From an uncultured Granulosicoccus sp. (GTDB taxonomy: Bacteria > Pseudomonadota > Gammaproteobacteria > Granulosicoccales > Granulosicoccaceae), in assembly GCA_938003775.1 (NCBI GenBank), contig CALKXZ010000014.1, positions 1 through 56,406 of the forward strand: a stretch of 56,406 nucleotides of DNA, in the 5' to 3' direction. The notes under the pieces were generated by a model. It was not told the origin of the DNA, searched no databases, and was given only the letters and a program-made list of their open reading frames with translations. The position numbers and the translations under genes were made by a program. Shown piece after piece: positions 1 to 56,406 of this stretch (position 1 is the stretch's first letter; each line of letters starts with the position of its first letter).

Positions 1-1
1 C

Positions 2-413
2 GATGTATTCGACTTCAGGCCGTCTATAGATACGAACAAGCTGGCGGGCGCTGCTATCGGCTTAGGTTTGGCAGCAATCCTGTCAAACTCGATGAACAAC
101 GAGGAGTCTGAACAGGAGGATGCCTCTGAACCAAATGGAGAGAGCACGGCGGAGGAAAACCGTGACACTCCTTCTCCAGCGCTTGATGGTGATCCGTATA
201 ATCCATCGGAGGTCGGCAAAAGAAGGTCCGAACTACGTCGTTTGCTCGGCTCAAATGCGGACCCCTGACTCCTCGATACCAGATCAAGGTTCTGGCCGAG
301 ACATGGGTGGTCATTCAGCTTCTGATGGTACGCCACATGATACTGGCGAGCGGAACGTTAACAGGCACGAAGAGCATTCTCGACGGCCCAAAGGTGGATT
401 CTGGAACCAATGA
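2..413 (+). pseudogene. 3' end of a probable polymorphic (RHS-like) toxin gene, split by an apparent frameshift
   Basis: Frame open from the window edge (DVFDFRP...GAAIGLGLAAIL...GDPYNPSEVGKRRSELRRLLGSNADP*) to TGA at 266-268. Removing one C from the C run in GGACCCCTGAC joins it to ...DSSIPDQGSGRDMGGH...GERNVNRHEEHSRRPKGGFWNQ*, whose stop overlaps the next ATG (ATGA). Confidence 0.5.
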
Positions 414-889
414 GCACTTTCCCTCGGTCAATCGAATTCCCTTCGAATGGGGGGAGGCAGCGTTTCGTATTGTCAACTCAAAGCACCGAATCTGACGTCC
501 AATTCTTCTCGCTTGAGTTCACGGGAATGTTTTGGAGCGACAATGCCGAGTCGCAAGGTGGTCTTGTGAGTAAATCCGGAGCTGTTATCCACGAAGTTGA
601 AATACATCGTGATCGTTTACTCGAATTGGCGCATTGTCTGGAAACCTGGAAGGAATCGCATAAGGACTTCAGTTTGTCTATAACTGCAGAGTCTGTAGTC
701 GATTCGCTTGTCCTCGGCGTCTCAAAAGACTCCCGCCTCTTGTCATCAGAAGAGAAACCAGCGCTTTTTGTCAAATATAGCGGTGTCGGTCTATTTGAAG
801 TTGCTGCGGTCTATCTGATCGACGGAACGTGTATCGATGAAAGTCTACGCGGTCTTTATAGAGTACTGGGTGATCAGCCTGCGGGCTAG
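410..889 (+). CDS. Hypothetical protein, candidate immunity protein
   Basis: 159-aa acidic ORF coupled by a 4-bp ATGA overlap to the toxin-like C-terminus; typical toxin-immunity layout. Confidence 0.5.
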   Translation: MSTFPRSIEFPSNGGRQRFVLSTQSTESDVQFFSLEFTGMFWSDNAESQGGLVSKSGAVIHEVEIHRDRLLELAHCLETWKESHKDFSLSITAESVVDSLVLGVSKDSRLLSSEEKPALFVKYSGVGLFEVAAVYLIDGTCIDESLRGLYRVLGDQPAG

Positions 890-918
890 CGGCAGAAGGT
901 GCTCACGCTGCTTCGACG

Positions 919-1120
919 TCAACGATCAATAGTACTTTTGATATGGTTTAGCGCTTGAGCAGCTTTCTGAATTTGTATGCCCTGAAACGGATGTAGTACA
1001 AGCAAATCCGAATCATCCGTCACAATCAGTTCTGCCCCAGCGGCGAGCGCAGTGGCGATGACCATATCGTCGTCAAAGTCGGTTGGTACAGATGGTGTTG
1101 GTGTCAAGAACGGTTCGCAC
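919..1120 (-). pseudogene. PIN-domain toxin (VapC-like), internally deleted and out of frame
   Basis: GTG at 1120 gives MRTVLDTNT (PIN N-terminal motif), then a stop. The C-terminal PIN motif DFDDDMVIATALAAGAELIVTDDSDLL follows immediately in another frame; the middle of the domain is missing. Confidence 0.75.
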
Positions 1121-1349
1121 GGCGCTCGGCACGCACCGCATCGACTTCAGCCTGAACCTCTTCTTCCGTCATTGGCGGCAAGTTCACCGCTGCAAGCCGA
1201 TCGGCGGCGTCGAACAGCTCATCAATGCTGCGCTTCTTCAGTCGCTCACGCAGCATGGTCTCAATTGCCTCGGGTGATAAGAGTCCGGCACTCCTGGCCT
1301 CCTCGACGAGCTGTTCCGGCAGCTCCAGTTCAATCGTCAATGCGGTCAT
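1104..1349 (-). CDS. Antitoxin of the PIN-family toxin-antitoxin pair
   Basis: 81-aa acidic protein (LELPEQLVEEARSAGLL...MTEEEVQAEVDAVRAERR) directly upstream of, and overlapping, the PIN start. Confidence 0.7.
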   Translation of the reverse strand: MTALTIELELPEQLVEEARSAGLLSPEAIETMLRERLKKRSIDELFDAADRLAAVNLPPMTEEEVQAEVDAVRAERRANRS

Positions 1350-1368
1350 CGTTCTCTCCTGATCATGA

Positions 1369-1644
1369 TCACGAGGCCTGCTGTTGGTTGATCAGTGCCT
1401 CGAGCATCTCGTTGATCATCTTCTGCCGGGCGCGTGGTAGCAAGGCCACCTGCTCGAGCTGACGCTGGAGCGTTGGCGTTGGTCCGCGACGGCTCGTACC
1501 CTTCGGTATCGGTTCTTCGAGTAGCTCGGCGATGCGTTGTCCGAGTTGTCGGTAGAAAGCCTGGTCTTCGGGTGTCACGGCCGCTCTCACTGGCACGATC
1601 GATCTCATGAGATTACCCCGGGGTTGTTGAACTGGGGTTGACAC
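1369..1644 (-). pseudogene. XRE-family regulator remnant lacking the HTH core
   Basis: FYRQLGQRIAEL (first XRE helix) is joined directly to LEEP...RRGPTPTLQRQLEQVALLPRARQKMINEMLEAL (typical C-terminal tail); the intervening HTH is absent. Confidence 0.6.
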
Positions 1645-1765
1645 TACTGTGAAATAGAGTGCTCTGCAACAGAGTCATTTATGCAGAAAGGGCTTGACAG
1701 GGTTTTGGCCCTATAGGCAGATAGGGAGTTGGCTAGTTTTTTGGTTTGAGTGGACATTTGATCTA

Positions 1766-1845
1766 CTTATTTATAGGTCATTCTGTGCACCTATATTTAG
1801 GTTATTAAGTAGTCCCATATTTAGGCTTTTGTGCTCTGCCTGACA
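1766..1845 (-). mobile_element. Putative transposon end (Tn7/Mu/IS21-like): terminal TGTCAGGC followed by three contiguous 24-bp repeats
   Basis: Minus strand from 1845: TGTCAGGC | AGAGCACAAAAGCCTAAATATGGG | ACTACTTAATAACCTAAATATAGG | TGCACAGAATGACCTATAAATAAG. Confidence 0.6.
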
Positions 1846-1925
1846 TATTAAGCCAGGGTGGGCTGCTCACAGGGTATCTACTGTACACAACCACATATCT
1901 CCTCTTTAGCAGCGTTGATGCTGCG

Positions 1926-2819
1926 CTACTGCCCAGCAGCAGCACTGTCGTTCTGTAAGACAGCTACCGGACTAACAGTGTCAATAAGAATAATGGTGTA
2001 CATCTCACCTGCGATAACCGTGATCGGAACCGGTGTAAAACGTGCCAATGTATCAGTCAGTACATAGGTGCCAGCATTAACGGATGTGTAGTCGTCGCTT
2101 GGGGTAATACTTGCTGACACATCAGTAAACTGCACCTCGTTGCTCCCCGGATTCACACCTTGTGGTACCAGCGTGAAGGTCGTGGCCCTATCTATGTTGC
2201 CTAGCATGTTGGCCTGGATTACCCTGACATGCGCAACCGTCTCATCCGGTGCAATACGCAGTGTACGTAGTGCGATGACACCAAGCTCGGTGGTGCTCAT
2301 GAGCGATACCGAATCACGCGCAATGAATGTCGTGATAGACGATGCGGCTAAATCCAGAGGCTCGAACGTGACTGAAGTTGAGGATGGCTCAGTGCTGAAT
2401 ATCTGTAGCGCACGTGTGTCAGTTGAAAGCGTAACCGTATTGCTGATGCTGCCGGTTGTTACAGGTGTGTCGAACAATGGGGTGGATTGATCGGCAACGG
2501 TGGCATTAATACGATTGGACGATGCATTCACCACTGTTATCAGTGGTTGGTTATTGTCACCACCTGTAAGCAGATTCTGGAACATGCTTTGCGAGGAGGT
2601 ATCTGCCGGATCGGTCTCGTTGCTGCCGGGAGCTTCGGGCGTCATAGAATTATCGGGGGTCGCGCCCGGAGGTCCTTCATTGGATATCGGACCGGTGGCG
2701 TCAATAGTGGTTGAGTCACCGGTACCAAAGATTCCACCGTCGCAGGCACTGAGCAAAATCAGAATAATCCCAGCAGGCAGAACGTGAAAACGCCACAGGT
2801 TTGGAGTTACGTTGTTCAT
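1926..2819 (-). CDS. Predicted lipoprotein, beta-rich (DUF4397-like)
   Basis: Lipobox LLSAC, Pro/Ser/Thr linker, two beta-rich repeats (ITVVNAS; VRVIQAN...DYTSVNAGTY...AGEMYTIIL). Confidence 0.6.
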   Translation of the reverse strand: MNNVTPNLWRFHVLPAGIILILLSACDGGIFGTGDSTTIDATGPISNEGPPGATPDNSMTPEAPGSNETDPADTSSQSMFQNLLTGGDNNQPLITVVNASSNRINATVADQSTPLFDTPVTTGSISNTVTLSTDTRALQIFSTEPSSTSVTFEPLDLAASSITTFIARDSVSLMSTTELGVIALRTLRIAPDETVAHVRVIQANMLGNIDRATTFTLVPQGVNPGSNEVQFTDVSASITPSDDYTSVNAGTYVLTDTLARFTPVPITVIAGEMYTIILIDTVSPVAVLQNDSAAAGQ

Positions 2820-3625
2820 TCGGGGTTGCTCTCCTCGATTGCGTCCTCTATCCAGTAGACACCGAGTCCTATACGGTGTTTGCCATCTCCCTTTGTCGCA
2901 GGATTGTTACCCCGGTCATAACGTGACAATGACTTGTCCAGGTCTTTGAGCAGTTTCATGGCCTGCTCGGCGCTAAGTCGTGCAAACGCGTTACGCCCTT
3001 CGGTTGTCACATCGTCGTAAGCCACGCTCATCTGTAACCGTCTGTGATCACTCTGGCTCAGGTTGTGTTCAAGGGTGGTCAGTAGGTCGGTGGCGCTGGT
3101 GGAAAATAGATCCAGCATTGCAGATTCACTTTCGTGTGGAACATAGCCTTTGTGTAACAACGTGACCTTGCCCTTAGCGTGTTTTACAGTGCCCACACGC
3201 TCCAGCTCATCAAGCATGGCGCGCGCCGGAACATCACCGCCGTGACGTTTAACTAATTGATTGAAACTATCTTGCGGGTCTCCATAGTCCAGTACTTTGG
3301 GTCTACCTCGAGAATTTTGGAAGTCTTGGTCCTGTAACCAACCGGTGACCACGCGTACGGCTCGGTTGTGCTTACTGACACCGGTATCTACCTCGCTAGG
3401 CAGTTCTCGTATCCGTTTAACCTCTTTACGATTGATACCAGTTACGATGGCAATACGTGACACGGTCGGTGACTTGTCATCAATGCCAAAGTGTTCGCCT
3501 GCCTCAATTACGTATGACTGCTTCGCCCAGTTGGCAAATTCGGCGTGTGAAACACCATGGCGCAGCAGCAGTCTCACTAACGGTGAGAGCACTCGGGTAA
3601 CGGCTTTTTGCAGGGATTCGTGCAT
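2816..3625 (-). CDS. DUF6502-family protein (putative HTH regulator)
   Basis: LSPLVRLLLRHGVSHAEF, SRIAIVTGINRKEVKR, RAVRVVTGW, DVPARAMLDELERVG, RIGLGVYW. Start placed at MHESLQ; the ORF track extends it to 3739. Confidence 0.8.
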   Translation of the reverse strand: MHESLQKAVTRVLSPLVRLLLRHGVSHAEFANWAKQSYVIEAGEHFGIDDKSPTVSRIAIVTGINRKEVKRIRELPSEVDTGVSKHNRAVRVVTGWLQDQDFQNSRGRPKVLDYGDPQDSFNQLVKRHGGDVPARAMLDELERVGTVKHAKGKVTLLHKGYVPHESESAMLDLFSTSATDLLTTLEHNLSQSDHRRLQMSVAYDDVTTEGRNAFARLSAEQAMKLLKDLDKSLSRYDRGNNPATKGDGKHRIGLGVYWIEDAIEESNPE

Positions 3626-3722
3626 ACTTCTGTCGTGAATGCTATTAGGTCGAAGGCGCCTGTAAAGTGTACCTTTGCTGCGTAGGTTGTCGAGTAAGTG
3701 CAATTGGACATTACTAACTGGT

Positions 3723-3755
3723 TGGGATAATAATCCCATGCCTTAGGGATAATAA
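3723..3755. promoter_or_regulatory. Palindromic operator plus repeated half-site between the divergent DUF6502 and aldolase genes
   Basis: TGGGATAATAATCCCA (3723-3738) is near-palindromic; GGGATAATAA recurs 22 bp later (3746-3755). Confidence 0.5.
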
Positions 3756-3767
3756 CAGGAAAGTAGC

Positions 3768-4592
3768 GTGAATCGAAAAGTCAGCGGCAAGCAAACCAAG
3801 TCAGTTGGGTCCAAAGGCAAGAACAAAACCCAGCATCCATTACCCGCTTCGGGTTGCTGGATTAATATGTTTGAACCCGCTATTGGCGAAATGGTGGGCG
3901 CTTGTGGCTATGACTACGCGTTGATTGATATGGAGCACAGCCCGTCTACACTGGACTCCGCTTTGCCTATGATCAGAGCGGTGCAACTCGGTGGTGCCAA
4001 AGCGCTGGTGCGAGTTCCCGATAAGCAAACTGAGTGGATCAGCCGCCTAATGGATATGGGCGCCGATGGTGTCATGGTACCTATGGTCAACACATTGGAT
4101 GAGGCTGAACGCTTGGCCAAAGCGACACTGTACGCACCTGACGGTACGCGCGGGATGGCAGCTGGTATTGTCAGAGCCAGTGGTTACGGCGTGGACCTGG
4201 ATTCGTATCTTGCCAACTACCGAAAAGCGTTCTTACTGATGTTGCAAATTGAGACGCGACAAGCGGTTGAAGTGGTTGACGAAATTGCAAAAGTTGAGGG
4301 TGTGGATTGCGTGTTTATCGGTCCGTTTGATCTGGCGGGAAGCCTTGGCAATATGGGCCAACCAGAACACAAAGACACGCGCGCAGCGATTCGAAAAATA
4401 GCCAAAGCTGTTAGTAATGCCGGTAAACCTCTATCTACACTGACAAACCCATCGCGTAACGCTCGTAAGCTGTTTACAGAGGGCTACGATATCGTGTTCA
4501 GTGGCAGTGATGTGGGCCTGCTTCGCCAAGCAATGCTGGCGGATGTTGAGCAGTGCAACAAGTCCATTCAAAGACTGGCCGGCAGCAAATAG
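3768..4592 (+). CDS. HpcH/HpaI aldolase family protein
   Basis: GYDYALIDMEHSP, LVRVP, MDMGADGVMVPMV, QIET, VFIGPFDLAGSLG. Confidence 0.9.
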   Translation: MNRKVSGKQTKSVGSKGKNKTQHPLPASGCWINMFEPAIGEMVGACGYDYALIDMEHSPSTLDSALPMIRAVQLGGAKALVRVPDKQTEWISRLMDMGADGVMVPMVNTLDEAERLAKATLYAPDGTRGMAAGIVRASGYGVDLDSYLANYRKAFLLMLQIETRQAVEVVDEIAKVEGVDCVFIGPFDLAGSLGNMGQPEHKDTRAAIRKIAKAVSNAGKPLSTLTNPSRNARKLFTEGYDIVFSGSDVGLLRQAMLADVEQCNKSIQRLAGSK

Positions 4593-4984
4593 AGGTCAGT
4601 AAACGTCGGTTTTCCATCCACACATTGAGCCGTATCCAAAGGCACCACAATCATCACGGTCTCGTCAGAGAGCATGGCTGACAGGGCAATGGTTTCGATC
4701 TCTTCCTGACGCTCTGCGCCGGAGCTGGAGGCGGTATCCATACGCAGCACATTACTTCGACAACTGCTCGGCCCGACAGCATGTCCACCAATATGCAGTG
4801 TCAGAAAATCACGACCATCGAGTGTTCCACGCTGCACTTGTGTGAGCTGAGTGGCGATAGACACCTGAGAGAGATGAGATTGCTTGTCTTTCTGAGATAC
4901 CGGCGCGGCAACGCCTGCTGTGGCGGCCATGCACAAAGCGGCCAATGCGGCTCGTGAGATCGTGTGGATGTTGTTCCTGCTCAT
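4568..4984 (-). CDS. Secreted hypothetical protein
   Basis: Signal peptide (AALAALCMAATAGVA), two Cys in the mature part, GAGG RBS upstream; 3' end overlaps the convergent aldolase. Confidence 0.6.
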   Translation of the reverse strand: MSRNNIHTISRAALAALCMAATAGVAAPVSQKDKQSHLSQVSIATQLTQVQRGTLDGRDFLTLHIGGHAVGPSSCRSNVLRMDTASSSGAERQEEIETIALSAMLSDETVMIVVPLDTAQCVDGKPTFTDLYLLPASL

Positions 4985-5462
4985 TACCTCTTTCCTTTGT
5001 CGTAAACCACTTGCGCCGTGTCAGTTTGGACTGCGTTAAAACGGATCACAAGCGTTGATGGGTGGTAACGGCCACCAACTCTCCTGTCTTTAATTGATGG
5101 TTTGTGCGTAGTGATGCATTGGTTCGAACTATCAATGGGTCTATAATTTCTGCGAAATCAGATAATTACGTGTGGGTAAAGCAAATGACTCAGGACTTGC
5201 TGTCATGATCAATTTGTCATGTTTATTACCGTTTGTGTTCATTGAACAAAACTTGAACCATTACACACTTGTCAACGGAGGCTGCTAGCGAATCCGTCAC
5301 ATTACTGGACGACTGTTTGTCTATTGGGCTACATTACTGCCCGTTGATGGGAGATCAGAGACCGCTCTGAATCCGATCAAATCTGAATCGTTTTCCTTGC
5401 TGGCAACGCGTCAAAATGCTGACTCAGGCAAGCGTTTAAAAACCTAATCAAGAGATCCAACT

Positions 5463-6560
5463 ATGTCACGACGTCATTTTTTGAAAACAGGTGCGGGTGC
5501 AGCAAGTGCTGCGGCTGTTGCCGGTACCGGACTCATTACATCCGCTCCTGCTATTTCACAAGGGCGTGAAAAGCTTGTGATGGTAACTTCTTGGGGCCGA
5601 GGCCTGGCTGGTGTATTCGATGCTGCACAGCATTTTGCTGATTCGATCAATACCATGTCAGATGGCACGCTGGAAATTGAGATTAAGGCACAGGGAGAGC
5701 TGGTCTCCGGTCTACCAGCGGTTTTTGATGCAGTGACCACCGGTCAGGCAGATATGTATCACGCTGCAGACTATTACTACGTTGGACAGCACCCAGCCTT
5801 CGCGTTTTTTACGGCCATTCCGTTCGGCATGACACCCATTGAATTAAATAATTGGTATTACCACATGGGTGGTCATGAACTGCACCTCGAATTAGGGGAA
5901 GAGTTCGGTCTAGTGTCGTTTCTAGCCGGCAACACGGGGGCACAGGCAGGTGGTTGGTTCCGTAAGGAAATCAACAGTGCGGATGATTTCAAAGGTTTGA
6001 AATTCAGGATGCCGGGTCTGGGCGGCAAGGCGCTGGGTAAGTTGGGCGCATCGGTGCAAACTATTGCAGGTTCTGAGGTGTATCAGGCCCTGGCCTCTGG
6101 CGCCATAGACGGCACTGAATGGATCGGCCCGTGGGCGGATGAGAAAGCGGGTTTTCAGGAAATTACCAAAATCTTTTACACCTCTGGTTTTCATGAGCCA
6201 GGTGCAGGCCTGACGCTGGCAACCAATGCCGATCGCTGGGGCACGTTGAAGCCACATCATCAAAAGATGATTGAGGTCGCTTCAGGTCATGCAAACTCCT
6301 GGAATTTGCATCAATATCTGGCCAACAATTCGTTGGCGCTGGATCGTTTGGTTGCAGGCGGTGTTAAGACTCTGGAATTTCCAGACTCTGTGTGGGATGC
6401 TTTCGGTACAGCATCGCAAGAGGTTATAGATGAAAACATGGACGACGAGTTTTTTGCCAAGGTGCATGCCTCAGTAATGGAGAGCATGAAACTGTCTTCG
6501 CGCTGGACTGCGCTGTCTGACGGTGCCTATACAGCTCAACGCGATCGCGTACTGGGCTAA
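5463..6560 (+). CDS. dctP: TRAP transporter substrate-binding protein (DctP/TakP-like), Tat-exported
   Basis: SRRHFLK Tat motif; GNTGAQAGGWF, LKFRMPGLGG, GAIDGTEWIGP. Confidence 0.92.
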   Translation: MSRRHFLKTGAGAASAAAVAGTGLITSAPAISQGREKLVMVTSWGRGLAGVFDAAQHFADSINTMSDGTLEIEIKAQGELVSGLPAVFDAVTTGQADMYHAADYYYVGQHPAFAFFTAIPFGMTPIELNNWYYHMGGHELHLELGEEFGLVSFLAGNTGAQAGGWFRKEINSADDFKGLKFRMPGLGGKALGKLGASVQTIAGSEVYQALASGAIDGTEWIGPWADEKAGFQEITKIFYTSGFHEPGAGLTLATNADRWGTLKPHHQKMIEVASGHANSWNLHQYLANNSLALDRLVAGGVKTLEFPDSVWDAFGTASQEVIDENMDDEFFAKVHASVMESMKLSSRWTALSDGAYTAQRDRVLG

Positions 6561-6602
6561 TCGTTTTTAGCTCCAGTAGTATGGAGTAGCCCAGCGATGT
6601 TG

Positions 6603-6664
6603 GCTGCAACGCAGGTACTGGTATGTTGTTACATACTAGGTATCTCGTTGCAGCTTTTTGTTTT
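6603..6664 (+). terminator. Long hairpin followed by a U-tract after dctP (partial terminator or stabiliser)
   Basis: GCTGCAACG (6603-6611) pairs with CGTTGCAGC (6646-6654), inner GTATG/CATAC stem, followed by TTTTTGTTTT. Confidence 0.55.
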
Positions 6665-6694
6665 AATCGTCAGGAATTTTTTACGGAGGCGGGC

Positions 6695-7810
6695 TTGGCT
6701 TCATTTTTAGTGGTACTTACCGGATTGGGCAACGGCTTTGTTGATCTGGTCATGTTGCCGTGGACTCTCTGGCAGTGGTTTGAAATGGATGTGCTCAAAG
6801 AGCGCATGGTTGCGCTGGCGCTTGCCGGTAAATCCGTTGAATTTCTGTACATGATGCTCAGCCTGGTATTGCTGCTAGTCGTACTGAGTTTAATCAGTCG
6901 TCGCTTTTTACGCCGGACCGTACTGAGCCTGGAGGCTTTTAATCGGAAAATTGGTCAAGCTGCATCGTGGTTTGTACTGTTGCTGATGTTTCAGCAAGTA
7001 ATGATCATTGTGATGGGGCAGGTCTTTCGCGGTAATGAGTTACTGTTTTCGCCGTTCGGCATGCAATTGTCCAATGCCGAGTTACAGTGGCTATCGGGCC
7101 AACTGAAGTTCTACAACGCTATTCTGATTGCCTTTGCATCAGCCTACACATTTATAGAAGGTGGTCATGTGCGGGTGGATCTGGTTTACGGCAATTTGGG
7201 TTATCGGGCCAAACGTTTTATTGATTTACTGGGTTCGATTGTCTTCATGCTCCCTGCAACAATTTTAATGTGGTGGTTCGCCTGGCCATTAGCCACTAAT
7301 GCTGTGTTCAGCCAACGGCCAATGAACATCTTCTCGGACAAAGCCAGTTGGCGAGGAATGAAGTTTGAATCGTCGGGCACCGCCGAATTCACTTGGGTTT
7401 GGGCTTTTAAAGTGCTGATCCTTGTGTTTGCTGCGCTGCTGTTTATTCAGGCAGTGGCCTTTATGCTGAGAAATTTATGGGCTCTGTTATCCAAAGATGC
7501 AGATGTTGAATCTCATCCACTGGATACAGGTGCACCTGAACCGCTTGAACCTGATATTAATCTAGGTCTACCCAAAGCATTGTCGGGTACGACGCTGGCA
7601 ACGGCGCCTGCAGCGACACAGCAGGGGAGTAAACAAGAGCGCGTGCGCGTCCCCGTAGACACCAGTGCTCGACAGGCCAAGGAAGCGCTGGCTTCCGCTG
7701 GCATTAGTGCTCGGCAGAGAGCACGCAAAGCAACACGCTCAACGGCGAATTTAGCCACTCCATCATTAGCACCGGCGCGTAGTCCCACTACGTCCAAAGG
7801 AGATCTATAA
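6695..7810 (+). CDS. dctQ: TRAP transporter small permease (DctQ) with terminal extensions
   Basis: AYTFIEGGHVRVDLVY motif and TM segments. TTG start at 6695 follows GGAGG; the ORF track start is 6623. Confidence 0.85.
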   Translation: MASFLVVLTGLGNGFVDLVMLPWTLWQWFEMDVLKERMVALALAGKSVEFLYMMLSLVLLLVVLSLISRRFLRRTVLSLEAFNRKIGQAASWFVLLLMFQQVMIIVMGQVFRGNELLFSPFGMQLSNAELQWLSGQLKFYNAILIAFASAYTFIEGGHVRVDLVYGNLGYRAKRFIDLLGSIVFMLPATILMWWFAWPLATNAVFSQRPMNIFSDKASWRGMKFESSGTAEFTWVWAFKVLILVFAALLFIQAVAFMLRNLWALLSKDADVESHPLDTGAPEPLEPDINLGLPKALSGTTLATAPAATQQGSKQERVRVPVDTSARQAKEALASAGISARQRARKATRSTANLATPSLAPARSPTTSKGDL

Positions 7811-7811
7811 G

Positions 7812-9914
7812 ATGTTTTTTGGACTGGACGGCGTGGAAATCTCGCTGATCATTACGTTTACCTGTTTGTTCATTGGCATCCTTTCAGGTTTTCCAGTGGC
7901 GTTTGCAATTGCCGGCTCGGCCATAGTGAGTTTCGGCATCATTGCCGTTATGAGTCATGCTGGCGTGCTCTACACATTGGTTGAACAAGGCGGTTCGACG
8001 GAGGTTGTCCCGGTGCTGCCACAGGGCTGGGATGGTGCGTTTTTGTCGACTATTTCAACTTGGTCCAGTGGTATTTTTTCACGTGCATTTGGCGGCAATG
8101 TGGAAACTTTGCTGGCGGTACCGTTGTTTGTACTTATGGGTATAGCGCTTGAGCGATCTCGAATTGCCGAGGATCTGCTCACAACAATGGCACGCACCTT
8201 TGGCAGCTTGCCTGGTGGTTTGGCCATATCTGTTGTGCTTGTTGGAACGCTGCTCGCGGCTAGTACTGGTGTTGTCGGTGCAACAGTGGTTACCATGGGA
8301 TTGATCGCGTTACCGACCATGTTGCGTGCCGGTTATTCCAAGTCTTTAGCCACGGGTGTTATCGCAACATCGGGTACGTTGGGTCAGATTATTCCACCCT
8401 CCATTGTGATCGTTCTGCTTGGCTCTATTGTCGGTGACATGTATTCAATTGGCCAAGAAAGCCGTGCAAAGGAACTTGGTGTCACCGTGATGGACATGCT
8501 CGGAGAGCCCGCGGTGTTGTCCACGGGTACGCTGTTTAAGGCCGCTTTTATTCCAGGTGTTGTTTTGGCCTTGCTGTATGCAGCCTATGCCTTGTTCTAT
8601 GCGTTGCTCAAACCTAATGCAGCACCTCCTATTAAGCATGAGATAACCGAACCGGGTAAGTTTGATGTTGCCGCTCACTACGGCCATCGCACCGGCTTGC
8701 TGGTCTTTCTGACTATGGCACCGCTGTTTGCGCTAATAGCGGGTTGGGTTTATTTAACCGGAATGGGCATCGTCAGTGCACAAGATCTCCCGACTGACTC
8801 AGGATTAATTTCACACGGCACTATGGCGTTGGTCGTTGGTGCTACGTTTGTGTTATTGCTAAGCCTGGTGTTGCAACCCCAATTCGCTAATTTTCCAGTA
8901 CTTATCGGTCTATTGGGCGTGATTGCTTATGTACTGGTCGATCTCTATGTACTCGATGCTGCGGCATCACCAGGGCGTCGTTTTTTGTCTTATGCACTGC
9001 CTACGCTGCTGATATTAATAGGCTTGCGTGCGGCGCTGTCTCGGCTGGGTAATATTGATGTGCTGCGCGTGGTATCCCCGCCCGTTATATTAATCGTGTC
9101 TGTGCTTGGTTCGATTCTCGGTGGCGTAACAAGCCCCACGCCAGCGGCTGCACTGGGCGCCGCCGGAGCAATTATGTTGGCCGCTAGCCGGCTGTCTCAA
9201 GGTGAAAAAGGCGCTACCAGGATCGTGTTGTGGGCATCGTTTTCCATCGTGATACTCCTTTTAATGCGGGGCAATTTCGATTTACGTATGACGTTAAGCG
9301 AGATCAGCTTGGAGAACCAGATTGCCGTGTGGGTCACCATCGTTGCTTACCATGTGGCAGTGTTTGGATTGTTGTTCGCCTGTTTTGTGATGTTCAATAA
9401 GCGCGTCATGTCACCGGTAGTCAGAGAGACCACCAAAGTCACTAGCATGGTGTTCATGATCTTAATAGCCTCCTTGTTTCTGAGCCTATCGATACGTGCC
9501 TATGGCGGGGAGCACTATATTCAAGAAGTCCTGCGCAGTATCGATGATCCGCGAACATTGTTGCTGGTGGTTATGGCCGTGTTATTTGTGCTTGGGTTTG
9601 TGCTGGATTTTATCGAGATCATATTTATCGTGATCCCAATTGTGGGGCCAGTTATCTATGCCACTGATCCGGCGCTGATGCCGCCCGAATGGATTACCAT
9701 CCTGATTGCGGTAAACCTGCAGACATCCTTTATCACACCGCCGTTCGGCTTTGCATTGTTCTACTTGCGCGGTGTAGCGCCGCCGTCAGTCACTACTGGG
9801 GATATCTATCGGGGAATATGGCCATTTGTGTTCATTCAAATTTTTGGCCTGATTATTTTGTGGAATTTTCCTCAAATCACCACGTTCCTGCCCGATCTTC
9901 TGCCGGCTAATTGA
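7812..9914 (+). CDS. dctM: TRAP transporter large permease (DctM) with internal membrane insertion
   Basis: LLAVPLFVLMG, AASTGVVGATV, SGTLGQIIPPS, NLQTSFITPPFGFALFYLRG. Confidence 0.92.
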   Translation: MFFGLDGVEISLIITFTCLFIGILSGFPVAFAIAGSAIVSFGIIAVMSHAGVLYTLVEQGGSTEVVPVLPQGWDGAFLSTISTWSSGIFSRAFGGNVETLLAVPLFVLMGIALERSRIAEDLLTTMARTFGSLPGGLAISVVLVGTLLAASTGVVGATVVTMGLIALPTMLRAGYSKSLATGVIATSGTLGQIIPPSIVIVLLGSIVGDMYSIGQESRAKELGVTVMDMLGEPAVLSTGTLFKAAFIPGVVLALLYAAYALFYALLKPNAAPPIKHEITEPGKFDVAAHYGHRTGLLVFLTMAPLFALIAGWVYLTGMGIVSAQDLPTDSGLISHGTMALVVGATFVLLLSLVLQPQFANFPVLIGLLGVIAYVLVDLYVLDAAASPGRRFLSYALPTLLILIGLRAALSRLGNIDVLRVVSPPVILIVSVLGSILGGVTSPTPAAALGAAGAIMLAASRLSQGEKGATRIVLWASFSIVILLLMRGNFDLRMTLSEISLENQIAVWVTIVAYHVAVFGLLFACFVMFNKRVMSPVVRETTKVTSMVFMILIASLFLSLSIRAYGGEHYIQEVLRSIDDPRTLLLVVMAVLFVLGFVLDFIEIIFIVIPIVGPVIYATDPALMPPEWITILIAVNLQTSFITPPFGFALFYLRGVAPPSVTTGDIYRGIWPFVFIQIFGLIILWNFPQITTFLPDLLPAN

Positions 9915-10033
9915 TCTTTATTTTTAGTCGTTTCAGAATATTTCGTGCGCTGTAAAAGCCAGCCTAGTGAACTCATGTGCATTCGGCGTTTTACGAACGA
10001 TCTCGCACAGGCGATGGCAAAGCGGGGAAGACA

Positions 10034-13000
10034 CTACCCCGCTTTTCGCATCACTTCCATATTGGCCAGGCGGTTTGCTGCACGTCGATCACGTTCTATA
10101 TTGCCACTTGCTGTGAAGCGGGGCTGAGATCGACGATCACCCAATCTGTCTTTCATTTCACGTCGCTCTATGCCTTGCTGATAACGAAAGTTCATACGTG
10201 ACGTGAGCTCGTTGACAGCACCGGTATTGTGAAGGTTCGTAATGTCATTGTCAGAGTGATCAGACAGAGACTCAGTCGCGTGTGCCGGTACTTTTCGTAG
10301 CGCTGAGTTGGAACCACGACGCTCCTCCAGAATTTCTATCGATCCGGACAGTGACATACGGACCACGTCACCGCTGTTGAGTCGCTGACAGACACCCGAT
10401 ACGCCGACAATGGCTGGTAAGTCGTATTCACGCGCGACAATGGCTGCATGGCTCAGCCAACCACCAACTTCAGTGACAATACCTCGGGCCTGAGAGAACA
10501 GTGGATACCAGGTTGGGTCAGTCATACGGGCAATGAGTATTTCGCCTTCCTTAAACGTATGAATTTGGTCTATATCGGTGATTACCCGAACCTTACCTAC
10601 CACTTCCTGCTCACCGGCCACGCGCTTGCCGGAGAGTTCAGTTTGAACGACGGCATCAGGCCGAGTACCGGTCAGCATATCAATGCGTTCCAGATCGCTG
10701 ATCGATAGTGATGCAGGTAATTGCAATGATTTCCAGGCAATGGATGCCTCGAAACGTTGATCAGCGGTAGTGATCAGCTGTTGCCTGACTTGTGGGTCAG
10801 CCAGTTGTATGGCTTCATTAATGTGTAACTGGAAAATGCGACCGTTAAGCTGGCATTTTTCATCAATAGCCAGCAACAGTTTGCGAATTTGTGCCAGTTC
10901 TATGAGACAGTAATGTTTGGCCTCTTCCTTGAGTCGCATAAAGTTACGAGCACGCTGCACAGTAATACTGAGTACTTTGCTGCTCGGTAACTCACACTGC
11001 TCATTAGAGTCGGTAGCAACCTCTTCGTGTTTGACTGCTTGCGATGAGCGTTCGATATACTGCCGAACCAGCTGCAAATCTTCATTGAACCGAGGTTCGG
11101 CCAGCTCATAGTCCAATGGTGCCCGGTGCCCGAATGTCATTAGAAATTCTTCGATCGCTTCGTGAGACACCGTGTTTCTATTCAACAGTGACATGGCACG
11201 GCTGACGACGGTCTCTTCGTGATCATTCAAGAAGCGTGTTGGCTCGAGTTTGGCAGCGGCGAGTTTATCCAGCGCGCTTTTCATGTGGAAGTCTGCGCTG
11301 ATATTGATTCGCTCGGCTGCACAGTACGTGTCCTGAACAAATCGATTAACCCAGGCTTCTAGTAAATCGGTAGCAGCCTCTAAGCTCAGTCGTTCCATGG
11401 CGATGGCATTACGTTCAATCATTTCTGACTGAAACTGAGGCAAAAACTCAGCTCTAAATTGTTCTTCAGTTGCTTCGGCGTTGCGCGCCAGTCGGAAAGA
11501 GGCCAGTGCACCTGGTCCCTTACCCAGACGGCGACGCTCTTCTTGCTTGTTGACATACGTCCAGCCAAATACTGAATTGATATAGGGCATGGATCTGAAG
11601 TGGACATTATAAGGAATCCCAAGCTCATGACAGGCTAGATCGGTGCTGCCACCAGCTGCCCACAGACGTTCCATGAAGTCGCTGCTGAAAGGGGTCGGTC
11701 TTGGCAATAGTTCAGAGAGTTCATTCTGAACATATACCGGCTCTTGAGCATTTATTTTCTCGCTACTACGGAACCGCTTGCGTTGTCCTAACAGATTGTT
11801 GAGTAACTTGCGTCGTTCACTCTCGGCTAAATTCTTCAAAGAACTCCCAACACTGATTGAACGTGTGATGTCGCGTGCTTGGAGTAAGTAGAATGTTCCT
11901 TTGGCATAGGCCCACTCGATATCCTGTGGGTGCTCGAACAGGGCTTCCAATTCTCTTCCCAGTGCCAGCAGTGGCGCTACATCAATAGGCGGGCGAACCG
12001 CATTGCTAGACTCCTCTTCCAAGAGTTCTCCGGTTAATTTACCGTAGGCGAAAGAATCCGGTGTGACGTTGCCGCTGACCAGGTCCTCGCCCAGCCCGGT
12101 GACCATTTCAACCATCATGGCGCCGGTTGTGGCCGGGTGTTCAGTGAACATGACACCGGCGTATTCTGCCGGTACCATTTTCTGTACGACCACTCCACCT
12201 TGATCGAATTCGACGGTAGCGCCGGGTTGTTGTGCGTTTTGAGTGTAAGCGGCGGAGCGTTCGGAACACAGTGAGTCGTACACCTCACGAACAGCGGGCT
12301 CCAGAGCATCACGGGTTACGTTGAGTATGGATTCGTACACACCTGCGAAACTACTGTCCTCTCCATCCTCATTAGCCCCAGAGCTGCGCACCGCCACTTT
12401 TTGTGTTTTAAGACTTTTCCAAAGCTTGTCCAGCTCTTTTGCCTGAAGCTTGTTCCACAATGGCTTGTCAGGTCGTGTCCGGGTGCGGTTGGTAATTTCG
12501 CTGGTAAATACAAACCCATTGGGCACGTTGTATCCTGCTTCGATGAGTTGACCCAGACGCGCCGCCTTCTTACCCGTTGATTCTGGCAACAGATGCGCCT
12601 GTGATAATGGAATGAGTCCGGTATCTTCTATGGTGTTGGTCTTGTCTGCACCGGCTGAATCCCATTCCATCAAGTTTCCGATGAGGCGGAATAGCGCGCT
12701 CTGCGCTATCAGGAACACCATGCTAATACTCAAGTACAAATTCACAGCCGCACCCAGTGTCTGTAGCAGCCACATAAGAGCAACACCGCCGAGTGCATAT
12801 AATAATTTTTTTCGCAGAGTCTTCGCCGGGCTCTGTGACGCCAGCACGCCAACAAAAAGAGCGCTTGCCACAATCGGCATGATGAGCAGCGGATCAGCAG
12901 CCGATGCAGAATCGAACCACAAGAAAGACTGATCCCAGCCAGCACTGGCTTTGCTCACGGCTGAATAGAACAGCAGCATCAGAGACAACTGAAACAGGCT

Positions 13001-14470
13001 GGCCAACATATTAATGACTGGTCTGATTTTGTATCGCTTGTACAATTGCATGGTGGCATCGGTCAAAGCTCGCGGATGATCAGACAATTCATCTTTGAGA
13101 TCAGCCAAACGACCGGATAGGGATTTTTGCACCCGAGTGTCTCTTTCCGCTTTCAACGAAAGTGGCAATAGAACAAATCGAGTTAGCAAAACTATACCGA
13201 GCAGTGCGAACACATAGTGACCGCTAATATCCACCAGCTTATTGAGTAGATTTTGCATCGGTGTCACAACATAACTTGCCAGAGTTAGTTGCTCCTGGTT
13301 CTGCTTCCAAGCCGATACATGCGCCCGTTCAGTGTTCTTAGGTACATAGTATTCATTGGGAACGGTATAACGACCGCGAAAGTCCAGCCCAGCACGCTCC
13401 AGGCGCAGACCAATTAACTGCGAATAGAAGCAGCTTCGCTTGTCGTAACATGCGGCGATGTAGGGTACGTCTTCCAAAGAACTGATTCGATCAGCTAGGG
13501 CTGCACTACTTAGTGCCCGCATGGTTATATTATGGGCGCCTGGAAGATGATCTTTGACAAAGTCATTAGGATAGCGTACGTCCAGAAATTGTGCACCCGA
13601 TTCACTAACGAGCTTATTAACATCGGGAGTGTCTAGCAGTACGTCCTTGTTTTTGAAGTCGGGTAGCTGTCGTAAATCAGCTATGGATAAGTCAACCTTA
13701 GAGGATAGAGGGCGTGATTCGGTCATCCATTTCTCATAGCCACCCATCATGAAATTACATTCTTTTCCTTGCTTAGTGAGTTCACCACACAATTCTGAAC
13801 TGCGATTGCCTGAATAGCATAAAAGCAGTGTTTTGGTATTGTCAGTGAACAATGATGAGCGCGCTAGGACATCTGGGTAACGCAGGTGTGCAGCACCTTC
13901 TATGGCACCAACTTCAAATTCTTCGTTCTCTCGCACATCGATGATGTTGACTGGCACATCGTCTTCTAGCCACTGGGCCAAGGTTTGTGTAGAAATACCT
14001 TGGGGGTGAGTGAGCTGTTCACTAAATGACAAGGTCTTGATACTGGTATCACCAACAGTTTGACCGTTCTCAACTGATTTTCGAACAAGGTTGGTGTGCA
14101 GTCGCTGATTTTTGGCATCCAGTGAGCTGGTGTACTGCAGCATGTTGGCTGACAATGAACCGAGTAAACATACACCGGCTAATGCCAATATGATTTTTCC
14201 GCCGGCTGAGCTTTGTTTGCTTTTTCGGCTGATTTTCTTTTTAGCAGATACAGCAAACCCGCCGAAAACCACGCTGAGTAAGCCCAGTAGTTGAGCAACA
14301 CTTGCCGATAAATTGATCACAAGATCTGGCGAAGGAATTGCTAAAACCTGAGTGCTGAACATCATTAACATGACTGCACTTAGCCAACAGCCATACCTTG
14401 CCATTGGTCGCTGCATGCAACGAGTCCTTTTGCGTTTTATATTTTTTATAATATTCATGGCGACAGTCAA
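10034..14470 (-). CDS. Fusion protein: N-terminal signal/TM + 2 rhodanese domains + YidC/Oxa1 insertase core + PEP/pyruvate-binding ATP-grasp + Rph/PigC-like central domain + phosphohistidine swivel domain
   Basis: Rhodanese: IIDVRENEEF..GAIEGA..LLCYSGNRS..GGYEKW and FLDVRYP..HLPGAHN..ACYDKRS. YidC: LLTRFVLLPL, MQLYKRYKIRP, FLWFDSASAADP, AVNLYLSISMVFLIAQ. PEP-utiliser: GKKAARLG, VAVRSSGANED..SFAG, GLGEDLVSG, PQDIEWA, LLQAR, TEVGGWLSHAAIVARE. Exact start uncertain. Confidence 0.85.
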   Translation of the reverse strand: MTVAMNIIKNIKRKRTRCMQRPMARYGCWLSAVMLMMFSTQVLAIPSPDLVINLSASVAQLLGLLSVVFGGFAVSAKKKISRKSKQSSAGGKIILALAGVCLLGSLSANMLQYTSSLDAKNQRLHTNLVRKSVENGQTVGDTSIKTLSFSEQLTHPQGISTQTLAQWLEDDVPVNIIDVRENEEFEVGAIEGAAHLRYPDVLARSSLFTDNTKTLLLCYSGNRSSELCGELTKQGKECNFMMGGYEKWMTESRPLSSKVDLSIADLRQLPDFKNKDVLLDTPDVNKLVSESGAQFLDVRYPNDFVKDHLPGAHNITMRALSSAALADRISSLEDVPYIAACYDKRSCFYSQLIGLRLERAGLDFRGRYTVPNEYYVPKNTERAHVSAWKQNQEQLTLASYVVTPMQNLLNKLVDISGHYVFALLGIVLLTRFVLLPLSLKAERDTRVQKSLSGRLADLKDELSDHPRALTDATMQLYKRYKIRPVINMLASLFQLSLMLLFYSAVSKASAGWDQSFLWFDSASAADPLLIMPIVASALFVGVLASQSPAKTLRKKLLYALGGVALMWLLQTLGAAVNLYLSISMVFLIAQSALFRLIGNLMEWDSAGADKTNTIEDTGLIPLSQAHLLPESTGKKAARLGQLIEAGYNVPNGFVFTSEITNRTRTRPDKPLWNKLQAKELDKLWKSLKTQKVAVRSSGANEDGEDSSFAGVYESILNVTRDALEPAVREVYDSLCSERSAAYTQNAQQPGATVEFDQGGVVVQKMVPAEYAGVMFTEHPATTGAMMVEMVTGLGEDLVSGNVTPDSFAYGKLTGELLEEESSNAVRPPIDVAPLLALGRELEALFEHPQDIEWAYAKGTFYLLQARDITRSISVGSSLKNLAESERRKLLNNLLGQRKRFRSSEKINAQEPVYVQNELSELLPRPTPFSSDFMERLWAAGGSTDLACHELGIPYNVHFRSMPYINSVFGWTYVNKQEERRRLGKGPGALASFRLARNAEATEEQFRAEFLPQFQSEMIERNAIAMERLSLEAATDLLEAWVNRFVQDTYCAAERINISADFHMKSALDKLAAAKLEPTRFLNDHEETVVSRAMSLLNRNTVSHEAIEEFLMTFGHRAPLDYELAEPRFNEDLQLVRQYIERSSQAVKHEEVATDSNEQCELPSSKVLSITVQRARNFMRLKEEAKHYCLIELAQIRKLLLAIDEKCQLNGRIFQLHINEAIQLADPQVRQQLITTADQRFEASIAWKSLQLPASLSISDLERIDMLTGTRPDAVVQTELSGKRVAGEQEVVGKVRVITDIDQIHTFKEGEILIARMTDPTWYPLFSQARGIVTEVGGWLSHAAIVAREYDLPAIVGVSGVCQRLNSGDVVRMSLSGSIEILEERRGSNSALRKVPAHATESLSDHSDNDITNLHNTGAVNELTSRMNFRYQQGIERREMKDRLGDRRSQPRFTASGNIERDRRAANRLANMEVMRKAG

Positions 14471-14471
14471 A

Positions 14472-16778
14472 TTACGCAGCCTTATCTAGCGTATTGGTAT
14501 CTTCATCCAATAGCTCAGATATACGGGTAGACAACCAGAAAACTATCTTTTCTTCCAACGCGTGTTCTTCAAAAGGTTTGGAAAGATAGTCATCCATGCC
14601 GGCTGAAATACACTTTTCTGCATCGCCAGTCATGGCGTTGGCAGTGAGTGCAATGATAGGTAGATGTTGCCCCTGTTTTGCATCGGTTTGTTCACGTTTT
14701 CTAAGTGCCTGAGTAGCGGCGTAACCATCTAGCACAGGCATCTGGCAATCCATTAGTACCAGGTCAAAATCGTCATTGGCAATTCTGTCAAGCCCTTCTT
14801 GACCGTTGTCGGCAACATCAGCGTGAAAGCCTATTTTTTCAAGCATACCGATGGCCACTTCCTGATTCACGGCATTATCCTCGACCACCAGAATATTGAT
14901 ACTTGAGTAAGCACGGCGTCGAGCCAGTTTGGATTCGTCTTCTATTTGGGTTTCTTGGACTTTTTCATGCACCGCGCGTTCGAGTATTTGTCCAAGCTCG
15001 GAGCGTTTAACAGGCTTGGTAATTTGCGCAGCTATGCGTGGATTCTTGTGCGGGTAGAGCTCTGGCACTTGTTCTGTAACATAGGCCATGGGTACTAATT
15101 TAATAGGGTCGAATACCGGATCAGCATCGACACAGCGTGCAAACACTTCGCCAGGCATATCACTGAGTTGTGCGCTGAACAGAATGATGTCGGGCATTTC
15201 GTTGTTGATAGCAGCATCACGGATAACCTCCAGAGCCTCAGCGCCTGTGGTGACGGTGGTAGTGGCCAGAGACAACTCTGCAAGCAGGGTTTGCATCAAC
15301 TCACAAGCAGAATCATTGTTTTCAACCAACATCACGCGTCTTGAACTGATGGTTTGTAACTGTGCTTTTTCCGTTAACGTTTTACCCGAAACTGGCAGCG
15401 TTAACTCGAACCAGAACTCGCTGCCTTGACCAACAGTTGAGGAAACACCGATCTTGCCACCCATGCCCTCTATTAAGCGCCGACTAATAGCCAGACCCAG
15501 TCCGGTGCCTCCATACTTGCGTGTGGTTGAACCGTCCGCCTGCTCAAAAGACTGAAATACTGATTGCAGGGCTGATTCTTCAATGCCGACGCCGGTGTCT
15601 GAAATACTAAACAGCAGGCGGGATTCTGTATCGTTGTGGCTTAGCTCTTTGACGCTTACACGAACTTCGCCTTCGGTGGTGAACTTGACAGCGTTGCCCA
15701 TCAGGTTGGTTAACACCTGACGTATTCGTGTAGGGTCACCCTTAACGTTCTGTCTGACGCTGCCTGAAACATGGCACAGTAATTCTAGGTGTTTACTGTT
15801 AGCTTGTTCAGACAGTGCGATAGCGCACCCTTCAACGACCTCTTCGAGATTGAAGTCGATTGTTTCGAACTCTAGCTTGCCCGCTTCAACCTTCGAGAAA
15901 TCCAGAATATCGTTAATCAGTGTGAGTAGTGATTTCCCAGAGGTAGTGGCGATCTTCACTTGCTCTGTTTGTTCTGGGTCAAGCGATGTGCCCTGTAACA
16001 GCGAAAGCATACCCAGTACACCGTTCATAGGTGTTCTAAGCTCGTGCGACATATTGGCCAGGAATTCAGACTTTGAACGAGAGGCTTCCTCGAGCTCCTG
16101 CTCCTTCTGTTTGCGTAACTCCAGAATATTACCTAATTCGTTAACCGAACCACCCAGGTCCATTAATTCGCGTGCAGCAACAATATCCAGTTCGCCGCTG
16201 GCCTTGTTGGCTTGTAGGAGTAATAGATGGTTGTGAATTAGTCTTATGGGCGTCACAACCAGTCCGTTAATCAGTCCTACCACGATCATGGCTAGCACCA
16301 GTGATATACCCGATGCATACAGATAGATTTTGATTGCGTAGGATTTTATTTCAGCCTGTTGTCGTTGCACATTCCAGGTCACGTCTATCCGACCGAATGA
16401 CTCTCCTTCGAGCAAAACATCGTGTGAAAAATCTAAACACAGCTCTGGCGCAATGGGGGAATCCTTGTTCCATTGAGTCAGTATTTCGTCATTCTCGTTA
16501 TAAATACTGACCGCTTCTACATCCGGGTCGTTGTCGACCAATTGCTTAATAGTAGTATCCAGAACTGGTCGGTCTTCACTGAGGATGGCGTCTAGAGATG
16601 TGGCCGATAACATCGAGACTAGCTTTTGTGTCTGGTCTCGAAAGTTTCGTTCAAAGGCAAGGTTTTCATTGAATCGTACGAACTCTGCAGCCGAAAGCCC
16701 CACAGCCAGAATGGTGCATCCCATGACGAGGATAATCTGTTGGCGTAGGGGCCAATTTTTAAATAGTCTTGCAAACAC
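14472..16778 (-). CDS. Membrane hybrid sensor histidine kinase (periplasmic domain, HAMP-like, HisKA, HATPase, pseudo-REC, REC)
   Basis: [49 protein letters not shown]. Confidence 0.93.
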
Positions 16779-16840
16779 GGCTATATATGCTCTTGAGTTG
16801 ACGATTCGATGGTCAATAGATGTCTTCTGTCAGTGAGATA

Positions 16841-18025
16841 CTATTGCGCTGGTTGAGTCGTTGAGGAGTGACCAACCTCATCATCAGGAATCGTCAGGTT
16901 TATCGTGAATGTGTTAGGACTATTGGGATTGTTTGCTTCAAACAAGCTGCGTGGCAATGTAATGTTGACAGTGACTAACCGATTGTTAGTTTGATGGACG
17001 TGATTCATGTTTACCGGTTGCTCTGACATCGAGGATGCGTGTGATGTTGTGCTGGTCGCCATAGGCGCCTGTTCAGCTGCTTGCATGAGAGGCTCGTGTA
17101 CGATGTTTGATGTGGCTTTAGCTTCTGTGACTTCTGTTTTTTCGTGCTCAGCGAAAAAAGCCTGATTGTTTTCCATCGCTTTACGGATGACTTTGTAGTC
17201 ATCATCATTTCCCTCTAGAAAGCCATCAATTTTCAATGTGGCCAGAGTCTTTTTGCTTTTGACTTGTAATAATGATTCGCGAAGTGCTTCTAAGACGTCT
17301 GGCTCCAGGCCAGATCGAGCGATCCAAGGCTTGGTTACATTCGGAAAGCGAACCAGTTCACGTATGTTCTCGCCAGCGTCCACCAGTTTTACAAAGGTTT
17401 TCTCGTTCAAAGCACCGGCATCAAAGCTCCCAGCTCCAACAGCTGTGCCTACCTTGTCGTGGCGTCCCAAATAGTCGTAGCGGCTAAGATCGCCTGCGCG
17501 GATGCCAGCTTGTTCCAATTCGAGCTGGGACAAGAAGCGGCCGATAGTTGAACCTTCGTCGCCAAAAGCAAACGACTTACCTCGGAGTTCGCCAATTGAC
17601 TGAATCGGGCTGTCCTTACGCACGGCGATGATGCCGTAGAACACTTTCGAGTTTTTGACGTTTTCAACAGACAGTATGCTGATGTCCTTGTTCATACGTT
17701 TGGCCTCAATGTAGGAGGCCGGTCCGAATTTAGAAAAGTCTACGCGTCCGTTGATCAAATGAGAGATGCCCTGGTCGTAGTCTTTGGCAATCTGCATACG
17801 GATATCGACGTCACGTCCCAGTTTCGCCGACATGCTCGCTTCGAGCTCTTTGAGAATCGGTCGGTATACCTTCACCATGGCCGAAGGTTTGTTAGAACTA
17901 TAAACACCAAAGTTAAGTCTCACGGTGCCTTCAGCGTGTACATGAGAGCTCAGTGTTGAAACCAGTGAGGCGGTTAGTACACCCGCCAGAATAAGGCCAT
18001 TTCGGGAATTGGAAAGCAGTGACAT
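16841..18025 (-). CDS. PhnD/phosphate-phosphonate-type periplasmic binding protein with C-terminal extension
   Basis: Signal peptide; LNFGVY, DYDQGISHLINGRVDFSKFGPASY, LRGKSFAFGDEGSTIG, YLGRHDKVGTAVGAGSFDAGA. Confidence 0.85.
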   Translation of the reverse strand: MSLLSNSRNGLILAGVLTASLVSTLSSHVHAEGTVRLNFGVYSSNKPSAMVKVYRPILKELEASMSAKLGRDVDIRMQIAKDYDQGISHLINGRVDFSKFGPASYIEAKRMNKDISILSVENVKNSKVFYGIIAVRKDSPIQSIGELRGKSFAFGDEGSTIGRFLSQLELEQAGIRAGDLSRYDYLGRHDKVGTAVGAGSFDAGALNEKTFVKLVDAGENIRELVRFPNVTKPWIARSGLEPDVLEALRESLLQVKSKKTLATLKIDGFLEGNDDDYKVIRKAMENNQAFFAEHEKTEVTEAKATSNIVHEPLMQAAEQAPMATSTTSHASSMSEQPVNMNHVHQTNNRLVTVNITLPRSLFEANNPNSPNTFTINLTIPDDEVGHSSTTQPAQ

Positions 18026-18413
18026 ATTTCTTTAACTTCCGGGGAATGTTGGTGGCTATCAGGGATGAAAACGGCATCTGGACACAATCCTGAAGCAATT
18101 GATCTGTGCGATATCGGAAAACTGTGAAGTGTTGAATCAAATCCTGCGCATGCGTGCTTAGGGCAAAAAAATAGTGCGAGCAGTGCTTGTCCGGTTTCCC
18201 TTAATTTTCATTGTGCAGATGTGCTCACCGAGATCGCTGGTTGAAACTTGAGATAGACAGCGTAATTCGTTGGTATTGGCACTATTAAGGATGGGCGTTT
18301 CAGGCCGATAAAGGGTTGTGTAGCGATAGATTCCCCAGGATCGGGGTAGCTGCAATATTCAACAGTGTTAACTGCTGACGACAGTTAATGGCTATTTTTA
18401 GAACAGAGGCAGA

Positions 18414-21287
18414 TTGACTGTGGACCAAGCACAAGATCCTTCATTGTTTGAGACGACCGATACGAGTCGTGTTAAGACAGGAGCTGGGCACGCGACCGCG
18501 ACGTTGGGTGTCGCAATTTGGTTTATGTTTATCGTGAGCGTGTTTTTAGGTGTACTCATTGCGCTAGTCAGCTACAGGCTGCAGCTACTACCCTGGCACG
18601 TACAATGGTTAGATAACAATGCACTGACGACTGAAGTACTGCATGCTCTGCACAGTTTGAGAATTGAGGCTGCATTGCTGGGTGTGGTCGCTTTGAATTT
18701 TATGTTATTGCTGTTGCGATCTCGGCAACGATCAACACCAGAGCTAACAGCTTTACGGATGGCTCAATCGGGTAAAAATCCGGATAATTTTGAAGACTGG
18801 GATCACCCGTCTGAGGCGTTAGATGAGAGTTCAGTTGGATCAATCCACGCGATGGATCAAACCCTCGAGTGTCATGATCTAGACCTGGAAATCGCGGAGA
18901 CGACTAGAACACTGGATGCTGTACCTCAGTTACCTATGGATAGCACAGCGCCGCAAGGGATTCTCACTCCGATCCGGTCAGCAAATGCAGACGCACAGTT
19001 GCAGATTGCCACCAGTGAGCTGACAAGATTGCGGCGTGAGCTCGTTACCTGCCGGCAGCAGCTGGAGACATCTAATCAAGCAAAGTCTCAATTTTTGGCC
19101 AACATGAGCCACGAATTGCGCACTCCCATGAACGGTATTATGGGTATGACCGATCTGCTGCTTGGGGGTAACTTAGCGGCCCGTGAAGAACGATTTGTGA
19201 CATCAATCGCATCGTCTTCCAGTACTTTGCTGGCTATCATCAACGATCTATTGGATTTCTCCAAAATCGAGTCTGGCATTTTGCAGCTTGAACATGGTCG
19301 ATTCTCAATACGCGATTGCGTAGAGGATGTCTGTTCGTCACTGGCAGGCTCTGCCCATTCTAAAGACATTGAATTGATCTGTTACGTTGATGAAAATGTG
19401 CCCGCGCAAATGGATGGAGACCCGAGCCGGGTTCGTCAGATTTTGCATAATTTAATAACCAATGCGATTGCCTTCACTGATGAAGGTGAGGTTGTCGTCA
19501 GGTTGACGCGCAAATCCGAGACAAAAAGCAATTCAGTGTACCAATGCGATGTGCAGGATACCGGAGTCGGCATATCGCCTGAAATGCAGGTAAAACTGTT
19601 TGAAGCCTTTACGCAGGCTGACCTGTCCAATACTCGCGGACACGGTGGTTTGGGTATGGGTCTGGCGATATCAAAAGAGCTAGTCTCTATGATGAACGGC
19701 GAGATAAGTTTTCGCAGTCGACTGGGTGAGGGGACACGATTCAGCTTTACAATGGAGCTGGAGAACGTTTCTGGTGATCAGAGCAGCTCCTCGCGACGTC
19801 GTTCAATGCATGGTGCTCGGGTTTTGGTGGTTGATGATAACGAGACTAACCGCACCATTTTATTCCATCAGTTGTCCAATTGGGGATTGCAGGTAGAAAC
19901 TGTCGAGAGTGGAAAGCTGGCGCTACAATCGTTACGCCTGGCACACGATAGCAATCAAGGTTTTGACGTAATGATTCTAGATCTGCATATGCCAGAGATG
20001 GATGGGATACAGTTAGCTAAGGCCATCCAGGCTGAGCCGGATTTCAGACATATTCAATCGGTTATGCTGACATCGGCCATACTGCAACTCGATGGTATGG
20101 AATTGCGCAAGCTGGGTATTTATAAATACGTCAGCAAGCCTGCTCGTCAATCGGTGTTGCACGATTCTCTATCCTCGTTAATGCCCAATGCCTGCGGTAC
20201 CCGCTCGGTTGCCCAGAACACGTTTGTCCATCCTGCATCGGTCAATGCGCAGGTACTACTGGTTGAAGACAATCCGGTTAATCAGGACGTAGCTGTGGGT
20301 ATGCTCGAACAATTAGGTTGTGAAGTTACGCTGGCCACGGATGGCAGAGATGCGGTGGAGATGGGTGCTACGAAAAAATACGATATCGTATTAATGGATT
20401 GCCAAATGCCGACCATGGATGGTTATGAGGCGACGCGTCGAATTAAATCGGATGGTGCACTTAATGCGCCAACGCCGGTGGTTGCTTTGACAGCCAACGC
20501 AATGGATGGGGATCGGGAAAAGTGTTTGTTAGCGGGCATGGATGACTATGTGTCTAAGCCGATAAGGACACAAGTGCTTTCGCACATGTTGGAAAAATGG
20601 GTAGGGCGAGCCCAGGAGACATTTGATCCTAACGCACACAGTCAGACACCTGCGCTGCTACCCACGGGAGACCGATCTGATGACCTGTCAAGCAGTGGTG
20701 TTGTTGTCGACTACGATATTGGTTGCCAGGAAGAGCCGGCTATTGGTAATGATGTGGATTCAGAGAATGAGTCACAGACAGTGCAGACGGCAGATAGACC
20801 CACCGAGTCATTGGATAAAACTATGGAGGCAGTTCAGCTGGACATTATGTCTGACACAATCAAAATTAAAAGCAGTGCAGAAGCCCAAGCAGCAGACGAT
20901 GCGGATAACGCTCCAGACGGCGTGACAGAAACTGGTTCTATCATAAACATCAGGGCAATAAAAGTTATTCGCAGTTTGCAGCGACCCGGTAAAGATGATT
21001 TGCTGGCCAAGGTAATGGGCGTCTATTTTGACAAGACACCTGAGCTCATTGAGCAAATGCACACGGCGTTGGATGATGGCGACTATAGCGCTATATCCGC
21101 CTGCGCTCATAGTCTGAAGTCCAGTAGCGCGTATCTGGGTGCTGATAGTGTGTCAGCCAAATGCCGACTGATAGAGGCATCTGTAAATGAGGGTGAACAC
21201 GATAAAATTAGCGATTTGGTAAACGAGATTGAAAGCGAATACGAGCTTGTCTCATCTGAGTTAACAACAATGATGAACGCTGCTTGA
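18414..21287 (+). CDS. Hybrid sensor histidine kinase with two REC domains and Hpt (BarA/RpfC-like architecture)
   Basis: Two TMs; [15 protein letters not shown]; GGLGMGLAI; VMILDLHMP and IVLMDCQMP receivers; AHSLKSSS Hpt. Confidence 0.93.
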
Positions 21288-21318
21288 TCTTGTCGTTCTA
21301 CGCTATCGACATACGATC

Positions 21319-21341
21319 GCGCGGCCAGTAACTGGCCGCGC
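21319..21341. terminator. GC-rich hairpin between convergent genes
   Basis: GCGCGGCCAG-TAA-CTGGCCGCGC perfect inverted repeat. Confidence 0.55.
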
Positions 21342-21347
21342 CGCTGA

Positions 21348-22070
21348 CTATAGATCCATCATGAGCTGAGAGTCATCAATAATGCGATCCAGTTCGACTC
21401 CCTCATAGAAGTCAAAGATAGCATCGACAACAAACTGCGGGTCATCTGTGAGCTGAAACAGATCCATATCGCCTGGGCTGATAGTGCCCGTCTTGATCAA
21501 CGATGATTCGAACCAGTCTAAAAGCCCTTGCCAGAACGCTGTGCCAAACAGGATGATGGGAATGCGCTTGGATTTGCCGGTTTGTACCAGTGTCAGAATT
21601 TCTGCCATTTCATCGAGTGTTCCGAAGCCACCGGGCATGACCACGTAGGCCGATGCGTATTTAACGAACATGACCTTGCGAGCGAAGAAGTATTTAAAAT
21701 TGAGGCTGATGTCCTGATACGGATTGCCAGATTGTTCGTGCGGCAGCTTGATGTTCAAGCCAACACTTGCCGACTTACCACTGAAGGCGCCCTTATTGGC
21801 AGCTTCCATCACGCCTGGACCGCCCCCGCTGACCACTGCAAAACCAGAATCCGACAACAGTCTGCTAATTTCTTCGCTGACCTGATAATACGGATGATCC
21901 GGTTTAAAGCGTGCTGAGCCGAAGATGCTCACTGATGGGCTGAGATCGGCCAGCTGCTGAAACCCTTCCACGAATTCGGACATGATCTGGAAAATCTTCC
22001 AAGAGTCACGGGTCAGAGCCTTGTCTCGGGCATCTCGGCGCATCTGGTTATGGGTAGGAAGCTGTCTCAT
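21348..22070 (-). CDS. LOG family (TIGR00730) nucleotide phosphoribohydrolase
   Basis: VSIFGSAR, SGGGPGVMEAANKGA, YFFARKVMFVK, PGGFGTLDE; divergent from polA. Confidence 0.92.
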   Translation of the reverse strand: MRQLPTHNQMRRDARDKALTRDSWKIFQIMSEFVEGFQQLADLSPSVSIFGSARFKPDHPYYQVSEEISRLLSDSGFAVVSGGGPGVMEAANKGAFSGKSASVGLNIKLPHEQSGNPYQDISLNFKYFFARKVMFVKYASAYVVMPGGFGTLDEMAEILTLVQTGKSKRIPIILFGTAFWQGLLDWFESSLIKTGTISPGDMDLFQLTDDPQFVVDAIFDFYEGVELDRIIDDSQLMMDL

Positions 22071-22253
22071 GCAGGGTGTCCTTGTCTATCGTGAGCAATA
22101 TTCACAGGCAGATCCAAGTCTGGACCATTTGACGGGTATTGCAATATTGCATTAACTGCCCGAAGGCTCGGTTGGTGTAATTCACGGGGGTTTTGATTAA
22201 ATTGATCCTGATGAGTAGGTACACTAGCAGCACAACACAGCTAGGTTACCCGT

Positions 22254-25058
22254 ATGTCCAGCGCCGCCAAAATTGAAGTACATACTGATCGCCCCGTGGT
22301 ATTGGTGGATGGTTCTGCCTACTTGTATCGCGCATTTCATGCAATGCCGCCACTTACCAATGCAAAAGGCCAGCCGACCGGAGCAATCTATGGTGTGGTG
22401 AATATGCTGCGCCGTCTTGTCACAGACTATCAACCCCAGGTGATGGTGGTGGTGTTTGATGCCAGCGGCAAGACTTTTCGTGATGATATCTACGAAGACT
22501 ACAAAGCCAACCGTGCCAGTATGCCCGATGACATGCGTTCGCAGATCAAACCGCTGTATGCGGTTGTGGAGAAAATGGGCTTTCCGTTGCTCATTGTTGA
22601 GGGCGTGGAGGCAGACGACGTTATTGGTACGTTATCGGTGCAGGCCACTGCCGCTGGACTGAAAACAGTGGTGTCTACCGGTGACAAGGATATGGCGCAA
22701 CTGGTTAACGAACAGGTAACGCTTGTCAACACGATGACCAACACGGTAATGGATGTACCGGGTGTTATTGAAAAATTCGGCGTCAAACCTGAACAGATCA
22801 TCGACTATCTGGCGCTGGTCGGGGATACCTCGGACAACATACCCGGCGTGCCAAGCTGTGGCCCCAAAACAGCGGCTAAATGGCTGGCAGCCTATGATTC
22901 ACTTGAAGGCATCATGGCTAATGCGGATGCAATTAAAGGCAAGATCGGTGAAAAACTCAGAGAGGCCATAGCTCACCTGCCCATGTCCTATAAGCTTGCC
23001 ACCATCGTACTTGATGTCGAGTTGCCGCAAACTGTTACCGATCTGAAGATCGGTGAGCCTGACGTGCAAGCGTTGGCTGAGCTGTACAAAGAATTAGAAT
23101 TTAAGACATGGAGCCGAGAACTGGCTGAGGGTAAGTCACCGTTGCAGGCGCGGGGAAAGAACAATCAGGCGCCGGACGCTGGGACCAATACCATCAATAG
23201 CTCAATGGTTGAAGCTGCAGATGCGAATGGTGTTGACAACGATAGCGTTAAACGTCAGTACGAAACTATCACAACGCTTGAAAAATTGGATCAATGGATT
23301 CATCAATTGAGCGATTCTGAGCTCTTTGCTTTTGATACAGAAACCACGAGTTTGAATTATAAACAGGCTGAAGTGGTGGGTGTGTCATTCGCTTTGGAAG
23401 AGGGTCGAGCAGCCTATGTGCCTTTAGCACATGATTATGAAGGCGCGCCTGTGCAACTGGACCGAGAAGTAGTGCTGGATCGTTTGAAACCGTTGCTGCA
23501 AAGTGAAAAACATAATCTTGTTGGGCAACATATAAAATACGACATTAACGTACTGCGTAATCACGGTGTTGAATTGACCAACGTTGCGCACGATACGATG
23601 CTGCAATCCTATGTGCTTGATAGCACAGCAACACGTCACGATATGGATTCGCTGGCTAAAAAATACCTTGGCGTTGGCACGGTCAAATTTGAAGATATTG
23701 CCGGTAAAGGTAAGAAGCAGTTGACGTTTAACCAGATTGAGTTGGACAAGGCGAGTCACTACGCAGCAGAGGATGCAGACATAACGCTGCGCCTACACCA
23801 TGCTCTGTGGCCACAATTATCGTCAGTGCCAACGTTAAAAAAACTGTACGAGCGAGTTGAACTACCCTCGCTACACGTGCTTTCACATATTGAATGTACG
23901 GGTGTCAAGATTGATGCAGAAAAATTACAGAAACAAGGTGCCATCCTGGCGAAAACCATTGAGCAAGTAAAATCCGATGCCTTTGCCGATGCTGGGCGAG
24001 AATTCAATTTAGGCTCACCCAAACAAATTGGAGAAATTTTCTTCGATGAAAAGCAATTTCCAATTATTCGCAAAACACCGAAGGGTCAGCCGTCGACCGC
24101 TGAAGATGTGCTAGAGCAATTGGCAATGGACTATCCATTGCCACGATTGATACTGCAACACCGGTCACTGACCAAACTGATGTCCACCTATATAGATAAG
24201 CTGCCGTTACAGATCGACCCACAAAGTCATCGCGTTCATACCTCCTACAACCAGGCTGTTGCGTCCACCGGACGGTTGTCCAGCACTGACCCCAATTTGC
24301 AGAACATACCCGTGCGTACAGAAGAAGGGCGCCGTATACGTGAGGCGTTTATTGCAGAAGATGGTTACCGCTTGCTTGCAGCAGATTATTCGCAGATAGA
24401 ACTTCGCATCATGGCTCATTTATCAGGTGATGAAGGCCTGGTCTATGCGTTTGAACATTCATTGGATGTACATAAAGCCACAGCAGCAGAGGTGTTTGGT
24501 GTGCCGCTCGAGGCCGTTGAATCGGACCAAAGGCGTTCAGCAAAAGCGATTAACTTTGGATTGATCTATGGCATGTCGGCGTTTGGTCTTGCTAAACAAT
24601 TGGATATCCCACGCGGTGAGGCCCAGCAATACATCAACCTGTATTTTGAGCGTTACCCAGGTGTGAAGCTGTATATGGACGAGACGCGAGCGATAGCCAA
24701 AGAGCAGGGTTATGTCGAAACGGTTTTCGGAAGGAGGCTCTACCTGCCTGATATCAACGCCCGTAACGCCCAGATGCGCAATTATGCTGAGCGCACCGCC
24801 ATCAATGCACCGATGCAAGGCACTGCGGCCGATATCATCAAGCGTGCCATGATCAGTGTTGATCAGTGGCTGCGCCGTGATCAGGTGGATGCTCGTATTA
24901 TCATGCAAGTGCACGATGAACTGGTGCTAGAGGTTAAGGCAGGTCAGCTTGATAGCGTGGGTGAAAAAGTACAGCAACTGATGATCGAATCAGCCACCTT
25001 GAAGGTACCGCTGGAGGTGGATGTGGGTATTGGCAATAGTTGGGAGGAGGCTCACTGA
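22254..25058 (+). CDS. polA: DNA polymerase I
   Basis: LVDGSAYLYRAFHA 5'-3' exonuclease, FAFDTETT 3'-5' exonuclease, ADYSQIELR, KAINFGLIYG, QVHDELV. Confidence 0.99.
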   Translation: MSSAAKIEVHTDRPVVLVDGSAYLYRAFHAMPPLTNAKGQPTGAIYGVVNMLRRLVTDYQPQVMVVVFDASGKTFRDDIYEDYKANRASMPDDMRSQIKPLYAVVEKMGFPLLIVEGVEADDVIGTLSVQATAAGLKTVVSTGDKDMAQLVNEQVTLVNTMTNTVMDVPGVIEKFGVKPEQIIDYLALVGDTSDNIPGVPSCGPKTAAKWLAAYDSLEGIMANADAIKGKIGEKLREAIAHLPMSYKLATIVLDVELPQTVTDLKIGEPDVQALAELYKELEFKTWSRELAEGKSPLQARGKNNQAPDAGTNTINSSMVEAADANGVDNDSVKRQYETITTLEKLDQWIHQLSDSELFAFDTETTSLNYKQAEVVGVSFALEEGRAAYVPLAHDYEGAPVQLDREVVLDRLKPLLQSEKHNLVGQHIKYDINVLRNHGVELTNVAHDTMLQSYVLDSTATRHDMDSLAKKYLGVGTVKFEDIAGKGKKQLTFNQIELDKASHYAAEDADITLRLHHALWPQLSSVPTLKKLYERVELPSLHVLSHIECTGVKIDAEKLQKQGAILAKTIEQVKSDAFADAGREFNLGSPKQIGEIFFDEKQFPIIRKTPKGQPSTAEDVLEQLAMDYPLPRLILQHRSLTKLMSTYIDKLPLQIDPQSHRVHTSYNQAVASTGRLSSTDPNLQNIPVRTEEGRRIREAFIAEDGYRLLAADYSQIELRIMAHLSGDEGLVYAFEHSLDVHKATAAEVFGVPLEAVESDQRRSAKAINFGLIYGMSAFGLAKQLDIPRGEAQQYINLYFERYPGVKLYMDETRAIAKEQGYVETVFGRRLYLPDINARNAQMRNYAERTAINAPMQGTAADIIKRAMISVDQWLRRDQVDARIIMQVHDELVLEVKAGQLDSVGEKVQQLMIESATLKVPLEVDVGIGNSWEEAH

Positions 25059-25130
25059 TACAACGATACGCTGCTATATTCAATGTCAATGTCATTCACA
25101 GTTGAGACATTTTTCCTGTAAGTTGCCGCT

Positions 25131-26312
25131 TTATGTGGCCGGTGGTGCGTCCCGTGATTTCAGATAGAACAGTAGCGCCACTAACAGCAATGCGGCATAG
25201 GTGCCGAATAAAATCTGATACGTTGCAGGGGAGCTTGTATCGGCCTGTGCGTTGACGATGCGCCCGGTGGTGTACTGCATGATGCCAGCACCAAAGATAG
25301 AACAGAAATTTAGCAGAGTCACGCCGCGGCCAATCAGATGTGGCGGCAGAAACGCGCGTCCGTGGGCCATTAGAACACCATAGCTGGAACCGCAAACGCC
25401 AATCAGAATAAACAGTACTGTTGCCAGAGTGACACCTATTAACGGTTGCAGGACGAAAACGCCCAAGGCAACGAGTACGATTACGTTGCCGCCGAAAATA
25501 ACCCACTTGCGGGTGTTGAATAGCTTGTCCAGCGGTCCGTAGATCACGCTACCGGCAATCATGGCAATGGCCATCCACAACGTTACCTTACCGATGGCCA
25601 GACTGTCCGCGTTGTACAGATCGTTCAGGTAGGGGCCACTCCACAGGCCGCGAATGCCAGCAACTGGGGCGTAGCACATCAACGTCATGAGCATGATGGC
25701 CCACAGCACAGGCGATTTCAGCAGGGTGATGTAGCCGTTTAAACCGGTGTTGTCTGGTGCGCTTACATCCGGATCTTTCACTAACAAAAAGATGGCTGCC
25801 GCTATAGATAAAGTAATCACACCCAAGGCGCTCATGACAACGCGCCAACCAAAGATATCGACCGCCGATGCCAACGGGCTTGCACCGACCACATTGCCCA
25901 GGTTGCCGAATGCGACGAACCATGAGGTGGTGATCGCAAATTGTCGGGCGTCATAGCGCTGCGCAACAATAAAAAGAGATGCCATTAGCACCGGGGCACA
26001 ACCAATGCCGATAAGCGTCATGGCGACAACAATGGCGCCTGGAGATTGGGCTGAGGCGAATACAAATGCGCCGCCGGAGGCTGCGATACCAAATAAAACG
26101 GACGCTGTGCGACGCGGGCCGAATCGATCCAGACAAACACCGACTGGGAATTGCATCAGTGCGAAGACAATAAACCACAAGCCAGAAGCCAGTGAAAGAT
26201 CGGCCTTGTCTGCGCCCAGCTCACTGGTTAGCTGAGGGGTCAGAACGGCCAGAAACGAGCGATAAAACTGGGACAACACGTAGGCGAATGCCAGTGCAAT
26301 AAGTCCTGACAT
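25131..26312 (-). CDS. MFS transporter
   Basis: About 12 TM segments; GVCLDRFGPRR motif A. Confidence 0.9.
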   Translation of the reverse strand: MSGLIALAFAYVLSQFYRSFLAVLTPQLTSELGADKADLSLASGLWFIVFALMQFPVGVCLDRFGPRRTASVLFGIAASGGAFVFASAQSPGAIVVAMTLIGIGCAPVLMASLFIVAQRYDARQFAITTSWFVAFGNLGNVVGASPLASAVDIFGWRVVMSALGVITLSIAAAIFLLVKDPDVSAPDNTGLNGYITLLKSPVLWAIMLMTLMCYAPVAGIRGLWSGPYLNDLYNADSLAIGKVTLWMAIAMIAGSVIYGPLDKLFNTRKWVIFGGNVIVLVALGVFVLQPLIGVTLATVLFILIGVCGSSYGVLMAHGRAFLPPHLIGRGVTLLNFCSIFGAGIMQYTTGRIVNAQADTSSPATYQILFGTYAALLLVALLFYLKSRDAPPAT

Positions 26313-26578
26313 TGCGCGATGCAGACTTTTTGAATGAGTCGGGCGAGCAGTTTACGCAAAGTGTGTGCGAAAGTACTGCGAGGGATCGCCCAATCGTCTA
26401 TTGGCGGGTCTCTCTGGAAGGAAGCTCCCTAGCTGCTGCCGTGACATCGTTACGATCGCTTGAGCTTAGGTTGTATTGCCTGCGTAATTGCGTCGTGCAC
26501 GACAGCAACTACGATGCTATCCACCGGTTTTAGTTTAATCGGCCCATCAGTGCGTTGAAAAGCCAGCTAATGCGACTC

Positions 26579-26604
26579 AAATGTTGCATTATTGCTCAAC
26601 ATTT
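26579..26604. promoter_or_regulatory. Inverted repeat upstream of the AOR operon (candidate regulator site)
   Basis: AAATGTTG-N10-CAACATTT. Confidence 0.4.
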
Positions 26605-26737
26605 CATACTGTGTTGCACAGGTGACATGACGTTTGGTACCCATTGCCCATAGATGAGTGAGTCAGGCTCGGCCACTATATAGAGTATCGGGTGATCTCA
26701 CCCACCATCCAAAACTGAAAATTGAGGAGAGAAGCGA

Positions 26738-27208
26738 ATGCAGAAATCCCTGCACATTGACCCGGGCAAGTGCACCGGATGTCTGCAGTGTGAATCGGCG
26801 TGCTCATTGATAAAGGAAGAATCGGTTAATCCGTCAAAATCCCGTATCAAGGTATTCACGTTTCACGACGAGGGACGCTTTGTGCCCTACACCTGCACCC
26901 AATGCGATGAAGCCTGGTGCATGCAGGCCTGTCCGGTGGACGCTATTGTGCTGAATCCACTTAACGGCTCAAAAGACGTACTGGACGACATCTGCGTCGG
27001 TTGTAAGGTGTGTACGATTGCCTGCCCGTTTGGCACCATCAACTACAACTCATCGACTGGCAAGGTCATCAAATGCGATCTGTGCGGTGGTGATCCCGAA
27101 TGCGTCAAGGCCTGCCCGACGCAGGCTCTGAGCTACATTGATGCCAATGCAACCGGTCTGGACAAGATGCGGGCGTGGGCTTCTAAAACCGACAACGCAG
27201 GCGCTTAA
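26738..27208 (+). CDS. aorA: 4Fe-4S dicluster polyferredoxin subunit of aldehyde oxidoreductase (AorA-like)
   Basis: CTGCLQCESAC, CTQCDEAWCMQACP, CVGCKVCTIACP, CDLCGGDPECVKACP. Confidence 0.88.
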   Translation: MQKSLHIDPGKCTGCLQCESACSLIKEESVNPSKSRIKVFTFHDEGRFVPYTCTQCDEAWCMQACPVDAIVLNPLNGSKDVLDDICVGCKVCTIACPFGTINYNSSTGKVIKCDLCGGDPECVKACPTQALSYIDANATGLDKMRAWASKTDNAGA

Positions 27209-27222
27209 GGAGACAACAAATT

Positions 27223-29079
27223 ATGAGTTGGACTAAAAAAGTACTGCGCGTCAACATGAGCACAGGCAACATCAGTGAAGAACCACTGAATATGCACTGG
27301 GCACATGATTATCTGGGTCAGCGAGGGCTGGCTACGCGTTATTTGGTCGATGAAATTGAGCCAGATTGCGATGCATTGGGCCCCGATAACAAGCTGATAA
27401 TGACCACGGGTCCGCTCACGGGCACTATCGCATCAACCGGTGGTCGATATTCGGCTGTCTGTAAAAGTCCCCTAACAGGCACCGTAGCCTGTTCTAACTC
27501 AGGCGGCTTTTTCGGTGCTGAGCTGAAATTTGCTGGCTGGGACATGATCATCCTGGAAGGTAAGGCAGCAAGCCCGATGTATTTGAACATTGAGGACGAC
27601 GTGGCAACACTGATCCCGGCCGATGATCTGTGGGGCCAGTCAGTTTGGGCGGCGGATCACCTGCTACGACAAAAACATCAGGATCCTCAAGTAAGAATTG
27701 CCTGTGTAGGCCGCTCGGCCGAACAGGGTTGCTTGTATTCGGCCATCGTTAATGATTTACACCGGGCTGCCGGTCGCTCTGGTGTGGGTACTGTTATGGC
27801 ATCCAAAAACCTGAAAGCGGTGGTTGTGCGTGGTACCAAAGGGTTGGGCAATATTGCTGATCCTAAACGTTTCATGCAAACAGTCAGAGATGGCAAGAAG
27901 GTGCTGGCTGACAATGCTGTCACCGGTGAGGGCCTGCCCGCCTATGGCACGCAAGTACTTATGAACGTGATTAACGAGGTTGGTGCACTGCCCACCCGTA
28001 ATATGCGTGAGACACAGTTTGAAGGTGCCTCCGATGTGGGTGGCGAAGCTATGCATGTACCGCGCAAATCAGACGGAAAGCCAAACCTGACCACTAACGC
28101 TGCGTGCTTCTCCTGCACCATCGCATGTGCGCGTATTTCCACCATTGATCGCACGCATTTCTCGGTCAAGGACAAGCCAGAATATTGGATTAACTCCGGC
28201 GGTCTGGAGTACGAGGCCGCATGGGCACTGGGTCCGGATACCGGTGTCGATGATATCGACGCACTGACCTATGTAAATTTCTTGTGCAATGAGGACGGTA
28301 TGGACCCCATTTCGTTCGGTTCTACCGTGGCTGCAGCTATGGAACTGTATGAAACCGGCGCAATAACCAGCGAACAGACTGGCGGTGTAGAGCTGAAATT
28401 TGGTTCGGCCGAAGCGCTGTGCTGGGCTGCAGAGGTGACTGCTAAGGGCGAAGGCTTTGGCGTAGACCTGGGCTTAGGTTCCAAGCGGCTTTGCGAGAAG
28501 TACGGTAAACCAGAATTCTCCATGACGGTTAAAGGTCAGGAATTCCCAGCCTACGATCCACGTGGCATACAGGGGATGGGTCTGGCATATGCAACGTCTA
28601 ACCGCGGTGCCTGCCATCTGCGCGGGTATACCGTTGCATCAGAAATTTTAGGTATTCCTGAGAAGACTGATCCACTCGAGTCTGGCGGTAAAGCAGGGCT
28701 GGTAAAGGCTTTTCAGGATGCAACTGCAGCGGTTGATTCTGCAGGACTCTGTGTTTTCACCACCTTTGCCTGGACCATGGACGACATTGCACCGCAAGTC
28801 GATGCAGCGTGTGAAGGCGACTGGTCAACCGAACGTATGATGGAAGTTGGCGAGCGCATCTGGAACCTTGAAAGAGACTTCAATCAGAAGGCGGGTGTTA
28901 CCGGTGCACACGACACATTGCCGGAGCGACTGCTCAAGGAGGCTTCTGCTTCCGGTCCTGCTAAGGGGCGAGTCAATGAGTTGGATCAGATGCTGCCGGA
29001 GTACTACCAGCTGCGTGGCTACAGTGCTGATGGTTCCATGACTGACGAGACTCGTCAGAAATGGGCACTACCCAGTTGA
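27223..29079 (+). CDS. aorB: Aldehyde ferredoxin oxidoreductase, tungstopterin family catalytic subunit
   Basis: KSPLTG, AAGRSGVGTVMASKNLKA, CFSCTIAC, LEYEAAWALG, YDPRG, TSNRGACH, DTLPERLL. Confidence 0.93.
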   Translation: MSWTKKVLRVNMSTGNISEEPLNMHWAHDYLGQRGLATRYLVDEIEPDCDALGPDNKLIMTTGPLTGTIASTGGRYSAVCKSPLTGTVACSNSGGFFGAELKFAGWDMIILEGKAASPMYLNIEDDVATLIPADDLWGQSVWAADHLLRQKHQDPQVRIACVGRSAEQGCLYSAIVNDLHRAAGRSGVGTVMASKNLKAVVVRGTKGLGNIADPKRFMQTVRDGKKVLADNAVTGEGLPAYGTQVLMNVINEVGALPTRNMRETQFEGASDVGGEAMHVPRKSDGKPNLTTNAACFSCTIACARISTIDRTHFSVKDKPEYWINSGGLEYEAAWALGPDTGVDDIDALTYVNFLCNEDGMDPISFGSTVAAAMELYETGAITSEQTGGVELKFGSAEALCWAAEVTAKGEGFGVDLGLGSKRLCEKYGKPEFSMTVKGQEFPAYDPRGIQGMGLAYATSNRGACHLRGYTVASEILGIPEKTDPLESGGKAGLVKAFQDATAAVDSAGLCVFTTFAWTMDDIAPQVDAACEGDWSTERMMEVGERIWNLERDFNQKAGVTGAHDTLPERLLKEASASGPAKGRVNELDQMLPEYYQLRGYSADGSMTDETRQKWALPS

Positions 29080-29184
29080 TCGATCAAGTCTTAACGCATT
29101 AACCAGTCGTTGTAGATCAGTACCACGACACAGGGCGAACCGCAGGTCGACAGCGTTTGACGGGCGGACACGTTGGTCAATCAT

Positions 29185-29211
29185 CTCGGGCGCAGCTGGA
29201 CTGCGCCCGAG
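29185..29211. repeat. Perfect 11-bp-stem hairpin in the aorB-aorC spacer
   Basis: CTCGGGCGCAG-CTGGA-CTGCGCCCGAG. Confidence 0.6.
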
Positions 29212-29434
29212 TTGTCTGTGCACCAGACTATTCATCGTTTTCCGCTTTGACTGCGTCATCTTGATGGATCGAATGTGCAATGGCACGAGGACGCGATGCG
29301 ATGCCTGCTCAATCGCAATTTTGGATCAGACACCGATCATCTGCAGGTGGGTCGCAACCGGTTGCCGGAGGTGCAAGCGTCTGATAAATCGAGTAAGTTA
29401 GCATTCATGCAGAATCAATATTTAGGATAAAGCT

Positions 29435-30712
29435 ATGCACTATGTGATTATTGGGGCGGGTCCGGCAGGCGTTAATGCAGCGGAGCATCTTCGCAAATTT
29501 GACCCCAGTGGGCAGATCACCATGCTCGTGGCTGAAGATGTACCGCCATACTCACGTATGGCGCTTCCGTATTATCTGGTCGGCGAGATTGGTGCAGAAG
29601 GTACTTACCTGCGCAAAAATACCGACCACTTCGAGTCATTAAGAATTATGCTTCAGCCGGGTCGCGCCAGCTCCGTGGATACCGCTGCCAAGCGTATCAA
29701 TCTGTTGGGAGGCGGCACGCTGGATTACGACAAATTGCTGATTGCAACTGGTGCTACGGCTACCAGACCCCCCATTCCGGGCATTGATCTGGATAACATT
29801 CACAATTGCTGGTCGCTGAAAGACTCACACAAAATAGTGGCGTCCACTGAGCCTGGGTCCAAAGTCATTCTCATGGGCGCAGGCTTTATCGGTTGTATTA
29901 TTTTAGAGGCACTGGCTGCTCGTGGGGTGGACCTGACGGTCATTGAAATGGAAAACCGAATGGTGTCGCGCATGACCAATGAAGTCATGGGAACCATGAT
30001 CAAGGATTGGTGCGTGGCCAAAGGCATTAATGTTCTGACCTCGACTAAAGTCACTGAAATTACGGCTGTTAGTGGTGACAATCCACTCTCAGTCAAAACC
30101 GATGCAGGTGCTTCGCTGCCAGCTGATGTGATCATTTGTGCGACCGGTGTGCGCTCGAACACCGCGTTTCTGGATGGTAGCGGTGTCAAGGTTGATATGG
30201 GCATTGTTGTCGATGACTTTATGCAAACCAGCGTGCCAGATGTCTATGCGGCGGGCGATGTCGCGCAGGGCAAAGACCTGTCGACCGGTGAGTACTACGT
30301 TCAGGCCATACAGCCAACTGCTGTGGAACACGGCAAACTGGCCGCACAGAACATGGTTCACGGACACCAGACCCCACATCAGGGTAATGTCAATATGAAC
30401 GTTCTGGATACGGTCGGTCTGATTTCTACCTCGTTTGGTATGTGGATGGGCGTTGAAGGCGGCGAAGAGGCGGAAATGTCGAATATTGAGAAATTCGAAT
30501 ACCTTAATCTTCAATTCAAGGACGACGTATTGGTCGGTGCCAGTAGTCTTGGCATGACGCAGCACGTCGGTGTCATGCGTGGCTTGATCCAAACCGGCGC
30601 ACACTTGGGAGAGTGGAAAGACAAGCTGTTAAAGGAGCCCAACCGTATCTCAGAAGCTTATCTGGCCAGTGCGCAAAGCTTGCACCTGGCCTTGGGTGCG
30701 GATGCCGCATGA
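29435..30712 (+). CDS. aorC: FAD/NAD-dependent oxidoreductase subunit (AorC-like)
   Basis: IIGAGPAG, YDKLLIATGA, GAGFIG, VYAAGDVA. Confidence 0.85.
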   Translation: MHYVIIGAGPAGVNAAEHLRKFDPSGQITMLVAEDVPPYSRMALPYYLVGEIGAEGTYLRKNTDHFESLRIMLQPGRASSVDTAAKRINLLGGGTLDYDKLLIATGATATRPPIPGIDLDNIHNCWSLKDSHKIVASTEPGSKVILMGAGFIGCIILEALAARGVDLTVIEMENRMVSRMTNEVMGTMIKDWCVAKGINVLTSTKVTEITAVSGDNPLSVKTDAGASLPADVIICATGVRSNTAFLDGSGVKVDMGIVVDDFMQTSVPDVYAAGDVAQGKDLSTGEYYVQAIQPTAVEHGKLAAQNMVHGHQTPHQGNVNMNVLDTVGLISTSFGMWMGVEGGEEAEMSNIEKFEYLNLQFKDDVLVGASSLGMTQHVGVMRGLIQTGAHLGEWKDKLLKEPNRISEAYLASAQSLHLALGADAA

Positions 30713-30757
30713 GTGCCGTGTAAGACGACGATTTTTTGAAAAACCAGACCCAGTACA

Positions 30758-31012
30758 ATGACCATTACTTTCAAGCTTTTTGCGACATTGCAGCATCTGC
30801 TACCACCAGGAGCTGTGAAAAACGCAGTACAGATCAACATTCCTGACGATGCGACGCTTAACAGCGTTATTGATCACTATCAAGTTCCGCGTGAACTTGC
30901 ACACCTGGTGCTGATCAACGGTGTATTTCATTGTCAGGAAGATCGTGACAAGTCGGCATTACTCAAGGAAAACGACGTATTGGCTATTTGGCCGCCAGTG
31001 GCTGGTGGTTGA
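30758..31012 (+). CDS. MoaD/ThiS family sulfur carrier
   Basis: KLFATL...VLING...LAIWPPVAGG with C-terminal GG. Confidence 0.9.
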   Translation: MTITFKLFATLQHLLPPGAVKNAVQINIPDDATLNSVIDHYQVPRELAHLVLINGVFHCQEDRDKSALLKENDVLAIWPPVAGG

Positions 31013-31015
31013 GTA

Positions 31016-31312
31016 GTGAGCGTTCCCGATATTACCTACAGTCGCGAAATGGGCCTGACGCACGAAGATTTCTGGCGATTATTGCCCCGGGCGATGGGTG
31101 AATATCCGTACACAACAAACGGCACGACGGTCAATGCCACTCTCAATAACGGACGACTTGCGATTACACTGGGCCCAACACAAGAGCGACGGATTGCGTT
31201 GTTGCGGTTACCGTATTCGGTCGTGTCGTTTAAGTTTAGTGGTGTTGAAGAGGATATACAGCAGGCATTCAAAACGCACTTCGACCTGCATTTCCAACGC
31301 GGAGGTGGCTAA
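31016..31312 (+). CDS. Hypothetical protein ending in QRGGG
   Basis: REMGLTHEDFWRLLP...FDLHFQRGGG; tightly packed between the moaD-like gene and moaA. Confidence 0.7.
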   Translation: MSVPDITYSREMGLTHEDFWRLLPRAMGEYPYTTNGTTVNATLNNGRLAITLGPTQERRIALLRLPYSVVSFKFSGVEEDIQQAFKTHFDLHFQRGGG

Positions 31313-32328
31313 TGAGTCCAAATGTGGCAAGTGATCGGTTCGATCGCCCTTTAAAAGATCTGCGTGTATCCGTTACAGATCGATGTAATTTCCGTTGTGT
31401 GTATTGTATGCCCAAGGAGGTATTCAACAAAAATTACACATTCCTGCCCAAGGCCGAGCTATTGAGCTTTGAGGAAATTGAACGTGTTGTGCGGGCAGGT
31501 GCTGATCTGGGTGTGACCAAAATCCGATTGACTGGTGGTGAGCCGCTGATACGTCGCGATCTGGAAGTACTTATCTCGCAGATCCGCGCGGTTCCCGGTA
31601 TTACCGATCTCAGTATGACCACCAATGCGTCATTGCTGACCCGCAACCGCGCTCGCAGTTTGCGTGATGCTGGTTTGCAGCGGCTCAATGTCAGCCTGGA
31701 TGCCATGGATGACGACACCTTTAAAGCAGTGAATGATGTCGATGTCACTGTGCAAACCGTGTTAGACGGCATTGACCATGCCGCGCAGGCAAACTTTGAG
31801 TCTGTCAAGATCAACATGGTGGTCAAAAAAGGCCTGAATGACCACTCCATTTTACCCATGGCGCGCTTCTTCCATGGCACAGGCCACATATTGCGGTTTA
31901 TCGAATTCATGGACGTCGGTAACAGCAATGCGTGGGATCTGTCCCATGTAACAACCAGCCAAGAAATTGCTGACCTCATCAACGCAAATCTACCCATTAG
32001 ACCTGCCAAGGCCAATTATCGCGGTGAGGTGGCAAAGCGTTGGGAATACTGCGATGGGGGTGGCGAGATAGGTATTATTTCGTCCGTGTCTGACCCCTTC
32101 TGCGGCGATTGCAGCCGCGCAAGGCTCAGTGCCACTGGTAGCATCTATACCTGCCTGTTCGCCTCTAGCGGCTACGACATGCGCCCAGCTTTAAGGTCCG
32201 GTGATGTCAATGCAGTGCGCGAAGCCTTGAACCGACTTTGGTCCATTCGCGGCGACCGCTACTCTGAAACCCGCACCCAAGTGTCCATCATCCGCCCCAA
32301 AGTCGAAATGTCCTTCATCGGCGGCTAA
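31312..32328 (+). CDS. moaA: GTP 3',8-cyclase
   Basis: LRVSVTDRCNFRCVYCMP, LTGGEP, FCGDCSRARL...C, MSFIGG. Confidence 0.96.
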   Translation: MSPNVASDRFDRPLKDLRVSVTDRCNFRCVYCMPKEVFNKNYTFLPKAELLSFEEIERVVRAGADLGVTKIRLTGGEPLIRRDLEVLISQIRAVPGITDLSMTTNASLLTRNRARSLRDAGLQRLNVSLDAMDDDTFKAVNDVDVTVQTVLDGIDHAAQANFESVKINMVVKKGLNDHSILPMARFFHGTGHILRFIEFMDVGNSNAWDLSHVTTSQEIADLINANLPIRPAKANYRGEVAKRWEYCDGGGEIGIISSVSDPFCGDCSRARLSATGSIYTCLFASSGYDMRPALRSGDVNAVREALNRLWSIRGDRYSETRTQVSIIRPKVEMSFIGG

Positions 32329-32397
32329 CTGTGTAACCGACGGGTCGGACCACCATAACTTATTGATTTAAATAAATAAGATTCGTAAAAACTGGCT

Positions 32398-33681
32398 ATG
32401 ATCCATCTTAAAAGGCCTTTTTCGCTGCTAAAAGCTGCCTTTTTAGCCGATAAATATGCTCGCCCTAACGGACACAGTAACCTGGCTAAGGTCAGACAAT
32501 CGACGCAGTGGCTTTGTTTTCTGGTCAGCACTGTCATAATTGGTCTGCCCACCGAGTCCAAGGCGCAAGAGCTGGATATACGCATTCTGTACATCGAACA
32601 GCGGATCGAACGCCCACCGGTATTATCTAACCTGGTCAGCTGGCCGGCAGACGAGGGTGAGCGGGGAGCAGCCCTGGGTCTGGATGATAACAACACCACT
32701 GGGCGGTTCTTGGGTCAGCATTATTCGTTGGAAACGCTGATTTTTGACGTTGATGAACCCACCGCTGCGCGCGATACTCAAATTCGCCAAGCGCTAGCAA
32801 CCGGCGCGCGCTTGGTTGTTATGAACATGCCAGCCAACGATTTGACAAGTATTGCGACCTGGCCAGAAGCAAGTGACGATTTAATTTTCAATACACAGAG
32901 TACCGACAATACGTTGCGACAGGAGCAGTGCCTGCCTAACGTGCTGCATACTATCCCGTCACGCGCTATGCTCAGTGATGCGCTGATTCAGTTTTTCACC
33001 AAAAAGCAGTGGAAACAGGTGTTTCTTATCGAGGGTAATCGAGCGGGAGATAAGGCTTTCGCGCAATCGATTCGTGCATCAGTACAGAAATTTGGTTTAA
33101 AAATTGTTGAAAGCAAAACGTGGATTGATGATGCTGACATGCGCCGTAATGCCGCGAGCGAAATTCCAGTGTTCACACAGGCCCGAAAGTACGATGCGGT
33201 TGTTGTCACTGATGAAGATCGAGATTTCTCCCAATACGTACTGTACAACACTTGGCTGCCCCGTCCGGTTGCTGGCAGCGCAGGGTTGATGCCAGTGGCG
33301 TGGTCACCCGTGATCGAACAATGGGGGGCTGCGCAACTGCAGTCGCGTTTTCGCGACCTGTCTAAGCGCGATATGACAAGTCGCGACTACAGCAACTGGG
33401 CTGCTATACGAACCATTGGTGAGGCCGTTACGCGTATTCAATCAACAAATCCAACGGACATTCGTCACTATATTTTATCGGATGAGTTTGAACTCGGTGG
33501 TTTCAAAGGAACGCCATTGAGCTATCGAGATTGGAACGGACAGATGCGACAATCCATACAATTGGTGCATTCGCAGGCAGTCGTGGCCTCTGCCCCTATT
33601 GAGGGTTTTTTGCACCCTATCACCCAGCTTGATACGCTGGGCACTGACAGACCGGAGACACAATGTACACAATTTCCATAG
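32398..33681 (+). CDS. ABC substrate-binding protein, PQQ-dependent alcohol dehydrogenase system type
   Basis: DDNNTTGRFLGQ, LHTIPSRAMLSDAL, PRPVAGSAGL, EQWGAAQLQSRF, LDTLGTDRPETQC. True start may be further downstream. Confidence 0.85.
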   Translation: MIHLKRPFSLLKAAFLADKYARPNGHSNLAKVRQSTQWLCFLVSTVIIGLPTESKAQELDIRILYIEQRIERPPVLSNLVSWPADEGERGAALGLDDNNTTGRFLGQHYSLETLIFDVDEPTAARDTQIRQALATGARLVVMNMPANDLTSIATWPEASDDLIFNTQSTDNTLRQEQCLPNVLHTIPSRAMLSDALIQFFTKKQWKQVFLIEGNRAGDKAFAQSIRASVQKFGLKIVESKTWIDDADMRRNAASEIPVFTQARKYDAVVVTDEDRDFSQYVLYNTWLPRPVAGSAGLMPVAWSPVIEQWGAAQLQSRFRDLSKRDMTSRDYSNWAAIRTIGEAVTRIQSTNPTDIRHYILSDEFELGGFKGTPLSYRDWNGQMRQSIQLVHSQAVVASAPIEGFLHPITQLDTLGTDRPETQCTQFP

Positions 33682-33752
33682 CGACAGTACCGTGGAAAAA
33701 ACCTACTCTGTGTCGGTTAATTTTCACAGGAAAAAAGAAAAACCAGACAACG

Positions 33753-34748
33753 ATGAGTCATCTTAAAGCTATTCCGGTAAGTGCGTTGGGCGCGCTCATG
33801 TGTCTGACATCCAGTGTTACTAATGCTCATTGGGCATATATCAGTAATGAAAAAGACGATACCATTTCCGTCATTGATACCGAATCCAATGAGGTGATCA
33901 AGACGCTGAACGTGGGTGAGCGACCACGTGGTGTAACGCTGAGCCACGACAACACACGGTTGTTCATTTGCGCCTCAGACTCTGACACCGTGCAAGTTAT
34001 GAGCATTGCGGACGATTCCATCATTTTTGAATTACCCAGTGGCGAAGACCCCGAACAGTTTGCGCTGCATCCCGATAACAGGCATTTGTATATTGCCAAC
34101 GAAGATGATGCCATTGCGACCGTGGTTGATATTGAATCACGTCAGGTAGTCTCGCAGATTGATGTGGGAGTAGAGCCAGAGGGCATGGCAGTTAGTCATG
34201 ATGGTAAATACGCCATTGTCACATCGGAAACATCCAATATGGCCCACTGGATAGATACGAGCACTCAAACGATCGTGGCCAACACGCTGGTCGATCAGCG
34301 GCCTCGAGATGCTGAATTTAGTCTGGACGATTCTGAGCTATGGGTATCGTCGGAAATTGGTGGGACGGTGTCAGTGATTGATACCGAGACCAAAGAGATT
34401 AAACAGATACTCAGTTTTAAAATTCCGGGTATATCGAAAGATCAAATACAGCCAGTTGGCATGGAACTGACCGCGGATGGAAAAACTGCATTCATCGCGC
34501 TTGGGCCGTCTAATCATGTGGCGGTTGTGGATCGTGAATCAATGACAGTAACCGACTATATATTGGTTGGCCGTCGTGTGTGGCACATGGCACTAACACC
34601 CGAAGAGGACAAGTTGTATACCACCAACGGTGTGTCAGGTGACGTGACTTTGGTGGATGTAGCATCTCTCAAAGCTGTGCAGAGCATAAAAGTCGGTCGC
34701 TACCCCTGGGGTGTTACCATACTACCCAAGGAGGCTATTCCGCAGTAG
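33753..34748 (+). CDS. YVTN beta-propeller, PQQ-dependent catabolism-associated
   Basis: AYISNEKDDTISVID, GERPRG, PSGEDPEQF, VGVEPEGMA, VGRRVW, VGRYPWG. Start placed at MSHLK (signal peptide); the ORF track start is 33663. Confidence 0.88.
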   Translation: MSHLKAIPVSALGALMCLTSSVTNAHWAYISNEKDDTISVIDTESNEVIKTLNVGERPRGVTLSHDNTRLFICASDSDTVQVMSIADDSIIFELPSGEDPEQFALHPDNRHLYIANEDDAIATVVDIESRQVVSQIDVGVEPEGMAVSHDGKYAIVTSETSNMAHWIDTSTQTIVANTLVDQRPRDAEFSLDDSELWVSSEIGGTVSVIDTETKEIKQILSFKIPGISKDQIQPVGMELTADGKTAFIALGPSNHVAVVDRESMTVTDYILVGRRVWHMALTPEEDKLYTTNGVSGDVTLVDVASLKAVQSIKVGRYPWGVTILPKEAIPQ

Positions 34749-34785
34749 CATCGCGTACGGTCTTTTAAGTGCAGCAATTCAGCCA

Positions 34786-35622
34786 ATGAGCATAGTAGTC
34801 TTTGATTCTGGTATTGGTGGATTGTCGGTGCTACGTGAGGCACGCATGCTGATGCATGATCATCCTTTCGTGTATGTGGGTGATGATGCAGGGTTTCCCT
34901 ATGGGGACTGGCAAGGCCAACTATTAACGCAACGCGTGGTTGGCCTGTTCGAAACACTGATACAGGATTTTGAACCGCAGTTAGCCATTGTTGCTTGCAA
35001 CACAGCGTCCACGCTAATAATGCCCGCTTTGCGTAAACAATTCGACATACCTTTTGTTGGCATTGTTCCGGCGATAAAACCCGCTGCTGAACGCACGGCC
35101 TCTGGGTTGATTACGGTGTTAGCAACCCCCGGTACGATAAAACGACGGTACACGCATGAGCTGATAAATAAATTTGCCGGACACTGCAGCGTTAACCTGG
35201 TGGGTGCTACTCAACTTGCGCGATTAGCGGAGCAACATATGCAGGGTGATCGTATTAATCTGAACACGTTGCGTGAAGAGCTGTTGCCATGTTTTATTGA
35301 GCACGAAGGAAAACGAACCGATATCATCACCTTAGGGTGCACACACTTTCCTTTCCTGGTGAACGAGATGCGCAAGATTGCACCCTGGCCGGTTGATTGG
35401 CTCGATCCTGCCGAAGCGGTAGCGCGACAAGCGCAAAACATATTGAATCAGTGTGCCCATCCGACTACGCCAGCTGTTCGTAAACTGTACGTCCGCCAAG
35501 ACATCGCTATCATGACATCCGACGCCCCATCAGTACCGACTGCTCGTCTTTTAGATGGGCTTGGACTGCAGTTGCATCAACAACATTTTCCGTCACTAGC
35601 GAAATCAATGGGTACTGCTTGA
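34786..35622 (+). CDS. murI: Glutamate racemase
   Basis: VFDSGIGGLSV, FPYG, VACNTAS, VPAIKPA, LGCTHFP. Confidence 0.95.
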   Translation: MSIVVFDSGIGGLSVLREARMLMHDHPFVYVGDDAGFPYGDWQGQLLTQRVVGLFETLIQDFEPQLAIVACNTASTLIMPALRKQFDIPFVGIVPAIKPAAERTASGLITVLATPGTIKRRYTHELINKFAGHCSVNLVGATQLARLAEQHMQGDRINLNTLREELLPCFIEHEGKRTDIITLGCTHFPFLVNEMRKIAPWPVDWLDPAEAVARQAQNILNQCAHPTTPAVRKLYVRQDIAIMTSDAPSVPTARLLDGLGLQLHQQHFPSLAKSMGTA

Positions 35623-35888
35623 TGTCATCCTCTGTACCAATATTCAGTGAGGCTGAAGTGTCGCGCATAATCGAAATGGCGTGGGAAGACCGTACCCCGT
35701 TTGAAGCTATCGCTTCAAGTCACCAAATCGATGAACAACAGGTGATCAAGCTGATGCGCCGACAGTTGAAACCATCATCGTTTCGTCTCTGGCGAAAGCG
35801 TGTCAGTGGTCGCTCTACAAAGCATGCAACCAGACGCCCCGCGGCTGTTGGGCGAGCCTATTGTCCGACTCAGTACAAACAACGATAG
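35619..35888 (+). CDS. TIGR03643/DUF2805 family protein
   Basis: SRIIEMAWEDRTPFEAI...LKPSSFRLWRKRVSGR. Confidence 0.88.
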   Translation: MMSSSVPIFSEAEVSRIIEMAWEDRTPFEAIASSHQIDEQQVIKLMRRQLKPSSFRLWRKRVSGRSTKHATRRPAAVGRAYCPTQYKQR

Positions 35889-35902
35889 GTGCTATACATT
35901 TA

Positions 35903-36331
35903 ATGCTGCAAGCCTCTGATATTCAGTATCTGGTTGTTCATTGCTCTGATACACCCGACACCGATTCTATCGGTGCGCCAGAAATACACGAGATGCATTT
36001 AGGATTTGGATGGCACGGTATCGGTTATCACCGCGTCATCAAACGCAATGGACTTATCGAACACGCTCGGCCTGATTATTGGCAGGGTGCTCATGTATTG
36101 GGTCACAATGAAATAAGTCTGGGTGTTTGTTTAATTGGGCGCTCGATATTCACTGATGCTCAGTTTCAATCGCTAGAACAGGTGCTGTTGGCATGGAGAG
36201 AGACCTACCCGAGCGCTGTCATATGTGGTCATCGAGATTTTAGCTATACCGACAAGAGTTGTCCTAATTTTGATGTTGCATTGTGGTGTCAAGCGCATGG
36301 TATTGAATCGTTTGCACATCCTTTGGCCTAG
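35903..36331 (+). CDS. N-acetylmuramoyl-L-alanine amidase (Amidase_2, T7 lysozyme-like)
   Basis: VVHCSDT, GWHGIGYH, GAHVLGHN, GHRD...KSCPNFDV (His/His/Cys Zn ligands). Confidence 0.9.
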   Translation: MLQASDIQYLVVHCSDTPDTDSIGAPEIHEMHLGFGWHGIGYHRVIKRNGLIEHARPDYWQGAHVLGHNEISLGVCLIGRSIFTDAQFQSLEQVLLAWRETYPSAVICGHRDFSYTDKSCPNFDVALWCQAHGIESFAHPLA

Positions 36332-36416
36332 TGGGTTGTGGGGCTAATTCGGTGTCACGTTAAGACCTAGTATTGTTAGAGTAACGATGGTGTAGCGCGA
36401 CATGTACACAAAAAGC

Positions 36417-37796
36417 CTAGCCTGCACTGTGTGAATGAAAATTGAATCGTTCTCTGAGTAGCCAAAGTAATATCAATGAAGGAATCACCATCAACGCAGT
36501 GATGATGAAGAACAAGCCCCAGTCGCCGTTCAGTGCATCGACCATGGCGCCGGATGAAGCAGCGAGTACGGTTCTGCCGGTTGTGCCTAGCGATGCAAGT
36601 AACGCATATTGAGTGGCCGTATATGTGCGATCAACCAGCAGTGATATAAAGGTAACGAAAATCACTGTGGCTATTGATGCGGTGACATCGTCTACCAGTA
36701 CAGCGGCTGCAAACAACAACTGAGAAGGTTCGTTGCTCCAAGCCATAAAAGAGAACATAAGATTGGTTGCAGCCATGGCAATGCCAGCAATCATTAACGC
36801 TTTGACGATACCCTGTTTAACTGCAAACCAACCACCAATCAATGTGAAGACGACGGTGACGATCCAACCTAGACCCTTTGAGTAGATAGCAATGTCTGAC
36901 TTGGAAAAACCAACTTCTTTGTAAAAAATGATGGACATCTTGCCAACAAATGCTTCACCAATCTTGAATAGGAATATGAATCCAAGAATAGCCAGCGCAA
37001 TGCGTATTCCGTTATGGCGAAAGAAACTGGCGAATGGCGCAATAATAGTGCTTCCCAACCAAGCAAACAGGCTACGTTCACGGCCACCGAATATTGACCC
37101 TATGGCTGCTTGATCTTTGTCTTGCGCCGCTTGACGTTCCCGCCACGAGACCTCTGGTATTAGTAGTAACAAGGCATTCATCAGTACAATTACTATGGCC
37201 AGTATGCGGAATGTCAGTTGCCAATAGTCTTCAATTCCACGTTGCTGAAGCTCATCGGCGAGCAATAAGGCAATGAAGCCTCCTAGTTTGTAACCGGTCC
37301 ACCAACCCACCACAGCAATAGCCGCCGCTGCCGCCATAGCGCCCGATTCAGTGCGTCCTATTTGTTCGATACGCAGTGCATCAATGGTGATGTCTTGAGA
37401 GGCTGAACTGATGGCAATGGCCAGACCAATTGCAATGACCAGCGCCAAATTTTCAGTGGGATTTAGGTTGCCCCACAAAAGCATGGCAATCAGAATGACG
37501 CTTTGCAGGCTTAAAATCCATGCCTTGCGGTGTCCTACTCGCTCTGTAAGCCATGGTATGCGTATTCGGTCTATGAGCGGTGCCCACAGAAAATTGATGC
37601 TGTAAACACTAAAAATTAAAGATGCGTAGCCGATTGTGCTGCGACTCAGACCATCTTCTTTCAACCACAATGATAAGGCGCTACCAATCAGTACCCATGG
37701 AAAACCGCTCATGGCTCCTAGTAGTAGTATGCGCAGCATGCGTCGGTCGGCGTACACACTAAGCGATGGACGATTATCTACCACAGAGTCTGTCAT
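36417..37796 (-). CDS. ampG: AmpG family muropeptide permease
   Basis: LGAMSGFP, FLWAPLID, SASQDITIDALRIE, YTATQYALLASL. Confidence 0.92.
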   Translation of the reverse strand: MTDSVVDNRPSLSVYADRRMLRILLLGAMSGFPWVLIGSALSLWLKEDGLSRSTIGYASLIFSVYSINFLWAPLIDRIRIPWLTERVGHRKAWILSLQSVILIAMLLWGNLNPTENLALVIAIGLAIAISSASQDITIDALRIEQIGRTESGAMAAAAAIAVVGWWTGYKLGGFIALLLADELQQRGIEDYWQLTFRILAIVIVLMNALLLLIPEVSWRERQAAQDKDQAAIGSIFGGRERSLFAWLGSTIIAPFASFFRHNGIRIALAILGFIFLFKIGEAFVGKMSIIFYKEVGFSKSDIAIYSKGLGWIVTVVFTLIGGWFAVKQGIVKALMIAGIAMAATNLMFSFMAWSNEPSQLLFAAAVLVDDVTASIATVIFVTFISLLVDRTYTATQYALLASLGTTGRTVLAASSGAMVDALNGDWGLFFIITALMVIPSLILLWLLRERFNFHSHSAG

Positions 37797-37851
37797 GTCG
37801 GTTATCAGCTCAATTAGGCGGCAAAGGGGTTGAACAGCACAGGTGGCTGGG

Positions 37852-39159
37852 TTAGTAACATTGTTTTAGGCTCGCTTTTGGAAAATAGTGTTTCAAGATC
37901 TGTTCATTTTTTTTCCCTTGCATTGCTAAATTGCACGCACCCATCTGGCACAGTCCCACACCGTGTCCCCAGCCAGCACCTTTAAATAAAATACTACTTC
38001 CCTGGTCATGTATGGAAACAGCAGAGCTATAGAGAAACGAGCTGTGCAGTAGGTTTCTAATTTGGTATTGATTTTGGCAGATATGCGTTTTGGTGTCGTT
38101 ATCCTGGGTTAAATAATGAATGCACACTTGGTGAAGCCTACCGGAAACGCCTCGCTGCAGTGGTACCACCGACGTCACTTTTTTAGCCTCTTTTATGTCG
38201 CTTTTGGTGTTCAGATAATGAGCAAGGTCGGCTTTAGTTTCGCGGTGCTCCCAGCGAAAATATTCCCCTGGATCATCAACTCCTCCTAGAAAAGTGCCTA
38301 AATTACTCTGGTTTACACCACAATTGAATCGTTGAGATTCAAGCGGTGCCAGCGAAAGCCATTGCGTAATGTCTGTTGGCGACGCAGCGGTTTGACCATC
38401 AATCACTGACACAAGATCATTGATAGGCATACCGAAACTGTCCTCTGCTCGTTCAGAGACTCCACCACAACATTTTGAGTAATAACCGGGCATAACGTGA
38501 TCGGTAGAATCAAATAAATACTGACCACGACTGGCAAGAGCGTACTCTATGGTTTCCGGTTTTGCATAGGTTAGTCCATGGTAACGTTGGCAATCGTCAT
38601 CATTGCATAGCTCGAATTCACGTCCTGGATGCTTAGCGTGTAAAAAACAGACCGCCCAGCTTCGCGCAGCGATTGTCTGGGCCTTTACAAACTCCTTCGG
38701 TGCGTCAGCTGACATCTCTGAGACAACAACGCAGGCCAGGTACTCTTCAAAGTGTAGGGAATTCACTATTTGAATCCCATCAGGTTTGCTGGAAATTTCG
38801 AAATTACCGGGAAAATCTGCATCAATCTGTTTATTCCAGTGGAATCCTCTGCCAGTGACGATTGGCGAAATTCTCATAGAAGGTGCAGAGAGTGCTCGGT
38901 TTGGAAAACTAAACACTAACTTGTCTGCGCATGCCAGAACATCACCAGAGTCGTTTTTCAGCACTATTTCGCTGTTTTTACGCTCAACCAGTAATCTCTG
39001 GTGCGGCTCTACGCGAGCAGCCTTGTTACATTCCATCGGATGTTCGAACGTGGTTGCGCTGATGGCTTGGATACTGTCCTCTTCTAAGACGATCCCCACT
39101 CTGACGATACGATCGTTAAGCAATTCCTTAGTAACTTTCTTCGGACGCGGTTCAATCAC
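37852..39159 (-). CDS. SpoIID/LytB domain protein (lytic transglycosylase-like)
   Basis: EEYLACVVVSEM, KAQTIAARS, CNDDDCQRYHG, YSKCCGG, GAGWGHGVGLCQMGA, ILKHYFP. Confidence 0.9.
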   Translation of the reverse strand: MIEPRPKKVTKELLNDRIVRVGIVLEEDSIQAISATTFEHPMECNKAARVEPHQRLLVERKNSEIVLKNDSGDVLACADKLVFSFPNRALSAPSMRISPIVTGRGFHWNKQIDADFPGNFEISSKPDGIQIVNSLHFEEYLACVVVSEMSADAPKEFVKAQTIAARSWAVCFLHAKHPGREFELCNDDDCQRYHGLTYAKPETIEYALASRGQYLFDSTDHVMPGYYSKCCGGVSERAEDSFGMPINDLVSVIDGQTAASPTDITQWLSLAPLESQRFNCGVNQSNLGTFLGGVDDPGEYFRWEHRETKADLAHYLNTKSDIKEAKKVTSVVPLQRGVSGRLHQVCIHYLTQDNDTKTHICQNQYQIRNLLHSSFLYSSAVSIHDQGSSILFKGAGWGHGVGLCQMGACNLAMQGKKNEQILKHYFPKASLKQCY

Positions 39160-40240
39160 CCGTGAACTCCATTACCTGTGGATCGAACCTTTCTTTTACC
39201 TGCTCAGCCAGCAGCTTATGAGACAGCAGAACGTGATCTTCTAATGTATACACGTGTGGGTTTTCGAGATTTCGCAGAAATCTGCCCGTTCTGTCAGCTA
39301 TTTTTCTAGTTTTTTCGGGTGTCTCGTTCATGATTTTTGTCAGTTCTTCAAAGACACTGTAGGCATGGCTGAGTGAGTGGTTAAAGAGGGCAAAGTTAAT
39401 CTCGCTTTGCATAATACAGCAGGCAATTTCGCCCGGAGAATATTGTGCAGAGATTGCTTTCATATCCAGATCATCGCTCATGCTGACACCAGTGAAACCC
39501 AGTTTGTCTCGTAGAATATTCAGGTGAAATGCACGGGAAAGAGAAGATGGGTACTCTGGGTCTATTTCTGGATACAGGATATGGGCAAACATAGTGGATG
39601 ATATGCCCCGATTAACTGCATCGGCAAAGGGAGCAATATCGTGTTCGGTTAATTCCTGCTCACTTTTATTCAGTACGGGGAGTTGAAAATGTGAGTCATC
39701 AGTGGCGTCACCGTGTCCCGGGAAGTGCTTGATAGTGGCAACTACCTTCTGTTTTTCCAACGCCTGAATAAATCGTGTGGCATGGGTGTTCACCGCTTGA
39801 GGGGATGTACCAAACGCACGTGGACCGATAACGTCGCTACCCTTTTCGGCGTATATGTCCAGACTGGGTCCCAGCAACAAATTGATACCAAGCGAGCAGA
39901 GCTCTATACCAAAAGCGGTGCCTATCTGCGCTGAACAATCTTGCCAGTTAAGCGGGTAGGGAAATCGTGTGATGGGCGAGGGCGTTCTAACGACTCTTCC
40001 GCCTTCGTGGTCAATGGCCCAAATTAGTTGGTCGCGCCCTGTGGCTTGGCGTATGTCGTCTCTAAGATGCTGATAAGCCGCTATCCAGTCAGTGTAGCTT
40101 TCGTTGTTAAGAAACGCATTGCTGCCAAAATGGATACCGACGGGCTTGACCTCTTTTAAGAAGGACAGTGTTGTGGCACACAGCGTTGGGGTGTCGATTC
40201 GAACGATGAGAAAGTCACCAGGGCTACACAAACTTTGCAT
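39152..40240 (-). CDS. nagZ: Beta-N-acetylhexosaminidase (GH3, NagZ-like)
   Basis: AIDHEGGRV, KHFPGHG...DSH, SDDLDMKA. Confidence 0.88.
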   Translation of the reverse strand: MQSLCSPGDFLIVRIDTPTLCATTLSFLKEVKPVGIHFGSNAFLNNESYTDWIAAYQHLRDDIRQATGRDQLIWAIDHEGGRVVRTPSPITRFPYPLNWQDCSAQIGTAFGIELCSLGINLLLGPSLDIYAEKGSDVIGPRAFGTSPQAVNTHATRFIQALEKQKVVATIKHFPGHGDATDDSHFQLPVLNKSEQELTEHDIAPFADAVNRGISSTMFAHILYPEIDPEYPSSLSRAFHLNILRDKLGFTGVSMSDDLDMKAISAQYSPGEIACCIMQSEINFALFNHSLSHAYSVFEELTKIMNETPEKTRKIADRTGRFLRNLENPHVYTLEDHVLLSHKLLAEQVKERFDPQVMEFTGD

Positions 40241-40376
40241 GAAGTGTCTGTCCGTAAGAAGGAGGTCTATGGTATTTTCCGACGCTCAGTTGTGCGCAGG
40301 CTCCGTGCTTGTGGGCGGCCAGTGTTTGATCTTGCGATGCGCCTAGAATACCTTTTTGTAGAACACCCGTGCTGTT

Positions 40377-40829
40377 ATGAAAAACGACAATGAATTTACA
40401 CCTAAGGAGCTTTTCAACAGGTACCGTGATGAATTAACCTACGACAGTAATCATATAGTGCAAAGGACAGGCTGGTTCGTAACTGCACAGGCCTTTATGT
40501 TCTCAGCCGTTGTCATCGGCATCGAGAGATCCAGTGGTATTCCATGGCAAGTATGTAATAGCCTTCTTCATCCTGCCATACCGAGCCTTGGATTGTTTGT
40601 ATCTGTGTGTGTCTGGTTATCTGTGATCGGCAGCGTAATCAGTGCTGCGCGGTCTCGTCGAGCACTTCGAGTTCTGATTGTCAAGTATCCCAAGCTTGCC
40701 CATGCATTACCAAAGAGGGCCTGGTATGAGTTATGGATTGGGCTTGCCCCACCGCTCTTGTTTCCGGTAGTTTTTGGTATTACGTGGGCAGCCATGTTAG
40801 TACCGGTTCAATTTTTTCACTGCTCTTGA
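40377..40829 (+). CDS. Small 3-TM hypothetical membrane protein
   Basis: Amphipathic N-terminal helix, QRTGWFVTAQAFMFSA, three hydrophobic segments. Confidence 0.6.
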   Translation: MKNDNEFTPKELFNRYRDELTYDSNHIVQRTGWFVTAQAFMFSAVVIGIERSSGIPWQVCNSLLHPAIPSLGLFVSVCVWLSVIGSVISAARSRRALRVLIVKYPKLAHALPKRAWYELWIGLAPPLLFPVVFGITWAAMLVPVQFFHCS

Positions 40830-40934
40830 TGCCTGTGCACCGATGAAAAACGTACGCTCTGCTAAAAATTTGGCGCATAATACTGACTTCTGTTGATTTA
40901 ACCAATAGTCTCGTATCGTATTTTTAGTACGAGC

Positions 40935-41768
40935 TTAAAGAAATAATCGTTTGACCGATGATACTGGCCCAGCGCGTTTAATAACCTGCTCTAGGGGTTC
41001 AATGACGCAACACAGTGAATGTGCGGTAGCGTGCAGCACATCAACAGGCGATACAAGTATACCGGTGTGACCTGGCCAGTAAACCAGGTCGAGTGCTTGT
41101 TGAGCATCATTTTCAACCGTGGCACGCAGCGATCGTTCCTGATCAAAGCTATCACGCGGAATTGACAATCCTTGGGAGCGTGCAAGCTGCTGTATTAAAC
41201 CTGAGCAATCGGCTCCTTCAGGTGTTCTGCCACCCCAGCGGTAAGGGCAACCTAAAAAATGTGAACGGGCAATGTGCAATGGGTCTGCGGGGTGTCGCTC
41301 ATGGGTTGGCAGGCAGTGACTACTCCAGATATAGTGATTGCAGGCCGTGCGGCTGAACGAGGAATTGACGGTTTCGGTCAGCGTGAGTGCTGCACCGAAT
41401 GGAATACGATGTTTAACCAGACTTTTTAATGCTGGCTGATCAAATAATAAAGTACTGCGATGATGTACCCAGTGCGTTGATTGTCGTAACAACGAAGAGA
41501 CGTTAGCTAGTACCTGTAGGTCTGCAATGTTGACAAAACCTTCATAGCCATCATGAACTTGGCAAATTCTAAGCATCGCACCATGTCTGTCCAGCTTTGT
41601 GACGTGTTCGCCGTACAGCGCTTCACTGATGCACTCTGCATCAGGGCGAGGTTCTGCCAAGATGGCGGTAACCGGTACACTTACACGATAATCAGCAGAC
41701 GTATTCACGAATAAACGACATGGCGTTTGAGACCAAGACAGATGCCACAGATTAGCATGATGTCGCAC
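40935..41768 (-). CDS. NlpC/P60 (C40) peptidase with SH3-like N-terminus
   Basis: SEALYGE, DGYEGFV, GCPYRWGGRTPEGADCSGL, IPRDS, YWPGHTG, LHA. Confidence 0.88.
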   Translation of the reverse strand: MRHHANLWHLSWSQTPCRLFVNTSADYRVSVPVTAILAEPRPDAECISEALYGEHVTKLDRHGAMLRICQVHDGYEGFVNIADLQVLANVSSLLRQSTHWVHHRSTLLFDQPALKSLVKHRIPFGAALTLTETVNSSFSRTACNHYIWSSHCLPTHERHPADPLHIARSHFLGCPYRWGGRTPEGADCSGLIQQLARSQGLSIPRDSFDQERSLRATVENDAQQALDLVYWPGHTGILVSPVDVLHATAHSLCCVIEPLEQVIKRAGPVSSVKRLFL

Positions 41769-41826
41769 CGGAGATTCGCTAGCAGCATTTTTTGAGTATG
41801 GCTCCGGCGGAGATACGAATCTATGC

Positions 41827-41852
41827 GTTGTACAAACAACATGGTGTACAAC
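41827..41852. promoter_or_regulatory. Inverted repeat in the NlpC/SRAP divergent region
   Basis: GTTGTACA-N10-TGTACAAC. Confidence 0.35.
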
Positions 41853-42206
41853 AGTAGACTTATTTGGTTGCTGAGTATGTCGCTTCAGGGCCGTTAACTA
41901 TTCTCTCTCTGATCATATTGGGTATTCTCTGGGGTATTGCATTGCCGCTGGCCAGTTTTACCCTCAGTGCTTCTCATCATCGGCTGGGTATCCTTGATTT
42001 TGGTAATTGTTCATCAGTGCCTGTTTGTTGGGAATTGTGATTGTTTAGCGGGGTAATTACGTCGAGTGGAGTAGGCCATCTATTACCTAATCATTGCTTT
42101 TCGGAACATTAATACCCACTAGGCGTGAATGTCTAGCCTGAGTGGCTTTGCTCAACCGGAGCAGTGTTGTAGAGTCGAATAAACAGTAGCAACAGACGAG
42201 TTCACT

Positions 42207-42875
42207 ATGTGCGGTCGAATCAATGTATCTGACAATGAAGGCATTCGATTATTGCTGGAAGCGATGGGTATGCATACGTGGCCATCGCGTGAGCCACGCT
42301 TTAATATTGTTCCGTCACAAACGCTCGATGTTGTGCAGCTGCAAGAAGAGCTGAAACTGGCGCCGATGCATTGGGGAGTTACGATGAATCCACCCGGTAA
42401 GCATGGAATGGTCAAAAAGAGTGTTAAAAATGCGCGTGACGATAAACTGTGGTCATCGCGTTTGTGGAAACCGATGATTGAGTCTGGGCGAGTGCTAATA
42501 CCGGTAAATGGGTTCTATGAATGGAAACGGCAGAACCGTAAGATGGTGGCCGCGTATCACATAGCCCCAGCAGGTTCCAATGCAATGTTTCTGGCTGGCC
42601 TGTACAAACAGTCCACTGCCGAACCAGGTCTTAACGAGCTAGTCGTGGTTACAACCATGGCGAATAGAACAATGAGTCAGGTGCATGATCGTATGCCGGT
42701 TATTTTTGTCTCTGCTAACGAAGCTATGGCATGGCTTCAGGAGTCGGATAACACGTCTCTGCTACCACTCATACAGCCTGTGGCCGATGATGTGTTACGA
42801 ATTACAGAAGTCGATGGTTATGTCAACAAGAGCACCAATCAGGGACCTCGTTGTGTGGCGCCGAAGGTTGCGTAG
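42207..42875 (+). CDS. SOS response-associated peptidase (SRAP/YedK family)
   Basis: N-terminal MCGR, NAR, GFYEW, HDRMPV. Confidence 0.93.
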   Translation: MCGRINVSDNEGIRLLLEAMGMHTWPSREPRFNIVPSQTLDVVQLQEELKLAPMHWGVTMNPPGKHGMVKKSVKNARDDKLWSSRLWKPMIESGRVLIPVNGFYEWKRQNRKMVAAYHIAPAGSNAMFLAGLYKQSTAEPGLNELVVVTTMANRTMSQVHDRMPVIFVSANEAMAWLQESDNTSLLPLIQPVADDVLRITEVDGYVNKSTNQGPRCVAPKVA

Positions 42876-42939
42876 CCTGAACTATGCGTGGTAGGTCTAT
42901 CCCTTTCAATGGAAATTTAATGTTCTGAGTGCTGGCTGT

Positions 42940-44022
42940 TTATGACTTTTTGTACTGACGAATAGTGCGATAGCACCATGCTATCAGACGACTGCGCCAT
43001 AGAGTCAGCGACACTGTTGTACACCGTTGGTTGGCGTAGGACGATTTGTATTCGTAATTTCCCTTGAGCAAATCCATGCCGGTTACGCCCTGCTTAATGG
43101 ATGCATCGATCAAATGTGTCATTAATAAATGTCCGGGGCTCAGATGCTCAAAGGATGGATCAAAGCCAGTCTGGAAAAAATTAAGGATACCGTCCACTGC
43201 GAACGCGTATTCTATCGCAATGATCTGATCATCTAACGTCAAGGATAGTAGTCTTAACTCGCCGCGCTGCAGTAACTGAAGCATAAGCTCACGATGAAAA
43301 TTGATATAGGTGAGCGAATTAAAACTACCCGTATCGTTCTTGCTATTGCGTCTTGAATGATGCAGTTTTATCAATCTATCTAGTGTTGAATGGACCTCAT
43401 CTGGCGTCTGGCATAGATAAAATTTAGCCAGCCCAGCCTTGTCCAGATTGCGTTGTCGCCGCTTCCAGTGTTTTCGCGTATTGCGGCTTAGTTGCTTCAT
43501 ATAATCAACGGTTGATCCGGGCAGAGTGGCGGTCAGCCGTGACTCATTGACCAACTGTACTTCAGGTAGTTCTTTGCTATGCGCCATCGTTAAAAACTCG
43601 TGCAGAAAGGCTGAACCCTCAGGTAAATCCTTCAACTCGTAGCGTTTGATCTCGGTCATTTGTGTTAGATGTGTACATAACTCTTTCACCACGGCTTGTT
43701 GGTTTGAGTCGTCTAGGAGCACATCAAGATCGTCGGGAGAGGTATCCCCGCCGCTGCCAATAAAGCGTAGGGTTTTGACTGAGTGAAACCTTAATGCGGT
43801 AGTTGTGGTCACATAGAACGGAGCGATGGCTCTGACGATGTTGTCGTCGAGTACCGTCAGAATATGTAGGTCACCCAGGTGAGCGTAGTATTGCCACCAC
43901 AACCTGTTCCAATGCCAACTATTGAATAGTCCTTTGTAGCGTGGTTGCGCAGTAAGACGCTGCCAGTCCGATTGCAGAGCATCGAAGGTATTGTTGGACG
44001 TAATAGGTACAATTTTGAGCAA
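42940..44022 (-). CDS. GNAT family acyltransferase (CelD/BcsL-like)
   Basis: LFNSWHWNRLWW, LSRNTRKHWKRRQRNL, QTGFDPSFEHLSPGHLL, DLLKGNYEYK. Confidence 0.85.
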   Translation of the reverse strand: MLKIVPITSNNTFDALQSDWQRLTAQPRYKGLFNSWHWNRLWWQYYAHLGDLHILTVLDDNIVRAIAPFYVTTTTALRFHSVKTLRFIGSGGDTSPDDLDVLLDDSNQQAVVKELCTHLTQMTEIKRYELKDLPEGSAFLHEFLTMAHSKELPEVQLVNESRLTATLPGSTVDYMKQLSRNTRKHWKRRQRNLDKAGLAKFYLCQTPDEVHSTLDRLIKLHHSRRNSKNDTGSFNSLTYINFHRELMLQLLQRGELRLLSLTLDDQIIAIEYAFAVDGILNFFQTGFDPSFEHLSPGHLLMTHLIDASIKQGVTGMDLLKGNYEYKSSYANQRCTTVSLTLWRSRLIAWCYRTIRQYKKS

Positions 44023-44085
44023 GAGTGTGCTTAGCTCAGTTGGGAAGAAGGTATTGATGTTTTCATGAATGGTCCAATATAGGCT

Positions 44086-44853
44086 ATGGAATTACTGATT
44101 GACTGGCTCATGCAACCTTTGGGGATGGTCTCTCTGGGTTTATTATTGACAATTGTTCTGTGGCTGTGTGGACCGTCATGGACGCGGTGGTCTGGTGGTT
44201 GTCTGATCTTGTCATGTTGTATGTTGTGGGTGTTCAGTGCACCGGTAACCGCCAACGCGCTGGTTAGGTTGATGGAGTCACCTCCACCCAATAATACATC
44301 GGCTTGTGGTTCAGTAGCGGCTGATGTACCCGTGATCATACTTGGTGCATCGCTAGACGCGTACACGCGCAGTAATAATCCCTACGAAGTCTTATCGCAC
44401 GATTCGCTGATTCGAACACTTAGGGCGGTCGATCTGGACAGCGGACAGACTATTTTTTATGTGCTGGGGGGCGGATCGACCTCGCGAAAATTGTCAGATT
44501 TCATGGCACAAGTGTTACAAGACGGTGGCATTCCAGAGCAGCGTATTGTTAAGGAGTCGGACAGTTTGTCAACGCTTGAAAACGCGATAAATCTAACTCA
44601 GTTGTTGCCAGAGGCGCGGGCATACCCCATTGTGCTGGTTACCTCGGCCCTACATTTGAAGCGTGCTCAGGGTACTTTCGAGGCCCAAGGATTTAACGTT
44701 GAATGCGCCGTAGGAGTCGCGTCCTTGTACTCCGTGTCAGCCGGTTGGGTTGGTTATTTACCGCACATTGATAGCTTGCATAAAAGCACCTTGGCCTGGC
44801 GCGAATGGCTAGCCACGCAGCTCTATTACTGGCGTGGTTACAGCGTTCGTTAG
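44086..44853 (+). CDS. YdcF/DUF218 (ElyC-like) family protein
   Basis: N-terminal TMs, IILG, ESDSLSTLENA, LVTSALHLKRA, REWLA. Confidence 0.88.
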   Translation: MELLIDWLMQPLGMVSLGLLLTIVLWLCGPSWTRWSGGCLILSCCMLWVFSAPVTANALVRLMESPPPNNTSACGSVAADVPVIILGASLDAYTRSNNPYEVLSHDSLIRTLRAVDLDSGQTIFYVLGGGSTSRKLSDFMAQVLQDGGIPEQRIVKESDSLSTLENAINLTQLLPEARAYPIVLVTSALHLKRAQGTFEAQGFNVECAVGVASLYSVSAGWVGYLPHIDSLHKSTLAWREWLATQLYYWRGYSVR

Positions 44854-44865
44854 CCTTGCGTAGTG

Positions 44866-45846
44866 CTAACTATCTGTCGTTGCATGAGTTGAGAACGAGG
44901 CGTGCCGTCGCTCATCGAGTTTGCGAATACCGGTGGGCGATTCAGGGTCGATCTGTAGATCGGTGACATAGCTAGCTGAGCGATCTTGCCGGTGAAAAGG
45001 CCGAATCTTATTCACAGCGCGGTAGGTGAATCGTTTCAGTGCTGGTACTGCCCCTGTTTCCTCCATGCTGCGCGATTTCATACCCAGTCCGCGCAGCACG
45101 AAGCGGTTGGCGAGCTGCACATATTGTCTTTGATATATCAGTGGTGTGTAGTAGCTCGTAGCCAGCGATACGTTCATGTCTAAATTAACAATGCGGTGTG
45201 GGCCATTGTGTGGCCATGAAGCAACGTCTCCGGGTGATAGCAGGAACTGCTCAGCCCGCTCATCAAAGGCCGGATCAAACGGCAAATTCTCATCAATCTC
45301 ACCGGCATAGATATCTTCGAGATATTCTTGCGGAACGAACTGCGTATCCATGGCTGGGTACACCCAGATTCGCTTCTGTCCACGCATATGCCACAACATG
45401 TTTGGTTCTGCGTCTAGGTGATAGTAGACCTGAGCACCCGGGGAACTGATCAGCAACGTGCTGTAGTGAGCGCTGGGATTCTGCAAATGGGGACAGTGTT
45501 TACCCAGATGGTCGTACATGCCGGTTATCAGTTCGGCAAAGTCGTCACTGAATTGTTCAACATGGGTAACATTGAGCCAGAGCCTGCCGCGTTCGACGGC
45601 TTGCCATAGTTGTTCGCCCGTGCTCTCCGGGGCAATGTCAACACACGACCAATCCTCGCTCTTACACGGATCGCTGCCCATCGTGAAGGCTTGCAACCAT
45701 TTTCGGGGGTAATTGTCCAGTAATTCAATCAGTTCAGGTTTGTCAAATAGGCTGCGTTCGTGGTAAGTGTGCCGGCTGACCTTAGGAACTAGGCCGAATT
45801 CGTCATAGTCAGCCTGTGACCAGGCCATAGGGGAGGCGGTGTTCAT
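44866..45846 (-). CDS. JmjC/cupin-like 2OG-Fe(II) oxygenase-type protein
   Basis: LLISSPGAQVYYHLD...GQKRIWVYP...PGD...PHRIVN (HxD...H triad). Confidence 0.8.
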   Translation of the reverse strand: MNTASPMAWSQADYDEFGLVPKVSRHTYHERSLFDKPELIELLDNYPRKWLQAFTMGSDPCKSEDWSCVDIAPESTGEQLWQAVERGRLWLNVTHVEQFSDDFAELITGMYDHLGKHCPHLQNPSAHYSTLLISSPGAQVYYHLDAEPNMLWHMRGQKRIWVYPAMDTQFVPQEYLEDIYAGEIDENLPFDPAFDERAEQFLLSPGDVASWPHNGPHRIVNLDMNVSLATSYYTPLIYQRQYVQLANRFVLRGLGMKSRSMEETGAVPALKRFTYRAVNKIRPFHRQDRSASYVTDLQIDPESPTGIRKLDERRHASFSTHATTDS

Positions 45847-46046
45847 GAGTTTCGAGCGCTCAGCAATAGGTCAATGAGTGAAATATTAGCAGTGATTGCC
45901 TTTGCTTTTCAGTAAATCAGACGGTAGAGTGACCTAATAAGGATGCGCTTTTTTGTGTTTGTGTACGGCGGCACGGTCGCAGCAAATTAGCGGGTACCCT
46001 TGAAACAATTGTCGCGAACTGGGTCGCGTAACGGAATAGATTTTTC

Positions 46047-46712
46047 ATGAAACCCTTGGTCGTGCTCAACAAGTTGCTGAATGTTGTTTGTCACGCTGAC
46101 ATCACCCGCGTGCTAAGGCTCAATACCCAAGATTTTGTGCCCAATGCAACCGAGCAAGACGTGCGTTGCGAGATCCTGGACACGGTTGCGGTGAATCAGC
46201 TTGTGCACAACAGTAATGCACCGATAGATCAAGCATTTGCGGACGATTTTCGTCGGCATAATTTCTTGGGCGTGGCGGTCTACTGTGCCGATGAGCTTGC
46301 AGGCCTGAGTTTTTTTGCCGCTGGCACCGTTTTGGCGCGGCATAACAGCGGCGGCAAGCAGTTCACGGGTATTGGGCTGAAACTACCAGAGGGTACTCGT
46401 TACCAGTTCAAGGTCAGTGTGTTACCACAGTATCGCGGTAGACGTCTGCACACAGCCATGAATGCAGCAGCCATTAAGCACTGGGGAACAGATATTGTTC
46501 ATACGGTCATTACCACAACCGATTGGAACAACGAGCCGTTTCTGAACAGCGCTCGGCGGCAGGGTTTCGTTCGTTATGGCATGGCTACTGAATTTATCGT
46601 CGCTGGAAAACACATCTACACATTACCCGCGCACTATGAACCCAGAGCCGATCGGCTACATAAGCGTGACCGAGCTATGAGTAACCTGGTCCGTTTCGTT
46701 GCAGAAAGCTGA
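46047..46712 (+). CDS. GNAT family N-acetyltransferase
   Basis: VLPQYRGRRL acetyl-CoA motif; NEPFLNSARRQGF. Confidence 0.7.
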   Translation: MKPLVVLNKLLNVVCHADITRVLRLNTQDFVPNATEQDVRCEILDTVAVNQLVHNSNAPIDQAFADDFRRHNFLGVAVYCADELAGLSFFAAGTVLARHNSGGKQFTGIGLKLPEGTRYQFKVSVLPQYRGRRLHTAMNAAAIKHWGTDIVHTVITTTDWNNEPFLNSARRQGFVRYGMATEFIVAGKHIYTLPAHYEPRADRLHKRDRAMSNLVRFVAES

Positions 46713-46721
46713 CTAGTGTTT

Positions 46722-47609
46722 TTATTGGTGGCTACGTTTATCTCGCTGCAACGTGTATAAACCCGCAGCGATGATAATAGCGGCACCGATCCAAGTGTAG
46801 CGATCGGGTAACTGGTTAAATACCAGATAACCGTACGCAGTGCCCCATAGGATGAGCGTGTAGTGTACCGGGGCAACCACGGCCGCTTCTGCGACTTCTA
46901 AAGCTTTAATAACGAATATCTCACCAAACCCCGCTAACGTAGCCAGTGACAATAAAAGCCACCATTGTGTTGCGCTTTCAGGCAACTGCCAAAAAAAGGG
47001 CAGTGGGAACGAGATGATAAATGTGGCCGTTAGTGCGGTGTAGGTAATGGTAGTAACAGTAGTGTCTGTATCGGCCAATATCCGGCCGATAACCTGACGT
47101 GCAGCATAAAATCCTGCGGCGACAACCACTAGCATTACGGCGGGATGGATAACACCAAGGCCGGGACGGATGACAATCAGGGCACCAATAAAACCAATGA
47201 ATACCGCACTCCAGCGGCGAATACCTACTTTTTCTTTGAGCAAGAACACACCCAGTATCGTGAGGAAAAAGGGTGCGACAAAGCTTGCGGCGACCGCATC
47301 AACCAGAGGCGTATAGCGTATTGCATAGACAAACAGTATGCTCGAGCAGACAACCAAAGCACCGCGGAGCAGCTGTAACCTTGGCTGACGAGTAGAAAGC
47401 ACGCTTTTGCCGTACAAGGTCAGAAGAATCAGGACACCAAACGCCAAGCCAAGCTGCCTGAACCAAATAATTTGGACGGGATGAAACGATGCCGTTAGAA
47501 CCTTGGCAAGCATATCGGCGGCGGCGAATAGAAACATGCCAACGAGCATGTATAAAATACCCAATCGACTGTGAGTGCTTCGAACGACAGTGGTCGCGTT
47601 CGCCTCCAA
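46722..47609 (-). CDS. DMT/EamA family transporter
   Basis: About 10 TMs; LKEKVGIRRW, GALIVIRPG. Confidence 0.9.
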   Translation of the reverse strand: MEANATTVVRSTHSRLGILYMLVGMFLFAAADMLAKVLTASFHPVQIIWFRQLGLAFGVLILLTLYGKSVLSTRQPRLQLLRGALVVCSSILFVYAIRYTPLVDAVAASFVAPFFLTILGVFLLKEKVGIRRWSAVFIGFIGALIVIRPGLGVIHPAVMLVVVAAGFYAARQVIGRILADTDTTVTTITYTALTATFIISFPLPFFWQLPESATQWWLLLSLATLAGFGEIFVIKALEVAEAAVVAPVHYTLILWGTAYGYLVFNQLPDRYTWIGAAIIIAAGLYTLQRDKRSHQ

Positions 47610-47611
47610 TG

Positions 47612-49711
47612 CTATTTACGCTTGCCTTTGCTTTTCTTATTGCGGTGACGTTCCTTTTTCTTTTTTTCCCGCTTTTCCAGTTCCTGAACTGACATATTTG
47701 CCAGGTCCCGTGACTCTGGGGCGACAGCTGTTTTTGGGCGTTTCTTTGGCGGATTCTTCGCTTTTTTTCCTGCTTGAGCCTGCGATGCCGTGCCTGTTCG
47801 AGCATCGCTGGTTCGCGAAATATCCAGTTTGCGATTGCATACCCATACACGCTTGAGATCCTTGAGTAGGAACTTGGGCATGCCCGATGGTAGTTCGACA
47901 AAACTGTGATCGCTTTTTATGTCGATACGGCCGATGAATTCTGAATCCAGACCTGCCTCATTCGCAATGGCTCCCACCAAGTTTTCAGCCTTGACACCAT
48001 GCTCAACGCCAACTTCAACCCGAAAGCTTTCAATTTCTATGTCTGCACGCTCAGCAGCTCGGCGGCGCTCAGCTCTGGAGCCTGGTTGAATATCATTGTT
48101 AATAACGGGTGATGGTTTTACTGTCGCTGATTGGCTAGTGGTGTGAGTGTCGTGCTCAGAAGGATGCGTGGGAGAGGCTGATGCTTTGGATTTTCGGCTT
48201 GCTTTAGGTTCGGTTGGGTCGCCTGACTGTTTGTGATGTAAAGCTGGTTTTTCAATGCGATGCTGCACATGACGTGGACGGTCAGCCTGAACGCGTGGTC
48301 GCTTCGTGCTCTCTGACGTCTCAGCCGAACGATCAGCGCGTTTGTCTTTCTTTTCTTTACGCTGCTTGCGTTCACCGCCTCGCTCTGATCCGCTGATGAT
48401 CAGCGGTTGGTCGCCCAGACACATCTTTGCCAAGGCGGCGGCAACTCGCTCGGGCGGAACATCGTGATCGCGCGAAAATTCTTCGGCCAGTCTCTGCAGA
48501 TAAGCCAGTTCACCGGTGGCTAATGTGTCACTGATTCGTTGTTTGAAGTCGGCGATGCGTTTGTTATTGACCATGTCAACGGTTGGCAATTGCAACGGCT
48601 CTATTTTCTGGCGGGTAGCCCGCTCGATCGTGCCCAGTAGTCGCCGCTCGCGTTGCGTTACAAATAGAATCGCCTCGCCACTTCGTCCAGCACGACCCGT
48701 GCGTCCAATACGATGCACGTAGGCTTCTGTGTCATAGGGTATGTCGTAGTTGATGACATGACTGATTCGATCAACGTCGAGTCCGCGAGCGGCGACATCG
48801 GTGGCCACCAGAATATCCAGTTGGCCGCGCTTGAGTTTGCTCACCATTTGCTCGCGTTGTTTTTGTGGCATGTCGCCATTCATGGCGGCCGCAACAAAGC
48901 CGCGTGCTGCGAGTTTGTCTGCCACTTCAACGGTTGCCGTGCGTGTGCGAACAAACACCAGCATGGCATCGAACGTTTCTGCCTCGAGAATTCGCGTCAG
49001 TGCATCTAGCTTGTGTAAACCGCTGACGAGCCAGAATCGTTGTCGTATGGTGCTGGCAGTGGTTAATCTGCCTTCGATGGTTATTTCCATCGGATCGGTC
49101 AGATGTTTGTTGGCAATACGGCGAATTACCGAGGGCATGGTGGCCGAGAATAAGGCCATCTGACGTGAATCGGGGGTCTGCTCAAGAATCCATTCAACAT
49201 CATCGATAAAGCCCATTCGCAGCATTTCGTCAGCTTCGTCAAGGACCAGTGTTTGCAACTTGTCGAGCTTGAGCGTGCCACGCCGCATGTGATCCATGAT
49301 TCGCCCAGGTGTGCCGACGACAACATTCACACCACGAGCCAGCTGGCGGATCTGTCCGGTATAGTCCTGTCCGCCGTATACAGGTAAAACTCGTAGGTTT
49401 TTCATATATTTGGCGTACTTTGCGAATGCCTCAGCCACCTGTATGGCTAGCTCGCGTGTGGGTGCAAGCACCAAAGCTTGCACACCTTTGGCATTGAGAT
49501 CCATGCGAGCCAGTAGCGGCAGCGCGAAAGCCGCTGTTTTGCCGGTTCCGGTGGGCGCATGGCCAAGCAAGTCACGCCCTTCCAGTAATGGCGGAATGGT
49601 AGACGCTTGAATGGGGGTTGGCGTTTCATAGCCAACTGCCTCGACCGCGCGCTGCACCTCTGCGGGCAGGGCAAGGTCGGAAAAGAGAGTTACAGTATTG
49701 GATTGCGACAT
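47612..49711 (-). CDS. deaD: DEAD-box RNA helicase (DeaD/CsdA-like)
   Basis: TGTGKT, PTRELA, LDEADEML, SAT, HRIGRTGRAG, C-terminal DbpA-type RNA-binding domain (GAIANEAG). Confidence 0.92.
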   Translation of the reverse strand: MSQSNTVTLFSDLALPAEVQRAVEAVGYETPTPIQASTIPPLLEGRDLLGHAPTGTGKTAAFALPLLARMDLNAKGVQALVLAPTRELAIQVAEAFAKYAKYMKNLRVLPVYGGQDYTGQIRQLARGVNVVVGTPGRIMDHMRRGTLKLDKLQTLVLDEADEMLRMGFIDDVEWILEQTPDSRQMALFSATMPSVIRRIANKHLTDPMEITIEGRLTTASTIRQRFWLVSGLHKLDALTRILEAETFDAMLVFVRTRTATVEVADKLAARGFVAAAMNGDMPQKQREQMVSKLKRGQLDILVATDVAARGLDVDRISHVINYDIPYDTEAYVHRIGRTGRAGRSGEAILFVTQRERRLLGTIERATRQKIEPLQLPTVDMVNNKRIADFKQRISDTLATGELAYLQRLAEEFSRDHDVPPERVAAALAKMCLGDQPLIISGSERGGERKQRKEKKDKRADRSAETSESTKRPRVQADRPRHVQHRIEKPALHHKQSGDPTEPKASRKSKASASPTHPSEHDTHTTSQSATVKPSPVINNDIQPGSRAERRRAAERADIEIESFRVEVGVEHGVKAENLVGAIANEAGLDSEFIGRIDIKSDHSFVELPSGMPKFLLKDLKRVWVCNRKLDISRTSDARTGTASQAQAGKKAKNPPKKRPKTAVAPESRDLANMSVQELEKREKKKKERHRNKKSKGKRK

Positions 49712-49815
49712 TGCGGGAGCTTACCGTGTTATTGCTAAGACAGGTAGCGCGCTTGCGTGAATCTTGAAGCTCACCTTATCATCTGTCACGAGAGTTGTTA
49801 CCAACAGGGCAGGGT

Positions 49816-50277
49816 ATGAACTATTGGTTGTTCAAATCAGAGCCGGATGCGTTCAGCATTGATGATCTGAAAGCCATGAAGGCGCGCAGAGATCATTGGG
49901 ACGGTATCCGTAATTATCAAGCACGCAATTTGATGCGAGATGAAATGAAAAAAGGTGATTTAGGCTTTTTTTATCATTCCAGCTGCAAAGTGCCCGGTAT
50001 CGTGGGCGTGGTCGAAATTGTACGTGAAGCCTACCCAGATCATACGGCTTGGGATCCGCAGTCTCAGTATTACGACCCTAAGTCATCGCCCGATAATCCC
50101 CGATGGGTCATGGTAGATGTGAAATTCAGGCAGAAATTTGCCAATGTACTGTCACTTGAAAAACTGCGTACTGTGAGCCGTTTAGGCGATATGGTGTTGT
50201 TGAGAAAGGGAAGCCGGTTGTCCATTCAACCCGTGAGTGCTGGCCAGTGGAAGACTATATTAAAGCTCGCTACGTGA
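49816..50277 (+). CDS. EVE domain protein
   Basis: YWLFKSEP, WDGIRNYQARN, FFYHSSC, RLSIQPV. Confidence 0.93.
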   Translation: MNYWLFKSEPDAFSIDDLKAMKARRDHWDGIRNYQARNLMRDEMKKGDLGFFYHSSCKVPGIVGVVEIVREAYPDHTAWDPQSQYYDPKSSPDNPRWVMVDVKFRQKFANVLSLEKLRTVSRLGDMVLLRKGSRLSIQPVSAGQWKTILKLAT

Positions 50278-50328
50278 GAATTTGATTGTCGGCAGTCAAT
50301 CGATTTAGCGGTCAGTAGGCCCGTGGCA

Positions 50329-50805
50329 TCACTGGCTCTCCAGTAATGATTCGTACAGCGAATCAGCTGTTTTGATATACCCAGGAACATCTTTCAACCA
50401 TTCATTGTTGAGCTTCTTGTTGTAATTCAGGTACAACTTTTCATCCACAATCGTCCAGAATTCAGGTTCTATTTTCACCAGATTTCCCTGCACAACACCG
50501 TACGCACAGTAGCCGCCGTACTGGGGAGCATATTTCTCAGGTTCTGCGACAAACAAGTCCAGGTGCTCCTGTGAGGAAAATTTCCACGTCGCGCCTGACC
50601 AGGATGTCGTGTATTCGTCGCTGCCCTTCACCGGCTTACCTTGAGTGAAGTAGGCGACGGTGTCGGTGCCTCTAATGGCGATGCCGTTGGGTTCGTAGCC
50701 GAATAATCCCTTTTTTTCCAGCGTATTGATTCGCTCGGCTGCCATGGCGCTACCGATTGTGGCAAGCAAAATAACGGTGGTGAGTACAATTTTTGTCAGG
50801 CGCAT
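50329..50805 (-). CDS. Secreted YHS domain protein
   Basis: Signal peptide from MRLTK; AIRGTDTVAYF, YAPQYGGYCAYG, LYLNY. Confidence 0.88.
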   Translation of the reverse strand: MRLTKIVLTTVILLATIGSAMAAERINTLEKKGLFGYEPNGIAIRGTDTVAYFTQGKPVKGSDEYTTSWSGATWKFSSQEHLDLFVAEPEKYAPQYGGYCAYGVVQGNLVKIEPEFWTIVDEKLYLNYNKKLNNEWLKDVPGYIKTADSLYESLLESQ

Positions 50806-51000
50806 GGTGTTGGTCGAGCAATTATTACGGATACAAGGTGTAAGACGGCTCTGATTTAAAAAAGTTTTATGGTGCCGTGTAATTTGCACAATTGTTACAG
50901 ATTTTTCAGAGATTTTGCCGCGCAACTATTTCCAGCGACTATGTCCAGAACGTGCCAGCAAGCGCATCACGTCGTTGAGTGCTTTCAGATGTTGTACTGT

Positions 51001-52440
51001 CTACAGCTCAGGCAGTACCCCGGATAACTGACCTGAGCGCCGTTTGCGCCGTTCATCCAGCCAATAGGCAAGCTCTCTTAGGCTCAGGAATAACGCTAGC
51101 ATCAACAGTAGGCCCAGCGTCACATGCCATGGCACCAGCGATTCACCACTGCTGCGTAATCGTAGGAGTAACTTATCCTTCCAACTGTCGTTTAGGGCGA
51201 TGTCTGCCAGCAAATCCGCTCGGTCTGGTAGGCCAACGTTAATGCGACGAGCAGGGATGATTGCGTCTTTTTTACGATCTTCAACAATGCTGTACCACGG
51301 CACTCTTACTGTATCGAGAAACACCGGTATGGGACTTTGCGCCACCATTCGAAACTTGAAAACAGCGCTGGCAGAAATTTGATCGCCTACCAGTTGTTGA
51401 GAGCGGTGGTGACTGATTGGCGTTGTGGTAAGCGCACGACTCTCCAATGGTGTTACCGAAGGTAGGTGGCTGGCCAACACATTGTGAGCGTTGAGCGTAA
51501 TGGTACGGATAATTTCATCACCTGCTGATAATGTTCGTGGGTCTTTGGACCATTCATCTGTGAGTGCGACACGACGGGCGGGTAACCACCAGGATGCTTG
51601 CGACGCCGCCGGTTTTGCGAACAATGTGAAAGTATCGGTGTGCCGATCAAAATCGCTGCGCTGTGTTCTAGATCGAATAGCCGTACCTTTCCAGCGCACA
51701 CCGTCTATATCAATAGCGCCCGAGCGTTGCGCAAACAGATGATAGCGCCAGGCAATGACACGCCAGCGTTCACCGTTATCCAGTTCCTCGACGGTTCTTC
51801 GCTGAATAAATTGTTCCAAAACATCAAACCCGTCAAAATCTGGCAACATGAGTTGTTCGTCAGCGATAGGATGACGGTGACGAAGTTGTATATCGAAAAC
51901 CATGTGTTGACCGACAAACGGCTGTGGGCTGGACGCGGATGTATCAATGATGTTGATGGTCGCAGAATCAGATGCGCCGTTATCGACTGTTAGTGTCTGA
52001 CTGATCGTTAAGTCGTCGGGATCAGGTTGCCAGTTAGTGTCGGCCGGTGCTTGCACGTCAATGATGACAGAATTTGATAACACTGGCCCTTTGATAGTCA
52101 TGCCGCTCAACGGACCGAAAATAACGCGGCCTTCACGGCGCGGTAGAAATTCCATACGACGTAATTTTACTTCAACAACACGTTCGTTAATGACGGCAAT
52201 CCGAGTGCCTGTGGTCTCGCGTATCAGATCAGCATCTTTGAACAAAGTACTGATATCCAGTGCCTCTGTGATACCCACTGCTTCGACCTCTAGGGTAATG
52301 CTGTCACCCAGATAGATAGTTTCGTCGCTGCCAATGAGTGTGATGCCAGGTTGTACCTTGGCTACCGCCAAAGGTGGGTATGCCAAAGTACCCACAATAA
52401 AACACACCATACCAATGATAAACCGAACATGGCTTACCAT
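51001..52440 (-). CDS. BatD-like protein
   Basis: Signal peptide, Ig-like repeats, WWLPARRVAL, GDEIIRTITL, C-terminal TM; last gene of the VWA operon. Confidence 0.8.
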   Translation of the reverse strand: MVSHVRFIIGMVCFIVGTLAYPPLAVAKVQPGITLIGSDETIYLGDSITLEVEAVGITEALDISTLFKDADLIRETTGTRIAVINERVVEVKLRRMEFLPRREGRVIFGPLSGMTIKGPVLSNSVIIDVQAPADTNWQPDPDDLTISQTLTVDNGASDSATINIIDTSASSPQPFVGQHMVFDIQLRHRHPIADEQLMLPDFDGFDVLEQFIQRRTVEELDNGERWRVIAWRYHLFAQRSGAIDIDGVRWKGTAIRSRTQRSDFDRHTDTFTLFAKPAASQASWWLPARRVALTDEWSKDPRTLSAGDEIIRTITLNAHNVLASHLPSVTPLESRALTTTPISHHRSQQLVGDQISASAVFKFRMVAQSPIPVFLDTVRVPWYSIVEDRKKDAIIPARRINVGLPDRADLLADIALNDSWKDKLLLRLRSSGESLVPWHVTLGLLLMLALFLSLRELAYWLDERRKRRSGQLSGVLPEL

Positions 52441-53363
52441 GAGCTGCCACCTTCAGGAGCGCTCTGTCCTGCCGCTTGACGTCTTCGTTGCTCAAGCTTT
52501 ATACGTTGTTGTAAATACAACTGCGCATCATGATTGATCCGATTTAGCCACTGGGTGGTTGCCTGTTCGGTTTCAAGTGAGGTTCGTAAGCCGGCTGCTT
52601 GCGAATCGGTGTTGACGTTATCGGATTCTGACCCACCAGAGGCTTGACTTGCTGCGTCTTGATCGGTTGCCTGGCCATTGAGCGCGCCGCCACTGTCGTG
52701 GTTCTTAGGTTGCTGTGGTTGCTCGATAGCGTTATTAGCGTCTCCTGCCTGTGCAGACTGCTCAGAGTCCATGCGCTGTTCCCCCAACTGATCAGACTGA
52801 TCGCTGGGTGCTGAGTCACCGGTGTCGCTTTGTTGATCGCCACCCTCACCGCTGTCTTGCTCCTGAGCTTGATCCTCTGAGTCGATTCGTTCGATTTCAT
52901 CGCCGGTAGGCTGACGAGCGCCGCGCCGATCGGCGTTGTTCTCATCTGTTAACAGCTTTCTCATCAATTGCGCATTGTGGTCAGCATCTTTAAGTGATGG
53001 ATTCATTGATAGGGCTCGCTGATAGGCATCCAGAGCCAGTGCGTAGTAACCCAGTTTTACATAGCAGTTGCCAAGATTGAACGCAGAGACTGGATCATTG
53101 GCTCTGACAAAGGCTTCAGCAGCCCGCCACCATTGTTCAGAGCGGTACAGGGCGACGCCTTTCCACGCAGGGTCTGTGAAGATCTCGCCAGCTTGCACAT
53201 AATCACCAGACTCAAACAGTCGATGAGCCAGCAAGTTGTCATCGCGAGCAGCAACCGGTGACAAACTGATACACAGCAACACAACACTGAATAATTGCAT
53301 GATGGGCATAGTTGCATTCTTGCCTGAAGGTGTCACCCATCGAGCTCCTGTCGAAACAGCCAC
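52434..53363 (-). CDS. TPR protein with acidic low-complexity tail (BatC-like)
   Basis: WKGVALYRS, FNLGNCYVKLG..ALDAYQRAL..P..DADHN; QWLNRI. Confidence 0.8.
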   Translation of the reverse strand: MAVSTGARWVTPSGKNATMPIMQLFSVVLLCISLSPVAARDDNLLAHRLFESGDYVQAGEIFTDPAWKGVALYRSEQWWRAAEAFVRANDPVSAFNLGNCYVKLGYYALALDAYQRALSMNPSLKDADHNAQLMRKLLTDENNADRRGARQPTGDEIERIDSEDQAQEQDSGEGGDQQSDTGDSAPSDQSDQLGEQRMDSEQSAQAGDANNAIEQPQQPKNHDSGGALNGQATDQDAASQASGGSESDNVNTDSQAAGLRTSLETEQATTQWLNRINHDAQLYLQQRIKLEQRRRQAAGQSAPEGGSSW

Positions 53364-54343
53364 AACATCAGCGGTATCGCAAATACCAACAACCAGTGCG
53401 ACTGGTCACGCCAAACCAGGCTTTTCAATTGAGCGTGCGTTGCAGCGTTCGCCTGCTGATCCAGTTGCAAGTGCGCATAATTTAAGACGCCAAAACGATT
53501 GGCTTTAATACTCACGCCATTGCCATTGTCTGAAAGTGTTTGCGCTAGCTTCCAATTCAGGCGTGTTTCGTCTCCCGTTGATGTAGTGCTGCTCCAGCTT
53601 TCTATCGCCGCATTGTTTTCAGTGACAGCGGCTATTTCACGGTTACTAGTGTCAGATGAGCCAAATAGCAGGCCGTCGACACGGTGCCCGGCATCTGCCA
53701 GATATCGGGCTGCTGCAATGCTGCTGTTGCCAATGCCGCCGGAGTCTCCAAGTACGAAAACACGTGCTGCTATGAACTGACTGTCTTCTATGACTGAAGT
53801 TGCCAGCGATAAAGCACGAGCCAGGTTAGAACCCTCGGTTGGTATCACGCCATACTCCAGTAGCGCAGCGTGCTCATTTAACACTGAACGGTCAAAAGCT
53901 GGGGGCGCTACCAGAAATGCATCACCGGCAAAAAGAATAAGAGCCATAGGCCTGGCACCGGCTTGGCGCGACAGCTCAGCCACAGATTCACGCAAAGCGC
54001 TTAACCGAGTTGGGACTGTATCGTTGAGCGTCATGGATCGTGAAACGTCTGCGACCACTATCCAGCCGGTACTGTGTCTCCATGTCTCGTCTTCACTCTG
54101 GCGTACGACTGGTTGACTCAGGCTCAATGCGACTAGGCTGGCTATCAGTAACGCTACATTGATACGTGAAAAGCGCGCAGGTGCCGCGCCGAGGAACTCA
54201 AACAATGGCGGTGACAGAACCTGTTGCCAATGACTTCGCGCAGTGTGATGTCGCAATAACAGAGCGGCCAGCAACAACAGTAGAGCCGGGATGAGCCACA
54301 ACGGCCGCAACACAACCCATTCACCGAACTGCCAAGTGTTCAT
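53333..54343 (-). CDS. VWA domain protein (BatB-like)
   Basis: LRPLWL, DVSRSM MIDAS, FAGDAFLVAP, GSNLARAL. Confidence 0.85.
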   Translation of the reverse strand: MNTWQFGEWVVLRPLWLIPALLLLLAALLLRHHTARSHWQQVLSPPLFEFLGAAPARFSRINVALLIASLVALSLSQPVVRQSEDETWRHSTGWIVVADVSRSMTLNDTVPTRLSALRESVAELSRQAGARPMALILFAGDAFLVAPPAFDRSVLNEHAALLEYGVIPTEGSNLARALSLATSVIEDSQFIAARVFVLGDSGGIGNSSIAAARYLADAGHRVDGLLFGSSDTSNREIAAVTENNAAIESWSSTTSTGDETRLNWKLAQTLSDNGNGVSIKANRFGVLNYAHLQLDQQANAATHAQLKSLVWRDQSHWLLVFAIPLMLWLFRQELDG

Positions 54344-55302
54344 GTGTATATACGCTGTACATAGGCTATGGATAATACACAGAGCATCAATAGCGCTTGA
54401 GGCCATTGACGCAGGTCATGGCGAATAATGACAGGCGGTGCAGCTACATCAGCACGTTCAAGAGCATCTATAGCGGTATAGATCTGTTGCAAGTCGGCAG
54501 TGTTAGTCGCCCTAAAAAACTGACCACCGGCCTGTTCAGCGATAGCTTTGAGTGTGTCCTGATCCAGATCAGCTGATTGAGCAATGCGGTAACCACCTCG
54601 CTCTCCATCCACGCTGCCAAGCGCAATCGTGTGTACGCGAATGCCAAGGCTATGGGCTAGTAAGGCTGCACTTTCAGGTTCCACCGAGCCAGCATTGTTA
54701 GTGCCGTCGGAGAGCAAAACTATGGCTTTTTGAGTGGCTGGATCGCCCTGTAGTGTTTGTATGGCAAGGCCAATAGCGTCACCAATGGCCGTTGATTGTC
54801 CTGCCATACCAATACCAGCGCTGTTAAGGATGCTGCTCAATGCATGTAGATCAAATGTCAGTGGCGAGGCGATAAAGGCCTGCTTGCCATAGAGCACTAG
54901 ACTGACGCGGTCGCCCTGTCGTTGAACGATGAAATCGTGGGCTACTTTCTTGACCACACTAAGTCGATCCTGGGTCACGCCGTCAAGTGAGTAATCCTGC
55001 CGTTTCATGCTGCCCGAAACATCGACGGCCAATGCCATGGCTCTGCCGCTAGCCGGTTGCACGATGGCATCTCCTTGCCGCCAAGGTTGAGCCACCGATG
55101 TGAGTAGACTGAGCCAGCATAACCACATCAGAATGGGTCGAATCGATAACTTAACGGGTGTTTTTGATACCAGCGTTTGCAGTGATTGTTCCAGTACCGG
55201 TGGAATGCGAATGGCGGTTAGCGTCTGGCGTGAATAATAATGGTGTATCAACCACGGCAATGGCGTTAACAAAAAAACCCATGGCCAATTAAACTGGATC
55301 AT
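54340..55302 (-). CDS. VWA domain protein (BatA-like)
   Basis: FNWPW, DVSGSM MIDAS, TAIGDAIG, LLSDGTNNAG. Confidence 0.88.
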   Translation of the reverse strand: MIQFNWPWVFLLTPLPWLIHHYYSRQTLTAIRIPPVLEQSLQTLVSKTPVKLSIRPILMWLCWLSLLTSVAQPWRQGDAIVQPASGRAMALAVDVSGSMKRQDYSLDGVTQDRLSVVKKVAHDFIVQRQGDRVSLVLYGKQAFIASPLTFDLHALSSILNSAGIGMAGQSTAIGDAIGLAIQTLQGDPATQKAIVLLSDGTNNAGSVEPESAALLAHSLGIRVHTIALGSVDGERGGYRIAQSADLDQDTLKAIAEQAGGQFFRATNTADLQQIYTAIDALERADVAAPPVIIRHDLRQWPQALLMLCVLSIAYVQRIYT

Positions 55303-55796
55303 TCGCCGCTGGTACTTTTCCTAGCACCAGATGAAACCACTGGGTTAACAGGTAGTGATTTAATCTGTCTCTCTAGTTCAGAACACAACACGCTCATATT
55401 CGCCACCGAGGGTGTTTGGGTCTGATACAGAGCGTCTCCAAAAATTCGCCCGTCCGACTGCGTAAACCAATGCGTATTAAAGGCTTGATCCAGCTGTGCT
55501 AGCCATTGACCTCGATCACCACTGATATCCTGGCCTTGGTAACGCATTACTTTGCGCAGCAGCTTGGCCAGATGAAGCAGGCATGATGCGGGTTCAAGTT
55601 GCCGAGCCCAGTCAATTTCGCGCAAGGCCTCGTTGCGCCATCGCTCACGTCTGCGTTGACGCTGCCGGTAGAATAATAGTGCGATGAACACAAAAACCAC
55701 CAGGTTGGCTGCAATTAACCACAAAGACACGCCCACCGGTGGTGGCGGTTCTTGAATGTCGCGTAACTGGCTAAGTAGTTGTTCGGTGTTGCTCAT
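55299..55796 (-). CDS. DUF4381 family protein
   Basis: LSQLRDIQEPPP, single TM, WRNEALREI, WLAQLD; position in the operon. Confidence 0.8.
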   Translation of the reverse strand: MSNTEQLLSQLRDIQEPPPPVGVSLWLIAANLVVFVFIALLFYRQRQRRRERWRNEALREIDWARQLEPASCLLHLAKLLRKVMRYQGQDISGDRGQWLAQLDQAFNTHWFTQSDGRIFGDALYQTQTPSVANMSVLCSELERQIKSLPVNPVVSSGARKSTSGE

Positions 55797-56404
55797 GGTA
55801 GATAACCGCCTTGACGCAATCCACCAACCACATGCTGCACGCCGTCCTTGGTATCAAACAGCGGAATCATCAATTGTTGAAAACGATTGATTCGGTTGCG
55901 CTGCTCGGTTTGCAGATGCTCCAGCAGCTGAGCGCAAGCGTGCCTGTTCAGCGCTACACTATGCGTGCGTTGATCTGAACAATGTCCCGAGTAATAACCG
56001 TAGCGACCTATCGGTAAACCCTCTTGCAACATCGGTTCGTTGATATAAACACTGGCCTGTTGTGTGGTGTGTTTCAGTTGCACTAAGACCTCATCGAAGT
56101 TTTCACCGGCGTGATCCAAACCGCTGATCCAGATCAGCGTGCCTTTTAGCCCGGTCTGGGTGAGTAACCATTGTCCAGCCTGTTCCAGTGTAATGTGTGG
56201 CTGTTTGGTTGCGTGTATTGCCTCAGATAGGTCAATCAGTGGGTCTTGAGTGTTGCTCGTTGTGTCGCGATCAACCACGTTTTGTGAGCGGTTTTCCAGG
56301 GAGGGTAGGTCGCGCTGATGCAAGGGTTGTAGGGCGTATTTATAGCGCCGAGCCAGCAGAGCGCATCCGTCGATCGCAGTTCGGTGTCCACCACCGTACT
56401 CGCT
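55793..56404 (-). CDS. DUF58-like protein, 3' part (runs off the window)
   Basis: Frame open to the window edge; occupies the usual position upstream of DUF4381-VWA-VWA-TPR-BatD in MoxR operons; LIWISG resembles the DUF58 ISD motif. Confidence 0.6.
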   Translation of the reverse strand, partial: SEYGGGHRTAIDGCALLARRYKYALQPLHQRDLPSLENRSQNVVDRDTTSNTQDPLIDLSEAIHATKQPHITLEQAGQWLLTQTGLKGTLIWISGLDHAGENFDEVLVQLKHTTQQASVYINEPMLQEGLPIGRYGYYSGHCSDQRTHSVALNRHACAQLLEHLQTEQRNRINRFQQLMIPLFDTKDGVQHVVGGLRQGGYLP

Positions 56405-56406
56405 GG

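Follow-up and report, generated by a model that had tools for sequence, protein, structure and literature searches.

Architecture of the fusion gene

What does a single protein do that joins two rhodanese domains, a YidC/Oxa1 core and a Rph-type dikinase? The question arises from the window analyzed here, a stretch of 56,406 nucleotides from an uncultured Granulosicoccus sp., in which an uninterrupted open reading frame of 1478 codons with a TTG start occupies positions 10034-14470. The initial annotation had described this frame; we confirmed it and placed it on the minus strand, the plus frame over the same interval being rich in stops. In P0003 and other close homologues, translation begins at the position corresponding to Met5, and therefore the true start may lie four codons downstream, giving 1474 amino acids. 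The fusion consists, in order, of a signal peptide, an IPSPD membrane hairpin, two rhodanese domains, a YidC core and a Rph-type dikinase. In the following list, counts out of 98 refer to a conservation set of homologues with less than 55% identity and a median identity of 38%.

10034..14470, minus strand: fusion open reading frame, 1478 aa (possibly 1474 if Met5 is the start)
14339..14470, minus strand: signal peptide, predicted cleavable (aa 1-44, AxA-type site); an AxA-like site immediately precedes the next motif across the family
14243..14338, minus strand: mature N-terminus IPSPD, predicted N-out, and membrane helix 1, which carries the conserved Gln60 (motif in 96/98, Gln in 92/96)
14132..14197, minus strand: membrane helix 2, preceded by a Lys-rich cytoplasmic loop, from hydropathy and charge counts
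13706..13999, minus strand: rhodanese domain 1, predicted periplasmic, Cys218 (97/98) in a C-x-[SN]-G-N-R-S loop, with GlpE/MoeB-type matches
13346..13663, minus strand: rhodanese domain 2, predicted periplasmic, Cys341 (90/98) in CYD[KR]R(S)(C)F, Arg345 (98/98)
12680..13273, minus strand: YidC/Oxa1 core with amphipathic helix, five membrane helices, cytoplasmic hairpin, groove Arg431 and K-A-[ED]-R-D below it
11861..12619, minus strand: ATP-grasp domain; K635, R695, S714 and E852 correspond to RPH K22, R117, T136 and E297
10661..11743, minus strand: Rph-type central acceptor domain; K1181, E1182 and K1185 correspond to RPH R666, E667 and K670
10331..10639, minus strand: phosphohistidine swivel domain with His1341
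10037..10330, minus strand: Arg-rich C-terminal tail without a PilZ match, where PilZ sits in many homologues

Pfam analysis recovered two stretches of Rhodanese, 60KD_IMP, PPDK_N and PEP-utilizers (1306-1372), so that the domains proposed earlier were borne out, and C218, C341, R431 and H1341 had all been numbered correctly. All four Pfam domains are present in 115 of the 120 homologues listed, one of them encoded on a 7.78-Mb record of G. antarcticus, and the fusion is also found on a closed plasmid of Phaeobacter inhibens. In the probable source run, a single contig, not independent of the assembly, covers 10461-15905 with zero joints. Given this joint-free contig and the architecture shared with other genomes, including the closed plasmid, the assembly chimera that had been considered earlier is ruled out. 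A literature search found no description of a characterized protein with this architecture, in agreement with the earlier claim.

Conservation and topology

The homologue search yielded 457 sequences. Arg431 is present in all 98 diverse sequences and His1341 in 96, and the residues matching the RPH catalytic set are also kept across them. PF27448 (named Rph_4th) occurs in many homologues; some also have an appended PilZ, GAF or PAS domain, PilZ being C-terminal in 21 of the 120 listed. A scan of genome contigs with one protein gave six relatives, all close. Stand-alone rhodanese-YidC or dikinase forms were also considered; the shorter matches, judged collectively rather than singly, look like fragments or broken gene calls. 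Selenocysteine at C218 or C341 was rejected, as there was no aligned stop, Cys occupied the C218 position in 87/87, and no Cys-to-Sec change was found in the loci examined.

In 217 of 221 full-length sequences, the AxA signal peptide precedes an [IF]P[STA]P[DE] N-terminus and a pair of additional membrane helices, and the N-tail has an invariant acidic residue, as in YidC substrates. The region of IPSPD and helix 1 has a pLDDT below 50 in the monomer model. The case for Ser47 carrying a phosphoryl group is weakened by the presence of Ala at this position in 6/219. Hydropathy and the positive-inside rule support the topology predicted earlier, from which we infer that the rhodaneses are periplasmic and the dikinase cytoplasmic.

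The catalytic and membrane modules

Rhodanese sulfurtransferases carry their active-site Cys in a six-residue loop. Domain 1 has both the fold and such a loop (CxxGxR), whereas the loop of domain 2 (CYD[KR]R) is one residue shorter and atypical; its C347 was found only where C341 is also present. Cdc25-type rhodanese-fold phosphatases and arsenate reductases have a CX5R loop, and these activities were rejected because the fusion has CX4R and CX3R instead. In structure comparison, the AlphaFold model of aa 44-620 (pLDDT 80) matched single-domain rhodaneses with Z 16 and B. halodurans YidC (3wo7) with Z 17.1 over 207 residues (rmsd 4.6), the position of the rhodaneses with respect to YidC not being confident (pTM 0.56).

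The YidC assignment, which the initial annotation had named among the points open to refutation, held: aa 419-593 matched 60KD_IMP with 65.8 bits (cut-off 35), and the five-helix core with its hairpin and the positive groove residue complete the YidC/Oxa1 fold. R431 aligns with R366 of E. coli YidC, and the equivalents of R366, Q429, Y517 and Q527 are kept, while K-A-[ED]-R-D below the groove Arg is specific to this family. The features of a housekeeping YidC, namely an mnmE neighbour, a P1 domain and grouping with canonical YidC, are absent, and in the tree the YidC domains of the fusion branch as a separate, fast-evolving group (99/94). A separate yidC, whose presence had been suggested as a check, lies next to mnmE in 6/6 relatives checked. 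In the window's own assembly there was no other 60KD_IMP match; however, this assembly is 84.7% complete and also gave no full-length mnmE match, and therefore the missing canonical yidC is probably an assembly gap and the fusion is unlikely to be the sole YidC of the organism. PGA1_262p02280, the orthologue in P. inhibens, is expressed, and a published library contains seven transposon insertions in it; in contrast to housekeeping YidC, the fusion is dispensable there. Both these insertions and the separate YidC group count for a separation from the housekeeping yidC. The P. inhibens gene does not appear in passages from the main text of PMC4807370 or PMC5421792, where a role in TDA or roseobacticide production was sought, or among the motility genes in Table 1 of PMC12363192; ShfA (PMC13598258) proved irrelevant to the fusion.

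Rph-type enzymes convert ATP to a phosphohistidine, AMP and Pi, and then transfer the phosphoryl group to an acceptor. The fusion has the same order of ATP-grasp, acceptor and C-terminal His domains, with both half-reaction sites conserved and the catalytic residues present (Ser or Thr at 714, Lys for Arg at K1181), and all 68 of 68 aligned loci retain the triad with which RPH acts on its small-molecule acceptor. The AlphaFold model of aa 395-1390 (pLDDT 87, pTM 0.79) gave Listeria RPH as its best match (E 6e-30). The Rph/PigC-type order proposed earlier is thus supported over that of PpsA/PPDK; PEP synthase/PPDK was rejected since the His domain is C-terminal, not central, and the score was 217 of 598 bits. 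Rph or PigC/RedH proper were likewise rejected by the NCBIfam cut-offs (195 of 999 bits for Rph, 209 of 1300 for PigC), and the fusion also falls below the threshold of RPH clade A (>42% identity to RPH-Lm). Complex prediction between the YidC domain (aa 395-606) and the dikinase (aa 614-1384) gave a score of 0.02.

Linked receptor genes

The genes beside the fusion are as follows.

14472..16778, minus strand: hybrid sensor histidine kinase immediately upstream, with a stop codon that abuts the fusion start
16841..18025, minus strand: PhnD/PtxB-like periplasmic binding protein (Phosphonate-bd), with no ABC permease seen nearby
18414..21287, plus strand: hybrid kinase, divergently oriented, containing two receivers plus an Hpt domain and found in conserved synteny in Granulosicoccaceae

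We consider the divergent kinase to be the likely next relay step. Most of the functional information lies in features that escaped the initial annotation: the linked binding protein with its sensor, the presence of PilZ in some homologues and the hairpin conserved at the N-terminus.

The periplasmic sensor domain of the upstream kinase is shared with linked GGDEF-EAL proteins elsewhere, and the outputs of the linked sensors vary among hybrid kinase, GGDEF-EAL and MCP, many of the latter two without a receiver match. Therefore, a ligand, rather than protein contact, probably links enzyme and receptor. A binding protein of at least 40% identity was found in 47/81 fusion loci (34 of the 49 loci of at least 12 kb, and 11/22 such loci in the most distant bin), and the linkage persists despite changing gene order. 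Among 81 genomes of the family, a binding-protein orthologue of at least 60% identity occurs in 27, all fusion-bearing (27/28). In the class sample, the binding protein was found without a fusion match in 5/6 genomes and the fusion without a binding-protein match in 1/2. As in a synthase-receptor pair, the genes are linked and co-inherited, with orphans on both sides.

Eleven pocket residues are intact in 40/41 linked binding proteins, the remaining one having an alignment gap, in 7/12 orphans, mostly from genomes where the fusion was not found, and in 0/8 at loci that have lost the enzyme; these eight were grouped by hand and probably represent two events (one genus-g16 clade and G088). Overall divergence of the loss-locus proteins was not above that of a neighbouring control gene, and in six of the eight the third position of the loop has become Ser as in PtxB, a gain that could reflect a new specificity instead of decay. 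The nearest structures to the binding protein are those of phosphite-binding PtxB, but the adjacent permease/ATPase and the STS[SG] loop of PtxB/PhnD uptake systems are missing, the loop being STIG. Arsenite sensors of the PhnD fold have Cys; the window's protein has none, and arsenite sensing was rejected. In P. inhibens AHL mutants, the receptor pair is up about 3-4-fold and the enzyme gene is unchanged, a pattern unlike a classic autoinduction loop.

Possible roles of the fusion

We tentatively propose, as a reading somewhat short of probable, that the fusion is a two-sided membrane enzyme with YidC as its conduit, making a small P/S oxyanion that the linked receptor reads. In this scheme, the dikinase, predicted to be cytoplasmic, would transfer a phosphoryl group to a small acceptor, the charged intermediate would cross the inner membrane via the YidC groove, and the predicted periplasmic rhodanese cysteines would complete sulfur or phosphoryl transfer. 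The released oxyanion would be detected by the neighbouring binding protein and sensor, with a phosphorelay or c-di-GMP control of a swim-or-stick switch as output and, in some lineages, PilZ feedback on the enzyme. The conduit role, the outward direction and the identity of ligand and product are our interpretation; the pocket drift where the enzyme was lost counts for the last. The repurposed conduit suggested in the initial annotation fits the data as a candidate role. No recurring permease, accessory biosynthetic or transport gene was found among the fusion-locus neighbours, which fits simple substrates. The ability of YidC to scramble lipids in vitro (PMC11047089) also counts for the proposal, as does another YidC-enzyme fusion, found within a phosphonate cluster with a TagF-like gene next to it. 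Against it, no sulfur-metabolism gene recurs as a neighbour in the loci examined. The simplest candidate product, by analogy with selenide,water dikinase and with the rhodanese-fused thiolation enzymes ThiI and Uba4/MOCS3, would be thiophosphate or phosphorothioate, although this specific choice is rather doubtful.

The reverse flow is doubtful: the binding protein would sense an environmental oxyanion, e.g. thiosulfate, while the rhodaneses capture sulfur, the groove passes it and phosphorylation traps it inside, as group translocation or by a sulfide,water dikinase. Phosphonate-bd domains do act as thiosulfate and tetrathionate sensors (PMC5408782), the rhodanese 1 loop is of the sulfurtransferase type and orphan receptors with intact pockets exist. 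However, no product-using gene recurs at fusion loci, and the pocket changes upon enzyme loss, though an environmental ligand would persist. It is unlikely that the dikinase phosphorylates an inner-leaflet lipid carrier that YidC scrambles, for transfer to a surface polymer by the rhodanese fold, as proposed for YidC-LtaS/TagF fusions. PilZ control is typical of envelope synthases, the RPH central domain binds a large hydrophobic acceptor, YidC is a scramblase, and a phosphonate cluster contains the YidC-LtaS/sulfatase-type fusion. Against such decoration of the envelope, the recurring neighbours are receptors and not glycan genes, and the phosphatase pattern CX5R is in neither rhodanese loop.

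The initial annotation also envisaged a transmembrane transducer; in such a role, sulfur loading or redox changes at the rhodaneses would govern phosphorylation of His1341 and phosphotransfer to a protein such as a hybrid-kinase receiver. Five genus-g16 genomes that lost the rest keep a His-less swivel and tail as a ~190-aa reading frame, which hints at protein contact; signalling domains are appended in some homologues, and the gene adjoins signalling genes in every Granulosicoccaceae locus examined. Nevertheless, we regard this as quite unlikely, because the acceptor triad is kept and GGDEF-EAL or MCP outputs are frequent. Still less probable is a conventional insertase or chaperone role of the YidC domain in cis, for the protein's own N-out hairpin or the sensor, with the enzyme halves co-anchored and chemically uncoupled. 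This would suit the retained E. coli groove residues and the substrate-like acidic N-tail, and E. coli YidC binds the rhodanese-like YibN, although the rhodanese-like domain of YibN is cytosolic (PMC11997395). However, relatives have a separate housekeeping yidC, and the fixed fusion of all parts in 98 diverse sequences, with family-specific charged motifs at the groove mouth, suggests a specialized role.

Extended to its full form, the two-sided, single-chain enzyme would use the Oxa1/YidC fold as a substrate channel between cytoplasmic ATP and periplasmic sulfur chemistry. Its thiophosphate or related P-S product would be a new class of bacterial signal, and a dedicated PtxB-like receptor would use it to control c-di-GMP and phosphorelays in roseobacters and other surface colonizers of the sea; this whole chain is doubtful. 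If true, no Oxa1-family domain would have been shown before to carry a small-molecule intermediate within an enzyme, and the fusion would provide a route for ATP-derived chemistry into the periplasm, and the fusion may define a new signal in marine bacteria.

Comparison with known systems

The fusion shares the five-helix core, cytoplasmic hairpin and groove Arg with YidC/Oxa1 insertases (3wo7, 6al2), but is a second copy without the P1 domain and scores under the TIGR03592 cut-off of canonical YidC (74.3 of 84.3). The uncharacterized YidC-LtaS/sulfatase and YidC-TagF fusions likewise place a YidC copy between a cytoplasmic phospho-donor and an outward transferase, and their partner begins with a signal peptide, Pro motif and membrane helix as here. 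A comparison of IPSP[DE] with their YLDPG module detected no homology (probability 0.25). Unlike our fusion, the YidC-LtaS/sulfatase example is without the groove Arg, is divided between separate genes and belongs to a phosphonate cluster.

RPH-Lm (5hv1, 5fbs), PigC and RedH have the same domain order and catalytic positions, whereas the fusion has ~20% identity to RPH-Lm with Lys at the R666 position, and is membrane-anchored and joined to YidC and rhodaneses. The rhodanese fold is that of GlpE and the tandem rhodanese 6mxv, with the six-residue Cys loop in domain 1; the fusion differs from them in that both domains usually keep a Cys and the second loop is one residue short. ThiI and Uba4/MOCS3 are rhodanese-fused ATP-dependent thiolation enzymes, and these and MoeB/MoeZ pair a rhodanese with an ATP-dependent enzyme as the fusion does, but in the fusion the two are predicted on opposite membrane faces. 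As in AioX, ArrX and ThsS/TtrS, a Phosphonate-bd fold is paired with a sensor without a permease. In comparison with PtxB, the window's binding protein carries Lys in place of the QYPW Tyr and Ile at the third loop position, where PtxB has Ser, and it differs from all of these in being linked to an enzyme.

Architecture and conservation of the fusion protein

The initial annotation described a single polypeptide containing two rhodaneses, a YidC core and an Rph-type dikinase, encoded by the following ORF:

10034-14470, minus strand, fusion ORF of 1478 codons

Pfam analysis of this ORF gave matches to Rhodanese (two stretches), 60KD_IMP (over the cut-off), PPDK_N and PEP-utilizers, and the residues singled out in the annotation were found where it had placed them. 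The domain calls are also backed by two AlphaFold models, both built on 63-row alignments: that of residues 44-620 (pLDDT 80, pTM 0.56) resembled YidC 3wo7 with a Z of 17.1 and rhodaneses with a Z of 16, and that of residues 395-1390 (pLDDT 87, pTM 0.79) had Listeria RPH as its top match. Of 221 full-length sequences, 217 have an AxA-type signal peptide directly ahead of the motif [IF]P[STA]P[DE], a count in which a late start in some gene calls hides the signal; behind the motif comes a pair of membrane helices with a loop rich in Lys. Judging from hydropathy and charge, the rhodaneses would lie outside and the dikinase inside.

A search with residues 40-620 found 457 proteins. All four domains were present in 115 of the 120 matches listed, 21 of the 120 having an added PilZ domain, and a search of 50%-identity representatives showed that the family reaches down to ~33% identity. 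The source names include Granulosicoccus, other Gammaproteobacteria, Rhizobiales, Planctomycetota and Desulfobacterales. Among 98 diverse proteins (<55% mutual identity, query included, drawn from 220 full-length sequences; median 38% to the query), C218 is kept in 97, C341 in 90, R345 and R431 in all 98, and H1341 in 96; a PilZ-like motif lies behind the His domain in 20. The homologues P0143 and P0200 carry GAF, PAS or PilZ plus GAF domains beyond the His domain. The distribution is patchy (28 of 81 Granulosicoccaceae genomes; elsewhere in the class, 2 of 399), and the fusion occurs on 82 plasmid records (Phaeobacter 59, Leisingera 17, Tritonibacter 3, Parasedimentitalea 2, Ruegeria 1).

Alignment with RPH showed that the ATP-grasp positions K22, R117, T136 and E297 are kept as K635, R695, S714 and E852, and R666-E667-K670 as K1181-E1182-K1185. 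Stogios et al. found these positions important (PMC4844700); the accessible part of that paper describes distant RPH homologues as small-molecule dikinases with other substrates, and mentions neither YidC nor rhodanese. A comparison of family scores led us to reject the fusion as RPH, PigC, PEPS or PPDK itself. One ESM Atlas cluster (79 members) comprises ~1227-aa Rph-type dikinases that are longer by ~400 residues and have no other Pfam domain listed.

Databases file the fusion architecture under single-part names, and the ESM Atlas has it in two clusters, of 60 and 142 members, both named ‘hypothetical protein’. No description was found in the open-access full-text literature that was searched. 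The system is real and conserved, with intact catalytic sites and a linked receptor, and is apparently undescribed.

Relationship to the canonical YidC

In the YidC core, the Arg, Gln and Tyr positions of the groove are conserved, and charged motifs specific to the family are added. A separate canonical yidC, the presence of which the initial annotation had proposed to confirm, exists in relatives: 6 of 18 Granulosicoccus genomes encode both proteins, and the canonical copy adjoins mnmE in all six. In a tree containing several long branches, a 99/94 branch split 25 fusion YidC domains from 15 canonical YidCs and one other fusion. Taken together, the co-occurrence, the location at mnmE and the separate branch indicate that the fusion YidC domain is a paralogue of canonical YidC. 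The assembly containing the window (84.7% complete) gave no match to canonical yidC or full-length mnmE, which is probably an assembly gap. A cytosolic rhodanese-like partner of YidC, YibN, is described in PMC11997395, and the accessible parts of PMC2706819 and PMC8890630 do not mention a fusion of the rhodanese-YidC-dikinase type.

A different YidC-enzyme fusion of 750 aa heads a phosphonate cluster in another genome (G022, contig C1; L072:6917-14350). Its YidC part is N-terminal and without the groove Arg, and its Atlas neighbours are sulfatase/LtaS-like. The cluster, which adjoins mnmE and canonical yidC, also encodes PEP mutase, a TPP enzyme, cytidylyltransferases and a TagF-like protein whose N-terminus carries a signal peptide, the motif YLDPG and a membrane helix. 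This second fusion suggests repeated recruitment of the YidC fold to a position between donors in the cytoplasm and transferases facing outward.

The neighbouring receptor

A PhnD/PtxB-like binding protein and a hybrid kinase are encoded upstream of the fusion on the same strand. Of 81 fusion loci, many of which are short contigs, 47 include the binding protein; when only the 49 loci of 12 kb or more are counted, 34 include it. Gene order changes between loci, the sensor output being a hybrid kinase, simple kinase, GGDEF-EAL or MCP, and distant fusion loci have no permease or biosynthetic gene in common. Within the family, a close binding-protein orthologue occurs in 27 of 28 fusion genomes and in none of the 53 others, 15 of which have 41-55% paralogues. 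In the window, a TRAP transporter (DctP, DctQ, DctM; 5463-9914), syntenic in Granulosicoccus only, converges on the fusion gene, and 26738-30712 encodes ferredoxin, aldehyde:ferredoxin oxidoreductase and FAD oxidoreductase.

The fusion is gone from the syntenic locus of G088, and in five genomes of genus g16 it has shrunk to a ~190-aa swivel domain without the His, plus tail:

L087:10496-11050, stand-alone swivel gene
L088:10372-10941, stand-alone swivel gene
L089:8574-9143, stand-alone swivel gene
L090:3967-4518, stand-alone swivel gene
L098:10513-11082, stand-alone swivel gene

These PEP-utilizer-type genes retain the conserved tail, the remainder of the fusion having been lost.

With >95% identical copies merged and matches <40% and seven duplicate loci excluded, all eleven predicted pocket residues were intact in 40 of 41 linked binding proteins, 7 of 12 orphans and none of 8 at loss loci, a group assigned by hand and probably reflecting two events. 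By this count, the receptor's pocket tracks enzyme presence. Five genomes of the class sample have the receptor only and one the enzyme only, which speaks against an obligate pairing. Of the PtxB pocket residues, Tyr, Ser, Thr and His are retained, but Lys replaces a further Tyr, which in PtxB caps the P-H of phosphite; this replacement would suit an oxyanion whose fourth group is polar. At L091, L093, L094, L096, L109, L110 and L111, in genomes that gave no fusion match, binding proteins of the same subfamily occur as orphans paired with GGDEF, GGDEF-EAL or hybrid-kinase sensors.

Insertion mutants of the orthologue already exist in a model organism, Phaeobacter inhibens DSM 17395 (PGA1_262p02280, within the three-gene set PGA1_262p02260/02270/02280). 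PMC12363192 and its supplement record seven insertions in this gene and four in the kinase gene, expression of the orthologue at logCPM 7.3, its absence from the motility genes, and modestly lower expression of enzyme, binding protein and kinase in ctrA, cckA and chpT mutants (log2 -0.5 to -1.0). In AHL mutants, according to PMC5429656, binding protein and kinase rise alongside motility genes (log2 +1.6 to +2.1) and the enzyme gene is unchanged (p 0.4-0.5). On this basis, the receptor belongs to the swim-or-stick network, and the enzyme looks more constitutive. The accessible parts of PMC13598258, PMC5421792 and PMC4807370 contain nothing on the fusion gene.

Possible mechanism

Across the family, one chain carries both catalytic halves, which are predicted on opposite membrane faces and are joined by a fold, YidC, whose groove is able to move lipid head groups (PMC11047089). 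The simplest reason for this arrangement would be that a charged species passes between the cytoplasmic dikinase and periplasmic rhodanese halves via the YidC fold. Use of the fusion for lipid-carrier envelope decoration seems improbable to us, protein phosphotransfer by the fusion is less probable again, and we give least credence to the YidC domain as a private insertase.

The varying sensor outputs argue for a shared ligand, and we tentatively favor a synthase-receptor circuit, as the mechanism that we infer for the fusion system; thiophosphate or a phosphorothioate is the leading but weak candidate for its product. Inward capture of thiosulfate-like sulfur, for which support may be cited from PMC5408782, is rather unlikely. 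Compared with known systems, the fusion has a YidC fold yet differs from the housekeeping YidC insertase, and its mode of working would be like that of the Rph-family dikinases.
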